Assembly (NCBI GenBank): GCA_964394145.1
Contig: CAYMVL010000025.1
Coordinates: 96,493 to 160,492, forward strand
DNA from: an uncultured Dehalococcoidales bacterium
GTDB lineage: Bacteria; Chloroflexota; Dehalococcoidia; GIF9; AB-539-J10
Direction of reading: 5' to 3'
DNA: 64,000 nt
Positions 1 to 64,000 of this stretch are shown one piece after another (positions within the stretch are counted from its first letter, which is position 1; each line of letters begins with the position of its first letter). The notes beneath the pieces were generated by a model. The model made no database searches, had not been told where the DNA came from, and saw only the letters and a list, made by a program, of their open reading frames with translations. The position numbers and the translations under genes were made by a program.

Positions 1-830
1 TTAATCTCGGGGTAGAGCTCCTTAATATGACGGAGTTTGCGGGATTTCTCCGTTATCAGACTCTGTTTCAATGTAGTAAGCTCAACATAAAGGTCTAACT
101 CGGGCAAGTAGAAATCAGGAGTGAACATTTCAGTTACCGTACCGTTTTCCCATTTCAGAGGGAAAGAACGAGGTTCGTATAGCCACTCTATACGGTAGAA
201 GTCCAGAAGCTTGGCAAATTCCTTTTCACTGGGATGAGCAAAGCTGGTAGGCCTGAGGGAAGGAGTAGGCAGTTGAGATATTGCAGCTGATTTTAGTCGT
301 AATCTGCCTGGTTTATAGTCTTTCTCCAGAAATTGATAGAGTTCCGCCTTCTCCAATACAACAGCACATATGTCTGCGACGCTGAGGAGAAATTCCTTGT
401 CAGCTTCGGAGAACTGATGGGGCTCGCGAGTATAAACCCTGATTTCTCCGCTAGCTTCTCCCCTTCTGAACACGGGTACGCCGAATATAGAGGATATCCC
501 TTGTGCTTGTGCTATTTCAGGATGCTGGACTTTTTCGTCCCTGGTGGCATCAGCGATAAATACCACTTTCCCATCGAGAATATCCGGGAGGCTTTTGTGG
601 GCGTTAAGAGGACCCTTCCTCAGATACAGATCGCTCAAACCGTACGTCCCCACAGTGAGCAAATATTCCTTTTCAGGGCTGAGCGCCAGAATTCGACAGC
701 CACTGGCAGATATGGCCTTAGCAATGCTTTGGGCTATCGAATTACAGACCTTCTTTAGACCGGAACTTGAATTCGCAACCTTGGCGATATGTCTAAGGGC
801 AAAATAGTGATTGCTTTTGGAGCTACCCAT
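1..830 (-). CDS. GAF domain-containing protein, 3' end truncated by window start
   Basis: The minus-strand frame is open from 830 down to position 3. ATG at 830..828 is preceded by an AGGGGAAG SD. The translation (MGSSKSNHYFALRHIAKVANSSSGLKKVCNSIAQSIAKAISASGCRILALSPEKEYLLTVGTYGLSDLYLRKGPLNAHKSLPDILDGKVVFIADATRDEKVQHPEIAQAQGISSIFGVPVF...) matches GAF-domain topology. It is not in the ORF track because it touches the window edge. Confidence 0.55.
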   Translation of the reverse strand, partial: MGSSKSNHYFALRHIAKVANSSSGLKKVCNSIAQSIAKAISASGCRILALSPEKEYLLTVGTYGLSDLYLRKGPLNAHKSLPDILDGKVVFIADATRDEKVQHPEIAQAQGISSIFGVPVFRRGEASGEIRVYTREPHQFSEADKEFLLSVADICAVVLEKAELYQFLEKDYKPGRLRLKSAAISQLPTPSLRPTSFAHPSEKEFAKLLDFYRIEWLYEPRSFPLKWENGTVTEMFTPDFYLPELDLYVELTTLKQSLITEKSRKLRHIKELYPEI

Positions 831-848
831 GGTCACTTCCCCTCTACC

Positions 849-3419
849 CTATCCGCACTTGGTGAAGCCGCAGTTAAGGCAGATATTACATCCTTCTTGG
901 TAAATCAAAGGTCCTCCACATTCAGGGCATTGTCCCGCTTGACCGCTTCGCTGCTCTTTCATCTTCGCTTCTTTCAGTTTCGCATCTTTATCTGGCTGCG
1001 ATACACCTTTAAGTGTATCAGATTCTTTAGGTTCAGGCATCCCGGCATTGCTGCTAGACTCTTCTTTAATGTATTTCTCAAGCACGCTAGCAATAGCATC
1101 GGCGCAGGACAAAACAGCATGCCCCTGTTCCCACGCAATAGAAGGACACCTAATCCCACGCAACTGGCGTACAATAGAATTCAAATCCACGCCTGACCTC
1201 AAGGTCAGGGAAATGAGGCGGCTTATGGCTTCAAGCTGAGCTGCAGCACAACCTCCTGCTTTGCCCAAAGTGGAGAAGACCTCACATATCCCCTGTTGGT
1301 CAAAATTTATGGTCACATAGATGTATCCGCAGCCGGTGCTGACCCTCTCAGTTATCCCTCTCGTGACTTTAGGTCTTTTCCTGGGAGCCAGCTTGACTTC
1401 GGCTTTTCTTGTAGTATCTCCGACAGTGAGGACTTGCTTTTCGCGACTTCTATCTCTGTAAATAGTTATCCCTTTCAGGCCTTCCTGATAAGCCAGCATA
1501 TATACCTTGGCGACATCGGCTGGTGTTGCGTCATAGGGGAAATTGACTGTCTTGGATACAGCGCTGTCGGTAAATCTCTGAAAAGCCGCCTGTATCCTGA
1601 CATGCCAATCAGGGCTTAAATCATAGGCGGTGACGAAGAGTCTCTTTATATCTTCGGGCACGTTATCTGCATCCCTTAACCTCTTGCCCTCAGCTAGCTC
1701 CCTGATCAGCTCTGCAGAATAGAACCCATCCCTTTTGGATATTTCCTCAAAGTAAGGATTTACCTCGACGAATTCCTCATTCTCTAGTATATGGCGTATA
1801 TAACTCAGCGCAAATATTGGTTCGATGCCGCTGGAACAATTTGCAATTATACTCAGACTGCCCGTCGGAGCGACAGTGGTACGGGAGGCGTTTCGAAAGC
1901 GAGGACCATCGGGGACATCATAGACGCTGCCTCGGAAGGCGGGGAAAACGCCCCTCTCTCCGGCCAGTTCTATTGAAGCTTTGTTCGACTCCTCAGATAT
2001 AAACTTCATAACCTCCTCGGCGATAGAAATCGCTTGTTCGGTATCGTAAGGAACCTCGAGCCGAATCAGCATATCGGCAAAACCCATCACCCCTAGACCT
2101 ATCTTCCTGGTAGCTCTAGTGCGCTCACCAATCTGGGGCAGAGGAAACTGGTTAACGTCAATAACATCATCGAGAAAGCGCACTGCCAGCTTCACTGTTT
2201 GCGACAGCTTGGCATAGTCAATCCTCCACTGTCCATCCTGGAGGACCACCATTTTAGCCAGGTTTATAGAACCTAGATTACAGGACTCATAAGGAAGCAA
2301 GGGTTGCTCACCACAGGGATTGGTGCTTTCGATTTTACCCAATTCAGGCGTAGGGTTATGCCTGTTTATCTCGTCAATAAACACGACACCTGGGTCGCCG
2401 GTACGCCACGCCATGTCAACTATCTTATTGAATACCTCCTTAGCATTCAGTGTACCGGTGACCTCTCCGGTTCGTGGATTCACCAAATTGTAGTCAGCTT
2501 CTTTCTGCACCGCCTGTATGAAACTATCAGTCACGGCTACAGAGAGATTAAAATTGGTCAGATTTTCAGGGTCTTCCTTGGCGGTGATGAACCGCATGAT
2601 ATCTGGATGGTCAACAGCCAGTATCGCCATATTAGCTCCACGCCGCATACCACCTTGCTTTATCACATCGGTAGTAGTATCAAAGGTGCGCATGAAAGAA
2701 ACAGGCCCGCTGGCAACGCCGCCTGTCGAACCAACTCTGTCCTTTTCCGGTCTGAGTCGAGAAAAGGAAAAACCGGTGCCGCCGCCACTCTTGTGAATTA
2801 AGGCTGTGTACTTGACAGCATCAAAAATGGATTCCATAGAATCATCAATGGGGATAACGAAACAGGCTGATAGTTGGCCCAACTCACGACCGGCGTTCAT
2901 GAGCGTGGGCGTATTGGGCAAAAATTTCAGGCTTGCCATCAATTCGTAGAATGCCTCTTCCAGAGCAGACGTGTCTGCTTTGGGGTCATAAAAAAGCTCG
3001 GCTGAGGCGACGTGCCTGGCTACGCGGCGAAACAGCTCTTGAGGAGTCTCAATTACCGTTCCCTTCTCGTCTTTTATCAGATATCTTCTTTCCAGGACTC
3101 TCAAGGCATTATCGCTAAGGTGTATTCCGGAGACGACCTGGCCCTTAGCTTGAGGAGAAAAATCATCCGCGGTTATCACTTCCTCAACTATTGCTTTGAT
3201 TCTTGAGGAGGACAGTGCCGGGCCTGTGCGCGGAGAAACAAGGTCCTCCATACCTGGCAGGGGACGAGCCAGTTCCAGTCGTTGGCTTACCTGTTGTGTA
3301 AACTTCTCCAGCATCTTTCTATCACTTATGCCGATGGCCTCGGCGGCAGCGAAAACAGCCTGAGCTACCATATCCTGCCCTGCAGATTTCTTGTCGGCAC
3401 TTCTGCGGATTCTAGCCAT
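849..3419 (-). CDS. nrdJ: adenosylcobalamin-dependent ribonucleotide reductase, class II (NrdJ)
   Basis: 856 aa ORF with the class II active-site motif NPCGEQPL and a C-terminal zinc ribbon (CPECGG...CNICLNCG). It lies directly downstream of nrdR. Confidence 0.9.
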   Translation of the reverse strand: MARIRRSADKKSAGQDMVAQAVFAAAEAIGISDRKMLEKFTQQVSQRLELARPLPGMEDLVSPRTGPALSSSRIKAIVEEVITADDFSPQAKGQVVSGIHLSDNALRVLERRYLIKDEKGTVIETPQELFRRVARHVASAELFYDPKADTSALEEAFYELMASLKFLPNTPTLMNAGRELGQLSACFVIPIDDSMESIFDAVKYTALIHKSGGGTGFSFSRLRPEKDRVGSTGGVASGPVSFMRTFDTTTDVIKQGGMRRGANMAILAVDHPDIMRFITAKEDPENLTNFNLSVAVTDSFIQAVQKEADYNLVNPRTGEVTGTLNAKEVFNKIVDMAWRTGDPGVVFIDEINRHNPTPELGKIESTNPCGEQPLLPYESCNLGSINLAKMVVLQDGQWRIDYAKLSQTVKLAVRFLDDVIDVNQFPLPQIGERTRATRKIGLGVMGFADMLIRLEVPYDTEQAISIAEEVMKFISEESNKASIELAGERGVFPAFRGSVYDVPDGPRFRNASRTTVAPTGSLSIIANCSSGIEPIFALSYIRHILENEEFVEVNPYFEEISKRDGFYSAELIRELAEGKRLRDADNVPEDIKRLFVTAYDLSPDWHVRIQAAFQRFTDSAVSKTVNFPYDATPADVAKVYMLAYQEGLKGITIYRDRSREKQVLTVGDTTRKAEVKLAPRKRPKVTRGITERVSTGCGYIYVTINFDQQGICEVFSTLGKAGGCAAAQLEAISRLISLTLRSGVDLNSIVRQLRGIRCPSIAWEQGHAVLSCADAIASVLEKYIKEESSSNAGMPEPKESDTLKGVSQPDKDAKLKEAKMKEQRSGQAGQCPECGGPLIYQEGCNICLNCGFTKCG

Positions 3420-3975
3420 TTTTACCTCCCACCGATTTATGAGTTAAAGACGCCTTGCATGGCACTCCGTGTTGGGAATTTCCCGCTTTGGCAGGCAGCA
3501 GTGGCAGCTGATTTGCCGGCGTCACAGTGCCACCCATAGCCAGATTATCCACTGCTTGTTTCAAGGTACCGATGTCGGCGAATTCCCGATAGACGCTAGC
3601 GAAGCGAATGTACGCTATATGGTCCAGTTTCTTCAAGCCCTCCATCACCAGGTCACCAATGAAGGAAGTAGCAACTTCAGCTTTGCCCGTGTTGTAAAGT
3701 TCGGACTCTATGCTGTCTATAAGCTTATCAATGGCACCGGTAGGGAGGGGCCGTTTCTCACAGGCTCTGTGAATACCAAGCGAGAGTTTTTCCCGGTCGA
3801 ATACCTCACGACGGCCCTCTTTCTTAATGACAAATATACTCCGCATCTGTATGCGTTCATGTGTGGTAAAGCGACCTCCACAGGCAAGACATTTCCTTCG
3901 CCGCCTCACAAAGCCGTCCAGATCCCTCGAATCTATAACCCTAGACTCCTGACCACCACAATAAGGACACCTCAT
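3412..3975 (-). CDS. nrdR: transcriptional repressor NrdR
   Basis: N-terminal zinc ribbon MRCPYCGGQESRVIDSRD...CLACGGRFTTHE and an ATP-cone region. It is 187 aa, about 35 aa longer than typical, and overlaps the nrdJ start by 8 nt. Confidence 0.9.
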   Translation of the reverse strand: MRCPYCGGQESRVIDSRDLDGFVRRRRKCLACGGRFTTHERIQMRSIFVIKKEGRREVFDREKLSLGIHRACEKRPLPTGAIDKLIDSIESELYNTGKAEVATSFIGDLVMEGLKKLDHIAYIRFASVYREFADIGTLKQAVDNLAMGGTVTPANQLPLLPAKAGNSQHGVPCKASLTHKSVGGKNG

Positions 3976-4010
3976 AAACCCCCCAATAATTGTGTTACAG
4001 AGTCAGTATA

Positions 4011-4026
4011 CCACTACATATAGTAT
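4011..4026. promoter_or_regulatory. candidate NrdR box (accaCTACATATAGtata) in the nrdR-nrdJ upstream region
   Basis: Quasi-palindrome matching the core CwAtATaTwG of the published NrdR-box consensus at 9 of 10 positions. It overlaps a TATACT -10-like hexamer on the minus strand, upstream of the nrdR ATG at 3975. Recognised by eye only. Confidence 0.3.
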
Positions 4027-4086
4027 AATGCAACTCTTGAGTCCGTGATAGAGCAATAATATGAGGCTAATAATAGAACGCTGCTG

Positions 4087-4869
4087 TCATCTGAATTCAG
4101 AGTACCTGATGTTATCCGGGTCAAGTTTCCTGATGATACTCAATTCCTCTTCGCTAGGTATCTCCGTACTCGGTGTATCCTGAGGTACCTCGACCTCAAA
4201 TCCGGTGCTCTCCCGAACCATTTCAGCAGTGACGCCCGGGTGAATCGACTCCACCTTCATTAGCTTCGTCTCCTCGGCAAAACTGTAAACAGCCAGGTTG
4301 CTTACAACTTTTATCTCCGATGGCCAAGCCCCTGTCTTTTCCCTGCTGTCACCTCCCTCGAAGTATCCCACCCCGGTCTTAAAATCCACCTTTTCCACGA
4401 AGACCCGCCGGCTCTGCCTCGGGGCCCAGATAACAAGCCTGGGCATGATCGCTGTCAGATGAGCGGTAGCTGCCCCTCCAGGCAACCTGACTTTTGGCTT
4501 GGCATATTCGCCTATGGCACTGAGGTTTATGTTGCCATACTTATCCACCTGCGCAGCACCCAGAAACATCAGATCAACTTCCTTCCTCTGGCAAAGATCA
4601 AACATATCAACGAGCTCCAGAAATACTGTAGCCCCTCTGGACAGCCTCGGGTCCGCGGACGAAATCTTCAAGGTCAGCCTGCCGAGGTCAGGATCGAGCC
4701 CCTCGGCAACACCCATAAAGACAGAATTAGGTGCATGTGTAAGCTTCGCCAAAGCCATGGCCATGATTGGCAGGGGTGAGGCTAAGCCATGCAGTACCTT
4801 GTCCCCATCTTCTATTTGCTTGGCCATAGCTTTAATCATAATCTCTGGGACCAGTCCAGTCTCAGCCAT
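4087..4869 (-). CDS. family I CoA-transferase subunit B (glutaconate/3-oxoacid CoA-transferase type)
   Basis: 260 aa with CoA-transferase B-subunit topology (HGLASPLPIMA, LGAAQVDKYGNINLS). Immediately downstream of the A subunit. Confidence 0.8.
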   Translation of the reverse strand: MAETGLVPEIMIKAMAKQIEDGDKVLHGLASPLPIMAMALAKLTHAPNSVFMGVAEGLDPDLGRLTLKISSADPRLSRGATVFLELVDMFDLCQRKEVDLMFLGAAQVDKYGNINLSAIGEYAKPKVRLPGGAATAHLTAIMPRLVIWAPRQSRRVFVEKVDFKTGVGYFEGGDSREKTGAWPSEIKVVSNLAVYSFAEETKLMKVESIHPGVTAEMVRESTGFEVEVPQDTPSTEIPSEEELSIIRKLDPDNIRYSEFR

Positions 4870-4874
4870 TCACA

Positions 4875-5693
4875 TCACCTCCCTCCGGCGAAAACATATT
4901 TGTCCAAATACTCCGGGAACCTGCCATCTCTAACCATGTCAACATATTCCCGTATATGTTCATAGTCTGCATCATAGAGCCCGTAACAAGAGCCAGGATA
5001 AGCCCCCCCGGGCAAATGCACTATTGCATCAACATAAGGATATGGCAGTGTGATCCTGTAAGGCTCAAGCTTCATCGTGTCAGCGTCAATAATTTCTTCT
5101 ACAGACACTATTACCTTCCTCGCCGCTTTTGCCTTCCAGACATCTTCAAACCTGCCACCCCAGATTTGAACGTTGCCATAGACATCCGCCCGCTGCGCGT
5201 GAATCAAGGCAACGTCCGGTTCGATAGCTCTCACGGACACGATATCCTCACCGGTAAAGGGGTCTTTGCCGAGCTTATAAATTCCCTTATCTATGCCAAT
5301 TTTGAGAAGGTCCGTGCCTAAGATGCCTCTTACAGGCATAGATGGGATTCCCATGGAGGCAGCGCGGAGTCCGTTTATTAATGCACCACAGGTGTCCTCT
5401 ATTACCTCGATTTTCCCATCCTCAGCCGCCTTTCTGAAGTTTAGAGCAAACCCGAATAGCTCCAGCCCAAGCATGGCAAACCGAACGCTGCTGGCTACAC
5501 CTGCCCCGATGAGCAGATCGAAACCTATGGCCGGTTCCCTGTCCACTAGCCTCAGACCTCTCTTCTCCTGTCTGATTATTTCTCTGATCAATTCCATGGG
5601 AACCCTATGAAAGGAAAGCCCCCCGGTCGTTAGCAGATCACCATCTCTAACTAGCCCGATTGCCTCCTCTATGTTAATCAGTTCCCCTTTCAA
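4875..5693 (-). CDS. family I CoA-transferase subunit A
   Basis: Conserved ELINIEEAIGLVRDGDLLTTGG...HRVPMELIREII. The longest ORF runs to 5765 with a TTG start. A TTG at 5693 is preceded by a perfect AGGAGG SD with a 6 nt spacer, so 5693 is the likelier start. Confidence 0.75.
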   Translation of the reverse strand: MKGELINIEEAIGLVRDGDLLTTGGLSFHRVPMELIREIIRQEKRGLRLVDREPAIGFDLLIGAGVASSVRFAMLGLELFGFALNFRKAAEDGKIEVIEDTCGALINGLRAASMGIPSMPVRGILGTDLLKIGIDKGIYKLGKDPFTGEDIVSVRAIEPDVALIHAQRADVYGNVQIWGGRFEDVWKAKAARKVIVSVEEIIDADTMKLEPYRITLPYPYVDAIVHLPGGAYPGSCYGLYDADYEHIREYVDMVRDGRFPEYLDKYVFAGGR

Positions 5694-6011
5694 GCTCTGC
5701 CTCCTTTTGACACGGCTCAGGCCGTAATCCCCGCCATTATATTCCTTAACGCTGGATAGCAGCAAAGATTTTCTGCCCCTGACTGCGCAGCTAACAGCGA
5801 AGAAAGAATCTTATGTAAAGTCTCTTCAAATAGACTCTGACCTCTCCTCTTCCTCCCTCCATTCCTGACCTTATGCACCATGCTAGCGTATGCAGCAGCC
5901 AGCACATACCTCTAGAGAATATCCCGGCAGATACGAATGGTACAGACTGAAAAAGCAAGCGAGGCTAACAGCCTCGGCATACTATACGAGATGACTGACC
6001 GGTTCCGTTTA

Positions 6012-6087
6012 TGGTCGGGGTGAGAGGATTTGAACCTCCGACCTCATGGTCCCAAACCATGCGCGCTAGCCGCTGCGCCACACCCCG
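6012..6087 (-). tRNA. tRNA-Pro (anticodon TGG)
   Basis: Cloverleaf folded by hand on the reverse complement. Acceptor stem cggggtg/caccccg, anticodon loop TTTGGGA, T-loop GGTTCAAAT, encoded CCA. Confidence 0.85.
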
Positions 6088-6154
6088 AATACCCGAATAT
6101 ATTATAGTAGCTAAAGAAAATTGAAGCAATCAGGACCTTGCCCGCCAGAAAAAA

Positions 6155-7090
6155 TCAGGCTCCAAAACAGGACACCTTTGCCTTGAGCTGAGCGTAGTCC
6201 TGGTTAACGCGCTCTTGAATCTTCTGAATCTCTTCCTCCGGCAGGTGTCTATATCGTCCCTGCACCTTAAGGTACTCCACAACCGGCTTGAGCTTTGGCC
6301 GATCAACGTTCAATTTGTAGCGACCTTCCTCCACCTCATAGAGAGGAAAGATGCCCGTCTCCACAGCAAGACGACCTATCTCAACAGTGCTCTCGGGAGC
6401 AGTCCTCCATCCCGTAGGACAGACGGCCAGGACATGCACATATGCTGGGCCTTTAACCTCCGCTCCCTTCTTGACCTTCTTCATCAAATCGAATGGATAG
6501 CTGGGGCAAGCCGTAGCCACATATGGTGCGTTGTGTGCAGCTACTATCTCCGGCATGTTCTTCTTCCAGGTAACCTGCCCGATGCTGAACTTTCCCGCAG
6601 GTGAGGTTGTAGTCGAAGCTCCGTAGGGAGTTGAACCCGACCGCTGGATACCCGTATTCATATATGCTTCGTTGTCCAGGCAGATGTAGAGGAAGTCATG
6701 CCCTCTCTCTATAGCTCCTGACAGCGCCTGCAGTCCTATGTCGCTTGTCCCGCCATCTCCCGCTATGGCGACAGAGTTGATATCGCTCTGCGGTATTTTC
6801 CCTTTCCGCATCAACGTTTTCAATCCCTCCTCAATTCCTGAAATCTCAGCGGCAGTATTTTCAAACAGTGTGTGCAGCCAGGGAAGACGCCAGGAGGTAA
6901 CCGGCAGAGGTGTGGTGCAGACCTCAGCACAGCCGGTAGCCATAGCGATTATGGTATTCTGGCCCAGTGCTTTTAAGGCAAGCCTTATTGCCAGAGCTTC
7001 GCCACAGCCGATACAAAAACTGTGCCCCTCAGCAAGATACTCCTCTGTCGATACGTAGTTCTTCCCGAACTTTATCGCCTTCTGTTGCAT
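6155..7090 (-). CDS. porB: 2-oxoacid:ferredoxin oxidoreductase beta subunit (TPP-binding)
   Basis: 311 aa with the GDG...TPP-binding signature (IAGDGGTSDIGLQAL). The ATG start abuts the alpha-subunit stop. Confidence 0.85.
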   Translation of the reverse strand: MQQKAIKFGKNYVSTEEYLAEGHSFCIGCGEALAIRLALKALGQNTIIAMATGCAEVCTTPLPVTSWRLPWLHTLFENTAAEISGIEEGLKTLMRKGKIPQSDINSVAIAGDGGTSDIGLQALSGAIERGHDFLYICLDNEAYMNTGIQRSGSTPYGASTTTSPAGKFSIGQVTWKKNMPEIVAAHNAPYVATACPSYPFDLMKKVKKGAEVKGPAYVHVLAVCPTGWRTAPESTVEIGRLAVETGIFPLYEVEEGRYKLNVDRPKLKPVVEYLKVQGRYRHLPEEEIQKIQERVNQDYAQLKAKVSCFGA

Positions 7091-7091
7091 G

Positions 7092-8288
7092 CTATCCCCT
7101 TATTCCCGTTACCTTTCCCCTTACCCCTACCGTCTCGAAAAGTTCCTCAGACCCATTCTCCGCAACCTCCCTGCCCCTATCGAAAACATACTCAAAATCC
7201 TTCACCGACATATCTCTGCCACCCAACCCACCCACAAACCCGACCACCTTTGGCGCCCCTGTTAGGCCATATAAAGCTGACTTGATCTCCGAATAGACCG
7301 GCCCTCCGGGGCCTCCGAAGGAAATACAGCGATCGAAGACTATGAGGACTGCTGCATCCTTCACCGCCCGACGCAATTCCTCAAAGGGGAAAGGCCTCCA
7401 CAGCCGCAAATGTATCAGGCCGACACGCTCTCCCTTGGCTCTCTTCTCATCCACAACCAGCTTTGCTGTTTCGCTGAAACTTCCCTGAATGACAAGCAGC
7501 GTCGAGGCGTCTTCAGCCTTATACGGCTCGACCGGGTAATAATAGCGACCGAATGCGTCACCAAATTCCTTCCATCCCTCCAGTATTATTTCCTTGGATT
7601 TCCTGAAGGCTACCTCCTGAGCTGCTTTCGCCTCAAAATATATGTCTGGAGGGCCGAAGGCTCCGTGAGTCATGGCTTTGCTCGGGTCCAGTGCAAACGG
7701 GTACTGGAATCTGGGCAGAAATGCGTCCACCTCCGCCTGCTCCGGCAGAATCACCGGCTCTATTACGTGGGACAGGTGAAATCCGTCAAGGTGCACCATC
7801 ACCGGAAACAGGACACGCCGGTCTTCGCCCACGCGAAAAGCCCACAGAGTCATATCAAATGCCTGCTGGTTGTTCTCGCAGAACACCTGAATCCAGCCGG
7901 TATCTCTAACTGCCATAGCGTCAGAGTGGTCCCCCCAGACACTTAACGGCGCCGAAATAGCCCTGTTACATATCACCATTACTATAGGATACCTCATAGA
8001 TGAGGCGACATAGACAACTTCGTGCATGAGCTCCAGCCCCTGGCCCGCCGTAGTGGTGAAGGTTCTGGCGCCCACCGCTGCAGACCCAACACAGGCGCTC
8101 ATAGCCGAGTGCTCCGATTCAACCGGTATATAGGATGCATCCAGTTCGCCGTTAGCCACCATTTCAGCAAGCCGCTCAGGAATATGCGTCTGCGGTGTTA
8201 TGGGATATGCAGCGATAACATCCACATCGGCCATCTTCACCGCTTCCGCGACCGCATGTGAAGCCTCCAGCCCCAATCTTCTGCTCAT
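7092..8288 (-). CDS. porA: 2-oxoacid:ferredoxin oxidoreductase alpha subunit
   Basis: Pyruvate/ketoisovalerate oxidoreductase alpha topology. The likely start is the ATG at 8288 (MSRRLGLEASHAVAEAV...), with GGAGGAGG just upstream and overlapping the porD stop as ATGA. The longest ORF extends to 8342. Confidence 0.85.
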   Translation of the reverse strand: MSRRLGLEASHAVAEAVKMADVDVIAAYPITPQTHIPERLAEMVANGELDASYIPVESEHSAMSACVGSAAVGARTFTTTAGQGLELMHEVVYVASSMRYPIVMVICNRAISAPLSVWGDHSDAMAVRDTGWIQVFCENNQQAFDMTLWAFRVGEDRRVLFPVMVHLDGFHLSHVIEPVILPEQAEVDAFLPRFQYPFALDPSKAMTHGAFGPPDIYFEAKAAQEVAFRKSKEIILEGWKEFGDAFGRYYYPVEPYKAEDASTLLVIQGSFSETAKLVVDEKRAKGERVGLIHLRLWRPFPFEELRRAVKDAAVLIVFDRCISFGGPGGPVYSEIKSALYGLTGAPKVVGFVGGLGGRDMSVKDFEYVFDRGREVAENGSEELFETVGVRGKVTGIRG

Positions 8289-8593
8289 GCTTCCTCCTCC
8301 TCTATCATAGTTATAGCTCCGGTAGGACAGACACTGGCACAAATACCGCAGCCCTTGCAGTAGTCAAGGTCGGGTTCATAATATCCGTCCTCCTGAAGCC
8401 TGATGGCTACATCAGGACAGTAAAGCCAGCACAAGCCACATTTGGTGCATTTCTCTCTATTCACCACCGGCCTGTCGGACCTCCACTCACCGGTCCTGCG
8501 CGGAGCGGCGTTCCCGGCATCCGTCACTATATTGCCAACTTCCATATCTTTCCAGGTGAAGTCGTTAGCCGTCTTGAGTTTTCGCGCTGCCAT
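8285..8593 (-). CDS. porD: 2-oxoacid:ferredoxin oxidoreductase delta subunit (2x[4Fe-4S] ferredoxin)
   Basis: Two CxxCxxCxxxCP motifs (CTKCGLCWLYCP, CKGCGICASVCP). Confidence 0.85.
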   Translation of the reverse strand: MAARKLKTANDFTWKDMEVGNIVTDAGNAAPRRTGEWRSDRPVVNREKCTKCGLCWLYCPDVAIRLQEDGYYEPDLDYCKGCGICASVCPTGAITMIEEEEA

Positions 8594-8595
8594 TT

Positions 8596-9153
8596 CTACT
8601 CCCTTAGCGCAGTTTCACTGTAGGCTCTCTTCATAGCCTCGATGTTGCCCCCGGCCCGTGCCCCAAACCGCTCCCGCAACTGCTCAATCATAGAATCAAA
8701 TCCAACCACCCCTGTGACTTTCAGCAGTGCGCCGATCATAGCGGTGTTGGTAATAGTTATCTTTATAGTCTCTCTGGCAATCCTTGTAGCGTTAACCGAT
8801 GCCACCGGCCATCTAAAAGCAAACTCGGACTTCAGCTCGTCCGGTGATTTCTTCGAATTGACTATGATCTTGCCACCGTCTTTTAGCCCTGACGTAACGT
8901 CCACGGCATGAAGCAGTCCCGGGTCAAGCACCACTATTATATCGGGTTCATATATCTCCGTCCTGACCCTGATAAAGCCGTCGCTTATCCTCAGGAAAGC
9001 AACGACCGGTGCCCCTCTCCTCTCAGGTCCAAAACTGGGGAATGACTGAGCGTATTTCCCCTCGCTTATCGCGGCACGAGCAACCAGCTCCGCCGAAGTC
9101 ACCGCCCCCATCCCGCCCCTGCCATGCCACCGAACCTCAAGAATCTCGGACAA
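8596..9153 (-). CDS. porG: 2-oxoacid:ferredoxin oxidoreductase gamma subunit
   Basis: RWHGRGGMG motif. The ORF track start at 9174 is a GTG that contains an AAGGAGG. A TTG at 9153 lies 9 nt after that SD and gives MSEILEVRWHGRGG, the typical N-terminus. Confidence 0.8.
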   Translation of the reverse strand: MSEILEVRWHGRGGMGAVTSAELVARAAISEGKYAQSFPSFGPERRGAPVVAFLRISDGFIRVRTEIYEPDIIVVLDPGLLHAVDVTSGLKDGGKIIVNSKKSPDELKSEFAFRWPVASVNATRIARETIKITITNTAMIGALLKVTGVVGFDSMIEQLRERFGARAGGNIEAMKRAYSETALRE

Positions 9154-9180
9154 AATGCCAGACCTCCTTATCACAAAAAA

Positions 9181-9253
9181 CCGCCCCTGAAGGGACTCGA
9201 ACCCTTGCGCCTGGCTCCGGAGGCCAGTGCTCTATCCTCTGAGCTACAGGGGC
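9181..9253 (-). tRNA. tRNA-Arg (anticodon CCG)
   Basis: Reverse complement folds as gcccctg acceptor, anticodon stem ctggc/gccag with loop CTCCGGA, and T-loop GGTTCGAGT. Borders the island. Confidence 0.85.
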
Positions 9254-9484
9254 TACTTGAGTCTAAATAGTTTATCATAAAGTCGGTTTGAAACTGAATA
9301 CATCCCGTCCACAAAATGCTGGCGCAACCACAATCGCCTTGCAGAGGCTAGGTTATTCCGCCATGCGGACCCGAAGGGCAGTCGATTGCATTTGGGCAAG
9401 CTGCGATGTATTCTATCAGCGTGAATCAGATGGACTCTAAGCACACGATCCCGCCAGGGGCGAAGGTACGGGACAGCAACTAGC

Positions 9485-11338
9485 ATGCCATCCGCAGCGA
9501 AGAAAGCAAGCGTCATCATACCGGCCTATAAAGAGGAAGAGGGCCTACCCGTCGTCCTGGAGAAGCTGTTCAATGTGCTGGACGACAGCTACGAGGTGAT
9601 TGTCGTTGACGACGGCTCGCCCGACGGAACGGCCGAAAGGGCCTCTGCCTTTCCCTGCAGGCTGATAAGGCACGAGCAAAACAGGGGCAAGGGCGAGGCG
9701 ATGAGGACGGGGGTGGGACAGGCTCAGAGCGAGAACATAATCTTTATCGATGCCGACGGCACTTACCCGGTAGAAGCCATCCCCGATATATCGGCACAGC
9801 TTCAGGATTTCGACATGGTAGTTGCCGCCCGGACAGGAGGGCGGCAGAATATTCCGCGCTTCAACCGCATAGGCAACTTCATCTTCACCAGGCTGCTGTG
9901 CTATGTCCACGGCTACAAGCTGACAGACCCTCTGAGCGGACTTTACGGCATTAAGAAGGCCCATTTTGAACGAATGCAGCTTTACTCCAGGGGCTTCACT
10001 GTAGAAACAGAGATAGCCATAAAGGCCAGCAGGATGAAACTCAAGCTGGCTGAGATACCCGTAGAATACGCGCCGCGGCTGGGCCAGCAGAAGCTCGGTG
10101 GCATAAGGCACGGTTGGCAGATACTGAAGACGATACTGGGAGAGAAAATCAGGCCCACCGCCCCCACAAGTTCCAGCCGGACCTTGAAGATAGCTATAGT
10201 AGGTTCACGGGGCATACCGGCGAAGTATGGAGGGGCAGAAACGCTGGCTGAGGAACTAGCCGTCAGGTTAACCGGGCAGGGATTTCAAGTCTATGTTACC
10301 TGCGAGTCCCGTAGCTTCCATAAGGATACCTGCGACGGAGTCGTCAGGATTCACTCTCCCTCCATTCAGGGAAAGACTCTCACGGTGCCCAGTGTGAACG
10401 ATATTGTCTCTACCCTCCATCTTCTCCTGAGATGCCGCAGGGTCGGGCTGATATATTACCTCGCCCCTGATTCGGCATTAGCGGCGCTTATTCCCAGGTT
10501 CCTCGGCAAGAAGGTAATCGTCAATACCGACGGAATCGAGTGGAAGCGCCTGACAATACGGCGGCCGTACTTTTCTCCAGCCTGGAAGCCCCTATCGTTG
10601 CTGGTCTCGCGCTATCTTAAATGGATGGAATGGCTGTCAGTGAAAGTGTCACACGCCGTAATCGCCGACTCAAAAGAAATCCAGAAGTACCTCAAGGAAA
10701 CTTACAGGGCTAAGAACGCGGTCTACATATCCTACGGCGCCAGGCAACTGCTGGATCGAGATATTACCGCTGAAAGGGAGCGTGAAGTCCTGGACAGTGT
10801 AGGTTTGTCCCCAGGGGAATACTACTTGACCGTCGGCAGGATAGTCGCCGAGAACAACATTCACAGGGAAATAGAAGGCTTCAAGAGGGCGCGATCGAGC
10901 AAGAACCTTGTTATCGTGGGCAATTTCAACCCGAAAGACAGGTACACACGCTATCTGCTCGGACTGAGGGGCGATGACCCGGGGATAATGCTCCTGGACC
11001 CGATATACGACAAAGAGGTGCTGGGCATATTGAGAAAGAACTGCTATGCTTACATTCATGCCTACGAAGTGGGCGGCACCAACCCATCCCTGCTGGAGCA
11101 GATGCCGTTCGGGAAGCCCGTACTGGCCTATGATGTTCCGTTCCACAGGGAAGTGCTGCAGGACGGAGGGATATACTTTGCAGATGAGGATGGTCTGGCA
11201 AGATGTATTGCCATGCTGGAAGGCGGTGAGATAGATTTAGCTCAGACCAAAACATGCCAGGGCAGAAGAATAGAAGACGAGTATAACTGGGACCATGTCA
11301 CCCAGAAATACGCTTCGTTGTTCAAGGAGTTCTTATGA
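9485..11338 (+). CDS. bifunctional glycosyltransferase: N-terminal GT2 (dolichyl/polyprenyl-phosphate hexosyltransferase-like) fused to C-terminal GT4
   Basis: Residues 1-220: VIIPAYKEEEGLPVVLEKL...EVIVVDDGSPDGTAERA...IIFIDADGTYP, a DPM1-like GT2 with a DAD motif. Residues ~235-617: KIAIVGSRGIPAKYGGAETLAEELAVRL..., a GT4 (DUF1972-type N-terminus) with a C-terminal EX7E-like region. Confidence 0.8.
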   Translation: MPSAAKKASVIIPAYKEEEGLPVVLEKLFNVLDDSYEVIVVDDGSPDGTAERASAFPCRLIRHEQNRGKGEAMRTGVGQAQSENIIFIDADGTYPVEAIPDISAQLQDFDMVVAARTGGRQNIPRFNRIGNFIFTRLLCYVHGYKLTDPLSGLYGIKKAHFERMQLYSRGFTVETEIAIKASRMKLKLAEIPVEYAPRLGQQKLGGIRHGWQILKTILGEKIRPTAPTSSSRTLKIAIVGSRGIPAKYGGAETLAEELAVRLTGQGFQVYVTCESRSFHKDTCDGVVRIHSPSIQGKTLTVPSVNDIVSTLHLLLRCRRVGLIYYLAPDSALAALIPRFLGKKVIVNTDGIEWKRLTIRRPYFSPAWKPLSLLVSRYLKWMEWLSVKVSHAVIADSKEIQKYLKETYRAKNAVYISYGARQLLDRDITAEREREVLDSVGLSPGEYYLTVGRIVAENNIHREIEGFKRARSSKNLVIVGNFNPKDRYTRYLLGLRGDDPGIMLLDPIYDKEVLGILRKNCYAYIHAYEVGGTNPSLLEQMPFGKPVLAYDVPFHREVLQDGGIYFADEDGLARCIAMLEGGEIDLAQTKTCQGRRIEDEYNWDHVTQKYASLFKEFL

Positions 11339-11467
11339 CGACGCCGGTATTAAATTTGGCGCGAATGACCTTCTAAAGATACCTACCCGAAGAGTGCAAT
11401 AGTTTTGACCGATGGGACAGGCCTGACAGATATGTCTCCGCCGGCTCCCGTACACGTAACAAAGAGT

Positions 11468-12688
11468 ATGATGATGACGAGCTCTGAGCAGGCGAAACCA
11501 AAAATAGCCTTGGTGGTGCCCTTTGACTATTTGTCCCTCTACAGCGGGTCGGTACAGAGAGTCAAGGCTGATTTGGCCGCCCTGATGTACGGCGACTACA
11601 ATGTCGAGATGATATTGCCTGCACGTGTCAACGGGCCCGCAGATAACGGCCCTTCGGGGCTAACCACGATAACGTACCCCAACATCCAGCGACTTACGAT
11701 ACTACCGGAAAAAGTGAGGCTGCTCTTCGACATGTATACACAGATGCTTAACCCGTTCTTCCGTTCCACTCTGCGTAAACGCTACGGAGGTTATTCCATA
11801 ATCTTCGCTCATTTTCCCTGGAGCCTTGCCGCATCACACAGGGTGGTAAAAGGGAAGATACCACTCATATACGTGGCTCATGACTTTGAGTATGGCCTGA
11901 TAAGACAGGCTACGCATAACCCCTTAATTCGAAAGCTTACCTATCATGTTGAGAAATCCGCCTGCCACAGCGCAGCAAAGATACTCTGCGTCTCCGAACC
12001 GGATATGAAGGCCTTACAGACGGCCTATGAAGTCCCTGCGGAAAAGTTTGCCCTGCTTCCGAATACCGTGGATACCGATTATCTCGGTCAGACTCGCACC
12101 TTATATGACAGGGGTACTGAACGCCGGAAACTGGGGCTTGACCCCTCCTCTTTCCTCCTGCTCTTCCACGGACGGATGGACTACAGACCGAATCTACATG
12201 CCCTCAGTTTTATTCTAAACGAGCTTGTGCCTGCCCTGAAGGAATGTGGAGATAACCTGCGGCTAATAGTAGCCGGGGCTAGAATTCCACGGTGGAGCTT
12301 CGCTAACAGAGACGAAACCATCTCCTTCTATTCGGATGTCCCGGATATGCGGCGTTTTCTTGCTGTGGCTGACGCCGTCATCGTGCCCTTGAGCATGGGC
12401 GGGGGCACCCGCCTTAAGATACTCGAGTCCTTCGCTGCAAGAGTCCCGGTTATCTCAACAGCCAAAGGAGCTGAGGGCATCGACTGTGAGGATGGCCATC
12501 ATCTATTGATTGCGCGCAGCACAGCAGCAGACTTCGCCACTAAGATTAAGATACTGGCTGCAAGTGCAGACCTGCGGCAGCAACTAGCAGACAATGCCTA
12601 CGACCTGGTCTCAGACAAATATAGCATCCCGGTTGCCAGCAGATGCCTGCAGGACATAATTGCGCACGCCACAGCTCAGGAAATATGA
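11468..12688 (+). CDS. glycosyltransferase family 4
   Basis: GT4 (group 1) fold with a C-terminal sugar-donor-binding region (ILESFAARVPVISTAKGAEGI). The longest ORF starts with a TTG at 11405. ATGs at 11468-11476 give MMMTSSEQAKPKIALVVP, the typical GT4 N-terminus. Confidence 0.75.
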   Translation: MMMTSSEQAKPKIALVVPFDYLSLYSGSVQRVKADLAALMYGDYNVEMILPARVNGPADNGPSGLTTITYPNIQRLTILPEKVRLLFDMYTQMLNPFFRSTLRKRYGGYSIIFAHFPWSLAASHRVVKGKIPLIYVAHDFEYGLIRQATHNPLIRKLTYHVEKSACHSAAKILCVSEPDMKALQTAYEVPAEKFALLPNTVDTDYLGQTRTLYDRGTERRKLGLDPSSFLLLFHGRMDYRPNLHALSFILNELVPALKECGDNLRLIVAGARIPRWSFANRDETISFYSDVPDMRRFLAVADAVIVPLSMGGGTRLKILESFAARVPVISTAKGAEGIDCEDGHHLLIARSTAADFATKIKILAASADLRQQLADNAYDLVSDKYSIPVASRCLQDIIAHATAQEI

Positions 12689-12710
12689 GAAATTGAGAAA
12701 TAAATAATAG

Positions 12711-15026
12711 ATGACTGGACCTAACGACTGGGAAATCAAGAAATGCCTCCGCATGTCGGTGGCCTTTCTGCTGGCGACAGCTGCTCTGCTGTTGCTGGGC
12801 ATTTCAGGCTTCTATATCCCCGTCTTAACCCAGGTTGTCGGCTTCATCTTCCTGACATTTGTCCCCGGCATCCTTATCCTCAGAATCCTGAAAATTCACA
12901 ATGTCAATGCCATAGAAACCCTGGGCTATTCGGTGGGCTTGAGTATTGCCTTCGTCATGTTCACAGGCCTATTCGCCAACTTCGTCCTGCCCCTTATCGG
13001 CATATTGCAGCCGATTTCTGTCCTGCCGCTGATGGCAACTATAGCCATATTTACCGTGATACTCGGTGCTCTAGCCTATCGGCGGGACAGGGACTTCGCA
13101 CCCGCGAGCTCCGGAGTGCATTTCGACATACGGAACATTATGTCGCCTTACTACCTGCCCCTGTTCTTGCTGCCCGTCATTGCCATCGTGGGGGCCCATC
13201 TAGTTAACATCTATCAGAACAACAGCCTCCTGCTGTTCTTCATCATTGCTGTTGCCTGCGTGGTAGCGCTGGTTGCCTTCGACAAGCTGCCTCGCGGGGC
13301 ATATCCGCTGGCGGTAGCATTAATAGGGCTGAGCCTATTGCTGCACATCACCCTCATATCCACCCAGTTATCCGGCTACATCATCCATTTGGAGTACTAT
13401 TTTGAGAATCTTGTTGTCCAGAACGGATACTGGGATTTCACCATCCGAGAGCACTCTAATAGCGTTGTGAGTGTCGTCCTCTTATGGCCCACATACTCGC
13501 TGCTCCTTAACATGCACGCAATCTGGGTCGTCAAGATTATCTACCCGCTTATCTTCTGCCTCGTGCCTGTGCTCCTCTTTCATATCTTCCGCGGTCAGGT
13601 CGGCGATAAGAAAGCCTTCCTGGCAACCTTCTTCTTTATGTCAGTGCCGATATTCTTTACCATCGTGACCGAGTATGCACGCCAGCAAGTTGCCGAACTA
13701 TTTTTCGCCCTAATAATACTACTGATGATTGACCGAAGCCTGGCGTTAAACCAGAGGATAGCGCTGACAATCATATTTGTCATGTCTTTAATAGTATCCC
13801 ACTATGCCCTGGGCTATATCGTGCTGGCTTTTCTACTGGGCGCCTGGGCTGTAGTAGCCTTAATGAGGAGCGGTGCGGGCCGAAAGCTCTGGAGACCGCT
13901 GACCCGCAAAGGTGGCGCCTTGCCAGAAATCTTGACCTCGCAAAGCGCTTTCCCACATAAAATTATGGCGGTGATTATAGCGGTATATCTGCTTTTCGGA
14001 CTTGGTTGGTATGGAGGGATAGCTGGAGGCTCAGTGCTTAACACTATCAGACAAATTACGCACGAGCAGTACTCGCTGTTATCTGAGGAGTTGCCTGTGC
14101 TGGTAGAGTCAATCGAGCTCCCCGGACCAACAGAGCCAGCGCAACCAGCTCAACCAGCCAGCAAATTCTTCGACCCCTCAGAACGAGAAGCTCTGATTGC
14201 CACTGCCCTCGGCCTTGATTTCGCCTCAGCTTCGCCATGGGATAAAGCCTTCAGGATATTTCAATACCTAACCGAGCTCTTTATCGCGGTGGGCTTTTTT
14301 GTGCTGGTTCTGAGGCCGCGGCGGTTCAAGTTTAAGGCGGAGTATATGGGCTTCGTTATGGTAGCAGCTCTCATTCTGCTTGCGTGCATAGTAGTGCCTC
14401 GTGTTTCTCGCTATCTCGACATTACCAGGTTCTACCATGTCTGTCTGTTCTCTTTAGCACCGTTGTGTATTCTCGGCGCCGAGTGCATCTGGCAAAGAGC
14501 CCTCAGTCTCGCAAGACGCGTTACCAGCAGTCAGTCCCATCAGTTCAGATTGGTCGCCTTAGCCATACTCATACCCTATTTTATATTTACTTCCGGCTTC
14601 GTTTTTGAAGTGACGCAGAGCACCTTAGGGTCCTTCCGCACCTCACCTTATTCCCTAGCCTTAAGCAGTTATAGGATAGATATGCCGGTGTTTACGGAAC
14701 ACGAAAGCGAGGCAGTTGCATGGTTGGCTGAAAGAGCAGACTGTGATGTACAGGTGTACGCTGATGAATACGGCAGATTGCTACTTTACGACCGATTATT
14801 GAATCAAGTAGGCAAGATTCCAGCTTCCGGCGAAGTGCCTGATGAAGCGTACGTGTTTCTCAGGCGCTGGAATACGCAGAAGCGGCAGGTGCACATAGCG
14901 ACACGGCAAGGGCCCCGCTACCCACACAGCTACGTCGATATTGACGATATGCCAGCACTGCTTACCAATCGCAAGTTAGTCTACAATAACGGCGGGGCTC
15001 AAATATGGTCGCCGGTTAAGGAGTGA
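12711..15026 (+). CDS. large polytopic membrane protein (DUF2206-like, possible GT-C-fold glycosyltransferase) with a C-terminal soluble domain
   Basis: 771 aa with about 14 predicted TM helices, followed by a roughly 130 aa soluble C-terminal domain. Sits in a glycosyltransferase operon. A paralogous fragment of its C-terminal domain is found at 15521-15915. Confidence 0.55.
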   Translation: MTGPNDWEIKKCLRMSVAFLLATAALLLLGISGFYIPVLTQVVGFIFLTFVPGILILRILKIHNVNAIETLGYSVGLSIAFVMFTGLFANFVLPLIGILQPISVLPLMATIAIFTVILGALAYRRDRDFAPASSGVHFDIRNIMSPYYLPLFLLPVIAIVGAHLVNIYQNNSLLLFFIIAVACVVALVAFDKLPRGAYPLAVALIGLSLLLHITLISTQLSGYIIHLEYYFENLVVQNGYWDFTIREHSNSVVSVVLLWPTYSLLLNMHAIWVVKIIYPLIFCLVPVLLFHIFRGQVGDKKAFLATFFFMSVPIFFTIVTEYARQQVAELFFALIILLMIDRSLALNQRIALTIIFVMSLIVSHYALGYIVLAFLLGAWAVVALMRSGAGRKLWRPLTRKGGALPEILTSQSAFPHKIMAVIIAVYLLFGLGWYGGIAGGSVLNTIRQITHEQYSLLSEELPVLVESIELPGPTEPAQPAQPASKFFDPSEREALIATALGLDFASASPWDKAFRIFQYLTELFIAVGFFVLVLRPRRFKFKAEYMGFVMVAALILLACIVVPRVSRYLDITRFYHVCLFSLAPLCILGAECIWQRALSLARRVTSSQSHQFRLVALAILIPYFIFTSGFVFEVTQSTLGSFRTSPYSLALSSYRIDMPVFTEHESEAVAWLAERADCDVQVYADEYGRLLLYDRLLNQVGKIPASGEVPDEAYVFLRRWNTQKRQVHIATRQGPRYPHSYVDIDDMPALLTNRKLVYNNGGAQIWSPVKE

Positions 15027-15129
15027 GTCTGTGCCCTATAGTGGAGCACGGACTCTGGAATTAAGCACCCCGTTCGCCACTCAGCGCTAGAAAGCAAAGA
15101 GCAACACCACGCCAATCAAGGCGGGCTAA

Positions 15130-15336
15130 GTGCTGTGCAGAATAGTAATCGAAAAATATGAAGATTTTGGCTATGTGGCACACTGCCCTACTAGTGCAGG
15201 CTGTCATTGTCAACGCAACACTACATATGAGGCAATCGAGCATATTCAAGACGCCATTAGAGGCTGTCTCTGCACTCCACATGAGGATCTGACCTCCGAT
15301 AGAGAAGAGCGAGCTTCAATTGACATAGCAGTCTAA
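15130..15336 (+). CDS. HicB-like (UPF0150 family) type II antitoxin-like small protein, apparently orphan
   Basis: IVIEKYEDFGYVAHCPTSAGCHCQRNTTYEAIEHIQDAI matches the HicB_lk_antitox pattern (Y.v.e..edGgYv...P.lpGC.s.G.T.eEAl.n...Ai). GTG start at 15130 immediately after an in-frame TAA. Confidence 0.6.
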   Translation: MLCRIVIEKYEDFGYVAHCPTSAGCHCQRNTTYEAIEHIQDAIRGCLCTPHEDLTSDREERASIDIAV

Positions 15337-15520
15337 TGGCAGAGTTGCGCGCCGTCTCGGGTAAGAAAGCGCCGGCCTTTGACAGGGATGCCGGAGAGCT
15401 GTAAGAAGAGCCAAGCACACGGATATTATCGGCTCTATGATGGATTGTGGGGAAAGACTATTTATGAAATTGTGGTAAGAATCGCGGAGTAAAAATTAAA
15501 GGGAAGGAGGTCTTACTACC

Positions 15521-15915
15521 ATGCCTAAGACGCAAGAGAATGGTACCGGAATTCTGCGCGCACTTGAAGATTACAAGGTGACAGGGGTTTGGGGAGGCGA
15601 GGGCAGGGTAGTAGTCATAACTGCAGTTAAGGACAAGCAGGCGAAATGCCACTATTGTGGTTCGGCAAGGCGAATCCTTTACGAGCAACTTTTCTGGCAG
15701 GTGGGTACACTGCCAGCTTCAGGAGACGTGCCCCGGGATGCCTATATCTTTTTCAGGACCTGGAATACAAAAAAGAAGAGCTTCTTGTAATGGCGCGTCA
15801 CGGAGCCCAGAGAGAATATGAGTACACTAAACTGAGTGAGATGCCAGCGATACTTGAAGGACGCCACCTAATCTATGACAACGGCGGTGCCCAAATATGG
15901 GCACCAAAGTCACGG
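15521..15915 (+). pseudogene. frameshifted paralog of the C-terminal soluble domain of the 12711-15026 membrane protein
   Basis: Strong RBS GGAAGGAGGT 8 nt before the ATG at 15521. The two frames (15521-15790 and ~15766-15915) together align to ...QVGKIPASGEVPDEAYVFLRRWNTQKRQV...DMPALLTNRKLVYNNGGAQIWSPVKE of the upstream gene. The frame switch falls at an A5 run (15769-15773). There is no in-frame stop before running antisense into the GT2 gene. Confidence 0.5.
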
Positions 15916-16878
15916 CTAATCCTTCCTATAAAATTTCGCACCAGCGTCGCAGTCAAGGAATCCATCCCTTACACCCCTCATAAAAGCAACAAGCCTCCCC
16001 ATGTCACGATAATAGAGCAGACAAGCCGCTGTGGTGAACCAGAACCGATACGCGAAGAAATAGAGGAGGAAGCTGCGATATTGACCTTTGCTGGCATGTT
16101 TCTTCATGAATTTGAAGTTGTTTCTCGTCATATAGTATGCATAATTAGGAGGCGTATCAATTTGATCTTTCCTTCGCAGTGTCTTATACCATGGCTTCAG
16201 CCTGGAGGGTTTCTTATGCCAGATGCTTGCTTTTGGAGCGTAGATAATTTTGTAGCCAGCTTCCCTGGCTCTGAAGCAGTAGTCTGTTTCATCCCAATAA
16301 CAGAAGTAGCTTGTGTCAAGGAATCCAATATGTTGAATAACCTGGCGCTTCACTAAGAAGCAAGAGCCTTGCACATAATTTACCTCGCTAACACAGTCAT
16401 ATTGCCCTCGGTCAACTTCTCCACTGCCTACATGAAAAGCCCTCCCCTTACGCATATCCACACGATACCACACAAGTTGGAGCCTGTCTGGAAAATCATA
16501 GAGGTAAGTCTTTGGTCCAACTATGCCGACTGACTTATCACTCTCCGCAAGCTTGACCATCTCGGTCAGGAAGTCAGGAGCGACGGTAACATCGTTATTC
16601 AGTACCAAGAAATAGTCTGCTGAAGGATCACTTAAGGCGTATCTTATGCCCATGTTATTACCGCCGGTGTAGCCATAATTCTTATCGTTTCGGATTAGAT
16701 GAATGTAATCACCAAAGTCCCCCTCCAGGATCTGCACATCACTCCCCTTAGAGCCATTGTCAACCACAACAACCTCATAGTTTGGATAGGTAATCTTCTT
16801 TAGCGATTCTAGGCACTCAACAGTATCGTCCAGTCCGTTCCAGTTGAGGATTATGATAGAGACTTCGGGATACTTCAT
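15916..16878 (-). CDS. glycosyltransferase family 2
   Basis: VSIIILNWNGLDDTVECLESL...EVVVVDNGS...LNNDV, a classic GT2 with a DxD. Its ATG overlaps the upstream methyltransferase stop as ATGA. Confidence 0.85.
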   Translation of the reverse strand: MKYPEVSIIILNWNGLDDTVECLESLKKITYPNYEVVVVDNGSKGSDVQILEGDFGDYIHLIRNDKNYGYTGGNNMGIRYALSDPSADYFLVLNNDVTVAPDFLTEMVKLAESDKSVGIVGPKTYLYDFPDRLQLVWYRVDMRKGRAFHVGSGEVDRGQYDCVSEVNYVQGSCFLVKRQVIQHIGFLDTSYFCYWDETDYCFRAREAGYKIIYAPKASIWHKKPSRLKPWYKTLRRKDQIDTPPNYAYYMTRNNFKFMKKHASKGQYRSFLLYFFAYRFWFTTAACLLYYRDMGRLVAFMRGVRDGFLDCDAGAKFYRKD

Positions 16879-17561
16879 TTCCCACCACTAATTTGTTTAA
16901 CTGCAAGCAATTGGAATGCCAGTTTTGGGTAGTAGTAGGTAACCTTTTGGCTCAAATCAGAGAGCCTGCCCCATAAAAAGTGGGGGGCGTATTTTGTCTG
17001 ACCCCTATATCCCCTCAGTTTTTTCCAGCCGTTCATTCCATGGACTTCGAACCCTAGCTTCTGTAATTCTTTAGCGGTCCAGCCAGATTTATGCTCTTGT
17101 AATGGATTGTTGTCGTAACCATCCTGCCAGAGGTATCCATTTGGCGTTGTAATTATAACCTTCTTCCCAGCCCATGTTTGCATTTTATTGATTAGCCTAT
17201 ACCCTTCCTCTTTCGTTAAGTGTTCCAACAACTCAATAGCTATAACGACGTCAACGGATTTGGGCCTAAGCTGCATTCCTCTAGCATCCGCCTTAATGTA
17301 TTGATCATGAATACCCTTCCTTTTGCTTTCCTGCAGGTAAGGCTCGAATAGTTCAACCCCAACTGAAAAAGCAACATCACAATGTTGGATTGGAGAATCG
17401 CAACCACAGCCCAAATCTAAAACTGCATCGCAGTTCGAAAGTTCCCTTTTCAAATATTCAATCAAGCTAGGAAATAACCTTCTATAAAAAGGCTTCAAAG
17501 TCTTGATTAGCGAACGTCTCTTCTGTTTTGCTACGATGTCAAAGGATTGCGGACCTTTCAA
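16875..17561 (-). CDS. class I SAM-dependent methyltransferase
   Basis: Motif I VLDLGCGCDSP and a methyltransferase-type-11-like fold. TTG start with no clear SD, so the start is uncertain. Confidence 0.75.
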   Translation of the reverse strand: MKGPQSFDIVAKQKRRSLIKTLKPFYRRLFPSLIEYLKRELSNCDAVLDLGCGCDSPIQHCDVAFSVGVELFEPYLQESKRKGIHDQYIKADARGMQLRPKSVDVVIAIELLEHLTKEEGYRLINKMQTWAGKKVIITTPNGYLWQDGYDNNPLQEHKSGWTAKELQKLGFEVHGMNGWKKLRGYRGQTKYAPHFLWGRLSDLSQKVTYYYPKLAFQLLAVKQISGGK

Positions 17562-17728
17562 AACTTACAGCACAGTTTTTGCAGTGGATTCCCGGAATAG
17601 GCCGTTCTCTTGTGTGAATTAGTAAACACGGGTAATATTGCGCGGCCTCTCCGGATAGTATATTATTCAATCTGCTTTAAGTGCAAGATGCTTCATATTA
17701 AATATTCTATATCAATTGGATGACTTGA

Positions 17729-19099
17729 GTGAACCTGCTTCTCTTGACCATTGACTGTCTCAGAGCAGACCACCTGAGCTGCCTCGGCTACCCAACGAAA
17801 ACAACGCCCAACCTGGACGAGATCGCAGGCCACGGCACGCTCTTCACCCAAGCGATAGCAGTGGGGCCAGAGACTCCTGTTTCTTTCAAGGCTCTATTCA
17901 CCTCGAGTTACCCCTTCATGCATGGCGGTAGGCTCTATGTCACAGATACGACAACCATCCTGGCGCAGGTGCTTAAAGACCATGGTTATCACACCGCAGC
18001 ATTCCATTCCAATCCATGGCTCTCATCGTTTTTTGGGTACCAAATGGGGTTTGACAAGTTTGATGACAGCATCATCAAGAGCCGCTCTGAGAGCCTTGTT
18101 GGCAGACTGCGGAAATTACTCAAGGCCATGGTAGGTGACGAGGGCAGATTGTACGAGTCTGTCCGACAAATATATGCTAGCCTTAGGCCCGGTAATTTCT
18201 ACAGCAAGGCTGAGGCGATAAACAGGCGGGCTGAATCATGGTTACAGAGCAATAGTAATAATTTCTTCCTCTGGTTACACTACATGGACGCTCACGAGCC
18301 GTATCTGCCATCCTCGAGGCTCATATTCCCCCTTAAGAAGTATCGCCTTCTAGAGCTTGACATGAAGGCACACCGGTCGCCAGACGTTTTAGCCCCCCTG
18401 ATAAGCCACTGGGCCAGAATCTACGAGTCCAAAGTCGCCTATGTGGATGCGATGATGGGTGCGCTTCTCAATACCTTAAAACGGAGCAACATCCTCGACG
18501 ATACCTTTGTGATCATAACCGCAGACCACGGACAGCAATTCCTGGAACATGGGCGTTATGGGCACGGCCACTTTCTCTATGATGAGCTAATTCATGTCCC
18601 CCTGATTATTGCCGGACCGGGAGTAAAAGCTCAGGTCACTACCGAGCAGGTAAGTCTGCTGGACTTAGCGCCGACTATTCTGGACATGCTTAACATCGAG
18701 AAACCGAAGGCATTCCTTGGGAAAAGTCTGCTTCCATTGATGAATGGCAATCACCCACAAGCCGACCATCTGGAGGCTATAAGTGAGGCGGACACAGTCC
18801 AGCGCCTCACTGAAGTCAGCGTGGGACGCATGCCTCGACTTGATGTCAACCACAGGAGGATATCACTCAGAACCGGCAAATGGAAATACGTTTACACCGA
18901 AGGAGAACTGCACGAGCTATACGATTTACAGGATGACCCGGGTGAGACGAAAAACGTAATCGATACTAAGCCACAGGTCGCGACAGATTTGCGAGGCAGG
19001 ATAATAGCCCACATCGAGTTCGAGGGAAAAAGCAAGCTCAGCGAACAGGACCTCATAAGGCAAAAGACAATACGCCTGAAAGGCGCTGCAAGGATATAA
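17729..19099 (+). CDS. sulfatase-family (alkaline phosphatase superfamily) protein lacking the C-x-P-x-R formylglycine motif
   Basis: N-terminal metal site LTIDCLRADHL...TPNLD, and C-terminal ITADHGQQF...GHG...YDELIHVPLIIAGPG typical of the sulfatase family. The position of the FGly motif reads E-T-P-V-S. Confidence 0.8.
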   Translation: MNLLLLTIDCLRADHLSCLGYPTKTTPNLDEIAGHGTLFTQAIAVGPETPVSFKALFTSSYPFMHGGRLYVTDTTTILAQVLKDHGYHTAAFHSNPWLSSFFGYQMGFDKFDDSIIKSRSESLVGRLRKLLKAMVGDEGRLYESVRQIYASLRPGNFYSKAEAINRRAESWLQSNSNNFFLWLHYMDAHEPYLPSSRLIFPLKKYRLLELDMKAHRSPDVLAPLISHWARIYESKVAYVDAMMGALLNTLKRSNILDDTFVIITADHGQQFLEHGRYGHGHFLYDELIHVPLIIAGPGVKAQVTTEQVSLLDLAPTILDMLNIEKPKAFLGKSLLPLMNGNHPQADHLEAISEADTVQRLTEVSVGRMPRLDVNHRRISLRTGKWKYVYTEGELHELYDLQDDPGETKNVIDTKPQVATDLRGRIIAHIEFEGKSKLSEQDLIRQKTIRLKGAARI

Positions 19100-19103
19100 T
19101 TCG

Positions 19104-20483
19104 ATGAACCTCATCCTGTTAACCATTGACTGCCTCAGGGCAGACCACCTGAGCTGCTTGGGCTACTCCAAGAAAACAACGCCAAACCTGGACGACATTG
19201 CAGCCCACGGCACGCTCTTCAGTCAAGCCATAGCAGTGGGGCCAAATACCCCTGCTTCTTTCAAGGCTCTCTTCACCTCTAGTTACCCCTTCATGCATGG
19301 CACTAGGCTCTACGTCACAGAATCCACAACCACACTGGCGCAGGTCCTCAAAGACCATGACTACCGCACGGCGGCATACCACGCCAACCCATGGATATCA
19401 TCCTTTTATGGCTATGAGAAAGGCTTTGAAACCTTTGATGACGGCGTAGGGAAATGGAGCATTGAAAGCCACCTCAGCAAAGCGCAAACATCTGTCAAGC
19501 GAGTCATAGGCACGAGCGGCTCATTGTATAAGTTCCTACGCCAAAGATACACTGAGTTTCGGTTCGCTCGTTATATGAGCAAGCACGATTCTACTACGCT
19601 AAACAGGAAGGCGATGTCATGGCTCCGTGACAATAGCAACACTTTCTTCCTATGGATACACTACATGGATGTTCATGAGCCCTACCTGCCAGCCTCAAGA
19701 TTTGCCTCGCTATTAAGAGGCTATGGCATTGTTAGACTTAACGCCATAGCGCAGTACTCACCGGATAGGCTATCACCACGCGGCGTAAGGAAGCTCACTG
19801 AACTGTATGATGCAAACCTTCGCCATATTGACAGGCAAATAAGTTCTCTGCTAAGCAGACTAAGACAAAGTAACATCCTTGATAATACATTTGTAATTAT
19901 AACCGCAGACCACGGGCAGCAATTGCTCGAGCGAGGGCGCCATGGTCACGGCTATTATGTCTATGATGAATTAATCCACGTACCGCTGATTATCGCCGGA
20001 CCGGGAGTGAAAGCTCAGGTCATTACTGAGCAGGTAACTCTGTTGGACCTAGCGCCCACTATACTGGACATGCTCAAGATCGAGAAACCGAAGGCATTCT
20101 TGGGGAAAAGTCTGCTTCCATTGATGAATGGGAATAAGGTGAAAGGGGCGGGCTCACAGGCCATAAGCGAGGCAGACACAGCCAGCCCTCGGAAAGCAGC
20201 CACTGTGGACAAAAAGCCGCGACTTGATGCTAAACATCGGAGAATAGCACTCAGGGCGGGTAAGTGGAAGTACATTTATACCGAAGGCGGACAAGACGAG
20301 CTTTATTGCCTTGCAGAGGACCCGGGCGAGACGAAAAACATAATCGATGCTAAGCCACAAGTCGCGGCGGACCTGCGAGCCAAGATAATGGCCCACATTC
20401 AGTTCGAGGAGAAGAGCAACCGCAGTGAAGAGGGTCTCATAAAGGCGAGGATAGGAAAGCTAAGAAGCACTGGCAAGATATGA
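19104..20483 (+). CDS. sulfatase-family protein, tandem paralog of 17729-19099
   Basis: Same architecture, and the FGly position reads N-T-P-A-S. About 250 nt at the 5' end and a ~150 nt block near the 3' end are close to 90% identical to the upstream copy at nucleotide level. Confidence 0.8.
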   Translation: MNLILLTIDCLRADHLSCLGYSKKTTPNLDDIAAHGTLFSQAIAVGPNTPASFKALFTSSYPFMHGTRLYVTESTTTLAQVLKDHDYRTAAYHANPWISSFYGYEKGFETFDDGVGKWSIESHLSKAQTSVKRVIGTSGSLYKFLRQRYTEFRFARYMSKHDSTTLNRKAMSWLRDNSNTFFLWIHYMDVHEPYLPASRFASLLRGYGIVRLNAIAQYSPDRLSPRGVRKLTELYDANLRHIDRQISSLLSRLRQSNILDNTFVIITADHGQQLLERGRHGHGYYVYDELIHVPLIIAGPGVKAQVITEQVTLLDLAPTILDMLKIEKPKAFLGKSLLPLMNGNKVKGAGSQAISEADTASPRKAATVDKKPRLDAKHRRIALRAGKWKYIYTEGGQDELYCLAEDPGETKNIIDAKPQVAADLRAKIMAHIQFEEKSNRSEEGLIKARIGKLRSTGKI

Positions 20484-20519
20484 ACAGGTAAATTCAGATG
20501 CAGTAGACGGAGTTGACTA

Positions 20520-21434
20520 ATGAAGCTCAAGAGAGCATTGAAATACATAAGGGAGGGTGATTTCGCATCCCCCTGGGCCTGGTTCGCAGCAAAGACCTTT
20601 TGGCCACTACTTCACAGAGACCTGGGCACAGGAAAAGCTGTAAGAGTCATGGAACAGGATTGGGACTACTTGATTGTGCTGGATGCCTGTAGATATGACA
20701 CATTTAAAGAAGTAGTAGACGCCCAGGCGGGGTGCGTTATATCCGGGGGAACCCATACTCAGGCATGGCTGGAATGGAACTTTAGACAAGAGTATCGGGA
20801 TGTTATATACGTAGCGGGCAACCCTCATTTTGCCACCGCATACCTAAAGAAGACTCTGGGATTTAACCCCTTCTACATGGTGGAAGAGGTTTGGGACTAC
20901 GGATGGGATGACAGCCTCAAGACGGTGCCTCCGGAGCAGGTGACCAATGCAGCACTCAAGACGCTGAAAACCTACCCTGAAAAGAGGATGATAGTCCACT
21001 ATATGCAGCCTCACCATCCCTATATAGCCGACAGACAGCTTCTGGATGCAGATGACGGAACCTACCGCGGCTTCGAGGACACTGGTAGATGGCCGGAACA
21101 GATAACACCACTAAGACTGGCCAGAAGGGGCAAGGTTTCCATTCATAGAGTCAAGAAAGCGTACGAACAAAACCTGAGAATAGTAATGAAGGAAGTGGAA
21201 CGGCTTAAGGAATGGTTGCCTGGGAGAGTCATCTTGACGGCAGACCATGGAGACCTCTTTGGGGAACAGGGACTTTACGGGCACGGGACGAATTTGAGGG
21301 TAGACGCCCTGGTAAAAGTGCCCTGGGTGATTCTGAAAGACGAGAAGAGACGACGGGCATCTGGAGAACCCGGCGGTGAGAGGACGAGAGTTAGAGCCAA
21401 GATAGTGGACCTCAAACGATCAGGCAGGTTATAG
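20520..21434 (+). CDS. alkaline phosphatase superfamily (sulfatase-like core) protein
   Basis: LIVLDACRYD metal-site motif near the N-terminus and TADHGDLFGEQGLYGHG near the C-terminus. It is shorter, at 304 aa. Confidence 0.6.
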   Translation: MKLKRALKYIREGDFASPWAWFAAKTFWPLLHRDLGTGKAVRVMEQDWDYLIVLDACRYDTFKEVVDAQAGCVISGGTHTQAWLEWNFRQEYRDVIYVAGNPHFATAYLKKTLGFNPFYMVEEVWDYGWDDSLKTVPPEQVTNAALKTLKTYPEKRMIVHYMQPHHPYIADRQLLDADDGTYRGFEDTGRWPEQITPLRLARRGKVSIHRVKKAYEQNLRIVMKEVERLKEWLPGRVILTADHGDLFGEQGLYGHGTNLRVDALVKVPWVILKDEKRRRASGEPGGERTRVRAKIVDLKRSGRL

Positions 21435-22970
21435 AAACCTGCGCAAGATTTTCTTAATAGAAGATAAATTGAGGCCCGCCCTCTTCTCCATTGCCAGAAG
21501 CATGGTTATGTCCTCCTTGTCAAAGCTCCTGGTAAACAGGATAGCCAGGCCATACACGACATAGTAGAGGATGAACAGCAAGGGGAGCATCCACCAGACT
21601 ACAGCCACGAAGTCCTCAAGAATGAATTTGAACAGGAACACCAGGGCTAGAGAAACCAGGGTTGGCTTGAGCAGCTTCCTGCTCAGGGGCTGCGCCCCGC
21701 TCAGTGTGTAAAGCTTCCGGTAACTTAGCACGTTAATCGACGTTATGGCAGCTACGGAAGCAATAGCGGCTCCTTCTATGCCAAAGGGCGGAATCAAGGC
21801 AAGGTTCAGCCCGACATTTAGGACGGCACTTGCCAGGGTAACCCACATGATAAACCTGACCTGCCCCATGGCAATCAGGGTAGCCCCGTTAGGCCCCAGG
21901 AAATTGTTGACGATGTAACCTACGGACAGAATTTTGAGGGCTGTCGCTGCCGGAGCATAGCTTGTGCCAAATAGAAAAGCGAGCACGGTTTCGGGAAACA
22001 GGAAAATGATAAAGAACAGTGGTAATGTAGCCGAGCATAACCACTTGGTGAGAACGGAAAAATTCCTCCTCATTTCAGCCATTGAACCTTGGGCGTAGAG
22101 GCCCGACGCAACCGGCATATAAATGGATAGCATGGCCACCAGCGGGCTTGAAATGAACTGTGCCAGGGGATGGGCGGCGTTATAGAGCGCGACATCCACT
22201 GAGCTCCTCATTGCCCCCAGCATCAGGGTATCCGTCCAGGCAATAATCAGGTGAAGCACGGCTATCCCGAGCAAGGGAAGCGAGAATGAGAGAAGCTGCC
22301 CGGCTACGGGGTTTGCACTCAGCGCGGTGCGCAATCCCACGGGGACGGGGAGCCTTTTAGGGGCATAGAGTATGAGAGCCACACAGGATATGACCATGGC
22401 AGCCAGGTGCGCATAGAACACGTGATTAAAGGGCAAATGGAGCAAAATAACAGGCAGAAGAAACAGTAGCAGAAGCAAGTTCCTGAGAATATCCCGGAAG
22501 TAAACAGCAGGCTTCACGTCATCAAAGCCCCTGAATACGGAAACAAATACATATATCAGCGTGAAAAACGGTATGGCGAAGGCGAATATTTTCAGCGGAA
22601 CAGCAAGAGCAGCATCGTGAAAAACTCCGCTGGCAATGATATCCGAAGTAAAGAAGACGATGATGCCCAGGGCAATGCCTGCTATAAGAGCAAACTGAAT
22701 CGAGGCGGGAATCAGCTTCTGGATCCTTTGATTATCGTTTTGGCCCCGGGCATAGGCGATGCTTCTTGTGACCCCTTCCTGCAAGCCCAGCGCGGCAATT
22801 ACGGCACAGATGTTGAGTATAACGAAGGCCAGGGAGAAAACTCCGTAATCAGCTTCCGTCCCGTACCTGGCAATTATCAGCCTGGCGATAAAGGCAAGAA
22901 ACAAAGCTGCTAAGGAGCCCGTGAAAGCTATCCCTGTGCCTTTGGTGATTTTTACCAGCGAAGCGTCCAA
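21429..22970 (-). CDS. polysaccharide biosynthesis protein / oligosaccharide flippase (Wzx/MOP family)
   Basis: 12-14 TM helices with the MOP-flippase N-terminus LVKITKGTGIAFTGSLAALFLAFIARLIIARYGTEADYGVFSLAF. There is no in-frame ATG near the N-terminus. The likely start is TTG at 22970 (AGGGTG upstream) or GTG at 22979. The track ORF runs to 23090. Confidence 0.7.
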   Translation of the reverse strand: MDASLVKITKGTGIAFTGSLAALFLAFIARLIIARYGTEADYGVFSLAFVILNICAVIAALGLQEGVTRSIAYARGQNDNQRIQKLIPASIQFALIAGIALGIIVFFTSDIIASGVFHDAALAVPLKIFAFAIPFFTLIYVFVSVFRGFDDVKPAVYFRDILRNLLLLLFLLPVILLHLPFNHVFYAHLAAMVISCVALILYAPKRLPVPVGLRTALSANPVAGQLLSFSLPLLGIAVLHLIIAWTDTLMLGAMRSSVDVALYNAAHPLAQFISSPLVAMLSIYMPVASGLYAQGSMAEMRRNFSVLTKWLCSATLPLFFIIFLFPETVLAFLFGTSYAPAATALKILSVGYIVNNFLGPNGATLIAMGQVRFIMWVTLASAVLNVGLNLALIPPFGIEGAAIASVAAITSINVLSYRKLYTLSGAQPLSRKLLKPTLVSLALVFLFKFILEDFVAVVWWMLPLLFILYYVVYGLAILFTRSFDKEDITMLLAMEKRAGLNLSSIKKILRRFL

Positions 22971-23086
22971 TCTAGTCACCCTGGTTCGTTGTGTTATTTT
23001 GCTTCCGTTGAGATTATAGCTTTTCTCCTTTACGAAAGGAATGGGGTACGGGAGATATAATCTGCAGGGACCGCTGCTGTAAGTGA

Positions 23087-23863
23087 TCAACTGGTGGAGG
23101 ATAACAGGGCGTAAAATACGTCCTGCGGCTTATCTATCCGGTAGTCCATATTGACAGTTATCAGCAGGGCGTTCTCATGGTGATCGCCCTTGAGCCTTCC
23201 CCCGGCTGTCTGTTCTGGCAGAGTCTGCACTTCGGCTTCGCCAAAGGAGCAGAAGCCATGGTCGGAGATTATAATCAAGCTGTTGCTCTTGTCGCCGAGA
23301 AAACCGCTATCGAAAAGAAGTGCGCCAATCTTCTCGTCCAGTTTCCGGTACCATTCCAGGACGCAATCCTCACCCCAGTGGAAGTGCTGGATGCGGTCAA
23401 GCAGCGTGTAGACGGAGATGAGCAGATCGGGCCCTTCCGCCAGGAGTTCGGCTGTCTTCCCGGTGACCCTTTCCAGTTCTTGCTGCCACTCTTTATCGTT
23501 TGTGGGAAGACCAAAGCCCACAGGTTTGAAATCCACATTGAAGGAATAGGAGGGGACAACAAAGGGAACATTCAGCGCCTTTACCCTCTTGCCCTCCCTG
23601 TGGAGGATATCCCAGATGAAGTCCACTTTGATGTCTTCCCGCCTGACGATATTTCCATCAACCGCGTAACTGTGATGTCCATGCTCCTCTGGAGTCTTGC
23701 CAGAGAACATGCCACACCATATGGAGGCGGAGAATAGCTCCTGTTTGACGACAAGCTCGCGACATCTTCCTGTATCACAGAGCTTCCTGAAAGTGCTGAG
23801 CCTGTCCAGGTTTGGCCTAATGACCGTCCAGGTAGCAGCATCAATACCGAGAACGAGAATCAT
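23087..23863 (-). CDS. alkaline phosphatase family protein (type I phosphodiesterase/nucleotide pyrophosphatase-like)
   Basis: [11 protein letters not shown]-terminal metal site and IIISDHGF C-terminal site. Its ATG overlaps the cysN stop as ATGA. Confidence 0.7.
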
Positions 23864-25068
23864 CTGCCCGCCTCCAGGACTACCCCTGCTCCAATGTTCC
23901 TATCGTTCACCAGAACGAAGCGCCCAAGCTCAGGAATGTCGGAGAACTTTTCCACCACCAGGGGTTCGGTAGCGAAGAGTATTGTCGCTGCCTCATTTTC
24001 GCTTATCACTGCCGGGTATTTCTCCACAACTTCGCCCGTCTCAGAATTTATTCTCTCCCTTATTTCCTTTACCTCACAGCCTACCCTTGCCGTTCCACAC
24101 CTCAATTCAAGTTTGTCCCCCCTTCTCAAATTCCTTTCCAGCAATACAGCCTCGCCGATGAACTCCTTTACGGGTGTCGGCGGGGATGCCAGAAGACCGC
24201 AAACATCACCCCTGCTCACTTCGCCGTCCACTACAATTCCCACGCTGTCTCCCCGCTCTGCCTCAAGCAACTCGCCCGCGAAGTCCTTCATCCTTTTAAT
24301 TTCCGCCGCAACGCCCGAAGGTTGGAAGATAACCCTGTCCCCTTTCTTCAGCGTACCGGACTCTACCCTTCCTACAACGACCCTGTCGGAGTCAACCCCG
24401 TATGTATCCTGGACGACAAACCTGAGCGGCCTCTGTTCCTTGCTCACCACCACTCTGTCCAGAGTCTGAATCAAGGTGGGTCCTTCGTACCATCTCATCC
24501 GCCGGGACGGCTTGTAGATGTTATCCCCCTCCATAGCCGAGGCAGGCATAAAAGGTACATCGCGATAACCAAGCGAGCTCAGGAGCTGAGTTACCTCAGC
24601 CTTGATACGACCAAAGACCTCAGCGCTATAGTCCACAGCATCCATCTTGTTTACCAGGACGAAGAGTTGCTTTATGCCCAGCATGTGTATCAAGAAAGCA
24701 TGCCTTCCCGTCTGCTCCTGGATGCCTTCATCTGCGGCCACTACCAGAACAGCCACGTCGGCATGAGAAGCGCCGGTGAGCATATTCTTTATAAACTCCT
24801 TATGCCCCGGCACATCCGTGATGGAATAGAGGTTCTTCTGGCCCTTAAACATGACTCCCGTGGTATCTATGGTGCGCTCCTCTTTCAGCTCGTCGTCAAA
24901 CGAGTCAATAAAGTAGGCGAACTCAAATCTCTTCTTGTACTCCTCAGCCAGCTTCTGAATCTCCTCCACCCGCCCCTCGTTTATGCTCTCGGAGTCGTAA
25001 AGCAACCTCCCTATTAAGGTGGACTTGCCGTGGTCCACATGGCCTGTGATGACTACATTTACATTCAT
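23860..25068 (-). CDS. cysN: sulfate adenylyltransferase subunit 1 (GTPase, CysN/NodQ family), no APS-kinase domain
   Basis: [14 protein letters not shown] and NKMD G-motifs. It is 402 aa, so only the EF-Tu-like GTPase and beta-barrel domains are present. Confidence 0.85.
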
Positions 25069-25135
25069 AACTGTACCCTCCTAGAAATCAAAATTTAAAC
25101 GCTAAAATTCAAAAAGACAATGCGAAATTTAAAAG

Positions 25136-25507
25136 TCATCTCTTGCCTCTTAGCGTCAAAATGCTCGCAGCGATGACACTGGCAATCTCCGTCAACTCTT
25201 CTAGAAGCTTCTGACTTAGCTCCTTTTCAGATTTGCCAGAGTCTTGTAACAGCCCCAGCCAGAATTTTGTCTCATTGGCTGATTTTAAGGCGTGGGCAAA
25301 GAAATTAGTGTAGTCCTTATTCGAAACAGCACCTTGAGCCTCAGCCATATTTGCCCCGATGCTGGTAGCACTCCGTAGTAACTGGTCACCAATAATCCTT
25401 GATGTCTGGTCCTTCGGCAGTTGTTCGATAAACCGGATAACATCCAGAGCAAATTGATATACCCGCTGCCTAAACTCGTCTTTAAACTTCAATCTCGCAT
25501 TTTGCAT
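25136..25507 (-). CDS. four-helix-bundle protein (23S rRNA intervening-sequence protein / Avd-like family)
   Basis: QFALDVIRFIEQLPKDQTSRIIGDQLLRSATSIGANMAEAQGA...FAHALKSANETKFWL matches the TIGR02436/PF05635 family pattern. Flanked on both sides by AT-rich low-complexity sequence. Confidence 0.8.
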   Translation of the reverse strand: MQNARLKFKDEFRQRVYQFALDVIRFIEQLPKDQTSRIIGDQLLRSATSIGANMAEAQGAVSNKDYTNFFAHALKSANETKFWLGLLQDSGKSEKELSQKLLEELTEIASVIAASILTLRGKR

Positions 25508-25533
25508 TTTTGTTTTTAATTTTTGGATTTTGT

Positions 25534-26334
25534 TTACATATATCCTAACGCCCTCAGCTTCTGCATGGTGAAAGCCTTCTCCTTGTCCTGTGCTCTGCCG
25601 GACCTTTCCGCAATCCTGGTCGTCCTCAGCTCCTCGACTATCTCATCGATGGTGCTGGCGTTGGAGTCGATGGGGAAGGTGCATGGCTCACATCCCAGGC
25701 TCCTGTACCTTTTCCCATTTTTGGCAAAATACATGGGGTTCACGGGAAGTCCTTCCTCCCTGACGTATTCCCAGACATCCAGCTCCCGCCAGTGCAGAAT
25801 CGGATGCACTCTGGTGTGCGTCCTGTCATCAGTCGTAGCCTGGTACTGGTCCCACATCTCCAGCGGCTGGTTCTTATAGTCCCATCTGAAGTCCTCATCC
25901 CGCGGGGAGAAATACCTCTCCTTGGCTCGTATGCCATGCTCATCCCTCCTTATAGCCAGGATAAGGGCATCGAATCCATTCTTCTCCAGGCATTGCATCA
26001 GGGCCTCCGTTTTCAACCTGGTGCAGCATTCAAACTTTCCGTCCTTGGGGCCCACCCCCTGTGCAATCGCCTCTTCATTTCTGGCTACCACCAGGTCCAG
26101 GCCCCATTCTCTGGCGATCCTGTCCCTGAACTCATACATCTGCTTGAATTTATACGTAGTATCGATGTGAATTACAGGGAAGGGAATCTTGCCGAAAAAG
26201 GCCTTGCGACAAAGCGAGAGAGCGGCGGTGCTATCCTTGCCTGTGCTCCACAGGACTGCCGGTCTCTTGAACTCGGCATAGGCCTCCCTTATTATGTATA
26301 TGCTCCGATTTTCCAGCTCCTTCAGTTCTAGCAT
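25534..26334 (-). CDS. cysD: sulfate adenylyltransferase subunit 2 (CysD)
   Basis: PAPS-reductase-like fold (AVLWSTGKDSTAALSL, HIDTTYKF). The ATG at 26334 is preceded by an AGGAGGTG SD. The track start, a GTG at 26343, lies inside that SD. Confidence 0.85.
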   Translation of the reverse strand: MLELKELENRSIYIIREAYAEFKRPAVLWSTGKDSTAALSLCRKAFFGKIPFPVIHIDTTYKFKQMYEFRDRIAREWGLDLVVARNEEAIAQGVGPKDGKFECCTRLKTEALMQCLEKNGFDALILAIRRDEHGIRAKERYFSPRDEDFRWDYKNQPLEMWDQYQATTDDRTHTRVHPILHWRELDVWEYVREEGLPVNPMYFAKNGKRYRSLGCEPCTFPIDSNASTIDEIVEELRTTRIAERSGRAQDKEKAFTMQKLRALGYM

Positions 26335-26360
26335 GGTAATCACCTCCTGATAATTCGTTA

Positions 26361-27158
26361 TTAGAAGACAAATGCCTTAGCTAGGGTCGCTGCCCCTAGC
26401 AGGCATGTGACTCCCCCGATAAGCAATTTTAGCCTGTCAGAACCTAACCTTTTAACCGTCATAGCTGCAAATGGCGCTGCTATAACTGAGCCTATGGCAG
26501 CAGCAGCGACGAGCGTCCAGTATACATCGCCTTTGAGCAACAGATACGCCAAGAAACTCACAGCGCAAACAATAGTGACTGCAACCGTGGTGCTCCCAAC
26601 AGAGTTCTTTACCTCCCGTCCGCTAATTATCTGCCCGCCTGTCACCAGCGGAATGTACCCTCCTCCACTTATCCCCTTGTTAAAAGAGCTTAAGATTCCT
26701 ATCCCGATAAGCCTTTTCCACGAAAGCGCTCCTGCCCTGCTCCTGCGCATGAGGACCAGTATTCCCACCGCCAGGACCATCACCCCTATGTAAATTTCGA
26801 GAGCAAGCTCCGGGATATTCATAGCACAGACCACACCTGTAAGGCCGCCAATCACCCCACAGATGGCCAGAGTGAATACGACCTTAGCATCTTGGGACCT
26901 GGGCAGATAACCCAGTCCTCGCAACCTCTCTTTTATCAACCTGTCATCCCGTCTGAAATCCAGACTTATGTTCCTCACCCGGTGGTGTGCAACCCCTCCA
27001 ATTAAACCACCCGCAAACTGGCTTAACAATACCGCCGGGATAACCTGCAAAGGGGCGAATCCCATGATAAGAAGCACGGGCGCCAGAGCAGTCCCATAAC
27101 CCAGTCCCACGGAAATGCTCATATACTGGAACAAAAGAGCAAACAAGGCTACAGCCAT
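26361..27158 (-). CDS. TauE/SafE family sulfite/sulfonate exporter-like membrane protein (DUF81)
   Basis: 265 aa with 8 TM helices and two repeated halves. Glycine-rich TM motifs typical of DUF81. Confidence 0.75.
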   Translation of the reverse strand: MAVALFALLFQYMSISVGLGYGTALAPVLLIMGFAPLQVIPAVLLSQFAGGLIGGVAHHRVRNISLDFRRDDRLIKERLRGLGYLPRSQDAKVVFTLAICGVIGGLTGVVCAMNIPELALEIYIGVMVLAVGILVLMRRSRAGALSWKRLIGIGILSSFNKGISGGGYIPLVTGGQIISGREVKNSVGSTTVAVTIVCAVSFLAYLLLKGDVYWTLVAAAAIGSVIAAPFAAMTVKRLGSDRLKLLIGGVTCLLGAATLAKAFVF

Positions 27159-27191
27159 AAAAACAGTGGGTGTTATGTCTATGCCTCTTCC

Positions 27192-27410
27192 CTAGTCCAG
27201 ATAGCCCAGAGCCTTGAGCCTCTTCTTTACCTCCTGCTCGTCTTCCTCGCTGAAGCTCCTGTCGCTCTCTTCTTCCTTGACAACTTCTTGCAGCACAAAT
27301 TCAACGTACTCATCCACCGACCCGAAATCAGTAGCCTTCACTCTTTCCTCCACCTTCCGGTAAAGCTCGGCAGGCAAAAACACAGCCTTATTCTCTGCTT
27401 TTTCTGTCAT
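27192..27410 (-). CDS. ribbon-helix-helix (CopG-like) small protein
   Basis: 72 aa (MTEKAENKAVFLPAELYRKVEERVKATDFGSVDEYVEFVLQEVVKEEESDRSFSEEDEQEVKKRLKALGYLD). AAGGAGGT SD 12 nt upstream. Its ATG overlaps the stop of the upstream paralog as ATGA. Confidence 0.6.
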   Translation of the reverse strand: MTEKAENKAVFLPAELYRKVEERVKATDFGSVDEYVEFVLQEVVKEEESDRSFSEEDEQEVKKRLKALGYLD

Positions 27411-27619
27411 AGATAGCCTAACCTCCTTAATCTTTCTCTGATTGCTCTTACCTCTTCCTCGGTAAGCCTGTCCCCTCCCTTTATCTCGCCGCTGGATGCC
27501 AGATTGCGCATAACAAAGATGATGAATTCCGTCACGCTGGAGAAGCCTGTCCCTTTTATCATCTGCGTCAGGCTCAGATAAAGCTCCCTTGGTATCTTGA
27601 TGGTGACCCTGTCTCCCAT
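27407..27619 (-). CDS. ribbon-helix-helix (CopG-like) small protein, paralog of 27192-27410
   Basis: MGDRVTIKIPRELYLSLTQMIKGTGFSSVTEFIIFVMRNLASSGEIKGGDRLTEEEVRAIRERLRRLGYL. Same beta-strand/helix pattern and C-terminal RLxxLGYL motif. Confidence 0.6.
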   Translation of the reverse strand: MGDRVTIKIPRELYLSLTQMIKGTGFSSVTEFIIFVMRNLASSGEIKGGDRLTEEEVRAIRERLRRLGYL

Positions 27620-27679
27620 AACACCCCAATTAGAGTGCAATTGTACTGCAGCATCCCCCCTCGATGCAAGAGCTGTGGC

Positions 27680-27926
27680 AGGCTGCCCAAGCTGGGCCTA
27701 AGCAATCCCGGGGCAGCCATGAGATTGCCGCGCTTCGCTCGCAATGACATGCCATTTTGTCGTTGCGAGGCTGGCCAGACCAGCCGAAGCAATCTGAGGG
27801 GCCAGCGATGGGATTGCCGCGCTTCGCTCGCAATGACATCCCGCTTTGTCGTTGCGAGGCAGGCAAAGCCAGCCGAAGCAATCCCGGGCCAGTGATGAGA
27901 TTGCCACGCTTCGCTCGCAATGACAT
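27680..27926. repeat. tandem array (~2.8 copies) of an 87-89 bp unit, each containing a 12-bp hairpin
   Basis: Units at 27719-27807, 27808-27894 and 27895-~27926 (truncated), plus a partial unit at 27680-27718. The unit begins atgRgattgccgcgcttcgctcgcaatgacat. The inverted repeat ctcgcaatgaca / tgtcgttgcgag allows one G-U pair. It lies between the rfbD stop and the RHH gene start. Confidence 0.8.
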
Positions 27927-27963
27927 AGGAGACACGAGCCCCGCAATAACACGCGGATTATTC

Positions 27964-28833
27964 TCAGGCTATGTGCCCTCTGGCAACCAGGTAATGCTTG
28001 AGCGCTTCCTGCCAGGGCCTCATGTCATCCAGGCCCAGGAGCCGCAGGTGGTAATTGTCCAGCACGGAGTAGCCGGGCCTTATGGCTTTCTGGGGATACC
28101 GGTCTGAGCTTATCGGAATTACCGGGGTCCTCAAGCCCGCCAGCTTCAGTATCTCTCCGGCGAATTCGTACCAGGAACAGGAGCCCCTGTTGGTGATATG
28201 GAATATGCCATAGTATTCGGTCTGGAGAATCTGGGCTATCTTCCCAGCCAGGTCGCCGGTATAGGTGGGGGAGAATACCTGATCATTGACCACCTTGATT
28301 TCGTCGCGCTCTCCGGCCAGCCTGAGCATGGTTTCGATGAAGTTGCCGCCTTTGCCGCTGGAGCCGGCCAGGCCGAAAAGCCCCGAAGCTCTGATGATGA
28401 AGTGCCTGAGGCAAAGATGGCGGACAAGGTCTTCCCCGGCCAGCTTGGACTTGCCGTAAACGCTGAGGGGGACAGGCGTCTCGAATTCGGTGTAGGGGGT
28501 GCTTCGTGGCTCAGCATTACCGCCGAAGACGTAGTCGGTGCTGAGATGTATCAGCTTAGCGCCGAGTTCCTGCGCGACCACCGCGACATTGCGGGCTCCC
28601 AGAGCGTTCACCTGGAAGGCTTTCTCCTTTTCGTCTTCGCAGTCGTCAACGCGAACACAGGCGGCGGTATTGATGATGACATCAGGATTGCGCTTGAGCA
28701 TGGCTCCCCTGACGGAAGCCATGTCGGCAATTTCGATATCGGTATGGGTAAGGGGAATGACATCGAAGTCATGCAGGGCCCGGCACAGATCAGTGCCCAG
28801 TTGTCCGTTAGCGCCTGTTACTGCTACTTTCAC
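27964..28833 (-). CDS. rfbD: dTDP-4-dehydrorhamnose reductase
   Basis: KVAVTGANGQLG Rossmann motif and RmlD topology. The GTG start at 28833 overlaps the rfbB TGA stop as GTGA. The longest ORF, to 28893, would overlap rfbB by 64 nt. Confidence 0.85.
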   Translation of the reverse strand: MKVAVTGANGQLGTDLCRALHDFDVIPLTHTDIEIADMASVRGAMLKRNPDVIINTAACVRVDDCEDEKEKAFQVNALGARNVAVVAQELGAKLIHLSTDYVFGGNAEPRSTPYTEFETPVPLSVYGKSKLAGEDLVRHLCLRHFIIRASGLFGLAGSSGKGGNFIETMLRLAGERDEIKVVNDQVFSPTYTGDLAGKIAQILQTEYYGIFHITNRGSCSWYEFAGEILKLAGLRTPVIPISSDRYPQKAIRPGYSVLDNYHLRLLGLDDMRPWQEALKHYLVARGHIA

Positions 28834-29834
28834 CTTTTGAGGTACATTTCCTCGTAGTATCTTGAGTATTCGCCGCTCTTGATTGACTGCCACCAGGACC
28901 GGTTGTTCAGATACCAGTCAACAGTAGCACCCAGGGCTCCTTCAAAGGTGTAAGCCGGCTTCCAGCCCAGCTCCGCAGTTATCTTGGTGCAATCGAGGGC
29001 GTAGCGGCGGTCGTGGGCGGGACGGTCGGAGACGAATTGTATCAGGCTCTGCGGTTTTCCCAGTAACTCCAGCAACCTGTGGATAAGCTCCAGGTTGCTC
29101 TTCTCATTGCCGCCGCCGATATTGTATATCTCTCCCGGCCGGCCTTTCTGAAGCACGGCATTGAGAGCCCGGCAGTGGTCGTTTACAAAGATCCAGTCCC
29201 TGACATTGAGGCCATCGCCGTACACGGGGACCGGCTTATCCTCCAGAGCGTTGGTGATAGCCAGCGGGATTAGCTTCTCGGGAAACTGGTATGGTCCTAA
29301 GTTGTTAGTACAGCGGGTGATGATTACCGGGACATGGTGGGTCCTGAAGTAGGCAAGAGATAAGAGGTCGGCAGCAGCCTTGCTGGCTGAATACGGGCTG
29401 CTGGGTGACAGAAGCGATTGCTCATCGAAGCGGCCAATATCAACAGAGCCGTAGACTTCATCAGTGGAGACCTGGACAAATCTCCCGATCCCGTGCTTTT
29501 TTGCCCCTTCAAGGAGCACCTGAGTCCCCTTAACATTGGTCTCAATGAATGGAGAGGCGTCCATGATGCTGCGGTCAACGTGGCTCTCGGCGGCACAATT
29601 CACAACGAAATCAAAGCCCTCACCGAGCAACCTATCTACCAGCTTCCTGTCAGCTATATCACCTTTGATGAAACGGTAGCCGGGCCGGCCTTCCATATCC
29701 TTTAAGTTCTCCATGTTGCCGGCATAGGTGAGCTTGTCCAGATTGCTTATCTCCCAGTCGGCATGTTCTTGCCGGATATGGCGAATGAAATTAGAGCCGA
29801 TGAAGCCGGCGCCCCCGGTGACCAGTAGCTTCAT
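28830..29834 (-). CDS. rfbB: dTDP-glucose 4,6-dehydratase
   Basis: MKLLVTGGAGFIGSNF... and a YSASKAA catalytic motif. The ATG at 29834 is preceded by GGAGGAGG and overlaps the rfbC stop as ATGA. Confidence 0.9.
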   Translation of the reverse strand: MKLLVTGGAGFIGSNFIRHIRQEHADWEISNLDKLTYAGNMENLKDMEGRPGYRFIKGDIADRKLVDRLLGEGFDFVVNCAAESHVDRSIMDASPFIETNVKGTQVLLEGAKKHGIGRFVQVSTDEVYGSVDIGRFDEQSLLSPSSPYSASKAAADLLSLAYFRTHHVPVIITRCTNNLGPYQFPEKLIPLAITNALEDKPVPVYGDGLNVRDWIFVNDHCRALNAVLQKGRPGEIYNIGGGNEKSNLELIHRLLELLGKPQSLIQFVSDRPAHDRRYALDCTKITAELGWKPAYTFEGALGATVDWYLNNRSWWQSIKSGEYSRYYEEMYLKR

Positions 29835-30400
29835 TTCGCCTCCTCCATGTAGTGAAACCGGATATCGGCATCCCTCAGAGCGGGCCATTTTTCATCTTTT
29901 GCGGATAAAATAGGGTCTTTAACAGGCCACTCGATATTCAGCTCTGCATCATTCCAGATAATACCGGCTTCAGATTTGAGTGAGTAAACATCGGTGGTCT
30001 TATATATCACTTCGGCAATGTCCGAAAGAACACAGAAACCATGGGCCAGTCCTGCCGGGATATAGAGCATATTCCTGTTTTCCTCCGACAGGACTACACC
30101 CACCCATTTGCCCCGCGCAGGCGAGCCCTCTCTTATGTCAACGGCGACATCAAATATCTCGCCCCTTACCACCCTGACCAGCTTCCCCTGCGCGAAAGGC
30201 GGCTTCTGATAATGCAGCCCCCTGAGAACGCCTTTGCTGGAACGGGAGTGGTTCTCCTGGACAAAAGCCGCCTTTATGCCACCAGCAACGAAGTCCGGCA
30301 TCTTGTATGTTTCCATAAAGAAACCCCTGCCGTCTTCAAATACCTCTGGCTCTATCAGGACCAGTCCTGGAATATCTAGCGTCTTGAAAGCGAATGGCAC
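29831..30400 (-). CDS. rfbC: dTDP-4-dehydrorhamnose 3,5-epimerase
   Basis: RmlC cupin (GLVLIEPEVFEDGRGFF, RGLHYQ). GTG start at 30400 with an AAGGGAGAGG SD. Confidence 0.9.
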   Translation of the reverse strand: MPFAFKTLDIPGLVLIEPEVFEDGRGFFMETYKMPDFVAGGIKAAFVQENHSRSSKGVLRGLHYQKPPFAQGKLVRVVRGEIFDVAVDIREGSPARGKWVGVVLSEENRNMLYIPAGLAHGFCVLSDIAEVIYKTTDVYSLKSEAGIIWNDAELNIEWPVKDPILSAKDEKWPALRDADIRFHYMEEAK

Positions 30401-30420
30401 GTAAAACCTCTCCCTTGCTG

Positions 30421-30530
30421 GTTCAATAGTTCAATGGTTTCATGGTTCAATAGTTCAATAGTTCAATGGTTCAATGGTTTCATGGTTCAATCGTTGTTGG
30501 TTTTTTGGTTGCTGGTTTGCTGGTTCTTAA
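30421..30530. repeat. 8-nt periodic simple repeat (GTTCAATR) x9, decaying into GTTGYTG-like units
   Basis: gttcaatagttcaatggtttcatggttcaatagttcaatagttcaatggttcaatggtttcatggttcaatcgttgttgg... fills the rfbC to four-helix-bundle-gene spacer. The degenerate part encodes the C-terminal KPATKKPTTIEP tail of the four-helix-bundle protein. Confidence 0.8.
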
Positions 30531-30878
30531 GTAGCGAATGAAACCCTGTAACATCCTGGCAACTTTGCTGCATTGCTCCGTTAATGAGTCGAATTGATTA
30601 CCACTAATGTAATGCAAATCCAAAGCGGCGTAAAGTTGGGATTGAGCCTCTGCTGTAGAACGTAGAGAATAGCCCAGGAAAGTTGTAAATTCTCTGTTCG
30701 ATTGACACATAAAACCTTCGGCAATATTGGACATAACAGATATAACAGCCCGCTGAATTTGATCTCTCAACTCTCGGTCATTTTTGAATGGTGCTTTATT
30801 AGTGGCTTCATAAACCATCTTAACCAGTAACCTTGCCTCTCTCCATGCCTCTATATCCTCAAATCGCTCAATCTTCAT
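30480..30878 (-). CDS. four-helix-bundle protein (23S rRNA IVS protein / Avd-like family), second copy
   Basis: MKIERFEDIEAWREARLLVKMVYEATNKAPFKNDRELRDQIQRAVISVMSNIAEGF...STAEAQSQLYAALDLHYI, the canonical TIGR02436 pattern. Inserted between rfbA and rfbC. Confidence 0.8.
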   Translation of the reverse strand: MKIERFEDIEAWREARLLVKMVYEATNKAPFKNDRELRDQIQRAVISVMSNIAEGFMCQSNREFTTFLGYSLRSTAEAQSQLYAALDLHYISGNQFDSLTEQCSKVARMLQGFIRYLRTSKPATKKPTTIEP

Positions 30879-30887
30879 TAACTCTCA

Positions 30888-30935
30888 AACTATCTAACCA
30901 TCAACTATCTAACCATGTAACTATCTAACCACCCA
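30888..30935. repeat. about 3 tandem copies of a 15-16 nt unit ACTATCTAACCAYSW
   Basis: aactatctaaccatca / actatctaaccatgta / actatctaaccaccca fills the entire rfbA-stop to four-helix-bundle-start spacer. Confidence 0.7.
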
Positions 30936-30943
30936 ACCATCCC

Positions 30944-32035
30944 CTACAGCTCCACTCTGGCATCGTCGCCGACGAAAAGCCTCAGCGCCTTCAATGTCTG
31001 CCTGCCTTGTGTTACCTCGGTGCCCCGGCCTATAACGCTATCAGCCAGGCGCTCGATTCCAGAGATACGGCATCTCTCCAGTATCACCGAGTGCCCGATG
31101 GACGACCCCTCTATCACAGTACCCGCTCCAACGCTCGTGAAAGGGCCGATGAATGAATTCTTAACCTTACAGTCCTGATCTATGGAGACCGGCCCCCTGA
31201 TGGTGCTGTTTTCTATGCTTGTCCCTTCTCTGATTTCGACTCTGCCGGCCACCTGGCTGCCGGCATCAACCTCACCCCTCAAGTCGCGCTTTACAAATTC
31301 ATCAAGTACAACGCGGTTAGCTTCCAGCAGGTCGTCTTTCTTGCCCGTATCCAGCCACCAGCCTGTGAGGATATGGCTTCGGACCTTCTTGCCGGAATCA
31401 ATGAGCTGCTGGATGGTATCGGTTATTTCAAGTTCTCCCCGCCAGGAGGGTTCTATCCTCTCTATTGCACGGTGCACTTCTCCTGTGAAAAGATAAACGC
31501 CGGGCACTGCCAGATTTGTCTTCGGCTCGCGTGGTTTTTCCACAATGCTGGTTATCTCGCCTCTCTCGTTTAGTTCGGCAACGCCGAACAGACGCGGGTC
31601 TGGGACCTCTTTAAGCAGGACAAGCGCATCAGCCCTGTTTGTCGTAAACTCCTGAACAAAACTCCTGACGCCGCCCTGAATAAGATTGTCGCCAAGAAAC
31701 ATCAAGAAGGCAGAATCGCCCAGGAAGTCCCGGGCTGTCTTCACAGCATGGGCAAGCCCCAGAGGTTCGGATTGTAAAATGTAAGTAATTTGGGCATTCC
31801 ACCTTGAACCATCGCCCACAGCTTCCTTTATCCCCTGCCCCGTTTCCGGTGAAATAATAATTCCGATATCGTCTATCCCGGCTTCAGCGACCTGCTCCAA
31901 AACATAATACAGTATGGGCTTATTAGCCACCGCAATAAGCTGTTTCGCCAGAGTGTTGGTTAGGGGCCTGAGCCTGGTGCCCTTGCCCCCGCAGAGGATA
32001 ATAGCTTTCATGCCGGACAGGCGCTGCTCGTTCAT
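30944..32035 (-). CDS. rfbA: glucose-1-phosphate thymidylyltransferase, long form with C-terminal left-handed beta-helix domain
   Basis: N-terminal [11 protein letters not shown] nucleotidyltransferase motif. It is 363 aa with a C-terminal hexapeptide-repeat region ([20 protein letters not shown]...). An alternative ATG at 32011 gives MKAIILCGG. Confidence 0.85.
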
Positions 32036-32122
32036 TCGTTTATCCTGTCTTCATTCCTCATCATACAGGAAAGGCTCTCCACGGACAATAGCTATTTGGT
32101 AAGGGGCTTTCACGTTCGTAAT

Positions 32123-34504
32123 TCACGACCCGGCTGGCCTGACATACTCAAAGATCTTTATCTGCGGTGAACTGTGACCTGCCAGCGTCGCCGTGGCAGG
32201 AGATTCATAGACTATCCTGTAGCTGTGCAACTCCTCCAGAGGCACAGCGCTGGCGAAGGGATCGGCGCTCACTATGCGCTGCTCTCCCGGCTCCTGGCTC
32301 GACATATACGCCTCTGCCTCGCCATAGCTGGAAAATGACTCTACCTTGGTGATTATCTTGTAGTCTGTCCCCTCCTGGCTGACCACCCGGTAAGAGATAA
32401 CAAGTATCTGCCCGGGCAGCTGAGCCTTAGCATCAAAGTTGTAAAGCCTGACCACCATAGAATTATAATAGGCAGGATAGAACAGGGTTATCTGCTCCAG
32501 TTTGCCGTCTCCGCTTTCCTGATAATAGGTGTCGTAGAACTCGTCCTGGCTCCCTCCCACCCACTGCGGCATGGCATAGAACTTGGAGCTGGCCATAGCA
32601 TGGTCAATTATTATGTATTTTGAGCCGACCTTGTCCATCATTTCCCCGGCTGAATCCTCGTCCTGAGCAAGGAAGAAGTGCGCCACATTCTGGACACCCT
32701 GCTGAAACGGGTTGGAAACGGGTATACGGTGGGCGATGCGGCTTATCCAGTGACCGTAGTCCCACCAGGAGAGTACGCTATAGGCGGTATCGGGGTACTG
32801 AAACGGTGTCTCATATAGCTGATAATAGGCATCAGGGTCGTCAAAGGGCTCAGGGCTATTAGACTTGAGCCACTCAAGCGAGCTATGCCACGCCTCGGTG
32901 ATGAGAAGTGGATTCCGGGCAATTGCCTCAGCTTTGCTGAAATTGGGGAAGAAGATAAGAAAGAAAAGGGCTACACCGGTCAGGATTACCCTGACCCGAA
33001 GAATCTTGCGCTGCCGCAGCGCCCTCACGTCCACCCGCCCCTCAACTCTCCTTTTCTGCTTTGCCTTCCTTGTTTGTACGTAATCTTTGACCAGATCAAC
33101 AGGCTCAGCCAGTAACTGTTTCAGCCCGGCGAAATCCAGGACCCTCCAGGCGAAATATCCTGCCAGCAAAGCCGCATTTACGGCGAAATAATAGCTGAAG
33201 CGGCGCTGCCCCAGAACGGCTACCAGCATTATCAGGCTCCATACCAGGAACAGCGTTTTATCTGGGCTCTCTTCCTTGATGCTGCGGTAAATCAGCCAGC
33301 CAAACGATATGAAGCAGATAAAGAAAGAGGTGGTGAAGTTGACCCAGGCTATCCTGAGGGAGAATGTGCCGTACGGCAACAGTAAAGGCTGCATCTCCAG
33401 TATGGTCAGGGCAGCACCGGCAGGGCTGAAGATGCTAAATCTAGCGAGCATTGAGTGGAGCAAGGCTGGATTAGCGGCATGAAAGATAGCAAGACCGATG
33501 CCGGCAAGCGCGGCCAGCGCTACAGGATAGAAGAAAGGCCTGACGCCTTGCCGGGTCATCACTCTGGAAATGCCGCTCAAGGCTACGGGCGCCAGTATGG
33601 CAACCAGGAAGGAGGCGGTATAGATAGAACTGAGCTGGTGTGCGGATAGATAAGGGAGATTGATTATAAGGGAGACAAGGAAAACCAGCACTCCAATCAT
33701 ACACAGGTAATCGGTTGATTTACCCCGCACGTGGTCTATGATGAACTGAATTAGCAGCCAGGCAGATATGATGAAGATAAGCAGCAGACCACCCACCCAG
33801 GTGAGAAGATAGATGCCCAGGAAGATGCCGGCAACTAAGGCATAAATGAGGGGCTTGATTACTTTGTTGCGCTCCCCTGTCCTCCCCCCTGAATGCAGAG
33901 GAAAAAGATGGTTGAAGGATATCTCTCTTTCTTTGAATTTCTTTACCGCCAGTATCAGGAATAGTATAGTCACAGCAGAGAATAAGCTCTCGGCCACATG
34001 GTGGTCCGCAAAGCCAAGCAGCGAGCGATTCAGAAATTCACCCGGCAGTACGGCCACCAGGCCCGCAGCGACTACACCCACCCAGCGATTGAATAGCTGC
34101 CTGCCTATGAAATAGACCGGAACAATCGTTACGGCAGCGAGAATGGGTGGAAGATAAGCTCCCGCTAAATCTATGCTGTGCTGCGACGGCGAACCCAGGT
34201 CAAGCAGCCAGGCGAAGCCGCCTACAAGCCAGTCAAAGAAGGGGGGCCAGGGCACCATGGTGCCACTGGGATAGTAGGTATAGGGGTCAAAAGCGATGCG
34301 GTGGGGAAAGTGCTGCAACAGGTTATCCACCAGCCTCATGTGGTACCAGGCATCGGTGCCTTGAAACCACACCGAGCCATGGCCAAAAACGTTGTCATAG
34401 GGCAGGGCTATACGAATATATAGAGAAATCCCGGCTATGATGAGCAGGGCTATGGTAACGATAAGGGATGGCCGGAGGCGACTTCTATTCACCTGAGTCG
34501 ACAT
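32123..34504 (-). CDS. aglB: oligosaccharyltransferase, STT3/AglB/PglB family (GT-C fold)
   Basis: 793 aa with about 13 N-terminal TM helices and a C-terminal periplasmic domain carrying the diagnostic WWDYGHWI motif. A downstream MMDKVGSKYIIID segment resembles the DK/MI motif. First gene of the 13-kb minus-strand cluster. Confidence 0.85.
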   Translation of the reverse strand: MSTQVNRSRLRPSLIVTIALLIIAGISLYIRIALPYDNVFGHGSVWFQGTDAWYHMRLVDNLLQHFPHRIAFDPYTYYPSGTMVPWPPFFDWLVGGFAWLLDLGSPSQHSIDLAGAYLPPILAAVTIVPVYFIGRQLFNRWVGVVAAGLVAVLPGEFLNRSLLGFADHHVAESLFSAVTILFLILAVKKFKEREISFNHLFPLHSGGRTGERNKVIKPLIYALVAGIFLGIYLLTWVGGLLLIFIISAWLLIQFIIDHVRGKSTDYLCMIGVLVFLVSLIINLPYLSAHQLSSIYTASFLVAILAPVALSGISRVMTRQGVRPFFYPVALAALAGIGLAIFHAANPALLHSMLARFSIFSPAGAALTILEMQPLLLPYGTFSLRIAWVNFTTSFFICFISFGWLIYRSIKEESPDKTLFLVWSLIMLVAVLGQRRFSYYFAVNAALLAGYFAWRVLDFAGLKQLLAEPVDLVKDYVQTRKAKQKRRVEGRVDVRALRQRKILRVRVILTGVALFFLIFFPNFSKAEAIARNPLLITEAWHSSLEWLKSNSPEPFDDPDAYYQLYETPFQYPDTAYSVLSWWDYGHWISRIAHRIPVSNPFQQGVQNVAHFFLAQDEDSAGEMMDKVGSKYIIIDHAMASSKFYAMPQWVGGSQDEFYDTYYQESGDGKLEQITLFYPAYYNSMVVRLYNFDAKAQLPGQILVISYRVVSQEGTDYKIITKVESFSSYGEAEAYMSSQEPGEQRIVSADPFASAVPLEELHSYRIVYESPATATLAGHSSPQIKIFEYVRPAGS

Positions 34505-34796
34505 GAGCCGAGTTCGAAATCTCCTCCATGTTGCGTAAAGCCGGCCAAATTCGCTGCCCGAACATACTGGTAAGACATTTTAGGTTAAACGGGCCGGCAA
34601 AGCAATACTTAGTTCGCTGGTACTCAGACAAGGACGCGGGTGCCACACAAGCAGCTCAGACGAAATCAGTATCCATAAATCCCGGGCAACACAATAACGG
34701 TTACCTGCGTGACCCCTGATTGACTATGCGGGGTGCTTCAGACAATTTCCAGTGTTGTCCACACTCAACCCAATAAGAAGCCGCAATTTATAGCGT

Positions 34797-35240
34797 TCAG
34801 TCTCTTGCAATGACGCCGATAACGTCTATCTCAACCAGGAATCCTGGCTTTGCCAGATTGACCTGCATAAACGTGCTAGCCGGTGGATTCTCAACAAGAT
34901 AAGGAGCATACTTCTGGTAGTACTCCAGCTCCGTCTTGCGCATCTTTGGATAATCTTCCAGGCGCTTCAGGAGTATCAGTGTCTTGATAACGTTATCCAT
35001 AGAGCTCCCTGCTTCCTCCATGGCATGTCTAACCTTATTTAGAGCTATCACCATCTGCTCCTCAAAGACATCGGTTTCCAGCCTGACAGTCTCATCATTC
35101 TGCCCCTGGCAGCCAGAAATGAAGATGAGGTTACCAACCACAACAGACCTGGCAAACTTTGGTGCTTCTGCGCTAACATTTGGATACGCCAGTCTCTTAC
35201 CACCCCAGTATTCCGGATAATATTTGACTTTCTCGTCCAT
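34797..35240 (-). CDS. RidA/YjgF family reactive-intermediate deaminase
   Basis: MDEKVKYYP...IFISGCQG...LVEIDVIGVIARD. The ATG at 35240 has an AAGGAGGG SD. The longest ORF, to 35372, has no SD. Confidence 0.8.
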   Translation of the reverse strand: MDEKVKYYPEYWGGKRLAYPNVSAEAPKFARSVVVGNLIFISGCQGQNDETVRLETDVFEEQMVIALNKVRHAMEEAGSSMDNVIKTLILLKRLEDYPKMRKTELEYYQKYAPYLVENPPASTFMQVNLAKPGFLVEIDVIGVIARD

Positions 35241-35474
35241 CGTTCCCTCCTTGGTTACGTGATTATCCTGACGCTGAAATGGTAGCAGCCTTCGGAAAAA
35301 TATGTCAACATGCTGTGCTGACCAAGGCTTTGATAAACTGATGTCCCCAAAGTATAATGAGACCTGCAACAATAAAGCTGATGAGGACTATTGTGTGCAG
35401 ATTATTAGTAAGATGCCGCTATCTTTTCCCGGAGTCGACCTCAGAAGGGTGATTATAGCTTCAAGAATTGATTT

Positions 35475-35559
35475 GGAGAGGTGACCGAGTGGTTTATGGT
35501 GCCGCTCCCGAAAAGCGGTGGGCAGCAATGCCTCGTGGGTTCGAATCCCACCCTCTCCG
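35475..35559 (+). tRNA. tRNA-Ser (anticodon CGA), long variable arm
   Basis: ggagagg acceptor, 3-bp D stem, anticodon stem ccgct/agcgg with loop CCCGAAA (C at position 33 is unusual), long variable arm, T-loop GGTTCGAAT. 85 nt. Confidence 0.75.
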
Positions 35560-35709
35560 CAGGGCAAGCGACCTGTTGAATCGATAAAGACTGACAGATG
35601 GGCAACAGGCAGCTACACAGCCGTGAGCTGTTTAGTAAAGGAACTAAGGTTTAATTGCAGAATATGCTTGAGTACCCGGCAGTTATTGGCTAATATATCC
35701 CCGAAACAT

Positions 35710-35798
<89 letters not shown>

Positions 35799-35952
35799 AA
35801 ATTATGCCTGAGATTGATATTACTAAGGCAGTCCCTGCCATAATTAGCGGCTTAAGAGAGCGATTCGGCTTTTCAACCCGATCGATAGAATAGTCTATGC
35901 TGCGCAAAATTCAGACCTGTTAGTATAATGCTTGTTTGAAAGGAGAACCCTT

Positions 35953-36648
35953 ATGAAGACAATTGGACTTATCGGTGGAATGAGCTGGGAGTCAACGGCG
36001 GAGTATTATCGAATCATTAATGAAGCTGTGAGGGAAAAGCTGGGCGGGTCTCATTCAGGCAAAATCATAATGTATAGCGTCGATTTCGAAGACGTCAGAA
36101 GAGTCCAGTTTGAGGAGAACTGGTTTGAGGCCACAAGATTGATGATAGACGCCGCCAGAAGGGTGGAAAGGGGCGGCGCAGACTTTCTTCTCATCTGCAC
36201 CAATACCATGCACATGATGGCAGATGATGTCGCTGCAAGTATAAACATCCCCCTGCTGCACATAGTTGATGTCACTGCCAGGGAGATTACTCCGTCCGGT
36301 CTTAAGAAACTGGGCCTTCTGGGTTCCACATTTACTATGGAGCAGGACTTCTACAAGGGACGGTTAAAAGAGAAATACGATCTTGATGTTATAGTTCCCG
36401 GCGAAGCTGAGCGCGATTTTATTGACAATGTCATCTTCGGGGAATTATGCCTGGGAGAAATAAGGGACTCATCAAGACAGCAGATTAAGAGGATTATGAA
36501 AGAGCTTATTAAGGGTGGTGCACAGGGAATCATTTTAGGCTGCACGGAATTGCCTCTTCTGATAGGGCAGGAGGATTGTCCGGTTCCTCTCTTTGATACC
36601 ACAGCAATACATGCCCAAGCTGCCGTAGATTATGCTCTCAGGAACTAG
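35953..36648 (+). CDS. aspartate/glutamate racemase family protein
   Basis: MKTIGLIGGMSWESTAEYY...ILGCTELPLL, an Asp_Glu_race pattern with the two catalytic Cys/Thr regions. AGGAGAA SD before the ATG at 35953. Confidence 0.8.
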   Translation: MKTIGLIGGMSWESTAEYYRIINEAVREKLGGSHSGKIIMYSVDFEDVRRVQFEENWFEATRLMIDAARRVERGGADFLLICTNTMHMMADDVAASINIPLLHIVDVTAREITPSGLKKLGLLGSTFTMEQDFYKGRLKEKYDLDVIVPGEAERDFIDNVIFGELCLGEIRDSSRQQIKRIMKELIKGGAQGIILGCTELPLLIGQEDCPVPLFDTTAIHAQAAVDYALRN

Positions 36649-36666
36649 GAGCGAGAGGGTTATTAA

Positions 36667-37683
36667 ATGAGTTCTCCGACCCGGAAAACGCCGAGAATTG
36701 GTTTGGCCTTAGGTGGCGGTGGCGCCCGGGGCCTAGCCCATATCGGGGTACTGAAGGCTATGGAGCAGGAATCTATTCCTATTGACGTGATATCCGGCAC
36801 GAGCGCGGGTGCAATTGTAGGAGCTTTCTATGCTAAAGAAAGAAATGCGGCTATCCTGGAGGAGATAGCATTAGGGATAGATTGGAGGAAGATGGCTCGC
36901 CTGCTTGACCCCAACTTATTGTTGCTGGACAAGGGCTTGGTTCATGGCGCGAAAGTGAAGGAATTCATTAAATCCATCATCGGGGATGTTAAGTTCGAGG
37001 ACTTAGAAATACCGCTGGCGATTGTAGCTGCTGATGCAGAGACTATGGAGGAAGTTGTCATCGACGAAGGCTCGGTGCTAGAAGCGGTTAGAGCAAGCAT
37101 ATCGCTGCCGGTCATATTGACTCCGGTAAAGCGGGATAACAGGTTCTTAATTGATGGTGGCATAGTCAACCCCGTACCTGCGGACGTAGTACGCAGTATG
37201 GGAGCTGAAATAGTCATTGCGGTGAATGTAGTCCCCCCTCCACCACATAAAAGGCAGGCCAGGCGAGCCCCTAAAAAACAGATGCCTGAGAAAACACAGG
37301 CTTCGCGCCCTCAGAGTGTTCGTTTACTTACTGTGAGGAGGAAATTCGACAGCTTGCTACAAGAGTACAGGGAGAGAATTGAAGTATTTGACAGGCTCTC
37401 ACAGCTGGCCAAGAGCACAATCCATGAACGCAGAAGCAGGATAGCCCCCGGCACTCCCACCATCGTAGATGTACTGATACACTCGCTGGAGGCTATGCAA
37501 TATGAACGCATCAGGTTAAGGACAATAACTGCCGATATAACTATAAGCCCCGACGTGGGGGATATTGGAATGTTTGGCTTCTATAAGGGGGAGGAGGCTA
37601 TAGCGCAAGGTTATAAAGCTGCAAAAGAAGCACTACCAAAGGTGAGAGAAAAGATCGATTCCCTAACATTTTTACCTTCGTAA
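36667..37683 (+). CDS. patatin-like phospholipase
   Basis: GLALGGGGARGLAHIGVL oxyanion motif, GTSAG nucleophile elbow, and DGG catalytic Asp. Confidence 0.85.
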   Translation: MSSPTRKTPRIGLALGGGGARGLAHIGVLKAMEQESIPIDVISGTSAGAIVGAFYAKERNAAILEEIALGIDWRKMARLLDPNLLLLDKGLVHGAKVKEFIKSIIGDVKFEDLEIPLAIVAADAETMEEVVIDEGSVLEAVRASISLPVILTPVKRDNRFLIDGGIVNPVPADVVRSMGAEIVIAVNVVPPPPHKRQARRAPKKQMPEKTQASRPQSVRLLTVRRKFDSLLQEYRERIEVFDRLSQLAKSTIHERRSRIAPGTPTIVDVLIHSLEAMQYERIRLRTITADITISPDVGDIGMFGFYKGEEAIAQGYKAAKEALPKVREKIDSLTFLPS

Positions 37684-37779
37684 TGCATAATAGCCCTCTC
37701 TTGAGCATAGTCCATTGCCACGCTTAAGCCTGTTATATATAATGTTAGCTGAGACATTTCGGGTAAGGAGGTAGAGAAG

Positions 37780-38991
37780 ATGGGGATACACAGAGCAAGA
37801 AAATTTCTTGTGATTTTCACTGTACTGGCTATGGCAATCATGCTAATTGGTGCCTGTAGCCCGCCAGCACCCTCACCGACAGAACCGGTACCAGCACCAG
37901 AACCAGTACCGGTACCGCTACCAGAACCGGAACCTGCAGAGCCTGGGGCCAACCGACCACCAGAAGTCTCAAGGCTAGTTGCTGCACAGACGAATGTCCT
38001 GCCTCTGGCTATCATCGAGATTCGGTGCCTTGCGTCAGACCCGGACGGCGACCCTATCACTTATGCGTGGACAACCACCGGTGGAAGTTTCAGCGGCACC
38101 GGAGCTACAGTCTCCTGGGTGGCACCACAGCATTATGGAGCTTACGATGTAACAGTCACCGTAAGCGATGACAAGCATAGCATCACAAAAGCTACTATAA
38201 ATCTAACCGTCATATCCAACCAGAACCCGCAGATTCTGAGCCTGTCTGCTGAACCTGATACGGTCCTGCCCAATAAGAAATCAACGCTTAGATGCGTTGC
38301 TACGGACCCTGATGGGGATGTGCTGAGCTACAGCTGGAGCGCCGATTCTGGCAGCATCACCGGCGTGGGTGATACAGTCGTCTGGATAGCACCGGATAGA
38401 GAGGGAGAGTTCACCATTACAGCCACCGTCGATGATGGCGAAGGCGGACAGAATGCGGCAGATGTATCGGTGGCTGTCGTTCCAACCGAGCAGACAACAA
38501 CTTTCACCCCGGTGCCTGCGGAAACCGGCAAGGTATCGAGTGAGGGAGATAAGGATGTCTCAAGGATGATAGCAGGAGATGATGGCAATAATATTGCCTA
38601 TCATGCCTTCTGGAGCTTTGACCTCTATAGCTTGAGGGGCACCGACGTTAAAGATGCCAAGCTGACTCTTTCTACCAAGGAAGTAGTCGGCGAACCATTC
38701 CATAAGAATACAGGACTTAATGGCCTACGCATAGCAGCAGTCCGTTATGAAGAGGGACACTTGCCAATTTTTGCCCCGGAAATATACAGCGAGCTATCTC
38801 CAATTATGTGGGAAGCGCCTGCAAAAGATATAGATGTAACGAAATTGGTGAGGAGTATTGGGCTGCGTCTTAGTGCCAGTGATCGTTTGCAGGTAGAAGC
38901 CCTGTTTATACACGAAACCAATGCCAACTATGTCGCTGACCACGTTGAATGGCTATCGGCTACACTTACTGTCACCTATACAAGGGAATGA
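37780..38991 (+). CDS. secreted lipoprotein with Pro-rich linker and tandem Ig-like (PKD-like) domains
   Basis: Signal peptide plus lipobox LIGAC, a (PEPV)-rich linker, and two DPDGDxxxYxW...WxAP...G.Y...V.V.D repeats. AAGGAGGT SD. Confidence 0.6.
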   Translation: MGIHRARKFLVIFTVLAMAIMLIGACSPPAPSPTEPVPAPEPVPVPLPEPEPAEPGANRPPEVSRLVAAQTNVLPLAIIEIRCLASDPDGDPITYAWTTTGGSFSGTGATVSWVAPQHYGAYDVTVTVSDDKHSITKATINLTVISNQNPQILSLSAEPDTVLPNKKSTLRCVATDPDGDVLSYSWSADSGSITGVGDTVVWIAPDREGEFTITATVDDGEGGQNAADVSVAVVPTEQTTTFTPVPAETGKVSSEGDKDVSRMIAGDDGNNIAYHAFWSFDLYSLRGTDVKDAKLTLSTKEVVGEPFHKNTGLNGLRIAAVRYEEGHLPIFAPEIYSELSPIMWEAPAKDIDVTKLVRSIGLRLSASDRLQVEALFIHETNANYVADHVEWLSATLTVTYTRE

Positions 38992-39171
38992 GGAAAAGAT
39001 TGATCTTTTCCTTGCACATGGCTGATACAGTGCTATTATTAAGCTACGTCTGGCATTTATGAATATAGATGTAGCAGCGTTGGCCCGCACTTTATTACTT
39101 GCTTCTGAAAGCCCGGGGATTCTGTCCTTTCTTGCTTATCTTGCCTATGCTAAAATCCTCTAAGATTTCAC

Positions 39172-40278
39172 ATGGTAAGCGATGATGAACTGAAATACTG
39201 GGTAGGCCTCTCCACGATACCCGGGATCGGCCGCATAAGAATTTACCAGCTGAAGGAGCACTTTGGCAGCTTAAAAGCCGCCTGGGAAGCCTCGGAAGCT
39301 GGATTAAGACAGGCTGGCCTGGATTCGCGTAGCGTCGATTCATTGCTTCTGCTGCGCTCCAGAATTCCCCTGGACGCAGAGATGGAAAAACTTGAACGCT
39401 GCAAGGTGAGAGCTCTTAGCTGCGAAGACCCGTCCTATCCTTCTAGACTGAAGGAGATTTACGATTATCCACCAGTGCTTTATGTTCGAGGTAACTTACC
39501 ACTACAATCTGAACCCCACCTTGCCATCGTCGGCACACGCCGCCCCACCATCTACGGGCGGCAGGTCACTGAAGAACTCGTCACTGACTTGGTACGAAGC
39601 AACATAACCATTGTTAGCGGATTAGCCAGGGGAATTGACTCGGTGGCCCATCGCACCGCTATTGATGCCGGAGGTAAGACCATAGCCGTTTTCGCGTCTG
39701 GCCTGGATATCGTCTATCCTGCGGAGAATGCTAATTTAGCACAGGCAGTTATGGAACACGGAGCTCTGGTAAGTGAGTACCCTTTAGGCATAAGGCCCAA
39801 AGCAGAGAACTTCCCACTCCGTAATCGCATTATGAGCGGCTTGAGCTTAGGAGTACTGGTAATAGAAGCGGGCGAAAGGAGCGGAGCCCTGATCACTGCA
39901 CACCAGGCAGTAGAACAGAACCGGGACGTTTTTGCTATACCTGGTAGCATTCTTTCTCCCGCGAGTAAAGGAACTAATCGCCTTATTCAAGAGGGAGCGA
40001 AGTTGGTCTGTAGTGGTGACGACATTCTAGTGGAGCTAAATTTGACCACGATAGCTCAGCAGCTACAAATTGAGGAATTTCAACCAGCCAGCGACATTGA
40101 AGCAGCCATAACAAAACAGTTAAGCTCTGAGCCATGCCACATAGATGAGATTTCCCGCCGTAGCGGTCTATCCATGCCTGAGGTGAGTAGCACACTGGCT
40201 ATGTTAGAGTTGAAAAGAATTGCGAAACAGGTGGGGAATATGAACTATGTGCTGGCCCATGACATACGGATAGGGTGA
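39172..40278 (+). CDS. dprA: DNA-processing protein DprA (Smf)
   Basis: Rossmann-like DprA core (GLARGIDSVAHRTAIDAGGKTIAVFASGLD) with N-terminal SAM and C-terminal winged-helix extension. Confidence 0.85.
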   Translation: MVSDDELKYWVGLSTIPGIGRIRIYQLKEHFGSLKAAWEASEAGLRQAGLDSRSVDSLLLLRSRIPLDAEMEKLERCKVRALSCEDPSYPSRLKEIYDYPPVLYVRGNLPLQSEPHLAIVGTRRPTIYGRQVTEELVTDLVRSNITIVSGLARGIDSVAHRTAIDAGGKTIAVFASGLDIVYPAENANLAQAVMEHGALVSEYPLGIRPKAENFPLRNRIMSGLSLGVLVIEAGERSGALITAHQAVEQNRDVFAIPGSILSPASKGTNRLIQEGAKLVCSGDDILVELNLTTIAQQLQIEEFQPASDIEAAITKQLSSEPCHIDEISRRSGLSMPEVSSTLAMLELKRIAKQVGNMNYVLAHDIRIG

Positions 40279-40281
40279 GTT

Positions 40282-42513
40282 ATGTCCACTAAATTAGTCA
40301 TCGTTGAATCTCCAGCTAAGGCAAGGACGCTTAACAGGATTCTGGGTCGTAGCTACACTATTAAGGCCTCACTGGGACACGTGCGCGATTTGCCCAAATC
40401 CAGCCTGGGGCTAAGCATAAAAGAAGACTTCACCCCGAACTACATTGTTCCGGTCCAGAAGAGGAAGGTCATTAAAGAGATTAAAGAGGCAGCAAGCAAA
40501 GCTACTTCCATTTATCTGGCTACTGACCCTGACCGTGAGGGAGAGGCAATCTCCTGGCACCTGGTGCAAGCGGCTGACTTAGACAAGAATAAGATCCCCA
40601 TTCACCGTATTGGTTTCCACGAAATAACAGAGGATGCCGTTAAAGGAGCGTTCAAGAATCCTCGCTCCATCGACATGAATCTGGTAAACGCCCAACAAGC
40701 CAGGCGTATCCTCGATAGACTTGTCGGCTATAAACTGAGCCCGCTATTATGGAAAAAAGTTCAGAGAGGACTATCGGCAGGTAGGGTTCAGTCCGTCGCG
40801 TTAAGAATAGTAGTTGACCGAGAGCGAGAAATCCAGAATTTCGTTCGCCAGGAGTACTGGACCATCGAGGTTGAATTAACTCCCAGCAAAGAAAAAGAGA
40901 CAAGCTTCAAAGCTATATTGCAGGGATTAGCGGATAACGGCAAGCTGGATATCCATGACAAGACTCAAGTCGACCATATTGTTGCCTATCTGGAGAAGGC
41001 TGAGTATATAGTCAAGTCAATACAAACTAAGAGCATAGTTAGACAGCCGTCTGCACCTTTTATCACCAGCACGCTCCAGCAGGAAGCCTGGAGAAAACTG
41101 CATTTCACTGCCAAGCGCACTATGGCTATTGCCCAGCAACTATATGAAGGTTTGCCTCTGGCCAAGGAAGGCTCAGTAGGTCTCATTACCTATATGCGTA
41201 CCGACTCCACTCATGTGGCTGCCTCTGCTCTATCTGAAGCAAGAAATTTCATCGCCGAAAGATACGGAAATGCTTTTCTGCCAGCGAAGCCACGCAGTTT
41301 CGCGAGGAAGGCAAAATGGGCGCAAGAAGCTCATGAAGCAATCCGCCCTACTCAGATTCACCGCGAACCAGCACAAATTAAGGCATTCCTTAACTCGGAG
41401 CAACTGAAACTATATAAACTCATCTGGAACCGTATGGTGGCAAGCCAGATGTCACCCGCACTGTACGATGTGACCAGCGTCGATATAGAGGCAAGCAGTG
41501 CTAACAACAAGTTACAGGCGGACCAATCTCAAGGCTATCTACTTAAGGCAGTGAGCTCTGTAGTCAAATCCCCCGGGTTTATGGTCCTCTATAGCGAAGG
41601 CAGGGACGAAGATGAGGGGGAAGACAGCTTTGTTTCATTGCCTGAACTACAGGTTGGTACCAGTTTGGTCTACCTGGGAATTTTACCCCAGCAGCACTTT
41701 ACCGAACCACCTCCCCGCTACAGCGAAGCAACGTTGATTAAGGCACTGGAACAAAAAGGAATTGGGCGTCCCAGCACCTACGCCCCTATCATATCTACCA
41801 TTCAGGAGAGAGACTATGTCTACAAAGTGGATGGGAAATTCTGTCCTGACGATGTGGGCATAACAGTCAACGATATTTTGAATAAGCATTTCCCCAAAAT
41901 TGTTGACACCGGTTTTACTGCCCAAATGGAAAAACAACTGGACAAGATAGCTCAAGGCAAACAAGAATGGGTGACTGTGCTCAGAGAGTTCTACACCCCG
42001 TTTGAGAATACGCTGCTCAAGGCTTCAGCAAATATACCTAAGATCGATGTGAGCAAGACAACAGATGTGACCTGCCCCAAATGCGGCCGCCCAATGGTGA
42101 TAAAATTAGGCAGGTTTGGCAAGTTCTTGGCCTGCAGTGGCTATCCTGAATGCAAGACGACCATGCCCTACCTGGTCAAAACGGGTGTGCGTTGCCCCGA
42201 ATGCGGTGGTGAGTTGGTGGAAAGAGTCAATAAAAAGAAGAAGGTATTTTATGGATGCAGCAATTTCCCCAGGTGCCAATTTACCACAAGCTACAAGCCA
42301 ATCGCTCAACCTTGCCCCCGATGTGGCAAACTCCTCGTATTGTTCAGAAAAGGCTGGGTGAAATGCACAGCTTGTGGATATAAGGCAAGGTTGGAAGAAC
42401 TGGAGTTGAAGGAACGAGGTGGGACAGATGGAGTTGCCAGGCAAACAGGGCCGGAGCAATCTTCCGAGACTGTCATGCTTAGCTCTCAAAAAAAAGAAGG
42501 AGTAGACTTATGA
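40282..42513 (+). CDS. topA: DNA topoisomerase I
   Basis: TOPRIM (LVIVESPAKA) and catalytic Tyr region, with three C-terminal C4 zinc ribbons (CPKCGRP, CPECGGE, CPRCGK). Confidence 0.9.
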   Translation: MSTKLVIVESPAKARTLNRILGRSYTIKASLGHVRDLPKSSLGLSIKEDFTPNYIVPVQKRKVIKEIKEAASKATSIYLATDPDREGEAISWHLVQAADLDKNKIPIHRIGFHEITEDAVKGAFKNPRSIDMNLVNAQQARRILDRLVGYKLSPLLWKKVQRGLSAGRVQSVALRIVVDREREIQNFVRQEYWTIEVELTPSKEKETSFKAILQGLADNGKLDIHDKTQVDHIVAYLEKAEYIVKSIQTKSIVRQPSAPFITSTLQQEAWRKLHFTAKRTMAIAQQLYEGLPLAKEGSVGLITYMRTDSTHVAASALSEARNFIAERYGNAFLPAKPRSFARKAKWAQEAHEAIRPTQIHREPAQIKAFLNSEQLKLYKLIWNRMVASQMSPALYDVTSVDIEASSANNKLQADQSQGYLLKAVSSVVKSPGFMVLYSEGRDEDEGEDSFVSLPELQVGTSLVYLGILPQQHFTEPPPRYSEATLIKALEQKGIGRPSTYAPIISTIQERDYVYKVDGKFCPDDVGITVNDILNKHFPKIVDTGFTAQMEKQLDKIAQGKQEWVTVLREFYTPFENTLLKASANIPKIDVSKTTDVTCPKCGRPMVIKLGRFGKFLACSGYPECKTTMPYLVKTGVRCPECGGELVERVNKKKKVFYGCSNFPRCQFTTSYKPIAQPCPRCGKLLVLFRKGWVKCTACGYKARLEELELKERGGTDGVARQTGPEQSSETVMLSSQKKEGVDL

Positions 42514-42956
42514 GAATACTGGTTGTTAATGGACCAAATTTGAATATGCTGGGCAAAAGGGATAGGGAAATATACACAGACAAGGCTTTGGCCGAAATTG
42601 ATTCGCTGTTGAAGAAGCAAGGCGAGGCGCTAAATGTAGAGGTAATAACATTTCAGTCCAATAGCGAAGGTGCGCTTATAGACTTTGTGCAACAGCAATC
42701 GAGTTCAGCTGATGGTATAATCATCAACCCTGGAGCACTTACTCACTACAGCTTCTCTCTAAGAGATGCTCTGACTGACTCCAGATTACCGATAATCGAA
42801 GTCCACTTATCTAATATTTACAGCCGGGAGCCGTGGCGGGCGAATTCCGTAATTGCTCCTATAGTGAAAGGCCAAATCAGTGGCTTGGGCTGGAGGGGAT
42901 ATAGCGCTGCTTTACAGACCTTGGTAGATGAATTGAGGGCCGGGAATTGGAAATAG
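42510..42956 (+). CDS. aroQ: type II 3-dehydroquinate dehydratase
   Basis: MRILVVNGPNLNMLGKRDREIYT...IIINPGALTHYS, the canonical AroQ sequence. Confidence 0.9.
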   Translation: MRILVVNGPNLNMLGKRDREIYTDKALAEIDSLLKKQGEALNVEVITFQSNSEGALIDFVQQQSSSADGIIINPGALTHYSFSLRDALTDSRLPIIEVHLSNIYSREPWRANSVIAPIVKGQISGLGWRGYSAALQTLVDELRAGNWK

Positions 42957-44032
42957 AACGGCTACGGCGATTGAGGGCAACGCTTGCCGACAAGGGCATG
43001 GATGGACTTGTAGTGTCCAATCCACAGAACCTGCGTTACCTCTCCGGGTTTACCGGCTCTTCAGGGTGGCTGCTTATCTCTGAAAACAAGGCCATTTTAG
43101 CTACCGACTTCCGCTATATAGAGCAAGCCAAGATGGAAGCACCTGATTACGAAATCTCTCTCATCAAAGGGGACCTGAGCAATTGGCTACCCAATTTGAT
43201 ATCAGACCTCAACTGGCAGAAGCTAGCCTTCGAGGACACTTCTGTTTCTTACCATAGCTATCGTATGCTGAGTGACACAGTTAAATCCAAACTGGTTAAC
43301 CTTGAGCTTGTTCCCTCCGGTGGGCTGGTAGAGCAGCTTCGTAGCATAAAGGAGCCCGAGGAGCTGGAGCTAATTAAGAGAGCGGTGGAATTGACCGATG
43401 CTGCTTTTGAACAGGCTAAATTGATAATCCGGCCCGGCGTAACAGAAAAGGAAGTTGCCTGGGAACTGGAGAAGCTTCTTCGTGATAATGGAAGCGAGCA
43501 GTTGGCATTTGACATTATCTTAGCCTCAGGGCCCAATTCAGCTTTGCCCCATGCAAAACCTACCGAAAGAGCAATTTGCGCTGGCGAACCTGTGCTGATC
43601 GATATGGGGGCTAAGATCGGTGGTTATTGTGGCGACTTCAGCCGCACTTTGTGCTGCGGCCAGGCTGACAAGACCTTGCAGGAAATTTATGGCGTAGTAT
43701 TACAGGCACAAACCGCAGCTATGTCAGGAATTGAATCAGGCATAGGTGCTTCACAAGCAGATGCACTGGCGCGGACCGTTATTGAGCAGGCAGGCTACGG
43801 CGATGCTTTTGGACATAGTCTGGGACATGGCATTGGCTTATCGGTGCACGAGCTTCCCACCCTTGCTCCAAATTCCTCAGATTTGCTTATAGATGACATG
43901 GTCTTTACTGTGGAACCTGGAATCTATATCTCGGGCTGGGGCGGTGTTAGAATTGAGGATATTGCAATTCTGGAAAAAGGCAGGATCAAGATGCTCACCA
44001 GGTCGGAAAAGACGTACGGAGGTATCATATGA
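42947..44032 (+). CDS. pepP: Xaa-Pro aminopeptidase (M24 family)
   Basis: Creatinase-like N-domain plus pita-bread domain with HGIGHSLGLSVHE metal-ligand motif. Confidence 0.85.
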   Translation: MEIERLRRLRATLADKGMDGLVVSNPQNLRYLSGFTGSSGWLLISENKAILATDFRYIEQAKMEAPDYEISLIKGDLSNWLPNLISDLNWQKLAFEDTSVSYHSYRMLSDTVKSKLVNLELVPSGGLVEQLRSIKEPEELELIKRAVELTDAAFEQAKLIIRPGVTEKEVAWELEKLLRDNGSEQLAFDIILASGPNSALPHAKPTERAICAGEPVLIDMGAKIGGYCGDFSRTLCCGQADKTLQEIYGVVLQAQTAAMSGIESGIGASQADALARTVIEQAGYGDAFGHSLGHGIGLSVHELPTLAPNSSDLLIDDMVFTVEPGIYISGWGGVRIEDIAILEKGRIKMLTRSEKTYGGII

Positions 44033-44589
44033 TTGATGCTGGAGAGCTGAGAAAAGGGCTTGCTATAGAGTTAGATGGGAATATATATCAGGTGGCAGAG
44101 TATCAGCATGTCAAAATGCAGCAGAGGCAGCCTGTAGTCAAACTAAAGCTACGTGATGTGCGTAGCGGCGCCGTCACGGAGCGAAATTTTCAGTCTGGTG
44201 ACAAAGTCGAGCCAGTTTTCTTGGAGCACCGCAACGTCCAGTATCTCTATAATGATGGCAATCTGTACTATTTCATGGATAGTGATAACTATGAGCAAAC
44301 AGCTCTGGCCGCCGATCAAGTAGGAGAAGCAATAAACTATCTAAAAGATGGAGTAACCCTCGAGATTCTTACCTGCAAGGGCGAAGCAGTAAGCATAGAG
44401 TTGCCTACTTCAGTAGATCTTGGGGTCGTAGAGACGGAACCTGGTTTCAAGGGGGATAGAGCTACTGCCGGGACCAAATCTGCTAAGCTTGAAACGGGCA
44501 TTGAGGTCCAAGTCCCTCTCTTCATTGACATAGGAGATGTCATTAAGGTTGATACTCGTAGCGGCGGATATATAGAAAAGGTAAGCTAA
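44029..44589 (+). CDS. efp: elongation factor P
   Basis: 186 aa with KGLAIELDGNIYQVAEYQHVKMQQRQPVVKLKLRDVRSG. Overlaps the pepP stop. Confidence 0.9.
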   Translation: MIDAGELRKGLAIELDGNIYQVAEYQHVKMQQRQPVVKLKLRDVRSGAVTERNFQSGDKVEPVFLEHRNVQYLYNDGNLYYFMDSDNYEQTALAADQVGEAINYLKDGVTLEILTCKGEAVSIELPTSVDLGVVETEPGFKGDRATAGTKSAKLETGIEVQVPLFIDIGDVIKVDTRSGGYIEKVS

Positions 44590-45237
44590 TTGCTTAGAGC
44601 CGATTTACATGTTCATAGCTGTTATTCGTGGGACTGTCGCACCCCCCTCGAGGAAATAATCTCTCGTTGCCTTCAAATAGGTATAAGCTGCGTTGCGATA
44701 GCGGATCACCACACCATCGCTGGTGCTTTGAAACTAAAGGAGATTGCTCCTTTCAAGGTGATTGTTGCCGAAGAAGTGCTAACCTCCGCTGGTGAGTTAA
44801 TGGGGCTATTTCTAACCGAGGTAATCCCAAAGGGATTATCTCCTCAGGAAACGATAGCTCGCATCAGAGCTCAGGGTGGGCTGGTCAGTATACCACATCC
44901 TTTTGGCCGATCACCTTTACAAAACGCTAAGGAGCTGCTCTCAGAGGATATCATCTCACAGATTGACGTCATTGAAGTCTTTAACTCGCGCACTCCTTTT
45001 CCCAGTAGCTCCACGAAGGCCTGGAAATTGGCCAAAGAGCATAGACTGGCTGCCAGCGCTGGTAGTGACGCTCACACCCCCCGCGAAATCGGTCGAGCAT
45101 ACGTGGAAATGCCTGAATTCGATGGCTCCGACGATTTTCTGGATTGCCTATCCAAGGGTAGAATATTTGGCCAAAGGTCTAGTCCCCTAATTCACTTTGC
45201 CAGCACCTGGGCAAAGGTAAGGAATCGACTTGCTTAG
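44590..45237 (+). CDS. PHP-domain phosphoesterase
   Basis: ADLHVHSCYSWD His-motif I and further PHP His/Asp motifs. TTG start directly after the efp stop (AAGGTAAG SD-like). Confidence 0.7.
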   Translation: MLRADLHVHSCYSWDCRTPLEEIISRCLQIGISCVAIADHHTIAGALKLKEIAPFKVIVAEEVLTSAGELMGLFLTEVIPKGLSPQETIARIRAQGGLVSIPHPFGRSPLQNAKELLSEDIISQIDVIEVFNSRTPFPSSSTKAWKLAKEHRLAASAGSDAHTPREIGRAYVEMPEFDGSDDFLDCLSKGRIFGQRSSPLIHFASTWAKVRNRLA

Positions 45238-45254
45238 GGAGGTAAAGCTAAACT

Positions 45255-46076
45255 TTGCTAAAGATTGGCTGGTTTTCCACAGGCAGGGATAAAGCGGCAC
45301 GCCAGCTTCTGCACGCCGTGCAGAATGAGATCGGCACCGGTGGAATCAGCGGCAAGATTGACTTCGTTTTCAGCAACCGGGAGCCCGGTGAATTCAGGGA
45401 AAGCGATTCGTTTTTTGAATTAGTCCGTAGCTATGACATCCCGCTTGTCTGCTTATCTCACAGAAAGTTCAAGAGGCCTGGGATAGTACTGCCTTCCGAA
45501 CGCGAAAGCGCAGAGCAGGGCGATGCAAAGCAGGCCCGGGAGAGTTGGCGGCTCAGCTATGACAGGGAGATACAAAGCAGAATTGCTAAATTCGCCCCAG
45601 ACATCTGTGTCCTTGCCGGTTATATGCTCATCATAGGGGAAGAGCTGTGCCAGAGTTACAATATGATTAATCTTCATCCAGCACCTCCAGGTGGTCCTAC
45701 AGGCAGCTGGCAAGCAGTCATTAGAAAACTGCTACAGGACAAAGCTGAAAAGGCCGGAGCAATGATGCACTTAGTCACTCCTGAATTAGACAGAGGGCCG
45801 GTAATTAGTTATTGCACCTTCTCTATCAGAGGCAAGCCCTTCGATCAATATTGGCGAAACGATGATAAAGATACGTTGTTCCGACTTATTCGCCAGTATG
45901 AGCTTAGCAGGGAGTTCCCTCTCATCATCTCCACGCTTAAAGCACTTGGTCGTGGAGAGATTAATGTGACAGGAAGAGGGTTAATCGATGCGCGGGGAAA
46001 CTCAATTGGCGGATACGATCTCAGTAGTGAAATAAACAGTATGATAGACAGCCAAGTCGCTTCACCAAGCTCGTAA
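45255..46076 (+). CDS. formyltransferase family protein (PurN-like)
   Basis: PDICVLAGYMLII, NLHPAPPGG and HLVTPELDRGPVI correspond to the PurN motifs. Confidence 0.6.
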   Translation: MLKIGWFSTGRDKAARQLLHAVQNEIGTGGISGKIDFVFSNREPGEFRESDSFFELVRSYDIPLVCLSHRKFKRPGIVLPSERESAEQGDAKQARESWRLSYDREIQSRIAKFAPDICVLAGYMLIIGEELCQSYNMINLHPAPPGGPTGSWQAVIRKLLQDKAEKAGAMMHLVTPELDRGPVISYCTFSIRGKPFDQYWRNDDKDTLFRLIRQYELSREFPLIISTLKALGRGEINVTGRGLIDARGNSIGGYDLSSEINSMIDSQVASPSS

Positions 46077-46141
46077 TGACAAATAGCGTCATCATTACCC
46101 AGTACGGAATTTTGGAGCAGTCCTAGAGACAGAATAAGAAC

Positions 46142-47140
46142 ATGAGCAGCAAGGTGGAAACAAAGCTAATCTGCTTTGACCTTGAAGGTCCACTATCCCC
46201 TCAAGACAACGCCTATGAACTGATGAAGCTATTCCCAGGTGGCGACAGAGTTTTTGAGGCTATCAGCCGCTATGACGATTTGCTAACGCTAGAAGGCAAA
46301 GCTGATTATGAGCCAGGAGATACCCTGTCTCTCATCGCGCCTTTCTTGGCCCATCATGGAATAAGAGAAAGACAAATCGCCACTATGGGTCATGAAGCTA
46401 GATTAACCACAGGAGCAGCCGAACTATTATCTAAACTCAAAGAGCGAGGATGGCAGGTATTTTGTATTAGCACCAGTTATGAACAGTATGCTTTGTCTAT
46501 AACGCAAAGGCTGGGTATACCGTGTGAGAATGTAGCTTGCACCTCATTCCCGCTAGATTATATTTGTCAGATGCTAAGTGAGGACGATTCCAGGTTGCTG
46601 AAGCAAGCAGAGGAAGAATTCACGACCCTTAGCCATGATGCCATCATAAGACAAACCATGGATCGCTTTTACTGGCAAGAACTGCCCATGACAAGCGTGG
46701 GAAGAATCATAAACCAAATCAAGCCCGTAGGTGGCAAACGCAAGGTGGAAGCATTGCAACGCTTCGCTGCCAGAGTGGGAAAACCCCTTTCCAAATGTGT
46801 AGCAGTTGGAGATAGCATCACGGATTTAAGGATGCTCCAGACGGTGAATAAAGTAGGCGGCCTGGCTGTCGCCTTCAATGCTAACGAGTATGCTTTGCCT
46901 TATTCTACCATGAGTCTGGCATCTATCGATTTATATGACTTATGGACAGCTTTAGAAGTTTGGGAAACTAGCGGGCGGCAAGCAACGGAGAGAGTCGTTA
47001 AGGCGAGCGAAGAGTCTGGTGGCAGTGGTGATAGAGGACACTTCCACTGGCTAGCCGGAACCCAGGACTTAACTCGACCCTTGGAAATTCACAAAAGGAT
47101 AAGGCGCTTAGTCAGAGAAGACGCAGCCAAGCTAGGCTAG
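46142..47140 (+). CDS. HAD-superfamily hydrolase-like protein
   Basis: Motif I CFDLEGPL (the second Asp is replaced by Glu), motif II VFCISTS, a conserved Lys, and motif IV VAVGDSITDLRML. Confidence 0.5.
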   Translation: MSSKVETKLICFDLEGPLSPQDNAYELMKLFPGGDRVFEAISRYDDLLTLEGKADYEPGDTLSLIAPFLAHHGIRERQIATMGHEARLTTGAAELLSKLKERGWQVFCISTSYEQYALSITQRLGIPCENVACTSFPLDYICQMLSEDDSRLLKQAEEEFTTLSHDAIIRQTMDRFYWQELPMTSVGRIINQIKPVGGKRKVEALQRFAARVGKPLSKCVAVGDSITDLRMLQTVNKVGGLAVAFNANEYALPYSTMSLASIDLYDLWTALEVWETSGRQATERVVKASEESGGSGDRGHFHWLAGTQDLTRPLEIHKRIRRLVREDAAKLG

Positions 47141-47311
47141 CATATATTCTCTAGTCTCGCCTCTTAGTACCGAGAATCAGCCATACCACAGTTACAATAA
47201 GGATGACAGCAATGACGACAATGGTAATGAAGCCCACCTTGCCCAAGCCCCAGAACTCCGGAGGGCTAGCTGTGTTCAAGTCCAAGACTTGTCCAGCAAC
47301 TAATAGAGAAT

Positions 47312-47917
47312 TCATTTCTTCTCTGGCTTGGAAAGTATTGCATCCACAATTCCGTATTCTACTGCTTGTTGGGGATCCAGATAGAAATCTCTGTCAGTAT
47401 CGTGGGCAATTTTCTCCACCGTCTGACCTGTATGCTTGGCAATGATATTGCGGATTTTTTCCTGCATTCTCATTATTTCTCGAGCAGCAATCTCAATGTC
47501 GGCTGCTTGGCCTTGTGCACCTCCAATTGCCTGATGGAGATGAATAGTCGAGTTAGGCAGAGCGTATCTCTTGCCCTTGGTCCCAGCACAAAGAAGCAAG
47601 GTGCCCATACTAGCCGCCAAACCAACACATATCGTGGATACACCGCAGCGAAGAAGCTGCATAGTGTCATATATGGCCAGGCCAGCACTGATAACGCCGC
47701 CAGGGCAATGGATGTAAAGGCTTATATCTTTTTCTGAGTCTTCCCTTTCCAGATACAGCAGTTGAGCGATAATGAGATTAGCTATCTGGTCATTTATGGG
47801 TGTGCCTAGAAAAACGATCCTTTCCTTCAACAGAAGGGAATATATGTCAAAGGCACGCTCCCCGCGGGCACCAGTCTCAGTTACGGTGGGGATTATCACT
47901 TGAGATTCTATTTCCAT
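47312..47917 (-). CDS. clpP: ATP-dependent Clp protease proteolytic subunit
   Basis: GLAASMG Ser site and His/Asp triad context. 201 aa, downstream of tig. Confidence 0.9.
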
Positions 47918-47933
47918 CTAGCACTCCTTTGTC

Positions 47934-49208
47934 CTATTGCTGCTCACAGCTGCTCACTACTTGTACCAACCGGCTCATTGTCTTCTCATCACGTAAAGAT
48001 TGTTCAATTGCTTCTCTCACCTGAGGCAGGGCAAAGAATTGTTGCATCTTCTCCTTGTCCTTGGCATCCTTCATAATTTCCTCTACTCTATTATCTACTT
48101 CTGACGAATCAATTTCAATCTTCTCTTCCTCAGCTATCTTATCAAGAACGAGAGTCTGAATAATTCGTCTTTTGGCTGTAGGACGCAGTCTCTCCATATA
48201 CTCCTCTTTAACTTTGTTAGTCCTGCTTAGATATTCCTCGACTTCCCTGAAACCAAAGCGTTGTGACTCATCCTTAAGAAGCTTATAGATTTCACTATCC
48301 TCCAGTACAGGAGGATAATCCACTTCGCTGAGTTCAATAGTAGCCTCGAGAGCTTTCCCCCTGAGCTCCTGGCGACTTTTCTCCTCAGCTTCAGCCTTCA
48401 AATTGGCACTCAGCTTTTCCTTCATAGCAGCAAGGTCAGCATATCCAACGCTCTGAGCAAAACTATCATCAAGCTGGGGCAGGTTCTTCTCCTTTATTTC
48501 TGCTATAGTAACCTCGAAAACAGCCTCCTTACCGGCGAGTTCTTTGATCCTATAGTCAGCAGGAATACTAAGACTGAAGGACTTTTCCTCGCTTCTTATC
48601 ATACCCACTAGGTTTTGGTTAAATCCAGGTGGGGGGAAAGTTGATTCTTCACTCACTTCGTACACCATATCCTTGTGGTTTAGAAATGGCTTATCTTCAA
48701 TGTTAGCTCGGACATTCATGGTAACGACATCATCGAATTGAACAGGACGGTCTACAGGTGATAGCATTGCCTGTTCCTGTCGAATCTCTTCTATAGCTGT
48801 TTCGATTTGCTCATCGCCGACCTCCACCGGCTCAGCACTCAACCTTATGTCATGGTAGTTGCCGAGCTTGACCGTAGGTTTGAGTGGCACGATGGCCTTG
48901 ACAACTACAGGGCTAGTTTGAGCGACTTCCAACTTTGGCTCGGCAATGGGTTTGATGCCCAGCGACTCAATTGCCTGTTCGTAAAGCAGTGGTATCAGAC
49001 GGTCCAGGGCATCTTCGAGCAAAGCGCCTTTGCCTAGATGCTGTTCCAGAACAGCTCTTGGCGCCTTTCCTTTGCGGAAGCCAGGTATAGATGCCTTACT
49101 GACTAAGCGATGATACGCTTCGCTAAGAGATTTATCTAATTCGCCTGCCTCTGCTTCTATGGTGAGGGCTACCTGGCAATTCTCCATATTTTCCGTGCTT
49201 ACTTTCAT
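47934..49208 (-). CDS. tig: trigger factor
   Basis: 424 aa with an N-terminal ribosome-binding GFRKGKAPR motif, a PPIase domain and a C-terminal chaperone arm. Confidence 0.9.
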   Translation of the reverse strand: MKVSTENMENCQVALTIEAEAGELDKSLSEAYHRLVSKASIPGFRKGKAPRAVLEQHLGKGALLEDALDRLIPLLYEQAIESLGIKPIAEPKLEVAQTSPVVVKAIVPLKPTVKLGNYHDIRLSAEPVEVGDEQIETAIEEIRQEQAMLSPVDRPVQFDDVVTMNVRANIEDKPFLNHKDMVYEVSEESTFPPPGFNQNLVGMIRSEEKSFSLSIPADYRIKELAGKEAVFEVTIAEIKEKNLPQLDDSFAQSVGYADLAAMKEKLSANLKAEAEEKSRQELRGKALEATIELSEVDYPPVLEDSEIYKLLKDESQRFGFREVEEYLSRTNKVKEEYMERLRPTAKRRIIQTLVLDKIAEEEKIEIDSSEVDNRVEEIMKDAKDKEKMQQFFALPQVREAIEQSLRDEKTMSRLVQVVSSCEQQ

Positions 49209-49305
49209 ATATCACACCCTTTGGTCACTCCGACCATAGCCAAGAAGTTCTGCTTCAGTTCCTCATTATCAAGAAGATTCAGGGTTTTGGCTCACTGGAA
49301 TATGC

Positions 49306-51093
49306 TTAGTGAAGAATCTCCTGCTTAAGCTTCAAATTTAGTTCATCAAGCTGCTTCTTATCAACGTATGAAGGGCTATCGAACATCAGGTCAACAGCAT
49401 TTTGGTTCTTGGGGAAGGCAATGACCTCCCTGATACTCTGCTCTCCAGCCAACAGCATTAGCAATCTGTCCAGCCCTATGGCAATGCCACCATGTGGTGG
49501 TGCCCCGTATTCCAGCGCTTTTAGTAGACATCCAAACCGGCTTTCCATTTCATCCTGACCATAACCAAGAAGTCCGAAGATTCTCTCCTGGAGCTGGCGC
49601 TTATGAATTCTGATGCTCCCGCTGCCAAGCTCGCAGCCATTGCATACGATATCATAATGACGACCGTGAACTTTGGCCACTTCAGTGTCGAGCAACTGAA
49701 TATCTTCTTCACGCGGTGCGGTAAACGGGTGATGCATTGATTCCCAGCGACCTGCTATATCACTCCATTCAAATAGAGGAAAATCAACCACAAAGGCAAA
49801 GGCGAGCAAGCCAGCATCGGTTAGGCTGAGACGGCGTGCCATCTCGCGCCGCAACTCATCAAGTGCTCTATTAGTCACATCTAGTTTGTCGGCGACGAGT
49901 AACAAGAGGTCACCGGATTTCACCTCAAATCTGCTAGCTATAGCTCCCAATTGAGCCTGAGTCAGGTGTTTTGTAGCCGCTGATTTCACATTATCTAATT
50001 CCACAGATTCTCCCGTGAAAGCCATCGTGGTTAAACCCTTGGCTCCGCTCGTTTGAGCCAAATTGACTAACTCATCAAGTTGACGGTGACTATAATGACC
50101 GCAACCGTTAATACATATCCCCTTCACTCTACCACCCCCCTCTATAGCAGAGCGGAAAACGCCAAACTCAGTCTCAGCGGCGATATCAGTTATATCTTTG
50201 AGTTCAAGACCGAATCTCAAATCCGGTTTATCCGTGCCGTAGCGCTCTGTTGCTTCCCTGTAAGAGAGACGAGGGAAAGGCTTCAATATCCGCATTTCTG
50301 GTTTGACAGTCTCTGTAAGCGAGGTAAAAAGTCCCTCCATAAGTTGTAGTATGTCATCTTCGTCTACGAAGCTCATCTCCAGGTCAAGCTGGGTGAATTC
50401 AGGTTGGCGGTCTGCCCGAAGGTCTTCATCTCTAAAACAGCGGGCTACCTGGAAATATCTCTCAAAGCCGGCTACCATCAGGATTTGTTTGAGTTGCTGT
50501 GGAGATTGTGGCAGAGCATAAAACTTGCCTGGATTCAGGCGGCTAGGTACCAGGTAATCCCGCGCTCCTTCAGGGGTGCTCTTAATTAAAAGGGGCGTCT
50601 CTATTTCGATAAATCTCTTATCTTCCAGGTAGTCCCGGATAGACTTTGTCGCCTTGTGGCGTAAGATAATATTGTCTCTCACTCTAGGTCTTCTGAGATA
50701 CAGATAGCGATTCCTGAGACAAAGTGATTCTTCAACTTCGACATCTTCGTTTATGTAGAACGGCGGATTTTCCGAGGAATTGAGGATTACAGCCCCTTCA
50801 ACCGTAACTTCAATATCTCCTGTAGTCAGTTTAGAGTTCTCTGTGCCTGGAGGACGGGGGACAATTTCTCCAGTAATCTGAATTACATACTCGTTGCGGA
50901 GTGAACCAGCTACTTGATAGGCATCTTGCGATACCTGCGGGTTGAAGACCACTTGCACTATACCATCTGCATCACGCAAATCGATAAACACCATGCCGCC
51001 GTGGTCACGGCGGCGATGCACCCAGCCAGCCAAAGTCGCCTTCTGGCCCACATGTTCTTTTCTAAGTTCACCACAAGTATGGCTTTTTAGCAA
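49306..51093 (-). CDS. aspS: aspartate--tRNA ligase
   Basis: OB anticodon-binding N-domain and class II motifs (FRDEDLRADRQPEF, GGIAIGLDRL). Confidence 0.9.
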   Translation of the reverse strand: MLKSHTCGELRKEHVGQKATLAGWVHRRRDHGGMVFIDLRDADGIVQVVFNPQVSQDAYQVAGSLRNEYVIQITGEIVPRPPGTENSKLTTGDIEVTVEGAVILNSSENPPFYINEDVEVEESLCLRNRYLYLRRPRVRDNIILRHKATKSIRDYLEDKRFIEIETPLLIKSTPEGARDYLVPSRLNPGKFYALPQSPQQLKQILMVAGFERYFQVARCFRDEDLRADRQPEFTQLDLEMSFVDEDDILQLMEGLFTSLTETVKPEMRILKPFPRLSYREATERYGTDKPDLRFGLELKDITDIAAETEFGVFRSAIEGGGRVKGICINGCGHYSHRQLDELVNLAQTSGAKGLTTMAFTGESVELDNVKSAATKHLTQAQLGAIASRFEVKSGDLLLLVADKLDVTNRALDELRREMARRLSLTDAGLLAFAFVVDFPLFEWSDIAGRWESMHHPFTAPREEDIQLLDTEVAKVHGRHYDIVCNGCELGSGSIRIHKRQLQERIFGLLGYGQDEMESRFGCLLKALEYGAPPHGGIAIGLDRLLMLLAGEQSIREVIAFPKNQNAVDLMFDSPSYVDKKQLDELNLKLKQEILH

Positions 51094-51352
51094 AGATCGT
51101 CTCCCGGTTCCAGTGATTGCTGATTATACCCCAATGCGGACTTATCACTCAATTGCTAACAGGGTATCCCCACCCCTGCGATTCTGTCCAGAAACACACA
51201 ATCCCTGAATGCATCCCAGAACAGAATTGAAGGTCGACCATACCCGGAGATGGTCAAACCAGAAACGTCGCAACTGTCTCTACCATCTGCAAGCTCCCCT
51301 GCTCCCCATAGATACTTGTGTAACTTACTGACATTGTCATTTCTGAAAATCG

Positions 51353-53038
51353 TCATGGCCGCAGCAGTTCCTGCAGCACATCTACCACCTCTTGCCCAGG
51401 AACGCTATCGCGGACTACTGCTTTACCTAAACTCCCCAGAAGCACCCAGCGTATTGCCCCTTTCCTTGCTTTCTTGTCCAGTTCCATGGCTCTCTCCACA
51501 TCCATCAAGTCTATTTTGGAGAAGGTCAAAGGCAAACCAAATCTCTGTAACAATGACTGCTGTCGCTCAAATTCCGACGAGGATAAGAGACCTAATGTCT
51601 GACTAAGCTTACCCGCGCCCGCCATACCAATAGCCACTGCTTCCCCATGGAGGAATTGCCTATATTGAGTGGCTGCTTCCAAACCATGAGCTATGGTGTG
51701 CCCGTAGTTCAAGATAATGCGCTTCCCCTGGTCTTTCTCATCCTCGGAGACGACCTGAGCCTTGAGGGCAGCACTGCGAGCCACAGCTTGAATTAGAACA
51801 TCTGTTTCTAATTTCATTAGCTTGGCAGCGTTGCCTTCCAGAAACTTAAAGAATCCTGCATCTAGTATGAGACCATACTTAATCACTTCAGCCCACCCCG
51901 ACGTCAACTCACGCTGAGACAGACTGCTAAGAGCCTGGCAATCAACAAGAACAAAGTTGGGTTGATAGAAAGCTCCAATAAGGTTCTTAGCCTGAGGGTG
52001 ATTAACCCCTACCTTGCCTCCAATGCTAGCATCAACCATGCCTACTAAACTCGTTGGCACCTGTATCCAGGGCATACCCCGCAGAAAAGTAGCAGCGACA
52101 AAGCCAGCCAGATCACCCACCATGCCACCCCCCAATGCCATGATAATGTCATTTCGCTCCGCTCGATGTTCTACAAGAAAATCATAGATTCTATTAGCGA
52201 AATCAGTACTTTTCGTCCTCTCGCCTGGCGGTACAACAAAGGAGTTAACGGCAAACCCAGAGTGCTCCAGAGTCTTTTTGATTTCGCCACCGTAGATGGA
52301 AAACACGGTCTCATCGCTAATCACATTGACTGCGCCAGATAAGCCGCTCTCTTTTATCTTTTCGCCCAGCTTGTCCAGAAGCCCCCAGCCCACGAAAATA
52401 GGATAACTCTGAGTAGCCGTTTTGACCATGCAGGCGACGTCATGTTGCCCGCCAAATAGAGGGAAAACTTGAGTGGACTTCTCTTCTTCTCCTTCAGCAT
52501 CCAGCATTTGCCATGCCCTTAGCACCTCTTCACTCACCTGGCTAATAGTCAAATTATCAGTATGCACCGTCCAGTCAACCTGAGCATAGTAAGGCTGCCT
52601 CAAAGCCTTCAACTGCCTTATACGTTCTAGAGGATTGCTGCCAGACAGAAGAGGGCGAACTTCGCCACCACGACCGTGACCACTTTCTTTAAACAAGCGC
52701 TGATAGATTGTCTCTGGCTTAGCTTCAAGGCAAGCGACAAAACCGCTTTGCACCATCACTTCGTAGTTGTGGGGGTCAAGAATAGCACCACCACCAACCG
52801 CTATGACCATTCGCCTCTGCTGGCAGGCTCGCTGGATAATGTGACGCTCAAGGTCCCTGAATTTTGCCTCACCATCCTGCCGGAAAATCTCAGCTATGGG
52901 CTTGCCAGCCTGTTTGACTATCTGTTCGTCGGTATCAATGAAATACCAACTTAGAGTCCGGGCTACCTCTTGACCCACCACAGACTTGCCCGTGCCAGAA
53001 AAGCCTGTCAGGATAATACTCTCTTTTCGTCTTGCCAT
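51353..53038 (-). CDS. aroKB: bifunctional shikimate kinase / 3-dehydroquinate synthase
   Basis: N-terminal P-loop GFSGTGKS (AroK) fused to a DHQ synthase core (GGGMVGDLAGFVAATFLRG, HGEAVAIGM). Confidence 0.9.
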   Translation of the reverse strand: MARRKESIILTGFSGTGKSVVGQEVARTLSWYFIDTDEQIVKQAGKPIAEIFRQDGEAKFRDLERHIIQRACQQRRMVIAVGGGAILDPHNYEVMVQSGFVACLEAKPETIYQRLFKESGHGRGGEVRPLLSGSNPLERIRQLKALRQPYYAQVDWTVHTDNLTISQVSEEVLRAWQMLDAEGEEEKSTQVFPLFGGQHDVACMVKTATQSYPIFVGWGLLDKLGEKIKESGLSGAVNVISDETVFSIYGGEIKKTLEHSGFAVNSFVVPPGERTKSTDFANRIYDFLVEHRAERNDIIMALGGGMVGDLAGFVAATFLRGMPWIQVPTSLVGMVDASIGGKVGVNHPQAKNLIGAFYQPNFVLVDCQALSSLSQRELTSGWAEVIKYGLILDAGFFKFLEGNAAKLMKLETDVLIQAVARSAALKAQVVSEDEKDQGKRIILNYGHTIAHGLEAATQYRQFLHGEAVAIGMAGAGKLSQTLGLLSSSEFERQQSLLQRFGLPLTFSKIDLMDVERAMELDKKARKGAIRWVLLGSLGKAVVRDSVPGQEVVDVLQELLRP

Positions 53039-53190
53039 TGTATCTAATCAATATTTTAGCCCAGTATATTGGAAAAACCGAATCGCAACAACGTCTGAGG
53101 CCTCACAGATAATCGGTCGGAGCTCTTAGAACCTCCCACCACAATCACTCAGACCCGCAGAGGGATAAGCCTGAGCCTCAGGGGATTCTA

Positions 53191-54363
53191 TTATTTCAAC
53201 GCCGAAACGGACTCTATGTAATCGCTATAATTCCTCTTAGTTTCCTTTAAGTTGTCGCCGCCGAATTTCTCTAACATGGCGCATGCTAAGACCAAAGCTA
53301 GCATCGCTTCACCAATCACCCCTGCGGAGGGGACAATGCAAATATCGCTGCGCTCATAATGGGCTTTGACCGCTTCTCCGCTACGCAAATCTATGGACGG
53401 CAAGGGATCAGCCAAGGTTGCAATAGGCTTGACTGCGGCCTTGACTACGATGACTTCCCCATTAGATATGCCGCCTTCAATGCCACCGGCACGGTTAGTG
53501 GCACGACGCCAAACGAACGGTTGCTTCGAGGGATTCGGTTCGATCGGATCATGTGCTTGCGAGCCTTTAAGCTTTGCTGAAACAAAGCCACCTCCGATTT
53601 CCACTCCCTTTACAGCGTTGATGCTCATTATCGCTTGGGCAATTCTGCCATCTAGGCGGCGATCCCAGCTAATATGGCTCCCCAGACCTATAGGTGCTCC
53701 GTCGGCGATTACTTCGAATATACCACCCAGCGTATCCCCAGCAGCTCTAGCATCATCAATAGCTGTTATCATCTCTATTTCTGTTTTGGCATCAGCACAG
53801 CGGACCGGAGAGTCTTCTACCCGCTGCCAGTCTGGAGATATCGCATCGCTCTGCCCATAGCTAACATTACCAATTGCTGTGGTATGGCTGTGAATAGCAA
53901 CGCCAAATTCCTCCAAAAATTTCTTGGCTACCGCCCCTGCCCCCACCCTAGCAGCTGTTTCTCTAGCACTAGCCCTCTCTATTATCGGCCTAATGTCTTT
54001 AAGTCCATATTTAATTACGCCAGCCAGGTCGGTATGTCCCGGGCGCGGATGCATTATGGACTCAGATTCCTCTTCTAGAGGTGAGACATTCATAACCTTC
54101 TGCCAGTTTTGCCAGTCCCGGTTAGGGATAAAAAGCCCAATAGGGCTGCCTATAGTAAGTCCATAGCGGACTCCGGAAATGATTTCAGCCTTGTCCTGCT
54201 CTATCTCCATTCGGGCGCCACGCCCATACCCCATCTGGCGACGCCTCAGTTCACGATTGATGTGTTCCGCTTCCAAGGGGAGGTCAGCTACCATACCTTC
54301 AATTATGGTTACCAGTCCTTGGCCGTGTGATTCTCCTGCGGTGAAAAAACGAAGGTGCGTCAT
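53191..54363 (-). CDS. aroC: chorismate synthase
   Basis: FTAGESHGQGL N-terminus and conserved RPGHTD and SARETAARV motifs. Confidence 0.9.
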   Translation of the reverse strand: MTHLRFFTAGESHGQGLVTIIEGMVADLPLEAEHINRELRRRQMGYGRGARMEIEQDKAEIISGVRYGLTIGSPIGLFIPNRDWQNWQKVMNVSPLEEESESIMHPRPGHTDLAGVIKYGLKDIRPIIERASARETAARVGAGAVAKKFLEEFGVAIHSHTTAIGNVSYGQSDAISPDWQRVEDSPVRCADAKTEIEMITAIDDARAAGDTLGGIFEVIADGAPIGLGSHISWDRRLDGRIAQAIMSINAVKGVEIGGGFVSAKLKGSQAHDPIEPNPSKQPFVWRRATNRAGGIEGGISNGEVIVVKAAVKPIATLADPLPSIDLRSGEAVKAHYERSDICIVPSAGVIGEAMLALVLACAMLEKFGGDNLKETKRNYSDYIESVSALK

Positions 54364-54420
54364 GCCATATCCCCCCGTGCTCTATCCGGTTGCCTCTCTA
54401 CCAGCTCCGGACTTCTCCTT

Positions 54421-55311
54421 TCATCCTTGCCCTTTTTGCAATACTTGTTCAGCTTTGTTAAACATTATGTCAATCGGAGCTTTTTTCCCTGTCCATAACT
54501 CAAAGGAAGCCGCGCCCTGATATATTAGCATAGCTAACCCCTCAAGTATATTAGCTCCTGCAGTTCGTGCTGACCTTAATAAAGGCGTTTCCCGCGGGTT
54601 ATATACTAAATCGTAGACTAAGGCGCTTTCTGGAATCAGTTCAGCGCTTAAAGGTGACTGCCCTTCCTCGGGGCTGTACCTCATGCCTATAGTAGTGCAG
54701 TTGACTATCAGATGGCACTGTTCCAAGGCCCTGCTTGAGTACAGATTCTCCCAAAGGAGAGCCGTGATTCTAGTTTGTGACTCTTCCGGGTTCACTGAAC
54801 AGCGCTCAACATAGCGCTTTAAGCTATCTGCCAGCCTCTTGGCTCTTTCAGAAGTACGATTGATGATGAGAATTGAGCTCGCTTTCTGCTGCACCAAAGC
54901 AAAGCTCACAGCCTTAGCAACTCCCCCGGCACCCAGAATTACTATTTGCTTTCCTTCAGGGTTGAAATGCCCCTCTTTGTATAGTGCTTCAATGAAGCCA
55001 TAGGCATCCGTATTGAAACCCAAAAGTCTGTTATCGGTTTTGACTATGGTATTGACCGCCCCGATCGAAGCTGCCAGGGCATCAACTTCATCCAACAAGG
55101 GTATTACCGCTTCTTTATATGGAACCGTGACGTTGGCTCCAGAGTTTTGAGCTTCTCTTAAGCTATCTACTACGCGTCGGAGCTCTCCCGGGCTTGTTTC
55201 CCAGGCCTCATAACGAGCGTCAAGATGATAGTAATCCAAGGCAGCTTGTTGAAAGTGAGGCGAGATAGAATGCTTGATAGGGTAACCTATGAGGCCGATT
55301 AACTTGGGCAT
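54421..55311 (-). CDS. aroE: shikimate dehydrogenase
   Basis: GYPIKHSISP substrate motif and GAGGVAKA NADP Rossmann motif. Confidence 0.85.
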   Translation of the reverse strand: MPKLIGLIGYPIKHSISPHFQQAALDYYHLDARYEAWETSPGELRRVVDSLREAQNSGANVTVPYKEAVIPLLDEVDALAASIGAVNTIVKTDNRLLGFNTDAYGFIEALYKEGHFNPEGKQIVILGAGGVAKAVSFALVQQKASSILIINRTSERAKRLADSLKRYVERCSVNPEESQTRITALLWENLYSSRALEQCHLIVNCTTIGMRYSPEEGQSPLSAELIPESALVYDLVYNPRETPLLRSARTAGANILEGLAMLIYQGAASFELWTGKKAPIDIMFNKAEQVLQKGQG

Positions 55312-55312
55312 G

Positions 55313-55744
55313 CTAGCGCCTCACGCTATCCAGGAAACCCTGGAGAATAAAGGCAGCAGCTATAGCATCTCGATGCTTTCCCCTGTTCTTTCTTTTTGTG
55401 CCAGCTTCATCCATTGACCGTTCAGCGGCTACCGTAGATAACCTTTCGTCCCAAAATTGTATATTTACATGATTGATATTAGCCGCCTTTGCCCGAGATA
55501 AAAGCTTCTCAACAAAAGCTGTTACTCTATCAGCCTGTTGGCCAGCATGACCACTTAAAGAGTAGGGCAAGCCAACTACCACATACTCTGCTGAGTATTG
55601 CTCAATAAGCTTAAGAATGTGGTCTATAGTTGCTTCTTCATCCCTACCACCAGTAACACCCAGCGGGAGAGCCACCACGCCTTGCGGATCGCTCACTGCT
55701 ATTCCAGTCTTCTTTTCTCCTAAATCTAGTCCTAAGCTGCGCAC
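55313..55744 (-). CDS. ruvX: Holliday-junction resolvase-like nuclease RuvX (YqgF)
   Basis: LGLDLGEKKTGIAVSD RNase H-like N-terminus. Immediately downstream of alaS, the conserved pairing. Confidence 0.85.
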   Translation of the reverse strand: MRSLGLDLGEKKTGIAVSDPQGVVALPLGVTGGRDEEATIDHILKLIEQYSAEYVVVGLPYSLSGHAGQQADRVTAFVEKLLSRAKAANINHVNIQFWDERLSTVAAERSMDEAGTKRKNRGKHRDAIAAAFILQGFLDSVRR

Positions 55745-55801
55745 TTTTACCCTTACATTCCCACGCCTTAAGATGAGTTGCGGGCTATGATAAATCTCCC
55801 T

Positions 55802-58483
55802 TCAATCCCCTCTCATCGAGGGCAGGGAACTCTGCTTTGCTATGGCGCCTTTGACACAGATCAACGCCTCGTCAAGTTTGCTTATATCCTTGCCACCAGC
55901 CTGAGCCATAGTTGCCTTGCCACCACCACTACCACCAGTGACACTTGCCGCTTGCTTAATAATATCACCTGCATGAAACCCTTTGGATGTTAAGTCGGAA
56001 GTCACCATAGCCAGGAAATTAGGCTTATTATCGTAGGCTGTAGCCAGGATCACCACGCCGCTTCTGAGCTTGTCGCGTAAAACGTCGCCCATTTCTCTGA
56101 GTACAGGCATAGTAAGCGGCGGCACTTTCGCTACTAACACCGTTACTCCGTTAACTTGCTCTGCTTGCGCAAGTAGAGATTCCGCTACCCTCCTTGATAA
56201 CTCCCTCTCCAACGATAATGAGCGCTTATGCTCTGTTTCCAACTCGCTGATCAGCGATCTCACTTTGCTCTGGACTTCCTCCAGCGGGCTCTCCAAGGCT
56301 TTAGCCATGCCTTGCAGGGCTGAAGAATATCTCCCTACTAAAGATTCCGCAGCTCGACCGGTGACTGCTTCGATACGACGCAGGCCAGTACCTACACTGC
56401 TTTCACCGGTCATCAGGAAGAGACCGATTTCCCCTGTTGACTTGACGTGTGTGCCACCGCAAAGCTCCTTGCTTATCGGTGGCTCGCCAATTTGTACTAC
56501 TCGAACTATTTCTCCATACTTTTCTTCAAAAAAGGCTAGAGCACCTTCAGCAATAGCTTTATCGTGTGGGACATTCTTTACGTGCACTATTAAGTCTCGC
56601 CGTATCCATTCGTTGACTTGTCTCTGAATTTCGTTGACTTCATCTTGAGTTAAAGCCACCAACTGGGTGAAGTCAAATCTAAACCTTTCCGGCTCTACTA
56701 ATGAACCTCCCTGACGAATGTTATGCCCCAAAACTTGCCTCAAGGCAGCCTGGAGGAGATGGGTAGCGGTATGGTTACGGGCGATATCGAGGCGACGCTC
56801 TTGGTCCACTTCAGCTTCGACGTCGTCCCCTACTGATATTCGCCCTTCAATAACCTCACCCTGATGGACTATCAGCTGGCTGCTACCCACTGTATGCCGG
56901 ACGGCATTTGTGACGTTTATTCGTCCCTTTTCTCCAACAATTGCACCAGCATCGCCGACCTGTCCACCCATCTCGCCATAAAAGGGCGTCTCAAGTAATA
57001 TCACTCCTACAGATTGGCCTTGAAAGACGGAATCTATCTGATTCTGCAACGATTCGCCTACAGGAACCAAGACCATTACGGTGGACTGGTGCTTAAGCGT
57101 TCCGTCGCCAACGAAACCCGTGCTACCAGGGATATGGACAACGGAAAGACTACCGTTCAGACCAACTGTCCCACCCACAGTGGTTTTGTATGTTGCCCTC
57201 GCTCTTTCTCGCTGCCTTTCCATCTCTGCCTCAAATCCTGCCCAATCCACGGATAAAGCTCTCTCTTTAGCAATTTCGGCAGTCAATTCAGGGGGAAAGC
57301 CATAAGTGTCATAAAGCCGGAATATCTCTGTTCCTTTTAGCCACTCCCCCCCTCGCTCCAAGGCTTCATCAACAAGCTTTGCCACCAAATTAAGCCCAGT
57401 ATCTAGAGTGGCAATGAATTTTTCCTCCTCAGCTTTGATTACTTCGGTAATTAGCTCCCGGCTAGCCATGAGCTCGGGATAAAGCCGACCCATCTCATTA
57501 ACGACGACATCAGAAATTTCAGCAAGGAAAGGCCTATCCAGACCCAACCTCTTCCCGAAAAGAGAAGCGCGACGCAGTATCCGTCGCAATACATACCCCC
57601 TTCCTTCGTTGGAAGGCATAACTCCGTCAGCAATCAGGAAAGCAACGCCACGCCCATGCTCAGCGATAATCCTGATGCCCCTATCGGTATTCTCATGCAT
57701 ACCATAATTCACATTGGCCAATTCACAAATCTGTCTTATCAAGGGCGAGAAAAGCTCTGTCTCATATGGAGAGGACCTGCCTTGAGTAGCCGCAGCAGTC
57801 CTTTCCAACCCCATCCCTGTATCAATATTGGGTCTGGGTAAACGGGTACGTTGTCCATTGCGGTCCTGATTATACTGGGTAAAAACCAGATTCCATATCT
57901 CTGAGAAGCGACCGCATTCACAGTTAGGTTTGCACTCAGGCTTACCGCAGCCCAATTCCTCCCCCAGGTCATAGTGTATTTCGCTACAGGGACCACAGGG
58001 GCCTGAGTCTCCCACCGGCCCCCAGAAATTGTCTTCTTCACCAAACCTCAATATCCTTTCAAACGGAACACCCACTCCCTGCCAATAGTTGAAGGCTTCA
58101 TCGTCGTCCCTATAGATAGTTATCCAGAGCCGCTCTTGGGGGAGCTTCAGATACTCGGTAACGAACTCCCAAGCCCAGGAGATAGCTTCCTTCTTGAAAT
58201 AATCACCCACGCTGAAATTGCCCAGCATCTCAAAGAAGGTGAGATGCTTACTATCACCAACTGAGTCTATATCAGTAGTACGGAAGCATTTCTGGCATGA
58301 CGCCAGTCTCCGTCCAGGAGGCGCTTCCAATCCCAGAAAGTAAGGCTTAACCTGTACCATGCCAGCACTGGTAAGCAACAGAGTCGGGTCGTTATGAGGA
58401 ATCAACGACGAGCTAGGGATGATCTTATGGCCTTTGTCCTGGAAAAAACCGAGAAAGACCCGTCTGATTTCGTCACCAGTCAT
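55802..58483 (-). CDS. alaS: alanine--tRNA ligase
   Basis: 893 aa with class II catalytic core, an editing domain with HxxxH...CGGTH, and a C-terminal DHHA1 (GGGGG) domain. Confidence 0.9.
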   Translation of the reverse strand: MTGDEIRRVFLGFFQDKGHKIIPSSSLIPHNDPTLLLTSAGMVQVKPYFLGLEAPPGRRLASCQKCFRTTDIDSVGDSKHLTFFEMLGNFSVGDYFKKEAISWAWEFVTEYLKLPQERLWITIYRDDDEAFNYWQGVGVPFERILRFGEEDNFWGPVGDSGPCGPCSEIHYDLGEELGCGKPECKPNCECGRFSEIWNLVFTQYNQDRNGQRTRLPRPNIDTGMGLERTAAATQGRSSPYETELFSPLIRQICELANVNYGMHENTDRGIRIIAEHGRGVAFLIADGVMPSNEGRGYVLRRILRRASLFGKRLGLDRPFLAEISDVVVNEMGRLYPELMASRELITEVIKAEEEKFIATLDTGLNLVAKLVDEALERGGEWLKGTEIFRLYDTYGFPPELTAEIAKERALSVDWAGFEAEMERQRERARATYKTTVGGTVGLNGSLSVVHIPGSTGFVGDGTLKHQSTVMVLVPVGESLQNQIDSVFQGQSVGVILLETPFYGEMGGQVGDAGAIVGEKGRINVTNAVRHTVGSSQLIVHQGEVIEGRISVGDDVEAEVDQERRLDIARNHTATHLLQAALRQVLGHNIRQGGSLVEPERFRFDFTQLVALTQDEVNEIQRQVNEWIRRDLIVHVKNVPHDKAIAEGALAFFEEKYGEIVRVVQIGEPPISKELCGGTHVKSTGEIGLFLMTGESSVGTGLRRIEAVTGRAAESLVGRYSSALQGMAKALESPLEEVQSKVRSLISELETEHKRSLSLERELSRRVAESLLAQAEQVNGVTVLVAKVPPLTMPVLREMGDVLRDKLRSGVVILATAYDNKPNFLAMVTSDLTSKGFHAGDIIKQAASVTGGSGGGKATMAQAGGKDISKLDEALICVKGAIAKQSSLPSMRGD

Positions 58484-58681
58484 TTACAGTTGTCCTCTCT
58501 GAATTCAAGTTGGACCAGATTTGCTATAGATGAGCATGCCCTCTAACCTCAACTATGCTAGCATAAACGTCACTATCGGGCAAAGAGCTTGGCTGAACAC
58601 AATAATTCCGCCGGAGATAGACTCATTCGTTGGCCTATCGAATAGCACCCGTTCTTCCAGCGCCACTTCCAGACATGCTGC

Positions 58682-59554
58682 TTACTTCCCAGGCGCATTA
58701 CCAAAGTACACTTTTGTATGAGGCCAAGGTATTTCTATACCTTCAGCATCAAAGGCTTTCTTCAGGCGAAGCCTCAACTCACCCATTACTGCCCACTGCT
58801 CGCTGGGCTTGACCTCACCCAAAATCTTGATTTCTATCCCCGAATCGCCCAGGTTATCCACCCTCAGCACCTGAGGAGCAGTTTTAATCACCTTGCGCCA
58901 GCGTTCATCTATCGCTAGCTCCTGGCCCACTTGGTTTATTACGCTTATGGCTTGGTCAAGGTCGGTGCCGTAACCCACTGAGATATTGAGATTGACCCGA
59001 GAAAAGTGTCTGGTGTAGTTGCTAGCTATCCTGACCTCGCCATTGGGCACATGGTGGACTATACCATCTAAGTCACGCAGCACCGTCTTTCTAAGGTTCA
59101 CCTCCTCTACTAATCCAGCGATATCTGCCACTTTCGCTACATCGCCTACTCTGTACTGGTTTTCTAGGATGATGAATATACCGGCAATGATATCCCTTAT
59201 CAAATATTGAGCGCCGAAACCGATTGCTATTCCAGCAATGCCAAAACCCGCTAAGATTGGGCCAATAGAAACCCCTATTTCAGACAGTATCATCATTATG
59301 ACAACTACGACGATGAATATCCGCCCTACCCCAGTCAAAACACCTACCAGCGTATCTCTCCTTTTCTTGATGCCATCCTTGCTTTCCCCCCTGGTCGTGA
59401 CCATGGTTCGGCCCAGTAAAGGAGGAAGAAGTTTTCTCAAGCCGAACCACAGCACAGCCCCAATTATCAGTATGATGACGATGCGGATGCCATGCACAAC
59501 CAGCCAGTTAACTACAGTGGCCCAACTTAATTGGAACATCTGACACCTCCACAC
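58682..59554 (-). CDS. mechanosensitive ion channel, MscS family
   Basis: Three TM helices followed by the MscS beta-domain signature (ENQYRVGDVAKVADIAGLVEEVNLRKT). Confidence 0.85.
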   Translation of the reverse strand: MWRCQMFQLSWATVVNWLVVHGIRIVIILIIGAVLWFGLRKLLPPLLGRTMVTTRGESKDGIKKRRDTLVGVLTGVGRIFIVVVVIMMILSEIGVSIGPILAGFGIAGIAIGFGAQYLIRDIIAGIFIILENQYRVGDVAKVADIAGLVEEVNLRKTVLRDLDGIVHHVPNGEVRIASNYTRHFSRVNLNISVGYGTDLDQAISVINQVGQELAIDERWRKVIKTAPQVLRVDNLGDSGIEIKILGEVKPSEQWAVMGELRLRLKKAFDAEGIEIPWPHTKVYFGNAPGK

Positions 59555-59670
59555 TCCGCCCTTCCTGCGGAGTCTAACCTCATACTATTTATTTTAGACA
59601 TTTATTCACCTGCAACGTAGAACAGGCAAATCTAGCGCCAGAAATGTGCCGCTAATGAGGCACGAGCATC

Positions 59671-60672
59671 TCAATTTCGACAACTGCTTAGCTCACTTAC
59701 TAGAAGCTCGACCGCCAGCTGGTCCCTGTATTTACCAGTTTTGATAGCCAAGTCAGCTTCCAAAACCATGCCATACGCTTCTCTTACCCGCTCAAGATCA
59801 TACATGTTGGCTTGATGAAGCGTCTTATCCAAGCTGTACCTTGTAGGCAAGCCCAACCTATCTTGAATTTGCTGGTGAGACAGGCCACTGAGCTCCTTGC
59901 TGAGCACTATCAAGCGGAGTTGCCTGTTAATCATAGTCAGGATATGAGTCGGCGAAACCCCCTCCTGATATAGCCGATGCAACAATTCTTGTGCCGTCTT
60001 AGGTTGATTTTCAATAATTGCATCGACTAAGGGAAAGATACTAGCTTCCTGTACATGGCTTACCAATTGTCTGACATCGTCTTCACCGATAGTGCGTTCT
60101 CGGGTATAGATAAGCAGCTTCTGAATTTCACTATTCAGTGCCCACAAATTGCCCCCGATAAGTTCAGCTAGCAAATCGGTGGCCCGCGAGCTGATATTCC
60201 CATTTTCACTGCTTACTCGCAGTCGAATCCAGGCCTTGAGACTACTACCCCGCAATAAAGGGAATCTAGTTACCTTAGCTATTGAGCAAAGCTTCTTTAA
60301 GAGTGGATTATTCACGCTTATTTTGCCGTCACATAGTACTAGCACGGTAGTCTCAGGCACTCGCTCGGTATAAGAAGCCATGTCTTGCCATTTTACCGGC
60401 TCGTTTGCAGATTTGACGATGCGTTTGCCAAATTTGGATTTACTACGCCCTGGCTCAAAGCGCTCTAGCAAGCCATTGACTATTACCAAACGTTGCGGGG
60501 ATAAGAAGGGAGCCACGTCGCAGCTTTGCCTGAGCTCACTTAGACTCAAGTGCCCACCGTCTAGTCTGACAGTGCTAGCCGCCAGCATATCCGGGTTGCC
60601 TAAGTCAGCCTTAATCCTCTCCAGAGCCTGGTAAAGAGAGAAGTCATCCTCGCCATAAAGAATATACAGCAT
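59671..60672 (-). CDS. holA: DNA polymerase III delta subunit
   Basis: MLYILYGEDDFSLYQALERIK N-terminus and AAA+-like delta fold, 333 aa. Confidence 0.8.
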   Translation of the reverse strand: MLYILYGEDDFSLYQALERIKADLGNPDMLAASTVRLDGGHLSLSELRQSCDVAPFLSPQRLVIVNGLLERFEPGRSKSKFGKRIVKSANEPVKWQDMASYTERVPETTVLVLCDGKISVNNPLLKKLCSIAKVTRFPLLRGSSLKAWIRLRVSSENGNISSRATDLLAELIGGNLWALNSEIQKLLIYTRERTIGEDDVRQLVSHVQEASIFPLVDAIIENQPKTAQELLHRLYQEGVSPTHILTMINRQLRLIVLSKELSGLSHQQIQDRLGLPTRYSLDKTLHQANMYDLERVREAYGMVLEADLAIKTGKYRDQLAVELLVSELSSCRN

Positions 60673-60740
60673 TTGTGACTAATATATTACAACCACCCTT
60701 GTTAGCAAGATTTCTTTTTCATAACCTCATGTCTTCAAGT

Positions 60741-61124
60741 TTATGAACGCAATTTCTTCACACTTTTGGCTGTGCCCGGCCTTTTCCAGCCCAATATGGT
60801 CAGTAAATCGCCTATGACCGCATCCCTCGCTGTCTCGTGTCTTAGAGGCAAGTCAGGGTTGATGCGATACGTGTTGCTCCGCCCCACTCTTCTACGCTTC
60901 AAGTAACCAGCAATTTCAAGTTCAGCAATAATTTTGTGTACAGTTCTCTCCGTGAAGCCCAATGTGAGAGCGATGTCACGAGTAGTGCTGCGTGGATTTC
61001 TGGATATATGGCTGAGAATCAGGCCATGCTTGGTAATGAAAGTCCACTCTCCCATTGGACCCAGCTTTCCTATAATATTCGAATTCTTTCTTTTGAAGAC
61101 CCGCGAAAATGCTTGACGAGACAA
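60741..61124 (-). CDS. winged-helix DNA-binding transcriptional regulator
   Basis: HTH TTRDIALTLGFTERTVHKIIAELEIAGYL followed by a wing. Divergent from ychF. The start is uncertain. Confidence 0.55.
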   Translation of the reverse strand: MSRQAFSRVFKRKNSNIIGKLGPMGEWTFITKHGLILSHISRNPRSTTRDIALTLGFTERTVHKIIAELEIAGYLKRRRVGRSNTYRINPDLPLRHETARDAVIGDLLTILGWKRPGTAKSVKKLRS

Positions 61125-61424
61125 AAAGGTGGCAGCATAATTTTTCCAGAAAAATAATTCATAATTATTATCTCACATCACACGTCCGATAGATGAGAAT
61201 AGCAATAGAATAGCAAGTTCTCGCATATTAGTAAAGGCTTCAGAGCTAAACGCCATTTCGAACTTTTCACCTCTGCCCCCACTGTCTCTTTGGAGCTACA
61301 AACACATATTGCTTGCAAACAGAGCTGGATTGAGGAGCTTAGAAGCGCTCACAAGAAGCCCGCTGCTTCTGGGCCTGGCACCAACAGCCCCAAGTGATTA
61401 GTCCTCAAGGTAGATAAAGCAGAG

Positions 61425-62537
61425 ATGAAGTGTGGTATAGTTATAGCCATGAAGATTGCCATTGTTGGACTGCCGAAGAGTGGCAAGACAACTGTCTTTA
61501 ATGCCCTAACGGGCGGGCAGGCTAGGGTAACCCCTTATAGCTCGTCATTGGCCCCAAATATAGGCGTGGCCAAGGTGCCTGACTCCCGATTATTAACGCT
61601 AGAGAACATATTCAACCCTAAAAAGACGGCCCCCGCGGAAGTAAGCTATGTTGATATTGCGGGATCGGTTAAGGCTCTTTTGAAGGAGGAGATAGGGGGA
61701 GAATTCTTAAACTACTTAACTACCGCTGACGCTTTGCTCCAGGTAGTACGGGCTTTTCAAGACGAAGGAATTCCGCATCCCGCCGGAAGCATAGATCCTA
61801 AACGAGATATAGCTGCTTTGGACCTAGAGCTAACATTCTCGGACCTGGCAATTATCGAGAGAAGACTCCTCAAGCTGGAGCTAAGCTTAAAAGGAGCCAA
61901 GACGTCGGAGCGCGAACAGTATTTGAGGGAACAAATCTTATTGCAAAAGATTAAGACAGCTTTGGAAAAAGACATGCCCATAAGGCAGCAAGAGCTTAGC
62001 AAAGACGAACTGCAGGCGTTATCCAGTTACCAATTTCTTACGGCTAAACCTGTCTTGGTGGTGCTTAATATTGGTGAAGAGCGATTAGCAGATGGCTCAC
62101 AATTAGAGGCTGAGATAAGCTCCCTCCACCCTCAATTCGCTGTTGCAGCTCTATGCGGTAAACTGGAGATGGAACTGGCTCAATTCAGCGACGCTGAGGC
62201 TAAGCAATTCCGTGCAGCTATGGGCTTAAGCGAGCCAATGCTCGACAAAGTTATCGGCCTCTCCTATGATCTTCTGGGACTGATTTCATTCTTCACAACA
62301 GCCTCCGGTGAACTAAAAGCATGGACTATCTCCAGTGGCACGATTGCGCCAAGCGCAGCAGGGAAAATTCATTCCGACATGGAAAAAGGATTTATCCGAG
62401 CCGAGGTGATTAGCTACATCGATTTGGAGAGCTGCGGAAACTTATGTGAAGCACGGAGAAGAGGACTCCTTAGGACAGAAGGCAGGACTTATATCATACA
62501 GGATGGAGATATAGTCACCTTTTTATTCCACGTTTGA
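61425..62537 (+). CDS. ychF: redox-regulated ATPase YchF (Obg-family GTPase)
   Basis: G1 motif GLPKSGKTT, a coiled-coil insert, and a C-terminal TGS domain. Confidence 0.9.
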   Translation: MKCGIVIAMKIAIVGLPKSGKTTVFNALTGGQARVTPYSSSLAPNIGVAKVPDSRLLTLENIFNPKKTAPAEVSYVDIAGSVKALLKEEIGGEFLNYLTTADALLQVVRAFQDEGIPHPAGSIDPKRDIAALDLELTFSDLAIIERRLLKLELSLKGAKTSEREQYLREQILLQKIKTALEKDMPIRQQELSKDELQALSSYQFLTAKPVLVVLNIGEERLADGSQLEAEISSLHPQFAVAALCGKLEMELAQFSDAEAKQFRAAMGLSEPMLDKVIGLSYDLLGLISFFTTASGELKAWTISSGTIAPSAAGKIHSDMEKGFIRAEVISYIDLESCGNLCEARRRGLLRTEGRTYIIQDGDIVTFLFHV

Positions 62538-62811
62538 ATCGAGTACCCGAAGCTAATTTAAGGAGTGCATGGCCGCCTGCGGCGCGTCTATCTCCTAATC
62601 ATCATCCCAAACGGTTGAATAGAACAACCCTGTTATTTTAGAACGGGAAACGATGCTCTTAACGTGATCCCCATTTTGCCTTATCCAGGGCTTCGAGCGC
62701 TTATCAGTAATGAGCCACTGATTAAAGAGGGTGCTATAAAAGCTGAGCGCAGGGGGCCGCCGAGTTAAGATGAGTCCCGTAACCGATCCCAACGAACGAC
62801 GCATTGTTAAG

Positions 62812-64000
62812 TCAAAGCTCGGAATTGGTGAACCGAAGAGCCTTACCCTTTTGAGCTTCGACAATTTCTCGGAGCAGAAGCTTGACATCGCCTTGCGAGG
62901 CAAGATTGAATTTGGCTACCGAGATGCCAAGGCCTACCTTCAATGACCACGCACTAGCAGGCAGAGCTTTGAAAACATCCTCATCGGTCAAATCATCTCC
63001 TATTGCTAATATGAAGTCCCAATCCTTTCTGGAAATCCATCGCAAAGCTGCCCGCCCCTTGTCTATGGCAGCATTTTTCACTTCAACTACCTTACTACCC
63101 TCCAGAACCTGAAGGTTGAGATTACCTGTAAGGTGCAAGAGGTCATTTACCAGCTCTCTTGCTCGCAAATCGCCCAATCGCGGGTCAGCTTCCCTGTAAT
63201 GCCAGGCAAGAGAAAACTCCTTCTCTTCAATAAAGGAGCCGGGCGTTCTACGTACGTATACCTCACAGATTGGACGCATTGTCTCTTTCCAGTCGCTGAC
63301 CAGATATTCTAGTATCTCCCATTCCTTGCCTCTTTCCTTAATCCAGGCGCCATGTTCAGCAACTAACCCCATATTCAGACGACCAAACCATTCCCCGAGA
63401 CAATCTTTGTCGCGACCACTTATGAGCACGACTTCATTTCTAGCGTCCTGAGTCAGTTCTTTAAGCAAGTCCAGAATCTCAACTGTTGGTATTACTTTCT
63501 GTGGCTTCCCCGCAAATGGAACAAGTGTGCCATCGTAATCCAGCAAGAATAGTCTCTGATCGCCCTTCTGAAAATCGCTGAATAATCTCTTTTTCGCCTC
63601 ATGATGCAATATCTTTGCTTCCATCCTGTCCTGGACTTCTCTGGCGCAGAGCAATTTATCCACAAACTCGTCTGCCCACCGCTTCACATCATAATCCTCA
63701 AGGCGTTCCTGCATTACCCTGATGCGACGCATCTGCTCCTCTTCGGGCATGATTAAAGCCTGCTCTAATGCCTGGACAATTTCCTCCTCATTATTTACAT
63801 TGATTATGATTGCCTCACCCAGTTCTTTCGCTGCCCCAGCTGTCTCACTAAGTACTAAGACTCCTTTACCTTCTGTTTTAGTTGCTACATATTCTTTGGC
63901 TGTAAGATTCATTCCATCCCTTAGAGGGGTGACCAGCGCAACATCTGCCATGCTATACATAGCAACAAGAGAGCGCGAAGGCAAAGAGCGATACAGGTAC
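62812..64000 (-). CDS. otsAB: bifunctional trehalose-6-phosphate synthase/phosphatase (OtsA-OtsB fusion), 5' end outside window
   Basis: VAMYSMADVALVTPLRDGMNLTAKEY is the conserved GT20 C-terminal region, followed by a HAD phosphatase with LFLLDYDGTL motif I. The frame is open to the window end, so the N-terminal part is missing. Confidence 0.8.
   Translation of the reverse strand, partial: YLYRSLPSRSLVAMYSMADVALVTPLRDGMNLTAKEYVATKTEGKGVLVLSETAGAAKELGEAIIINVNNEEEIVQALEQALIMPEEEQMRRIRVMQERLEDYDVKRWADEFVDKLLCAREVQDRMEAKILHHEAKKRLFSDFQKGDQRLFLLDYDGTLVPFAGKPQKVIPTVEILDLLKELTQDARNEVVLISGRDKDCLGEWFGRLNMGLVAEHGAWIKERGKEWEILEYLVSDWKETMRPICEVYVRRTPGSFIEEKEFSLAWHYREADPRLGDLRARELVNDLLHLTGNLNLQVLEGSKVVEVKNAAIDKGRAALRWISRKDWDFILAIGDDLTDEDVFKALPASAWSLKVGLGISVAKFNLASQGDVKLLLREIVEAQKGKALRFTNSEL

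Follow-up and report, generated by a model that had tools for sequence, protein, structure and literature searches.

A predicted sulfate-activation module within a surface-glycan gene island of a Dehalococcoidales bacterium

The window analysed here, a stretch of 64,000 nucleotides from an uncultured Dehalococcoidales bacterium, contains a minus-strand gene run that we read as the central part of a sulfate-activation module, complete in itself and dedicated to cell-surface glycan sulfation and not to cysteine synthesis, in which a 258-aa protein of the alkaline-phosphatase superfamily (AP258) would use APS directly. We give this reading a probability of roughly 55%. It draws on the identities of the genes, their conserved order, the glycan genes that surround them, the intact catalytic residues of AP258, and the absence of APS kinase and canonical sulfotransferase genes nearby.

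Gene content of the module

The initial annotation had placed cysD, a cysN without APS-kinase domain and tauE at 23860-27158, and the open reading frames together with Pfam and NCBIfam scores bear this out, with all three genes on the minus strand and scores for CysD, the GTPase and TauE far beyond chance. CysD (25534..26343), the catalytic PP-loop subunit of ATP sulfurylase, matches PAPS_reduct (3e-43), the curated CysD subfamily model NF003587 (343.6 bits versus a cutoff of 195) and the structure 1ZUN_A (E = 2.6e-73). It is 266-269 aa long depending on the choice of start codon, keeps the conserved C-terminal GY tail and shows the PP-loop as STGKDS. The CysN-like GTPase (23860..25068, 402 aa) is of the translational type, with GTP_EFTU (5.7e-45) followed by domains 2 and 3, an NKMD motif and another motif of 13 letters; a Pfam scan of its ORF found no APS-kinase domain. 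It falls below the cutoffs of both families that it resembles (CysN TIGR02034, 291 versus 336 bits; EF-1alpha, 384 versus 502 bits), and its best PDB match is archaeal EF-1alpha (309 bits), with Pseudomonas CysN 1ZUN_B at 195 bits. We predict that this EF-1alpha-like protein is the GTP-driven partner of CysD, to which it is adjacent in 57 of 80 related loci.

The actual unit is larger than first described, since it comprises two small RHH proteins, TauE, CysD, the GTPase and AP258. The first gene (27407..27619, minus strand) encodes a copG-type protein of 70 aa (PF01402 RHH_1, 5.3e-05) that ends in RERLRRLGYL. The second (27192..27410, minus strand; 72 aa, ending in KKRLKALGYLD) overlaps it by 4 nt and has no Pfam RHH match of its own, its assignment resting on paralogy through a shared blastp cluster. 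This cluster has 74 members and is represented at 48/80 related loci, mostly as the first gene, and the two proteins may regulate the unit. Also left out of the original gene list was a four-helix-bundle protein of the 23S rRNA IVP family, encoded between cysD and cysN (25136..25507, minus strand, 123 aa; PF05635, 3.6e-23; TIGR02436, 95.8 bits). A second gene of this kind lies among the rml genes (30480-30878, minus strand). The first of the two is missing between cysD and cysN in four related loci (L005, L006, L092, L094) and present at the same site in four others (L009, L014, L023, L093), while in L058 it lies directly upstream of cysN, with cysD off the contig. It is probably a passenger.

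AP258 (23087..23863, minus strand) overlaps the cysN stop codon by 4 nt, and the run ends with a MOP/Wzx-type flippase (21429..23090, minus strand; Polysacc_synt, 8.2e-23; MatE). The initial annotation did list a phosphodiesterase-family protein here; it overlooked the tight coupling of that protein to CysN, which is the most informative feature of the locus. It had also described the rhamnose genes as co-transcribed with the unit, which is doubtful and unproven because a 344-nt spacer holding three tandem hairpin-type repeats of about 88 nt (27696..27926) separates rmlD from the first RHH gene. These repeats fold no better than shuffled sequence (z = -1.25) and have no match in Rfam.

AP258 and its association with sulfate activation

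AP258 belongs to the NPP/COG3379-like part of its superfamily (PF01663, 54 bits). In 79 sequences sharing 47-78% identity, residues D8, S45, D156, H160, D201, H202 and H228 are invariant, so that the bimetal site is complete and the Ser nucleophile kept throughout. No PDB chain was matched by sequence at E <= 1, and no signal peptide was found. An AlphaFold2 model of moderate confidence (pLDDT 67, pTM 0.72) gave Foldseek matches to phosphonoacetate hydrolase, ENPPs, MCR-1 and sulfatases (E = 3e-06 to 1e-04), which would make the AMP-binding NPPs its fold neighbours.

We found AP258 at 80 loci, 42 of them in Chloroflexota, 37 in archaea (ANME-1, DPANN, Hadesarchaea and others) and one in a gammaproteobacterial MAG. 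Where the flanks were adequate (41 loci), CysD lay within 4.5 kb in 36 cases and the GTPase in 33; conversely, AP258 followed the GTPase directly in 10/10 contexts of CysN-like homologues with enough flanking sequence. The cysD-GTPase-AP258 module is common to a Chloroflexota bacterium and many archaea. A minimal form of the unit, RHH-AP258-CysD with no GTPase, is seen in Altiarchaeales, Hydrothermarchaeales, Nanoarchaeota and on one DPANN chromosome.

These associations suggest that AP258 is probably the APS-consuming step. In the mechanism that we propose, CysD and the EF-1alpha-like GTPase would convert ATP and sulfate to APS, an unfavourable step driven by GTP hydrolysis, and AP258, translationally coupled to the GTPase, would take APS directly, without an APS kinase, and pass on the sulfuryl group via its invariant Ser45. 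The acceptor could be a sugar linked to a lipid or a nucleotide; alternatively, the Thr-type sulfatase-like paralogues described below could receive the group and would then confer positional specificity. Several observations count against this reading. Enzymes of the NPP type usually attack phosphorus and not sulfur, and AP258 could merely hydrolyse APS, PAP or PPi. It is 66-83% identical across Chloroflexota and ANME-1, unusually high for a glycan-tailoring enzyme. RHH-TauE-AP258 units without cysDN nearby occur in L011, L025 and L055, and AP258 stands alone in L074, L079 and L080.

A possible, though rather doubtful, variant keeps glycan sulfation and has a distal APS kinase supply PAPS to the sulfatase-like proteins as sulfotransferases, with AP258 in an auxiliary role, clearing away an inhibitory by-product or pulling the reaction forward, either as a PAP 3'-phosphatase (a CysQ analogue) or as a pyrophosphatase. 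ATP sulfurylase requires removal of its products for thermodynamic reasons, AP258 resembles AMP-binding nucleotide pyrophosphatases/phosphodiesterases, and a housekeeping-type substrate would account for its very high conservation. In L016, moreover, a canonical sulfotransferase of the PAPS-dependent fold takes the place of cysN and adjoins AP258, which also links AP258 to sulfate, but this is a lone case. ANME-1 genomes with the module encode and express APS kinase elsewhere (PMC6286981), and therefore PAPS may still be the donor. Against this variant, a tblastn probe found no APS kinase in 1.2 Mb of neighbourhoods (best E-value 0.016), in which AP258 is nearly always present, and the minimal CysD-AP258 pairs that lack the GTPase speak for a direct link between AP258 and the reaction of CysD.

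The surface-glycan island and the fate of sulfate

The module lies in an island of surface-glycan genes. These include a GT2-GT4 fusion, a GT4, a GT2, a DUF2206 membrane protein and a methyltransferase (9485..17561; Pfam), the dTDP-rhamnose genes rmlA, rmlC, rmlB and rmlD (27964..32035, minus strand; rmlD TIGR01214, 304 bits; Pfam of the identical locus L001), and an archaeal-type oligosaccharyltransferase AglB/STT3 (32123..34504, minus strand; TIGR04154, 705.5 bits versus a cutoff of 450; STT3 and AglB_core-like domains). Across the 80 loci, recurrent neighbours were a flippase (19), an NDP-sugar transferase (13), an epimerase/dehydratase (12), GT2 families (11 and 6), sulfatase-like proteins (11), a large Phosphodiest protein (9), UDP-glucose dehydrogenase (7) and GT4 (6); AglB was found by blastp in four. 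In the proposed scheme, the MOP flippase would flip a sulfated, rhamnose-containing glycan, which AglB would then transfer to surface proteins.

The annotation had reported no sulfotransferase-fold gene, and we likewise found neither a Pfam sulfotransferase nor an APS-kinase domain in the 59 major ORFs of the 64 kb (those of 110 aa or more, apart from a 141-aa ORF at 333-758). It had pointed instead to the neighbouring AP- and sulfatase-fold proteins, and this suggestion is consistent with all of our tests. Two tandem paralogues of 456 and 459 aa belong to the sulfatase family (17729..20483, plus strand; PF00884, ~1e-45). When aligned to the sulfatase 6PT6, they carry Glu or Asn at the formylglycine position and have lost the Arg, the C/S-x-P-x-R motif being replaced by ETPVS and NTPAS. 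A Thr is conserved in 15/15 full-length homologues from Dehalococcoidia, ANME-1 and Nanoarchaeota; no N-terminal membrane domain was found, and both proteins are predicted to be cytoplasmic. The missing formylglycine motif, the predicted location and the conserved Thr argue that these proteins are transferase-like and not hydrolase-like, which makes them candidate glycan sulfotransferases. A third, short AP/sulfatase-like protein of 304 aa (20520..21434, plus strand) scores just at the PF00884 cutoff (25.2 bits), and its homologues adjoin the flippase in L006.

It is very improbable that the AP-superfamily and sulfatase-like proteins decorate the glycan with phosphoglycerol, phosphoethanolamine or a similar group in the manner of LtaS and EptA, with cysDN adjacent by accident. 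The Thr nucleophile and an ADHG motif do recall the LtaS/EptA/MCR transferases, as do weak NCBIfam matches to these families and the Foldseek match to MCR-1. However, transferases that use lipid donors have a membrane domain, which these proteins lack, the linkage of AP258 to cysDN (36/41 and 10/10) is far too consistent to be due to chance, and proteins of the homologous type sulfate glycans in Halobacterium (PMC11980604).

Plain assimilation, in which APS from CysDN would lead to sulfide and cysteine and the location in a glycan island would be incidental, has been the interpretation in the literature for ANME-1 and deep-sea Chloroflexota, and CysD does satisfy the curated subfamily model. 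We consider it unlikely here. The initial annotation had raised the case of assimilatory genes lying next door, and no cysC, cysH, cysI, cysK, cysE or sir was found within the window or the roughly 10 kb that flank it on either side. None of the annotated recurrent neighbour families at the 80 loci is assimilatory (cysH, sulfite reductase and cysK are not among them), and glycan genes overwhelmingly dominate the neighbourhoods, which supports the original reading of glycan sulfation. The pathway has no role for an obligate AP258 partner, and the module is present in DPANN archaea, organisms of reduced biosynthesis. On the other side, Yu et al (2018) read the cysDN genes of ANME-1 as assimilatory, in the very genome that contributes L061, and detected CysN peptides in metaproteomes; the ANME-1 genome also has APS kinase and APS/PAPS-reductase homologues elsewhere (PMC6286981). 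Against assimilation, moreover, the organisms live in sulfidic sediments and have no need of it there, which puzzled those authors as well (PMC6286981).

The first annotation called TauE (26361..27158, minus strand) an exporter. Membership in the TauE/SafE (TSUP) family stands (PF01925, 90 bits versus a cutoff of 32.6; one loop has IKERLRGLGYLPRS), but export is probably the wrong direction. The gene lies directly upstream of cysD in 25/80 loci, and we predict that TauE imports sulfate for the module. In relatives, this role might fall to a Pst-like ABC system next to the module or, in the ANME-1 locus L054, to a DASS Na+/sulfate symporter that adjoins AP258. The ABC system passes the curated PstC and PstB cutoffs for phosphate, which counts against our reading. 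It would fit a scheme that we regard as highly unlikely, in which a sulfonate or an organic ester of sulfate or phosphate enters through TauE or the ABC system, AP258 in the cytoplasm frees the anion and CysDN activates it, or in which the genes respond to phosphate limitation. TSUP members, as the family name implies, transport sulfonates and sulfite, AP-superfamily enzymes are mostly hydrolases, and the RHH-TauE-AP258 units without cysDN would also fit. Yet the substrate-binding protein of the ABC system is circularly permuted and very divergent from PstS (84 bits versus a cutoff of 206), AP258 has no signal peptide, the ANME-1 symporter is of a type for inorganic sulfate, and the glycan context and flippase coupling would be left unexplained.

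Comparison with known systems

The pairing of a PP-loop CysD with an adjacent EF-Tu/EF-1alpha-type GTPase is shared with the heterodimeric ATP sulfurylase CysD-CysN of E. coli and Pseudomonas syringae (1ZUN), NodP-NodQ of rhizobia and CysDNC of M. tuberculosis, and in the NodPQ and mycobacterial systems activated sulfate also supplies sulfated glycolipids and glycans. The present CysD has no counterpart for about 30 residues of 1ZUN_A, and the GTPase, unlike bacterial CysN, is nearer to archaeal EF-1alpha and under the CysN model cutoff. In contrast to NodQ and CysNC, an APS kinase is neither fused to the GTPase nor encoded nearby, and where NodH/Stf systems have a canonical sulfotransferase, an obligatorily coupled AP-superfamily gene is found instead. 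The 'assimilatory' CysDN of ANME-1 (Yu et al 2018, PMC6286981; Meyerdierks 2010) belongs to the same gene family: L061 comes from the ANME-1b genome that Yu et al studied, and the CysD of L061 shares 77% identity with that of the window (76-80% across ANME-1 loci). Yu et al (2018) noted neither the AP258 partner nor the glycan context when reading the genes as sulfate assimilation.

The setting is shared with haloarchaeal N-glycosylation clusters. Agl30 (VNG1056C) and Agl31 (VNG1057C) of Halobacterium salinarum, described as sulfatase-like AP-superfamily proteins in an aglB-anchored cluster, have recently been identified by genetics as N-glycan sulfotransferases (PMC11980604), a precedent for the candidates proposed here. 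In Haloferax volcanii, the Agl7/low-salt glycan cluster also brings together rhamnose genes, a flippase and a sulfation step, with agl7, agl11-14 and agl15 devoted to a sulfated rhamnose tetrasaccharide (PMC3892788). Those papers name neither the sulfate donor nor catalytic residues and report no sulfate-activation genes inside the clusters (PMC11980604, PMC3892788), whereas here such genes lie within the cluster and the host is a bacterium of the Chloroflexota.

The 456- and 459-aa proteins share PF00884 and a C-terminal SGSH_C-like region with the formylglycine (S1) sulfatases, and by sequence they match carrageenan and choline sulfatases best among PDB entries; they differ from S1 sulfatases in the lost motif, the predicted cytoplasmic location and the conserved Thr. 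AP258, for its part, shares the AP core fold with NPPs, phosphonoacetate hydrolase and the COG3379 'predicted AlkP-superfamily phosphohydrolase/phosphomutase', and has the bimetal ligands of NPPs and a nucleophile at a helix start. It is, however, only 258 aa long compared with about 380-400 aa in NPPs, uses Ser where these have Thr, and lacks the insertion domain of its 450-550-aa COG3379 relatives. Its sequences form a clade that is very compact, strongly conserved and tied to cysD.

Layout of the glycan island and its host

The sulfate-activation genes and the TauE permease that the initial annotation had placed at 23860-27158 were confirmed, and four minus-strand ORFs were found there. These encode the TauE/SafE permease (26361-27158; PF01925, 90.2 bits for a gathering score of 32.6), CysD (25534-26343; NF003587, 343.6 bits for a cutoff of 195), a 123-aa four-helix-bundle (4HB) protein of the 23S-rRNA-IVP family (25136-25507), which had been left out of the initial gene list, and a 402-aa CysN-like GTPase with EF-Tu-type domains 1-3 (23860-25068; GTP_EFTU, 5.7e-45). 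They belong to a longer minus-strand run that starts at 34504 with aglB, rmlA, another 4HB gene, rmlC, rmlB and rmlD and, after a spacer of 344 nt, continues with an RHH gene, its paralogue, tauE, cysD, 4HB, the GTPase gene (cysN), the gene for AP258, a 258-aa alkaline-phosphatase (AP)-superfamily protein (23087-23863), and a MOP flippase gene, down to 21429. In this second half the intergenic gaps measure 17-67 nt, except for RHH/RHH, cysN/AP258 and AP258/flippase, where the neighbouring genes share 4 nt. The spacer, together with the place of the RHH genes as conserved first genes elsewhere, suggests that the module has its own promoter, so that the initially proposed co-transcription with the rml genes is unproven. 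A promoter and terminator scan gave counts at chance level and says nothing on operon structure.

The spacer, between rmlD and the first RHH gene, contains three tandem repeats of ~88 nt (27696-27926; spacing 87-89 nt) with the sequence GTCATTGCGAGCGAAGCG...GGCAATC...CCTCGCAACGACAA, which resemble a repeat, common to many bacterial genomes, that gives rise to spurious 'SLRAKRGN' ORFs. Folding of the repeat was no better than that of shuffled sequence (z = -1.25), and an Rfam search of the whole window returned four tRNAs only, with no riboswitch or known RNA in the spacer. As a separate observation, 4HB genes (PF05635/TIGR02436) lie inside operons at both 25136-25507 and 30480-30878, the latter with arrays of 8-nt tandem repeats on both sides (30413-30503 and 30879-30939). 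A 4HB gene was found between cysD and cysN in the window and in four numbered loci from other genomes or metagenomes (L009, L014, L023 and L093), directly upstream of cysN in the ANME-1 locus L058, where cysD is off the contig, and between cysN and the AP258 gene in L029. These genes may be mobile cassettes.

The remainder of the island consists of genes for a GT2-GT4 fusion, a GT4, a DUF2206 membrane protein, a GT2 and a methyltransferase (9485-17561, mixed strands; Pfam matches), followed on the plus strand by two tandem PF00884 'sulfatase' paralogues, Sulf1 and Sulf2 (17729-19099 and 19104-20483; ~1e-45), and a short third AP/sulfatase-like protein (20520-21434). The whole, ~25 kb, lies between tRNA genes at 9182-9253 and 35475-35795. 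AglB (32123-34504), located in the same island 12 kb from the sulfatase-like proteins, scored 705.5 bits for a cutoff of 450 on TIGR04154, the archaeal 'archaeosortase-A-associated' oligosaccharyltransferase model; its STT3 N-terminal domain (PF02516) and AglB core (PF22627) were found, and the WWDYGHW motif is present.

AglB prompted us to consider an archaeal origin of the window, which was ruled out by the bacterial genes in the window and its flanks (trigger factor, ClpP, EF-P, GAD-domain AspRS, DprA, FtsZ/FtsA, EF-Ts and RRF). The host is a bacterium, and the closest named relatives of the module are MAGs of Dehalococcoidia and Chloroflexota; the same locus is also present in the JGI metagenomes 3300001533, 3300001335 and 3300077563. 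An entire N-glycosylation-like island with an archaeal-type AglB, flanked by tRNA genes, is observed in a Chloroflexota bacterium, and the literature searched yielded no paper on AglB in Dehalococcoidia. An archaeal-type AglB pathway, putatively including sulfation, would sit within a tRNA-flanked island of a bacterial lineage, the cultured relatives of which lack peptidoglycan. The gene at 37780-38991, just outside the island, encodes a predicted lipoprotein (lipobox LIGAC) that has PKD/Big_9 domains and a Pro-rich linker and could serve as a surface glycoprotein substrate.

CysD, its GTPase partner and the distribution of AP258

CysD, the small subunit of ATP sulfurylase and a PP-loop ATP pyrophosphatase of the PAPS_reduct fold, passes the curated CysD model NF003587 and falls below two stricter models (TIGR02039, 266.8 vs 396.6; NF009214, 277 vs 413). 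It carries an STGKDS motif and matches P. syringae CysD (1ZUN_A) with E = 2.6e-73. Its partner had been annotated as a CysN without a fused APS-kinase domain; the absence of the fused domain held, whereas its identity as a textbook CysN did not, since it scores below the CysN model (TIGR02034, 291.4 vs 336.1). Scores on EF-1alpha models were higher (384 and 358 bits), yet also under the cutoffs (384 vs 502), and among solved structures archaeal EF-1alpha was nearest, with 309 bits vs 195 bits for CysN 1ZUN_B. Because the G1, G3 and G4 motifs are intact (NKMD among them) and the gene adjoins cysD in 57 of 80 loci (in the window, with the 4HB gene inserted between), CysN-like partner is the best name for it. 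A published Bayesian tree groups its ANME-1 orthologues with CysN (PMC6286981). Judged from its scores, nearer to archaeal EF-1alpha than to bacterial CysN, the GTPase clade could be an early-branching form that bears on the proposed EF-1alpha origin of CysN.

AP258 (PF01663) begins 4 nt ahead of the GTPase stop codon, and it was directly downstream of the GTPase in all ten contexts with enough flank (L001-L003, L005-L007, L092-L094 and the window). Scanning one genome per GTDB species gave 80 AP258 loci. Of these, 42 are from Chloroflexota, mostly Dehalococcoidia (66-79% identity), 37 are archaeal and one is from a gammaproteobacterial MAG. The archaeal carriers include ANME-1/Methanophagales (~70% identity), Methanosarcinales MAGs, Aenigmatarchaeota, Nanoarchaeota, Hadesarchaea, Altiarchaeales, Hydrothermarchaeota and Methanohalarchaeum. 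Where flanks were adequate, CysD was found within 4.5 kb of AP258 in 36 of 41 loci and the GTPase in 33 of 41; one of the five CysD exceptions is the Dehalococcoidia locus L016, whose cysD is truncated. In more distantly related archaea the unit is minimal, consisting of RHH-AP258-CysD with no GTPase, and the constant pair is therefore CysD and AP258. The informative unit is RHH-RHH-TauE-CysD-GTPase-AP258, which is widely common to Dehalococcoidia and archaea and always occurs with glycan genes.

CysD of the window is 76-86% identical to that of ANME-1 or Dehalococcoidia, and AP258 is ~70% identical to that of ANME-1. Such identity across domains suggests recent inter-domain transfer, which would cover an entire surface-decoration toolkit. 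Separately, in two DPANN-type archaeal MAGs (L063:2-1981 and L066:314-2434) the long 'CysD' proteins were considered as fusions, which was ruled out: CysD is interrupted near the N-terminal part of the PAPS_reduct domain by an intein with a LAGLIDADG homing endonuclease.

We also observed that both small RHH proteins (69/74) and CysD (53/59) terminate in a short peptide, L-[KR]-x-L-G-Y-[LMF], which is also present in a loop of TauE (17/27). The sites are at 27192-27619, 25534-25570 and ~26890-26930 in the window and in loci L008-L087. The peptide is rare (146 of 2940 six-frame ORFs, nearly all of them module proteins), is kept even in loci without cysDN, and its GY tail is shared by the C terminus of P. 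syringae CysD (1ZUN). These proteins may use it in common to dock on the GTPase or AP258.

AP258 and the sulfatase-like proteins as candidate transferases

AP258 matches PF01663 with 54 bits for a cutoff of 23, placing it in the AP core fold, and its profile had no match at E <= 1 among PDB sequences. Foldseek searches with an AlphaFold2 model (pLDDT 67, pTM 0.72) returned phosphonoacetate hydrolase (PAH), ENPP1/3/5/6/7, Xanthomonas NPP, MCR-1 and sulfatases, with a probability of 1.0 for PAH, the ENPPs and MCR-1; as modelled, AP258 is a minimal AP-superfamily core. D8, S45, D156, H160, D201, H202 and H228 are invariant in 79 AP258 sequences (47-78% identity), a pattern that corresponds, by motif analogy rather than structure superposition, to a bimetal site with a Ser nucleophile. 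H61, H63, R75 and K225, equally invariant, are possible oxyanion ligands. AP258 proteins form a very tight family: 21 of 1.8 billion representatives reach E <= 1e-30, and the long COG3379 proteins come next. In the same 1.8 billion representatives we did not find AP258 fused to a kinase or a sulfotransferase, these longer COG3379 proteins being the sole relatives.

S1 sulfatases make formylglycine from a C/S-x-P/A-x-R motif, which is absent from Sulf1 and Sulf2: compared with 6PT6, the formylglycine position is Glu in Sulf1 and Asn in Sulf2, and the Arg of C-x-P-x-R is gone. The Thr next to this position is kept in 15/15 full-length homologues from Dehalococcoidia, ANME-1 and Nanoarchaeota, which also keep the D, HxxDxHxP and ADHG motifs. 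In contrast to LtaS/EptA-type enzymes, Sulf1 and Sulf2 have no membrane domain. Lack of formylglycine, the conserved Thr and the missing membrane domain make the two proteins look like soluble transferases, not hydrolases. Scavenging of esters as the function of the module is improbable, and the data fit it less well.

We consider it possible, at a tentative level, that AP258 is an APS-dependent sulfuryl-transfer enzyme. Equally tentative is the wider proposal of a sulfotransferase system that needs no PAPS and has AP258 as its founding member, combining docking, transfer to Ser45, sulfation by the AP superfamily and the shared peptide. In such a system, CysD and the GTPase would be the docking partners of AP258, and the sulfuryl group of nascent APS would pass to the invariant Ser45. 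From there, the bimetal AP-type site would hand it on, either to the sulfatase-like transferases of the Thr type or to lipid-linked glycans, with L-[KR]-x-L-G-Y-[LMF] as the docking signal that joins transporter, regulator and enzymes in one complex. If true, the AP superfamily, not the PAPS-sulfotransferase fold, would sulfate glycans in Dehalococcoidia, ANME-1, DPANN and other archaea, and the donor for the Halobacterium sulfation proteins Agl30/31 would be named.

Glycan context, proposed sulfate supply and relation to known systems

All six-frame ORFs of the 80 AP258 loci were clustered into neighbour families. Recurrent among them were a Wzx-type flippase (19 loci), an NDP-sugar nucleotidyltransferase (13), an NAD epimerase/dehydratase (12), GT2 (two entries, 11 and 6), sulfatase-like proteins (11), 450-550-aa Phosphodiest proteins (9), UDP-glucose dehydrogenase (7), DUF1616 (6) and GT4 (6), along with DegT aminotransferase and GFO/IDH oxidoreductase; AglB was found by blastp in 4 of the 80. 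We did not find assimilation-pathway genes among the annotated recurrent families, and the 59 major ORFs that were scanned in the 64 kb contain no APS-kinase, sulfotransferase, PAPS/APS-reductase, sulfite-reductase or cysteine-synthase Pfam domains. The context of the module is glycan genes, not assimilation. Yu et al (2018, PMC6286981) assigned plain sulfate assimilation to the cysDN genes of ANME-1, among them those of the L061 genome, described these genes as intriguing for sulfidic habitats, and reported an APS kinase at another site in ANME-1. The initial annotation had named assimilatory genes just beyond the window as evidence for this function; in ~10 kb on each side we found housekeeping genes only. 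Assimilation fits the data less well, and we regard it as quite unlikely.

The link to sulfate comes from three features: TauE occurs in 25 of the 80 loci, a DASS Na+/sulfate symporter adjoins AP258 in the ANME-1 locus L054, and in L016 (8334-9523) a canonical Sulfotransfer_1/3-fold gene takes the place of cysN, directly upstream of AP258. This gene (8897-9523) is the sole sulfotransferase-fold case among the related loci. In several Dehalococcoidia (L005, L006, L011, L092 and L093; for example L093:2375-5879) the operon also includes a Pst-like ABC transporter, located ahead of tauE and cysD and with the same RHH pair in front of it. Its permease and ATPase clear the curated PstC and PstB cutoffs, and its binding protein is highly divergent from PstS (84 bits vs a cutoff of 206), with altered loop residues in the alignment. 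This protein appears to be circularly permuted: the N-terminal half of PstS is matched by its residues 190-315, and the C-terminal half by its residues 25-105. An unrelated phospho-transfer function also fits the data worse and is very improbable.

We propose, with a probability of about 0.55, that the module is a dedicated sulfate-activation system for the sulfation of surface glycans. Sulfate would be supplied by TauE (direction and substrate as predicted), APS would be made by CysD and its GTPase partner, a predicted activity, and AP-superfamily enzymes would stand in for APS kinase and the classical sulfotransferase; the glycan would be flipped and then attached by AglB. In the main alternative, which we consider unlikely, glycans would still be sulfated, but a distal kinase would provide PAPS for this, and AP258 would be a phosphatase that acts on PAP or PPi. 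The sulfotransferase-fold gene of L016 would suit such a route. The initial statement that the window has no sulfotransferase-fold gene holds (no Sulfotransfer_1/2/3 in scanned ORFs); APS kinase (PF01583) is absent from the scanned window ORFs, and tblastn over the window and 91 loci (1.2 Mb), with an E. coli CysC sequence used only as a probe, gave none (best E 0.016). As far as sequence analysis reaches, the earlier preference for glycan sulfation over assimilation, with non-canonical AP proteins, is supported.

If the proposed sulfation function is correct, cysDN of ANME-1, deep-sediment Dehalococcoidia and DPANN archaea would be reassigned from a puzzling assimilation to cell-surface sulfation, with consequences for the sulfur-cycle potential that is deduced from metagenomes. 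The three-protein system of CysD, the GTPase and AP258 makes it possible to ask how AP-superfamily sulfotransferases obtain activated sulfate, and it also bears on APS as a possible direct donor. Two such sulfatase-like proteins, VNG1056C/VNG1057C (Agl30/Agl31), encoded within the aglB cluster, sulfate the N-linked tetrasaccharide of Halobacterium salinarum, as established by deletion and heterologous expression in a study in which the sulfate donor and the catalytic residues are not named (Zaretsky et al, 2025, PMC11980604). The module offers a concrete candidate for their supply. In a Haloferax cluster, rhamnose genes are likewise combined with a flippase and the sulfation step Agl7 (Kaminski et al, 2013, PMC3892788). 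None of these two papers and the ANME-1 study (PMC6286981) reports the AP258 partner or its glycan context.

Sulfate activation that serves glycan sulfation is already known from other systems. Pathways of the NodPQ/NodH or CysNC/Stf type have an APS kinase, fused to CysN or adjacent, that makes PAPS, and use a PAPS-dependent sulfotransferase fold; the scanned window ORFs contain neither. By gene context the window is like the Agl30/Agl31 type, in which a sulfatase-like AP-superfamily protein is encoded in an aglB-anchored cluster.

Follow-up and report, generated by a model that had tools for sequence, protein, structure and literature searches.

The segment at 25084–25533 of the 64-kb window (the whole stretch of DNA that was analyzed) is best read, with moderate confidence, as a self-contained cassette of ~450 bp. 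It comprises a promoter-less PF05635 gene and inverted arms made of A/T-rich tandem repeats of ~8 nt. The unit resembles the intervening sequences (IVSs) of rRNA, but its location is an intergenic spacer within an operon of protein-coding genes. The cassette is probably old, non-fixed, once-mobile, and of the IVS type, and not a gene specific to the surrounding cluster.

The gene in the cassette, hb1 (25136–25507, minus strand, ATG start), encodes the 123 aa protein that a preliminary description had noted between cysD and cysN, and belongs to the PF05635/TIGR02436 ‘23S rRNA intervening-sequence protein’ family. The match to PF05635 23S_rRNA_IVP scored 82.3 bits (E = 3.6e-23, cut-off 33.8), and that to TIGR02436 ‘four helix bundle protein’ 95.8 bits (cut-off 24). 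The RxxxSxxxNxxE motif, which is conserved in this four-helix-bundle (4HB) family (PMC3936711), appears in hb1 as RSATSIGANMAE and in a second gene of the window, hb2 (30480–30878), as RAVISVMSNIAE. Across 29 family sequences, S49, N53, and E56 were invariant, and R45 was at least 90% conserved. The AlphaFold model of the hb1 monomer (pLDDT 93.5) displayed a BT_0352/Xcc0516-like up-down four-helix bundle, with helices at residues 2–28, 34–58, 63–90, and 95–119. The best PDB sequence match was 2RLD (E = 9e-15), and Foldseek comparison of the model yielded TM values of 0.80–0.90 to 2RLD, 0.78–0.86 to 2GSC, and 0.75–0.84 to Avd (4DWL). Both crystal homologues of hb1 contain five chains. This is a large family, with hb1 as the sole query sufficing to detect 7,432 clusters at the 50% identity level. 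The metagenome scan with hb1 yielded at least 20 loci, the census of homologues being a sample. No third family copy was found among all six-frame ORFs of the window using phmmer.

The upstream host gene is cysD, encoding the sulfate adenylyltransferase small subunit (25534–26343, minus strand; NF003587, 343.6 bits, cut-off 195). The downstream host gene (23860–25068, minus strand) encodes a CysN/EF-1alpha-type GTPase, the large subunit of sulfate adenylyltransferase without an APS-kinase domain. The name cysN is partly context-based, since the CysN score of 291 bits is below the curated cut-off of 336; its pairing with cysD was conserved in 29 related loci. The spacers on the two sides of hb1 are 26 nt (25508–25533, GC 0.154) and 67 nt (25069–25135, GC 0.284) long, compared with a GC of 0.498 for the window and 0.53 for the flanking genes. 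The motifs quoted for these spacers in the preliminary description are present, and its AT-rich spacers and ~50% GC background were borne out; the A+T content, put there at 75–85%, was measured at 72% and 85%. The stop codon of cysD is followed directly by the cassette. Just outside the 3′ arm, cysN has retained its ribosome-binding site, GGAGG (25077–25081, minus strand, read from the sequence). This GGAGG is the equivalent of the entire short spacer (e.g., GGAGAATT) at the empty sites L004, L006, and L008. The cassette fits precisely into the interval delimited by the stop codon of cysD and the ribosome-binding site of cysN. A promoter and terminator scan of 24800–25800 returned no promoter-like or terminator-like sites. 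The notion that the arms serve as a promoter source for cysN was unsupported, as the scan of the flanks gave no sites.

The spacers had been described as AT-rich low-complexity DNA. They are AT-rich, but ‘inverted repeat arms’ is the more fitting description of these parts of the cassette, since the two are mutually reverse-complementary, a feature previously missed. The segments 25089–25133 and 25481–25525, 45 nt each, are 71% complementary, and their alignment score (z = 3.95) was reached by one of 300 dinucleotide shuffles. The 5′ arm (25481–25533, minus strand) combines the 26-nt A-rich post-cysD spacer ACAAAATCCAAAAATTAAAAACAAAA with the opening ~27 nt of the coding sequence, ATGCAAAATGCGAGATTGAAGTTTAAA, and thus overlaps the start of hb1. 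It carries a period-8 repeat (TRF, 4.4 copies, 25500–25531) and lacks a Shine–Dalgarno sequence. The 3′ arm (25084–25135, minus strand) is T-rich, follows the stop codon, contains CTTTTAAATTTCGCATTGTCTTTTTGAATTTTAGCGTTTAAATTTTGATTTC, and is reverse-complementary to the 5′ arm. Homologues of the 5′ arm were present in elements at other genomic sites, and the 3′ arm was conserved in orthologues, in paralogues elsewhere, and in remnants without an ORF. Within the window, the 3′ arm was the sole match to the arm consensus, and neither further arm copies nor solo hairpins were found. Inverted flanks were significant in 22 of the 25 family members examined, with at least five arm-sequence types; elements scored 21–70, and random window positions reached at most 19. 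In the tested interval, the flanks of L009, L061, and L077b were not significant. Viral collections contained no relatives of hb1. They did return 72 exact matches to a 17-mer arm core, which were rejected as chance matches and had no 4HB gene nearby.

The 5′ arm forms one side of a consensus stem of 35 pairs, which was both built from and tested on the same eight related sequences (hb1-type elements from five genomic sites). In this alignment, 88.6% of the cells were paired, compared with 32–66% for slid partners. Eight pairs showed compensatory changes, a number reached by 2 of 500 shuffles, and the covariation score was 0.197 vs. 0.151 ± 0.014. The RNAalifold covariation term was slightly unfavorable (+0.98). 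The energies showed that the AU-rich stem of the hb1 type is thermodynamically weak. Neither the whole-element MFE of the hb1 element (z = −0.5) nor the values for the ORF-less remnants (z from +0.4 to −2.1) were significant, and the arm duplex, at −35.3 vs. −27.0 ± 4.1 kcal/mol, exceeded the shuffles only modestly, 9 of 200 being equally good. A-rich and T-rich halves still pair after dinucleotide shuffling; therefore, reverse-complement alignment scores and pair counting were used instead.

Comparison of the cysD|cysN junction across relatives revealed a natural series of states: empty, intact, frameshifted, deleted to an ORF-less hairpin, and reduced to a single arm. Selection, decay, and boundaries are thereby measurable at one site. 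The junction was empty in 11 related loci, with spacers of 8–21 nt, so that, for this gene-cluster family, the earlier remark on the usual adjacency of cysD and cysN holds. The intact cassette was found in the window and in L063, L064, L066, L043, and L044. L009 has an intact 4HB gene at the same junction that is only 59% identical and has different repeats. Decay was observed in at least nine related clusters. The cassette is frameshifted in L018 and fused to cysN through a deletion in L049. L001 has kept both arms together with the first ~27 and the last ~17 nt of the ORF; L003, L025, and L028 are two-arm remnants, and these four ORF-less loci form intercistronic hairpins of 140–170 nt. In L007, L027, and L032, only the 5′ arm remains. 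Other inserts were also detected at this junction, among them IS110 and, in three ANME-1 loci (L011, L015, and L022), an MntA-HepT toxin–antitoxin pair, which decays there by internal deletion and has left remnants in L016 and L026. The presence of 4HB genes was scattered across the cysD tree.

These findings indicate that the insertion is old, as it is common to Dehalococcoidia-type and ANME-1-type clusters with orthologous arms. The insertion has not become fixed: some relatives have lost it, others carry a frameshifted copy or, after internal deletion, an ORF-less hairpin, and in others still, different small selfish cassettes have taken its place. The preliminary description had opposed an insertion to an old fixed gene in a conserved arrangement with orthologous flanks. 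The age and the orthologous flanks stood, and the fixation did not. With the relatives’ site empty, occupied, or decayed, the cassette looks like an old hitch-hiker outside the sulfate pathway.

A second cassette (30413–30943, minus strand), independent of the first, occupies the junction between rmlA and rmlC. Its ORF, hb2 (30480–30878, minus strand), encodes 132 aa and matches PF05635 and TIGR02436. The 5′ arm (30879–30943, minus strand) consists of GGTTAGAT/AGTT 8-nt repeats (TRF, 6.5 copies), and the 3′ arm (30413–30479, minus strand) of AACCATTG/AACTATTG repeats that reach into the 3′ end of the ORF (TRF, 9.6 copies). The inverted-flank test gave z = 7.9, a score attained by none of 300 shuffles. 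Orthologues of hb2 were found at the rmlA|rmlC junction in L075–L079, and a 68% identical homologue has an aminotransferase gene and hflX as its neighbors. The proposal that hb1 and hb2 belong to one family but entered the operon by two independent insertions agrees with these data: both match the same family models, their alignment gave 27% identity over 84 aa (E = 2e-8), their arms are unrelated, and each has orthologues at its own site.

For hb1, similar arms accompany 72–77% identical ORFs at unrelated sites, namely tldD|pmbA and a position 3′ of an ABC ATPase gene. The arms were alignable across cysD|cysN, the ABC-ATPase site, tldD|pmbA, and two further sites, which indicates from sequence comparison that ORF and arms move as a single unit. 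The family had been suspected to be mobile, and with ORF and arms recurring at unrelated junctions, it does behave as a mobile or once-mobile cassette. Inspection of five hb1-type insertion sites by eye showed no target-site duplications, no associated transposase, recombinase, or RT was found, and the matches listed included no pair of near-identical copies from different sites in the same genome. We therefore infer the mobility from the distribution only.

With dN/dS values of 0.06–0.15, the intact ORFs evolve under purifying selection, and in the same genome pairs the dN of the 4HB gene was similar to those of cysD and cysN. While intact, the ORF is constrained as strongly as the neighboring enzymes. 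Purifying selection of this strength, together with a vertical divergence that parallels that of the flanks, is also compatible with a gene useful to the host. The glycan/sulfation cluster may have captured such a gene, whose product would serve it, e.g., by acting as an RNA chaperone or by regulating the cysD:cysN ratio, with the arms acting as a host-beneficial element of RNA processing or stability. Among the matches listed, all orthologues of at least 80% identity were located at cysD|cysN, and the arms outlasted the ORF in the four hairpin remnants, so the RNA element itself could be useful. We consider this capture unlikely nonetheless, as the 11 related clusters work with a short spacer and without the 4HB gene, which is scattered on the cysD tree, and the junction also accepts MntA-HepT, IS110, and other inserts. 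Moreover, close paralogues with the same arms were found in functionally unrelated operons, and the second cassette in this cluster shares just 27% identity and has other arms. The earlier suggestion of recruitment for a cluster-specific function was unsupported, in view of the absence from 11 related clusters, the decay in at least nine, and the presence of MntA-HepT instead in three.

It is comparably doubtful that the 4HB gene encodes a single-gene stress, toxin-like, or anti-phage factor, for which operon spacers act as sinks and which is kept by addiction or episodic selection. The occupation of the same spacer by MntA-HepT and its remnants would fit this role, as would purifying selection while the gene is present and frequent loss otherwise. 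Members of the 4HB family are also reported to occur inside cas operons (PMC3936711) and to be enriched near DGR/immune genes (PMC10053308). For the Coxiella homologue, expression has been assayed for its influence on the growth of E. coli (PMC4990558). However, the PADLOC models gave no credible match (only JetC at E = 0.014), there is no partner gene, and the inverted repeat arms are left unexplained.

The promoter-less ORF, the imperfect inverted repeats, and the MITE-like look of the ORF-less derivatives recall an integron-type gene cassette or a MITE that depends for its movement on some known recombinase or transposase and has attC-like arms or terminal inverted repeats; the GTTAGAT repeat unit of hb2 even fits the integron core GTTRRRY. 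This origin is very improbable: the arms flank the ORF on opposite sides instead of forming one downstream attC hairpin, those of hb1 lack GTTRRRY/RYYYAAC cores, and arm sequences differ wholly between subfamilies, as would not be expected of sites bound by one enzyme. Neither intI nor a transposase was found nearby, the window contains no integrase, and target-site duplications are missing. Least probable of all is an orphan Avd left by a DGR that lost its reverse transcriptase and template/variable repeats, a link touched on in the preliminary description: the Avd fold (4DWL) and a weak PHROGs match, of hb2 only, to ‘Avd protein of DGR’ (3.4e-8) speak for it, but the curated NCBIfam model DivGenRetAVD (NF033474) was not matched by hb1 and gave only 16.5 bits for hb2 (cut-off 80), the closest structures are the non-DGR proteins BT_0352 and Xcc0516, the ORFs of 150 aa or more in the 64-kb window contain no RT domain, no DGR RT was found in the genomic contexts of 4HB homologues, and many other junctions show the identical architecture with no RT present.

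For the IVS-type cassette that we favor, the following course can be proposed. Read-through from the operon promoter would transcribe the cassette, and the arms would pair in the transcript. The 4HB message, start codon included, would then lie within a stem that is long, imperfect, and AU-rich. By analogy with the IVSs of rRNA, RNase III probably acts on this stem. The cut would excise the 4HB message and split those of cysD and cysN, the latter retaining its own GGAGG. Homology with the pentameric BT_0352, Xcc0516, and Avd suggests that the 4HB protein is a ring-forming nucleic-acid binder. Its target is probably its own repeat arms or the cassette RNA, rather than sulfate activation.

TRAP-like ring proteins recognize repeated triplets. 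As a speculation to which we give little credence, PF05635 genes with inverted tandem-repeat arms may form a large, unrecognized class of autonomous mini-elements, residing in rRNA helices and operon spacers across bacteria, reaching archaea with transferred clusters, and having no known transposase, recombinase, or RT. The pentameric ring might read its own 7–8-nt repeats in a TRAP-like manner, one unit per subunit, for RNA-level excision or stabilization, or for DNA- or RNA-mediated copying into junctions right after stop codons. To our knowledge, the nature and the mode of spread of the rRNA IVS and its ‘S23p’ ORF have been an open question since the early 1990s. The present locus shows the IVS unit, ORF and repeat arms together, living in mRNA operons. 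It also calls for caution, in that 4HB genes in cas, polysaccharide, or sulfate operons should not be read as functional partners. Because the 4HB family is large, a shared cassette architecture would affect much genome annotation.

Among known systems, REP/BIME hairpins and MITEs are similar to the ORF-less remnants (L001, L003, L025, and L028), which are likewise intercistronic hairpins derived from a larger element. Here, however, the parent element encodes a 4HB protein and not a transposase, and it has neither a RAYT nor a transposase linked with it. MntA-HepT occupies the same spacer in the ANME-1 relatives and decays there by internal deletion, but it consists of two genes of an unrelated fold family without repeat arms. 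Avd shares the four-helix-bundle fold and family-level homology with hb1, and in the characterized case it is a small, basic, RNA-binding pentamer; it binds RNA stem-loops (bioRxiv 10.1101/2023.10.23.563531). The identity is only ~12%, hb1 is structurally nearer to the non-DGR proteins 2RLD and 2GSC, and no RT or template/variable repeats are near hb1. The free-standing TIGR02436 genes of BT_0352 and Xcc0516 gave the best sequence and structure match. Free-standing 4HB genes share the habit of lying between co-directional genes, as between cmr3 and cmr2 in a cas operon (PMC3936711) or between gmk and nadD (PMC5524665), and these papers class them as ordinary or ‘associated’ genes. Our search of the openly accessible literature returned no description of inverted arms outside rRNA, of ORF-less remnants, or of an empty/filled polymorphism.

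The closest parallel is the 23S rRNA IVS. ORF-bearing IVSs, the ORF being named ‘S23p’, occur in Leptospira, Coxiella, Xanthomonas, and Brucella. Such IVSs and the present cassette share a PF05635 ORF, a GC content lower than that of the host, a weak or absent SD, tandem 7–8-nt repeats immediately 5′ of the ORF (found for both hb1 and hb2), and flanking inverted repeats that, at the sequence level, are able to enclose the ORF. They differ in location, as the IVSs reside in helix 25 or 45 of 23S rRNA and the cassette in an mRNA operon spacer. The window contains no rRNA genes, and Rfam returned four tRNAs and nothing else, at the gathering threshold for the window and at E ≤ 1 for 23.5–32.5 kb. 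The Coxiella account (PMC4990558) describes an element of 428 nt, similar in size to the ~450 bp found here, with tandem heptamers 5′ of the S23p ORF, inverted repeats, and excision by RNase III, a step that is predicted from sequence for the cassette. According to the same source, the distribution is sporadic and the ORF is deleted in some strains, which parallels the ORF deletions in some lineages here. The Coxiella ORF is presented there as decaying and probably untranslated, whereas the ORF of the present cassette is under clear purifying selection.

The 123-aa four-helix-bundle (4HB) gene under study, hb1, lies in a single long co-directional gene array on the minus strand (about 21.4–34.5 kb of the window). 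The array comprises genes for an AglB-type oligosaccharyltransferase (32123–34504), rmlA (30944–32035), hb2, the second 4HB gene of the window (30480–30878), rmlC (29831–30400), rmlB (28830–29888), rmlD (27964–28893), small ORFs (27192–27629), a TauE-family exporter (26361–27158), cysD (25534–26343), hb1 (25136–25507), a cysN-type GTPase (23860–25068), a phosphodiesterase-family protein (PDE; 23087–23863) and a flippase (21429–23090), all on the minus strand. The host is a bacterium, with topA, alaS, aspS, trigger factor (tig), ClpP, DprA, holA and EF-P of bacterial type, and the nearest relatives of the window's cysD are found in Dehalococcoidia MAGs.

The array belongs to an archaeal-type N-glycosylation island on bacterial DNA (9485–34504). 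Its AglB/STT3 is of the archaeosortase-A-associated type (705 bits), and its other members include an AglJ-like glycosyltransferase, a DUF2206 membrane protein, two sulfatase-family proteins and sulfate-activation genes. Because a bacterial host carries a cysD/cysN/PDE module with about 75–82% protein identity to ANME-1 (Methanophagales) MAGs, inter-domain transfer of the cluster is suggested. The 145-aa ORF at 27192–27629 has no Pfam or NCBIfam match. Its counterpart in relatives is called as two genes (70 and 72 aa). Almost every related locus of Dehalococcoidia or ANME-1 has the pair upstream of tauE/cysD; these small ORFs are conserved partners of the sulfate-activation module. Between them and rmlD, an 89-nt tandem repeat (27696–27926; 2.6 copies, 84% match) with palindromes of the GTCATTGCGAGCGAAGCGCGGCAATC type looks like an intergenic repeat of the REP kind; Rfam gave nothing matching it.

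As the preliminary description had stated, cysD and cysN are separated by a 4HB gene of the hb2 family. The protein matches PF05635 (82.3 bits) and TIGR02436 (95.8 bits) far over the cut-offs and contains the family motif RxxxSxxxNxxE. Its AlphaFold model is a confident four-helix bundle (pLDDT 93.5). The top PDB match was the pentameric BT_0352 (2RLD; TM 0.80–0.90, sequence E 9e-15), together with Xcc0516 (2GSC), and Avd, the accessory protein of diversity-generating retroelements (DGR), ranked next (4DWL, 8UB7; TM 0.71–0.84, about 12% identity). A DGR link was not supported: hb1 does not match the curated DGR-Avd model, and no ORF of at least 150 aa in the window has a reverse transcriptase domain. 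PADLOC gave no credible match for hb1. The family is very large, since HMMER with hb1 as the single query returned 7,432 clusters at 50% identity, although hb1 and hb2 are the only members in the window. Pairwise alignment of these two gave just 27% identity, and their flanking arms differ in sequence type.

The spacers of hb1 (26 nt, GC 0.154; 67 nt, GC 0.284) are AT-rich relative to the window (GC 0.498), as first described; they are not simply low-complexity DNA, being arms of an inverted repeat. A repeat search paired 25089–25133 with 25481–25525 (71% complementary over 45 nt). The start codon falls within the 5′ arm, as do roughly the first nine codons. For hb2, the arms are arrays of 8-nt units (GGTTAGAT/AGTT... 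upstream; AACCATTG/AACTATTG... downstream) that pair over 45 nt (73%). The thermodynamic signal of the AU-rich hb1 type was weak (whole-element folding z = -0.5; arm duplex -35.3 vs. -27.0 ± 4.1 kcal/mol when shuffled), because A-rich and T-rich halves pair even when shuffled. Therefore, we scored each element by local alignment between its 5′ flank and the reverse-complemented 3′ flank, using dinucleotide shuffles as the control. The arms were significant for hb1 (z = 3.95; 1/300 shuffles as high), hb2 (z = 7.9; 0/300) and, overall, 22 of 25 family members drawn from many contigs. Elements scored 21–70, and 60 random window positions all scored 19 or less. Subfamilies have wholly different arm sequences, but in each case the 5′ and 3′ arms match one another (AAAATGCAAAATGACAA with TTGTCATTTTGCATTTT, GAATGTTGAATG with CATTCAACATTC, AATTCTGAATTCTGAATG with CATTCAGAATTCAGAATT, AGGTCTTAGGTCTTAGG with CCTAACACCTAAGACCT).

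RNAalifold joined the arms of eight hb1-type elements from five genomic sites in a 35-pair stem. With the consensus derived from the same eight related sequences on which it was tested, 88.6% of cells were paired (32–66% with partners slid by 1–3 columns), eight stem pairs carried compensatory double changes (reached by 2/500 shuffles), and the covariation score was 0.197 vs. 0.151 ± 0.014; the alifold covariation term was slightly unfavourable (+0.98). The flanks of hb1 contain no promoter-like or terminator-like site, and cysN keeps its GGAGG.

We surveyed the cysD–cysN junction in 35 loci with cysD relatives and in others found via 4HB homologues. Eleven loci were empty, with spacers of 8–21 nt that are essentially the cysN SD alone (e.g., GGAGAATT). 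The intact cassette, about 450 bp for hb1, was present in the window, L063, L064, L066, L043 and L044; L009 has an intact 4HB gene that is just 59% identical and has different repeats. Other loci showed stages of loss: a frameshifted or truncated gene (L018), a deletion that joins a 4HB N-terminus to cysN C-terminal domains (L049), an internal deletion that leaves both arms and the two ends of the ORF (first ~27 nt, last ~17 nt; L001), hairpin remnants with two arms (139–171 nt; L003, L025, L028) and the 5′ arm only (L007, L027, L032). ANME-1 relatives carried a toxin–antitoxin pair of MntA (NTP_transf_2) and HepT-like HEPN RNase (L011, 1078–1938; L015, 6826–7703; L022, 6823–7747) or its internal-deletion remnants (L016, 1163–1514; L026, 6811–6891), and L005 and L035 carried unrelated hairpins. 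Small selfish cassettes have repeatedly landed, or been retained, at this junction.

Junction states were scattered in both the Dehalococcoidia-type and ANME-1-type clades of a cysD neighbour-joining tree, and the arms are homologous between the two. The three outgroups had neither cassette nor remnant (two empty; L034 with an unrelated 190-nt spacer). The simplest history is a single old insertion that the cluster carried along, then decay and loss on several occasions and at least one replacement (L009). The alternative to insertion raised at the outset, an old fixed gene, is right about age: the insertion is old, with arms common to two clades, but it is not fixed.

Several loci held further elements. 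The L005 spacer (2736–2905; 170 nt) is an AT-rich hairpin of another kind, and that of L035, a Dehalococcoidaceae contig (289–527), is a 239-nt GC-rich element of palindromic repeats, highly structured (MFE -92.6 kcal/mol, z -5.1) and unrelated to the 4HB arms. L066 has an extra 160-aa ORF (2981–3463; weak DUF4760 match) between cassette and cysN, preceded by an apparent duplicate of the cysN 5′ end (ATGAATCTAAATGTGATGATCACAGG...); the ORF is a further insertion at the cysD–cysN junction. The 572-aa cysD of L043 (ANME-1; 5–1723) contains an in-frame insertion of about 390 aa, a probable intein because of its weak LAGLIDADG match (19.8 bits, below cut-off). An IS110-family transposase gene (2242–3279) lies within or just past the 3′ arm of the L043 cassette.

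The exact hb1 protein occurs on 10 contigs, only in the cysD/cysN context. Among the matches listed, homologues with 80–87% identity share this junction (L063, L064, L066), and those with 72–73% identity lie 3′ of an ABC-transporter ATPase gene (L068–70) or between tldD and pmbA (L071–74). In an alignment of these three sites, L046 and L047, homology extends about 25 nt upstream of the ORF and about 35–60 nt past its end, and it stops where the host genes begin. The cassette starts a few nt from the upstream stop codon wherever that stop is identifiable, and no target duplication is visible at hb1-type sites. The hb2 type behaves likewise, as a cassette unit at unrelated junctions: homologues at least 78% identical occupy rmlA–rmlC (L075–79), and one with 68% identity and the same arm type separates an aminotransferase gene from hflX (L080–82). 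ORF and arms move as a unit. The proposed mobility of the family is supported indirectly; a cluster-specific function was not supported.

A third 4HB type lies between rmlC and rmlB in L076–79 (L076, 3600–3965; L077, 3604–3969; 121 aa; PF05635 131 bits, weak bAvd match). Arms of its own flank the L076 gene (AGGTCTTAGG... / ...CCTAAGACCT, z 16), and those of L077b were below significance in the interval tested. Published annotations contain comparable placements of the family, cmr3–4HB–cmr2 (PMC3936711) and gmk–4HB–nadD (PMC5524665). At tldD–pmbA, L071 carries, at ~2400–2500 and ~2930–2960, motifs outside the hb1-type arms (CTAAGCACGAA..., ...TTTAGATATT...) that are shared with the L005 spacer and may represent an older second arm layer or a nested element.

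Intact hb1-type ORFs gave dN/dS values of 0.06–0.15. For the same genome pairs, 4HB dN (0.03–0.11) was similar to that of cysD (0.04–0.10) and cysN (0.08–0.14). The ORF is therefore under purifying selection: where the gene persists, its product is constrained and presumably translated, although entire lineages manage without it. The 4HB dS was below both neighbours in 6/6 pairs (window, L063, L064, L066; 0.31 vs. 1.04 and 1.86 for L063–L064), possibly because RNA structure or composition is constrained, or because lineages have exchanged the cassette.

The cassette would be transcribed by read-through from the operon promoter. The arms would pair in the RNA, enclosing the SD-less 4HB start codon, and the transcript might undergo RNase III-type processing. 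Its product, predicted to be ring-shaped and to bind nucleic acid, could target the cassette's own RNA or repeats; Avd binds RNA stem-loops (bioRxiv 10.1101/2023.10.23.563531).

A published account of the intervening sequence (IVS) in Coxiella 23S rRNA describes a 428-nt element with GC lower than the host. Tandem heptamers immediately precede its PF05635 ORF, whose SD is poor, and its inverted repeats form a stem that RNase III cuts; ORF deletions occur in certain strains, and that account leaves the origin and mobility of the element unexplained (PMC4990558). The hb1 cassette has matching parts and a similar size, but it is located in an mRNA operon, outside the strict rRNA IVS class, and it is not a DGR Avd. 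We therefore class it as an IVS-type cassette at a new type of location. Elements of its kind are known but poorly understood, and the junction surveyed here supplies a comparative series that is uncommonly informative.

Follow-up and report, generated by a model that had tools for sequence, protein, structure and literature searches.

Organization of the repeat array

The window, by which we mean the entire stretch of 64,000 nucleotides (64 kb) that was analysed, contains a tandem array with a period of 88-89 bp, located between the stop codon of rfbD and the promoter of an RHH-TauE-cysDN operon (RHH, ribbon-helix-helix; Table 1). A head-to-tail tandem repeat had originally been predicted here from the sequence alone, and Tandem Repeats Finder confirms that the array is real (27696-27926; period 89, 2.6 copies, 84% matches, score 332), but the predicted unit was misregistered. 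The true unit is an inverted pair of TGTC-headed REPs, one of 27 nt and the other of 37 nt, whose heads face outward, and is present three times. The 19-mer CGCTTCGCTCGCAATGACA occurs at 27731, 27820 and 27907, compared with 0.00 occurrences predicted by shuffles of the 64-kb window, and is absent from the rest of the window even when three mismatches are allowed. The inverted repeat CTCGCAATGACA / TGTCGTTGCGAG, with 12-nt arms that are 92% complementary and 8 nt apart, was recovered twice; the 12-bp stem of the original prediction is therefore present, with a loop of 8 nt and not 8-9 nt. This stem and loop had been taken for the hairpin of the unit and is really the junction where the heads of adjacent pairs meet. 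The CCGAAGCAATC tail that was predicted to follow it is also present.

A covariance model of the repeat (R1) identifies five intact copies in the 64 kb, all within the array (38-41 bits), the next-best match in the window having E=2.9. As four of these five copies were included in the R1 seed, only the absence of matches elsewhere is informative. No further copies were detected in the 64-kb window outside the array, either by mismatch searches or using R1 with filters off. A weak look-alike at 46040-46081 (TGTCATTACGAG...) was dropped because the tail is absent. The long REP at 27758-27796 folded alone as DNA gives -9.4 kcal/mol (z=-3.0), and the decayed long REP at the RHH-proximal end adjoins the -35 box of the RHH-TauE-cysDN operon. 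The tail-to-tail spacer has homologues at 27884-27898 and 27708-22, and the mutual homology of spacers and linkers between units points to duplication rather than separate insertions. In other genomes, the position of this spacer can hold an ssn gene. Open reading frames derived from the repeats (27630-27935 and 27698-27952 on the minus strand, 27635-27895 on the plus strand) have no Pfam match, in agreement with their earlier dismissal as artefacts.

Table 1. Features of the intergenic region between rfbD and the RHH-TauE-cysDN operon (window coordinates)
Feature	Position	Strand	Evidence
rfbD stop codon, upstream limit of the intergenic region	27964..27966	-	
Whole array: three tandem inverted-REP pairs, the RHH-proximal pair with a decayed partner	27670..27925	.	
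Short REP TGTCATTGCGAGCGAAGCGTGGCAATC; minus-strand reading TGTC/ATTGC/GA/GCGAAGC-like core/../GCAAT/C	27897..27925	-	R1 38.7 bits, E=1.8e-6
Long REP TGTCGTTGCGAG-GCAGGCAAAGCCAGC-CGAAGCAATC; one A.A mismatch in inner hairpin	27847..27885	+	R1 40.7 bits, fold
8-nt head-to-head linker (the originally predicted 'loop')	27839..27846	.	inverted-repeat search
Short REP TGTCATTGCGAGCGAAGCGCGGCAATC	27810..27838	-	R1 38.1 bits
17-nt tail-to-tail spacer within one REP pair	27795..27811	.	
Long REP TGTCGTTGCGAG-GCTGGCCAGACCAGC-CGAAGCAATC	27758..27796	+	R1 40.1 bits
Second 8-nt head-to-head linker	27750..27757	.	inverted-repeat search
Short REP TGTCATTGCGAGCGAAGCGCGGCAATC	27721..27749	-	R1 38.7 bits
Sixth copy, decayed long REP GAGCTGTGGCAGGCTGCCCAAGCTGGGCCTAAGCAATC	about 27670..27707	+	similarity by eye; missed by R1
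Promoter-like TTGCAT-18 nt-TACAAT of the RHH-TauE-cysDN operon, outside the repeat	27640..27669	-	by-eye alignment of L221, L224, L227
Palindrome CACTCTAATTGGGGTG right before the RHH start codon	27622..27637	-	

Flanking sequences and unit number

The promoter-like sequence downstream of the array is conserved among relatives, as is the palindrome preceding the RHH start codon, for which the relatives' consensus is ACTCYAATTGGRGT. Relatives with the same operon, promoter and palindrome (L221-L227) lack the repeats, identifying the array as a lineage-specific insertion. Since the operon has its own conserved promoter-like sequence downstream of the array and is repeat-free in these relatives, a processing or attenuation site, one of the roles originally proposed for the array, is not required here. 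RHH homologues at 83-84% identity bear Chloroflexota/Dehalococcoidales names, which suggests this affiliation for the window.

Two independent JGI assemblies (L121 and L122) share the locus and have one extra 89-nt unit, giving four units versus three in the window and 436 nt versus 347 nt between identical anchor sequences. Three short-read contigs end within the array. The extra unit together with these contig breaks leaves two readings of the copy number of the window, genuine variation or collapse of the repeat.

Structure and covariation of the repeat

In the repeat, an unpaired YGTC head is followed by a 5-bp ATTGC/GCAAT stem, which encloses a nested G+C hairpin of free sequence across a GA/GAA internal loop and has a C after it. 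The inner helix varies in length and closes a loop of 3-7 nt, the shortest nested hairpin being GCGAAGC, which fits the GCGNAGC 'mini-hairpin DNA' consensus. The head is TGTC in 117 of 142 copies, CGTC in 20 and GGTC in five; all window copies have TGTC, and the five intact ones read TGTC...GCAATC. Tails recorded were CTC (50 copies), CCC (26) and CCA (26). Across 48 distinct copies G2, T3 and C4 are invariant, the post-stem C is found in at least 90%, and stem positions 1 and 2 are A-T in 45 and T-A in 47 copies, respectively, position 1 being G.T in the long copies of the window.

Selection on structure had been argued from the local array. The structure is indeed under selection, the evidence being not the 2.6 local copies but the 48 distinct copies from other genomes, in which 86% of cells are paired versus 77% in shuffles and double-sided changes number 37 versus 11.3 expected (0 of 500 shuffles reach either value; slid controls gave 20-51%). 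In this set covariation is seen at four of the five pairs of the inner helix. G.T pairs outnumber A.C pairs by 11 to 2, pointing to folding of the YGTC strand, although this count is partly biased because the criteria by which copies were chosen permitted G.T pairs in the outer stem.

Distribution and genomic context

The exact 19-mer was found in at least 120 genome stretches, with about 16 phyla among the matches listed. Based on record titles, these comprise Desulfobacterota, Alpha-, Beta- and Gammaproteobacteria, Chloroflexota, Cyanobacteria, Bacteroidota, CPR, Planctomycetota, Firmicutes, Spirochaetes, Nitrospirota, Acidobacteria, Fibrobacterota, Calditrichota, KSB1, Campylobacterota and Actinomycetota. 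It is also present in 93 IMG/VR viral contigs and, unannotated, on plasmids. The suggestion of a dispersed REP-like family was therefore correct, and the unit is far from being confined to this locus. The long-repeat variant specific to the window was found in only two other contigs (L126 and L127) in one metagenome scan, providing no evidence that this exact variant is dispersed. Literature searches using the literal repeat sequence and its peptides returned primer noise or nothing.

The 120 genome loci listed contain 81 outward-headed inverted pairs, a paired element with a median length of 83 nt and YGTC...GACR ends. Flanking direct repeats are missing from 78 of these 81 pairs, a distribution equal to that of the shuffled control, indicating an absence of target-site duplication. 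With terminal inverted repeats but no such duplication, a MITE mobilised by cut-and-paste via a DDE transposase was ruled out. A CRISPR array was likewise ruled out by the alternating orientation of the repeats and the homology between units of the short 'spacers' (8 and 15-17 nt), and a canonical intrinsic terminator (G+C-rich hairpin plus U tract) by the lack of any terminator-like site in 27000-28600, both as originally judged. Rfam, searched at the gathering score and at E<=10 for the window and at the gathering score for 18 other loci with canonical copies, gave only tRNAs, with no family matched in the region of the array or over the canonical copies. According to crude ORF calls in the other genomes, the repeat lies in 34 co-directional, 17 convergent and 6 divergent gene contexts, and its orientation relative to transcription in the 34 co-directional contexts is evenly split (17:17). 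All-against-all clustering of ORFs, performed for the 120 genome loci and then with the viral-contig loci added (213 repeat loci), revealed no transposase recurring beside the repeat. The largest cluster represents 9 of the 120 genome loci listed. Large clusters proved to be either generic families or, as with the larger ones of the combined set, structural genes from a single phage group.

Association with GIY-YIG nucleases

In other genomes this repeat type brackets a nuclease gene. A GIY-YIG ORF lies between two inverted repeats in L039, L237 and L238/239, and a GIY-YIG gene is flanked by the repeat in L230, L231, L233, L234 and L235. The bracketed gene encodes a single-domain GIY-YIG protein of ~96 aa (cd10448-type) homologous to Neisseria SsnA; it shares 43% identity (E=3e-27) with the homologue of N. 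gonorrhoeae, itself found among NTS repeats, and 62-75% identity within its own clade across phyla. R1 produced 31 matches at E<=0.01 in seven loci that had been fetched solely for encoding this nuclease clade. The 18 other loci searched gave none; these represent other Ssn clades plus five loci belonging either to the window's organism or to relatives with the RHH operon. Other Ssn homologues are bracketed by CGTC repeats of their own in the order repeat(+), gene, repeat(-) in Rhizobium, Shinella and Azospirillum, and similarly in Novosphingobium, Sphingobium and Aeromonas. Among the viral contigs, ssn was found at just two loci.

The association between GIY-YIG genes and repeats is not novel, having already been described (Chenal et al., 2025, Nat Commun 16:2388, PMC11893778). 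SsnA binds only the CGTC strand, as single-stranded DNA, and cleaves upstream, requiring GTC for cutting and the post-palindrome C for binding; it is inactive on RNA and double-stranded DNA, and binding or cutting by a cognate Ssn has been published for Neisseria and Wolbachia pairs only (PMC11893778). No ssn gene was detected by tblastn in the window, L252, L254 and L121 (~78 kb in total), and neither ssn nor additional repeats were found in the window or in ~14 kb past its two ends. A cognate nuclease in this genome is consequently hypothetical, and the repeat family may be a relic here.

The bracketing of a ~96-aa GIY-YIG gene by this repeat type elsewhere matches the Ssn/SRM system and the CGTC-tagged REPs. 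The array is thus probably a local tandem cluster of dispersed, non-coding REP-type hairpin repeats belonging to the CGTC-tagged REP/SRM family and partnered by Ssn. It adds one more case to a class of elements already known, and is not a new RNA or regulatory device.

Alternative explanations

A role at the RNA level, comparable to that of E. coli REP/BIME, could instead be the chief function of the array and the reason it has been kept, its stem-loops ending the rfb transcript and either blocking 3'-5' exonucleases or partly halting RHH-TauE-cysDN read-through. The array is on the transcribed strand, past the stop codon of rfbD and ahead of the next promoter, where no canonical terminator was found, and each pair folds as RNA with -31 to -33 kcal/mol. 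REPs have also been reported chiefly downstream of genes (Di Nocera, De Gregorio and Rocco, 2013, BMC Genomics 14:522, PMC3733652), and the present family avoids divergent, promoter-containing gaps elsewhere. We nevertheless consider this reading rather unlikely, because orientation to transcription is balanced in other genomes, relatives manage the same operon without the array, the RNA z-scores are modest (-1.8 to -3.2), SsnA does not bind RNA (PMC11893778), and the near-invariant YGTC, ATTGC, GAG/GAA and C point to base-specific recognition by a protein and not to a mere stem. A role of this kind is compatible with the REP/Ssn explanation. The originally suggested structured small RNA, or a cis-regulatory RNA of the downstream operon, for instance a riboswitch or attenuator, would fit the intergenic position and the covariation of the inner helix, but is most improbable given the lack of any Rfam match even at E<=10, the occurrence of the element beside unrelated genes in ~16 phyla and in both orientations, and the retention of promoter and leader by the relatives' repeat-free downstream operon.

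The ~80-nt inverted doublets, their BIME-like clustering and the absence of target-site duplication recall a classical REPIN mobilised by a RAYT (an IS200/IS605-like Y1 tyrosine transposase). This is very unlikely and largely refuted by the YGTC head in place of GTAG, by the GIY-YIG nuclease encoded by the bracketed gene, by the absence of the repeat from the catalogue of RAYT-associated REPs, and by the failure to recognise a Y1 transposase among the gene families recurring near the 213 repeat loci. Two RHH genes directly downstream, and the binding of RHH proteins to repeated sites, would make the repeats conceivable operators of the neighbouring RHH proteins, were it not that homologues at 80-90% identity (L221-L227) have the palindrome ACTCYAATTGGRGT instead of the repeats and that no gene family is widely recurrent beside the repeat in the 120 genome loci listed, leaving this possibility barely credible; the palindrome before the RHH start codon is the more likely operator. 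The chance that the array is an assembly artefact is next to negligible. Breaks of short-read contigs inside it and the variation of unit number between assemblies could be read in this way, yet both further independent assemblies span the array with flanks and unit-specific substitutions kept, and the family is also found in finished genomes, including Calothrix AP018227 and Dehalococcoidia chromosomes.

Proposed mechanism and significance

For a cluster of Ssn-partnered REPs we envisage that one REP pair with its 8-nt linker was duplicated tandemly to three units, or four in the sister assemblies. In single-stranded DNA, as during replication or in incoming DNA, a cognate Ssn would bind each hairpin on the YGTC strand and, by analogy with SsnA (PMC11893778), would nick a few nucleotides 5' of the head, making the 8-nt linkers the predicted cut zone on either strand. 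Repeats could in this way spread or persist as non-autonomous partners of a repeat-ssn-repeat unit, and nicking or slippage would change the number of units. The stable hairpins in any read-through transcript may in addition provide a 3' barrier for the rfb mRNA.

A bolder and more doubtful proposal is that the ATTGC-GAG/GAA repeat and its sister forms ATTCT and ATCCC constitute a large undescribed branch of Ssn/SRM, invisible to the published pattern, in which repeat-ssn-repeat is horizontally mobile. The 83-nt pairs would then be non-autonomous derivatives, and the GIY-YIG protein a mobilising enzyme and not only a host 'ssDNA restriction' factor. Active horizontal spread would be the simplest explanation for near-identity across ~16 phyla, CPR and phage contigs combined with 62-75% nuclease identity.

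At this locus the array would represent a selfish or commensal cluster of repeats that entered downstream of rfbD. It probably gives rise to spurious ORFs and breaks in contigs, and forms a hotspot of unit-number change. The repeat type explains very common spurious 'hypothetical proteins' in genomes from metagenome assemblies, with peptides such as CHCERS.AI or ...LAMT. It also widens the pairing of Ssn nuclease and hairpin to a repeat form missed by the published consensus and provides a concrete candidate enzyme/site pair, namely an L039- or L239-type Ssn with TGTCATTGCGAG...GAAGCAATC. The near-constancy across phyla of a 27-37-nt sequence and a 96-aa nuclease raises the question of what maintains them.

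Comparison with known systems

Like the SRM/NTS repeats (PMC11893778), the present repeats are directional hairpins of 20-50 nt with GTC 5' and C 3' of the palindrome and A-T at the start of the stem. Both are intergenic, clustered and distributed over many phyla, and both bracket a ~95-aa single-domain GIY-YIG gene (repeat, gene, inverted repeat), for the present repeat in other genomes, no ssn gene being seen near the window array. The split stem with its GA/GAA internal loop and the nested variable hairpin belong to the present repeat, whose partner nuclease clade is ~43% identical to the Neisseria enzyme. The published SRM pattern, searched as the regular expression HGTCWYN(0-2)YYVSBRHN(0-5)WNVSBRGN(0-2)RNCYNB, gave no sites on either strand of the window and matched none of the 48 distinct copies, whereas the Neisseria NTS control matched. 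As it also misses one CGTC-3 example, failure to match signifies a narrow pattern and not an unrelated repeat.

Shared with the CGTC-tagged REPs (PMC3733652) are a CGTC/TGTC head that is unpaired, a preference for co-directional and convergent gaps, and occurrence in several phyla without an attached tyrosine transposase; A-T pairing at the start of the stem, a short C-initial tail and inverted dimers are probably common to both as well. In that paper the head is CGTC or one of the accepted variants TGTC and CCTC, stem positions 1 and 2 are A-T, the 3-nt tail is near CCA, and the repeats occur mainly as inverted dimers, named 'HH' (PMC3733652). The CGTC-3 repeats in Rhizobium are also paired with heads outward. 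The four published CGTC families have uninterrupted stems of 8-9 bp and loops of 4-5 nt (for example GTCATCCTCGGGCTTGACCCGAGGAT or GTCATTCCCGCGCAGGCGGGAAT), in contrast to the 5 bp, internal loop and inner helix of the present repeat, the sequence of which is absent from the text and supplements of that paper (PMC3733652).

The short core GCGAAGC and many of the long forms (GC-GNA-GC) fit the mini-hairpin DNA GCGNAGC (PMC13037366), which is a physical motif and not a genetic element; the match would imply that the hairpin forms in DNA. E. coli REP/BIME and Pseudomonas REPIN-RAYT resemble the present family in being imperfect palindromes of small size that share a conserved tetranucleotide on the 5' side, in their inverted doublets, tandem clusters, location after genes and lack of target-site duplications, and in having a single-copy enzyme that acts on ssDNA hairpins and whose gene is flanked by repeats. 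They differ in their GTAG head and HUH Y1 transposase, as opposed to YGTC and a GIY-YIG nuclease, and whereas their repeats are species-specific, the present sequence is near-identical across phyla.

An array of paired hairpin repeats

The hairpin-repeat cluster at 27670-27925 is flanked by genes lying on the minus strand throughout (see table). Tandem Repeats Finder reports a period of 89 with 2.6 copies and 84% matches at 27696-27926, the 19-mer CGCTTCGCTCGCAATGACA occurs three times in the window (zero expected by chance) and nowhere in it outside the array, even at three mismatches, and a 12-nt inverted repeat with arms 8 nt apart is found twice, in agreement with the original observation of a tandem array between rfbD and an RHH gene pair. 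The same locus was recovered in independent assemblies. In two of these (L121 and L122) there is one extra 89-nt unit, distinguished by substitutions of its own. Three short-read contigs stop within the array. The array is therefore genuine rather than an assembly artefact, with a number of units that is variable or collapsed. No further copies were identified within the 64-kb window or ~14 kb past its ends. At 46040-46081 (-), a sequence like the head half of the repeat (TGTCATTACGAGCTTGGTGAAGCGAC...) lies at an ORF 3' end with the tail absent, and may be either a relic of the repeat or a chance resemblance.

On the gene-sense strand the array comprises three copies of a unit made of short repeat, spacer, inverted long repeat and linker, the final long repeat being decayed. 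The 12-bp hairpin noted originally is present twice, but is really the head-to-head junction of two neighbouring pairs across a linker. Homology between units extends to spacers and linkers, indicating growth by tandem duplication of one pair and its linker, not repeated insertion. A pair can form a single long branched hairpin, and individual repeats can also fold by themselves. As DNA, the pairs fold at -18 to -22 kcal/mol (z -2.4 to -3.1) and the 72-nt head-to-head segment 27723-27794 at -21.4 kcal/mol (z=-4.6); as RNA, the pairs reach -31 to -33 kcal/mol (z -1.8 and -2.1) and the segment z=-3.2.

Features of the array and its surroundings (window positions unless a relative's locus is named)
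Feature	Position	Strand	Length	Description
rfbD	27964-28893	-		precedes array in gene order
Short repeat			27 nt	TGTC-ATTGC-GAGCGAAGCGCG-GCAAT-C
Spacer inside pair			15-17 nt	between short and long repeat
Inverted long repeat			37 nt	complement of TGTC-GTTGC-GAG-GCTGGCCAGACCAGC-CGAA-GCAAT-C
Linker			8 nt	closes unit
Promoter-like element	27640-27669	-		just downstream of decayed repeat
Palindrome ACTCYAATTGGRGT	27622-37	-		just downstream of decayed repeat; overlaps ribosome-binding site
RHH gene	27407-27619	-		Pfam RHH_1; next after array
Second small ORF	27192-27416	-		no significant Pfam match; after RHH gene
TauE, then cysD		-		beyond second small ORF
Promoter-like element and palindrome in relatives	L221 3950-4000; L224 3945-4000; L227 3965-4000			

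Conserved structure of the repeat family

Forty-eight distinct copies could be aligned without difficulty. Invariant positions are G2, T3 and C4 of the head and, in the outer stem and internal loop, GCGAG on the 5' side plus the G and T within GCAAT; of the other positions in the outer stem, GAA and the following C, most are at least 90% conserved. The sequence of the nested hairpin is free while its pairing is kept, in line with the structural selection proposed originally: 86% of cells are paired versus 77% in shuffles, and double-sided changes number 37 versus 11.3, values reached by none of 500 shuffles in either case (slid controls for pairing, 20-51%). Copies were selected partly on their outer stem, which leaves the inner helix as the sole independent evidence. 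One large subgroup has tandem G.A/A.G in place of two inner pairs, adjoining a GC-GNA-GC core, and the short form has the core GCGAAGC, which agrees with the consensus for mini-hairpin DNA, a very stable structure. The 11 to 2 excess of G.T over A.C pairs points to the YGTC strand as the putative folding strand; the excess is partly biased, since selection allowed G.T in the outer stem.

Dispersal across genomes, plasmids and viruses

The unit proved to be a dispersed element, the exact 19-mer CGCTTCGCTCGCAATGACA being present in at least 120 genome stretches in a scan of one genome per species. By record titles, the matches listed span ~16 phyla, including Alphaproteobacteria, Chloroflexota, Cyanobacteria, Bacteroidota, CPR, Planctomycetota, Firmicutes, Spirochaetes and Actinomycetota. 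It also occurs on plasmids of Nostocales, Methylosinus, Halomonas and Novosphingobium, where no annotation overlies it, and in 93 IMG/VR contigs. Among the matches listed, repeats usually come, as in the array, in inverted pairs whose heads face outward; this element has ends YGTC...GACR and a median length of 83 nt, and lacks target-site duplications. By crude ORF calls it occupies 34 gaps between co-directional genes, 17 between convergent and 6 between divergent ones, and the co-directional contexts show no preference for either orientation with respect to transcription (17:17).

Of the 93 viral contigs (L128-L220), about 28 (e.g. L133, L159, L160, L171, L191) form one phage group, assigned by the resemblance of shared ORF sequences to capsid, portal and tail-fibre proteins rather than by family search. 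They have several repeat copies, intergenic and even within ORFs, and phages could be vehicles of the repeat. In an Anaerolineae MAG (L036, 1834-2050) the short repeat occurs seven times in direct orientation with a period of 34-37 nt and gaps of ~8 nt, a different form of cluster, which could pass for a CRISPR-like array. Other YGTC-headed types, e.g. GTCATTCTGAGCGGCGAAGCCGCGAAGAATC and CGTCACTCCCGCTTTCGCGGGAATCC, accompany the ATTGC type in L013, L014, L033, L037 and L229, indicating that several subtypes coexist within one genome. A metagenome contig from another organism (Ga0315277_10025691; L127, 5450-5700) has the same short-plus-long pair right after a ~40-codon 3' rfbD fragment (...RPWQEALKDYTLAKGHVA*) amid otherwise unrelated genes; cluster and rfbD end appear to have been moved or retained together.

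A partner GIY-YIG nuclease

A search for ORFs with the repeat on both sides identified, in a Woesebacteria genome, a 97-aa GIY-YIG ORF set precisely between a repeat in forward orientation (15 nt before the start codon) and further repeats (from 1 nt after the stop codon). Its homologues share 62-75% identity across CPR, Cyanobacteria, Delta- and Gammaproteobacteria, Cloacimonetes, Verrucomicrobia and Elusimicrobia. When loci were taken by protein identity alone (six homologues, plus two viral loci), the repeat or a close variant lay beside the gene in all but one; in Elusimicrobia and GCA_900206355 the gene occupies the tail-to-tail gap of a pair, and in one case the called protein begins within the repeat ('CHCEEERRSNL'). 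R1, a covariance model of the ATTGC-type repeat, gave 31 matches at E<=0.01 in seven loci of this nuclease clade and none in the other 18 loci searched (other nuclease clades, and five loci of the window's organism or RHH-operon relatives).

More distant homologues on proteobacterial replicons (Rhizobium, Shinella, Azospirillum, Novosphingobium, Sphingobium, Aeromonas) lie between classical CGTC repeats of their own, in the order repeat(+), gene, repeat(-), repeat arrays adjoin the gene in Neisseria and Photobacterium, and Planktothrix and Spirosoma have sister repeat forms with compensating stems, GTCATTCTGAG...GAAGAATC and GTCATCCCGAG...GAGGGATC. Between the nuclease beside the ATTGC type and the N. 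gonorrhoeae homologue, which lies among NTS (Neisseria Transformation Sequence) repeats, identity is 43% (E=3e-27). No gene for such a single-domain nuclease (ssn) was found in ~78 kb from the window's organism. Elsewhere, ssn and its repeats form small inserts separating housekeeping or defence genes, the suf operon interior included (sufB-ssn-sufC in Azospirillum, L246; gltA-ssn-lpxB in S. meliloti, L243; MmeI-ssn-DrmA on a Planktothrix plasmid, L240), positions consistent with a mobile cassette.

Insertion site and proposed role

The operon downstream of the array (RHH, RHH, TauE, CysD, CysN, phosphodiesterase) is kept in relatives, some named Chloroflexota or Dehalococcoidales, with 80-90% identity of the RHH proteins and a different upstream neighbour. 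None of these relatives (L221-L227) has repeats upstream of it, while a promoter-like TTGCAT-17/18 nt-TAYAMT and the palindrome ACTCYAATTGGRGT, a likely autoregulatory operator, precede the first RHH start codon in the window and several relatives. These comparisons identify the array as a lineage-specific insertion, placed between the rfb gene end and the promoter of the next operon. The same observations led us to reject the array as an operator for the RHH proteins, and a processing site separating the two operons, as suggested originally, is not required because the relatives' operon has its own promoter without repeats. If rfb read-through transcripts carry the hairpins, this would plausibly be a side effect. 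The array would most likely serve as a set of single-stranded DNA sites for an Ssn-type nuclease, whose predicted cuts would fall within the 8-nt linkers.

Two PF05635 genes (23S rRNA intervening-sequence protein, four-helix bundle) are also operon-internal insertions nearby: one between cysD and cysN (25136-25507, -; Pfam E=3.6e-23) and one between rfbA and rfbC (~30540-30875, -; assigned from a sister assembly's gene calls). The latter is flanked at 30419-30525 and 30879-30931 by short tandem arrays, one roughly the inverse of the other: 3x GGTTAGATAGTT lies upstream and ~10x GAACYATT downstream. This has the look of an IVS-type cassette with flanks that could pair with one another.

Relation to known systems

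The suspicion of a REP-like element was correct, as this is a true repeat cluster of known kind. It has the head and gene-context preference of the CGTC-tagged REP super-family, described in five phyla and reported without a transposase (PMC3733652), and broadly resembles it in A-T stem start, C-led tail and dimer organisation, whereas the stems of the four families listed there run uninterrupted for 8-9 bp. This repeat sequence is absent from the text and supplements of that study and from the RAYT-associated REP catalogue. Chenal et al. 2025 (PMC11893778) have already described the link between hairpin repeats and a GIY-YIG nuclease: they name the single-domain proteins Ssn and the flanking hairpins SRM, and remark on the IS-like NTS-ssnA-NTS layout and the RAYT/REP parallel. 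N. meningitidis SsnA binds its motif, the NTS (in which dRS3 is contained), on the CGTC strand alone and solely when the DNA is single-stranded, ignoring RNA and dsDNA; it cuts a few nucleotides upstream, for which the three bases preceding the palindrome are needed, binding depends on the C that follows the palindrome, and the enzyme reduces transformation by NTS-flanked DNA (PMC11893778). None of the 48 copies of this subtype fits the published SRM search pattern, which also finds no site in the window, and this form was probably left uncounted in that paper. The array's repeat is a subtype outside the consensus of both PMC3733652 and PMC11893778, and what is remarkable, the near-identity of repeat and nuclease across phyla, is a property of the family and not of this locus.
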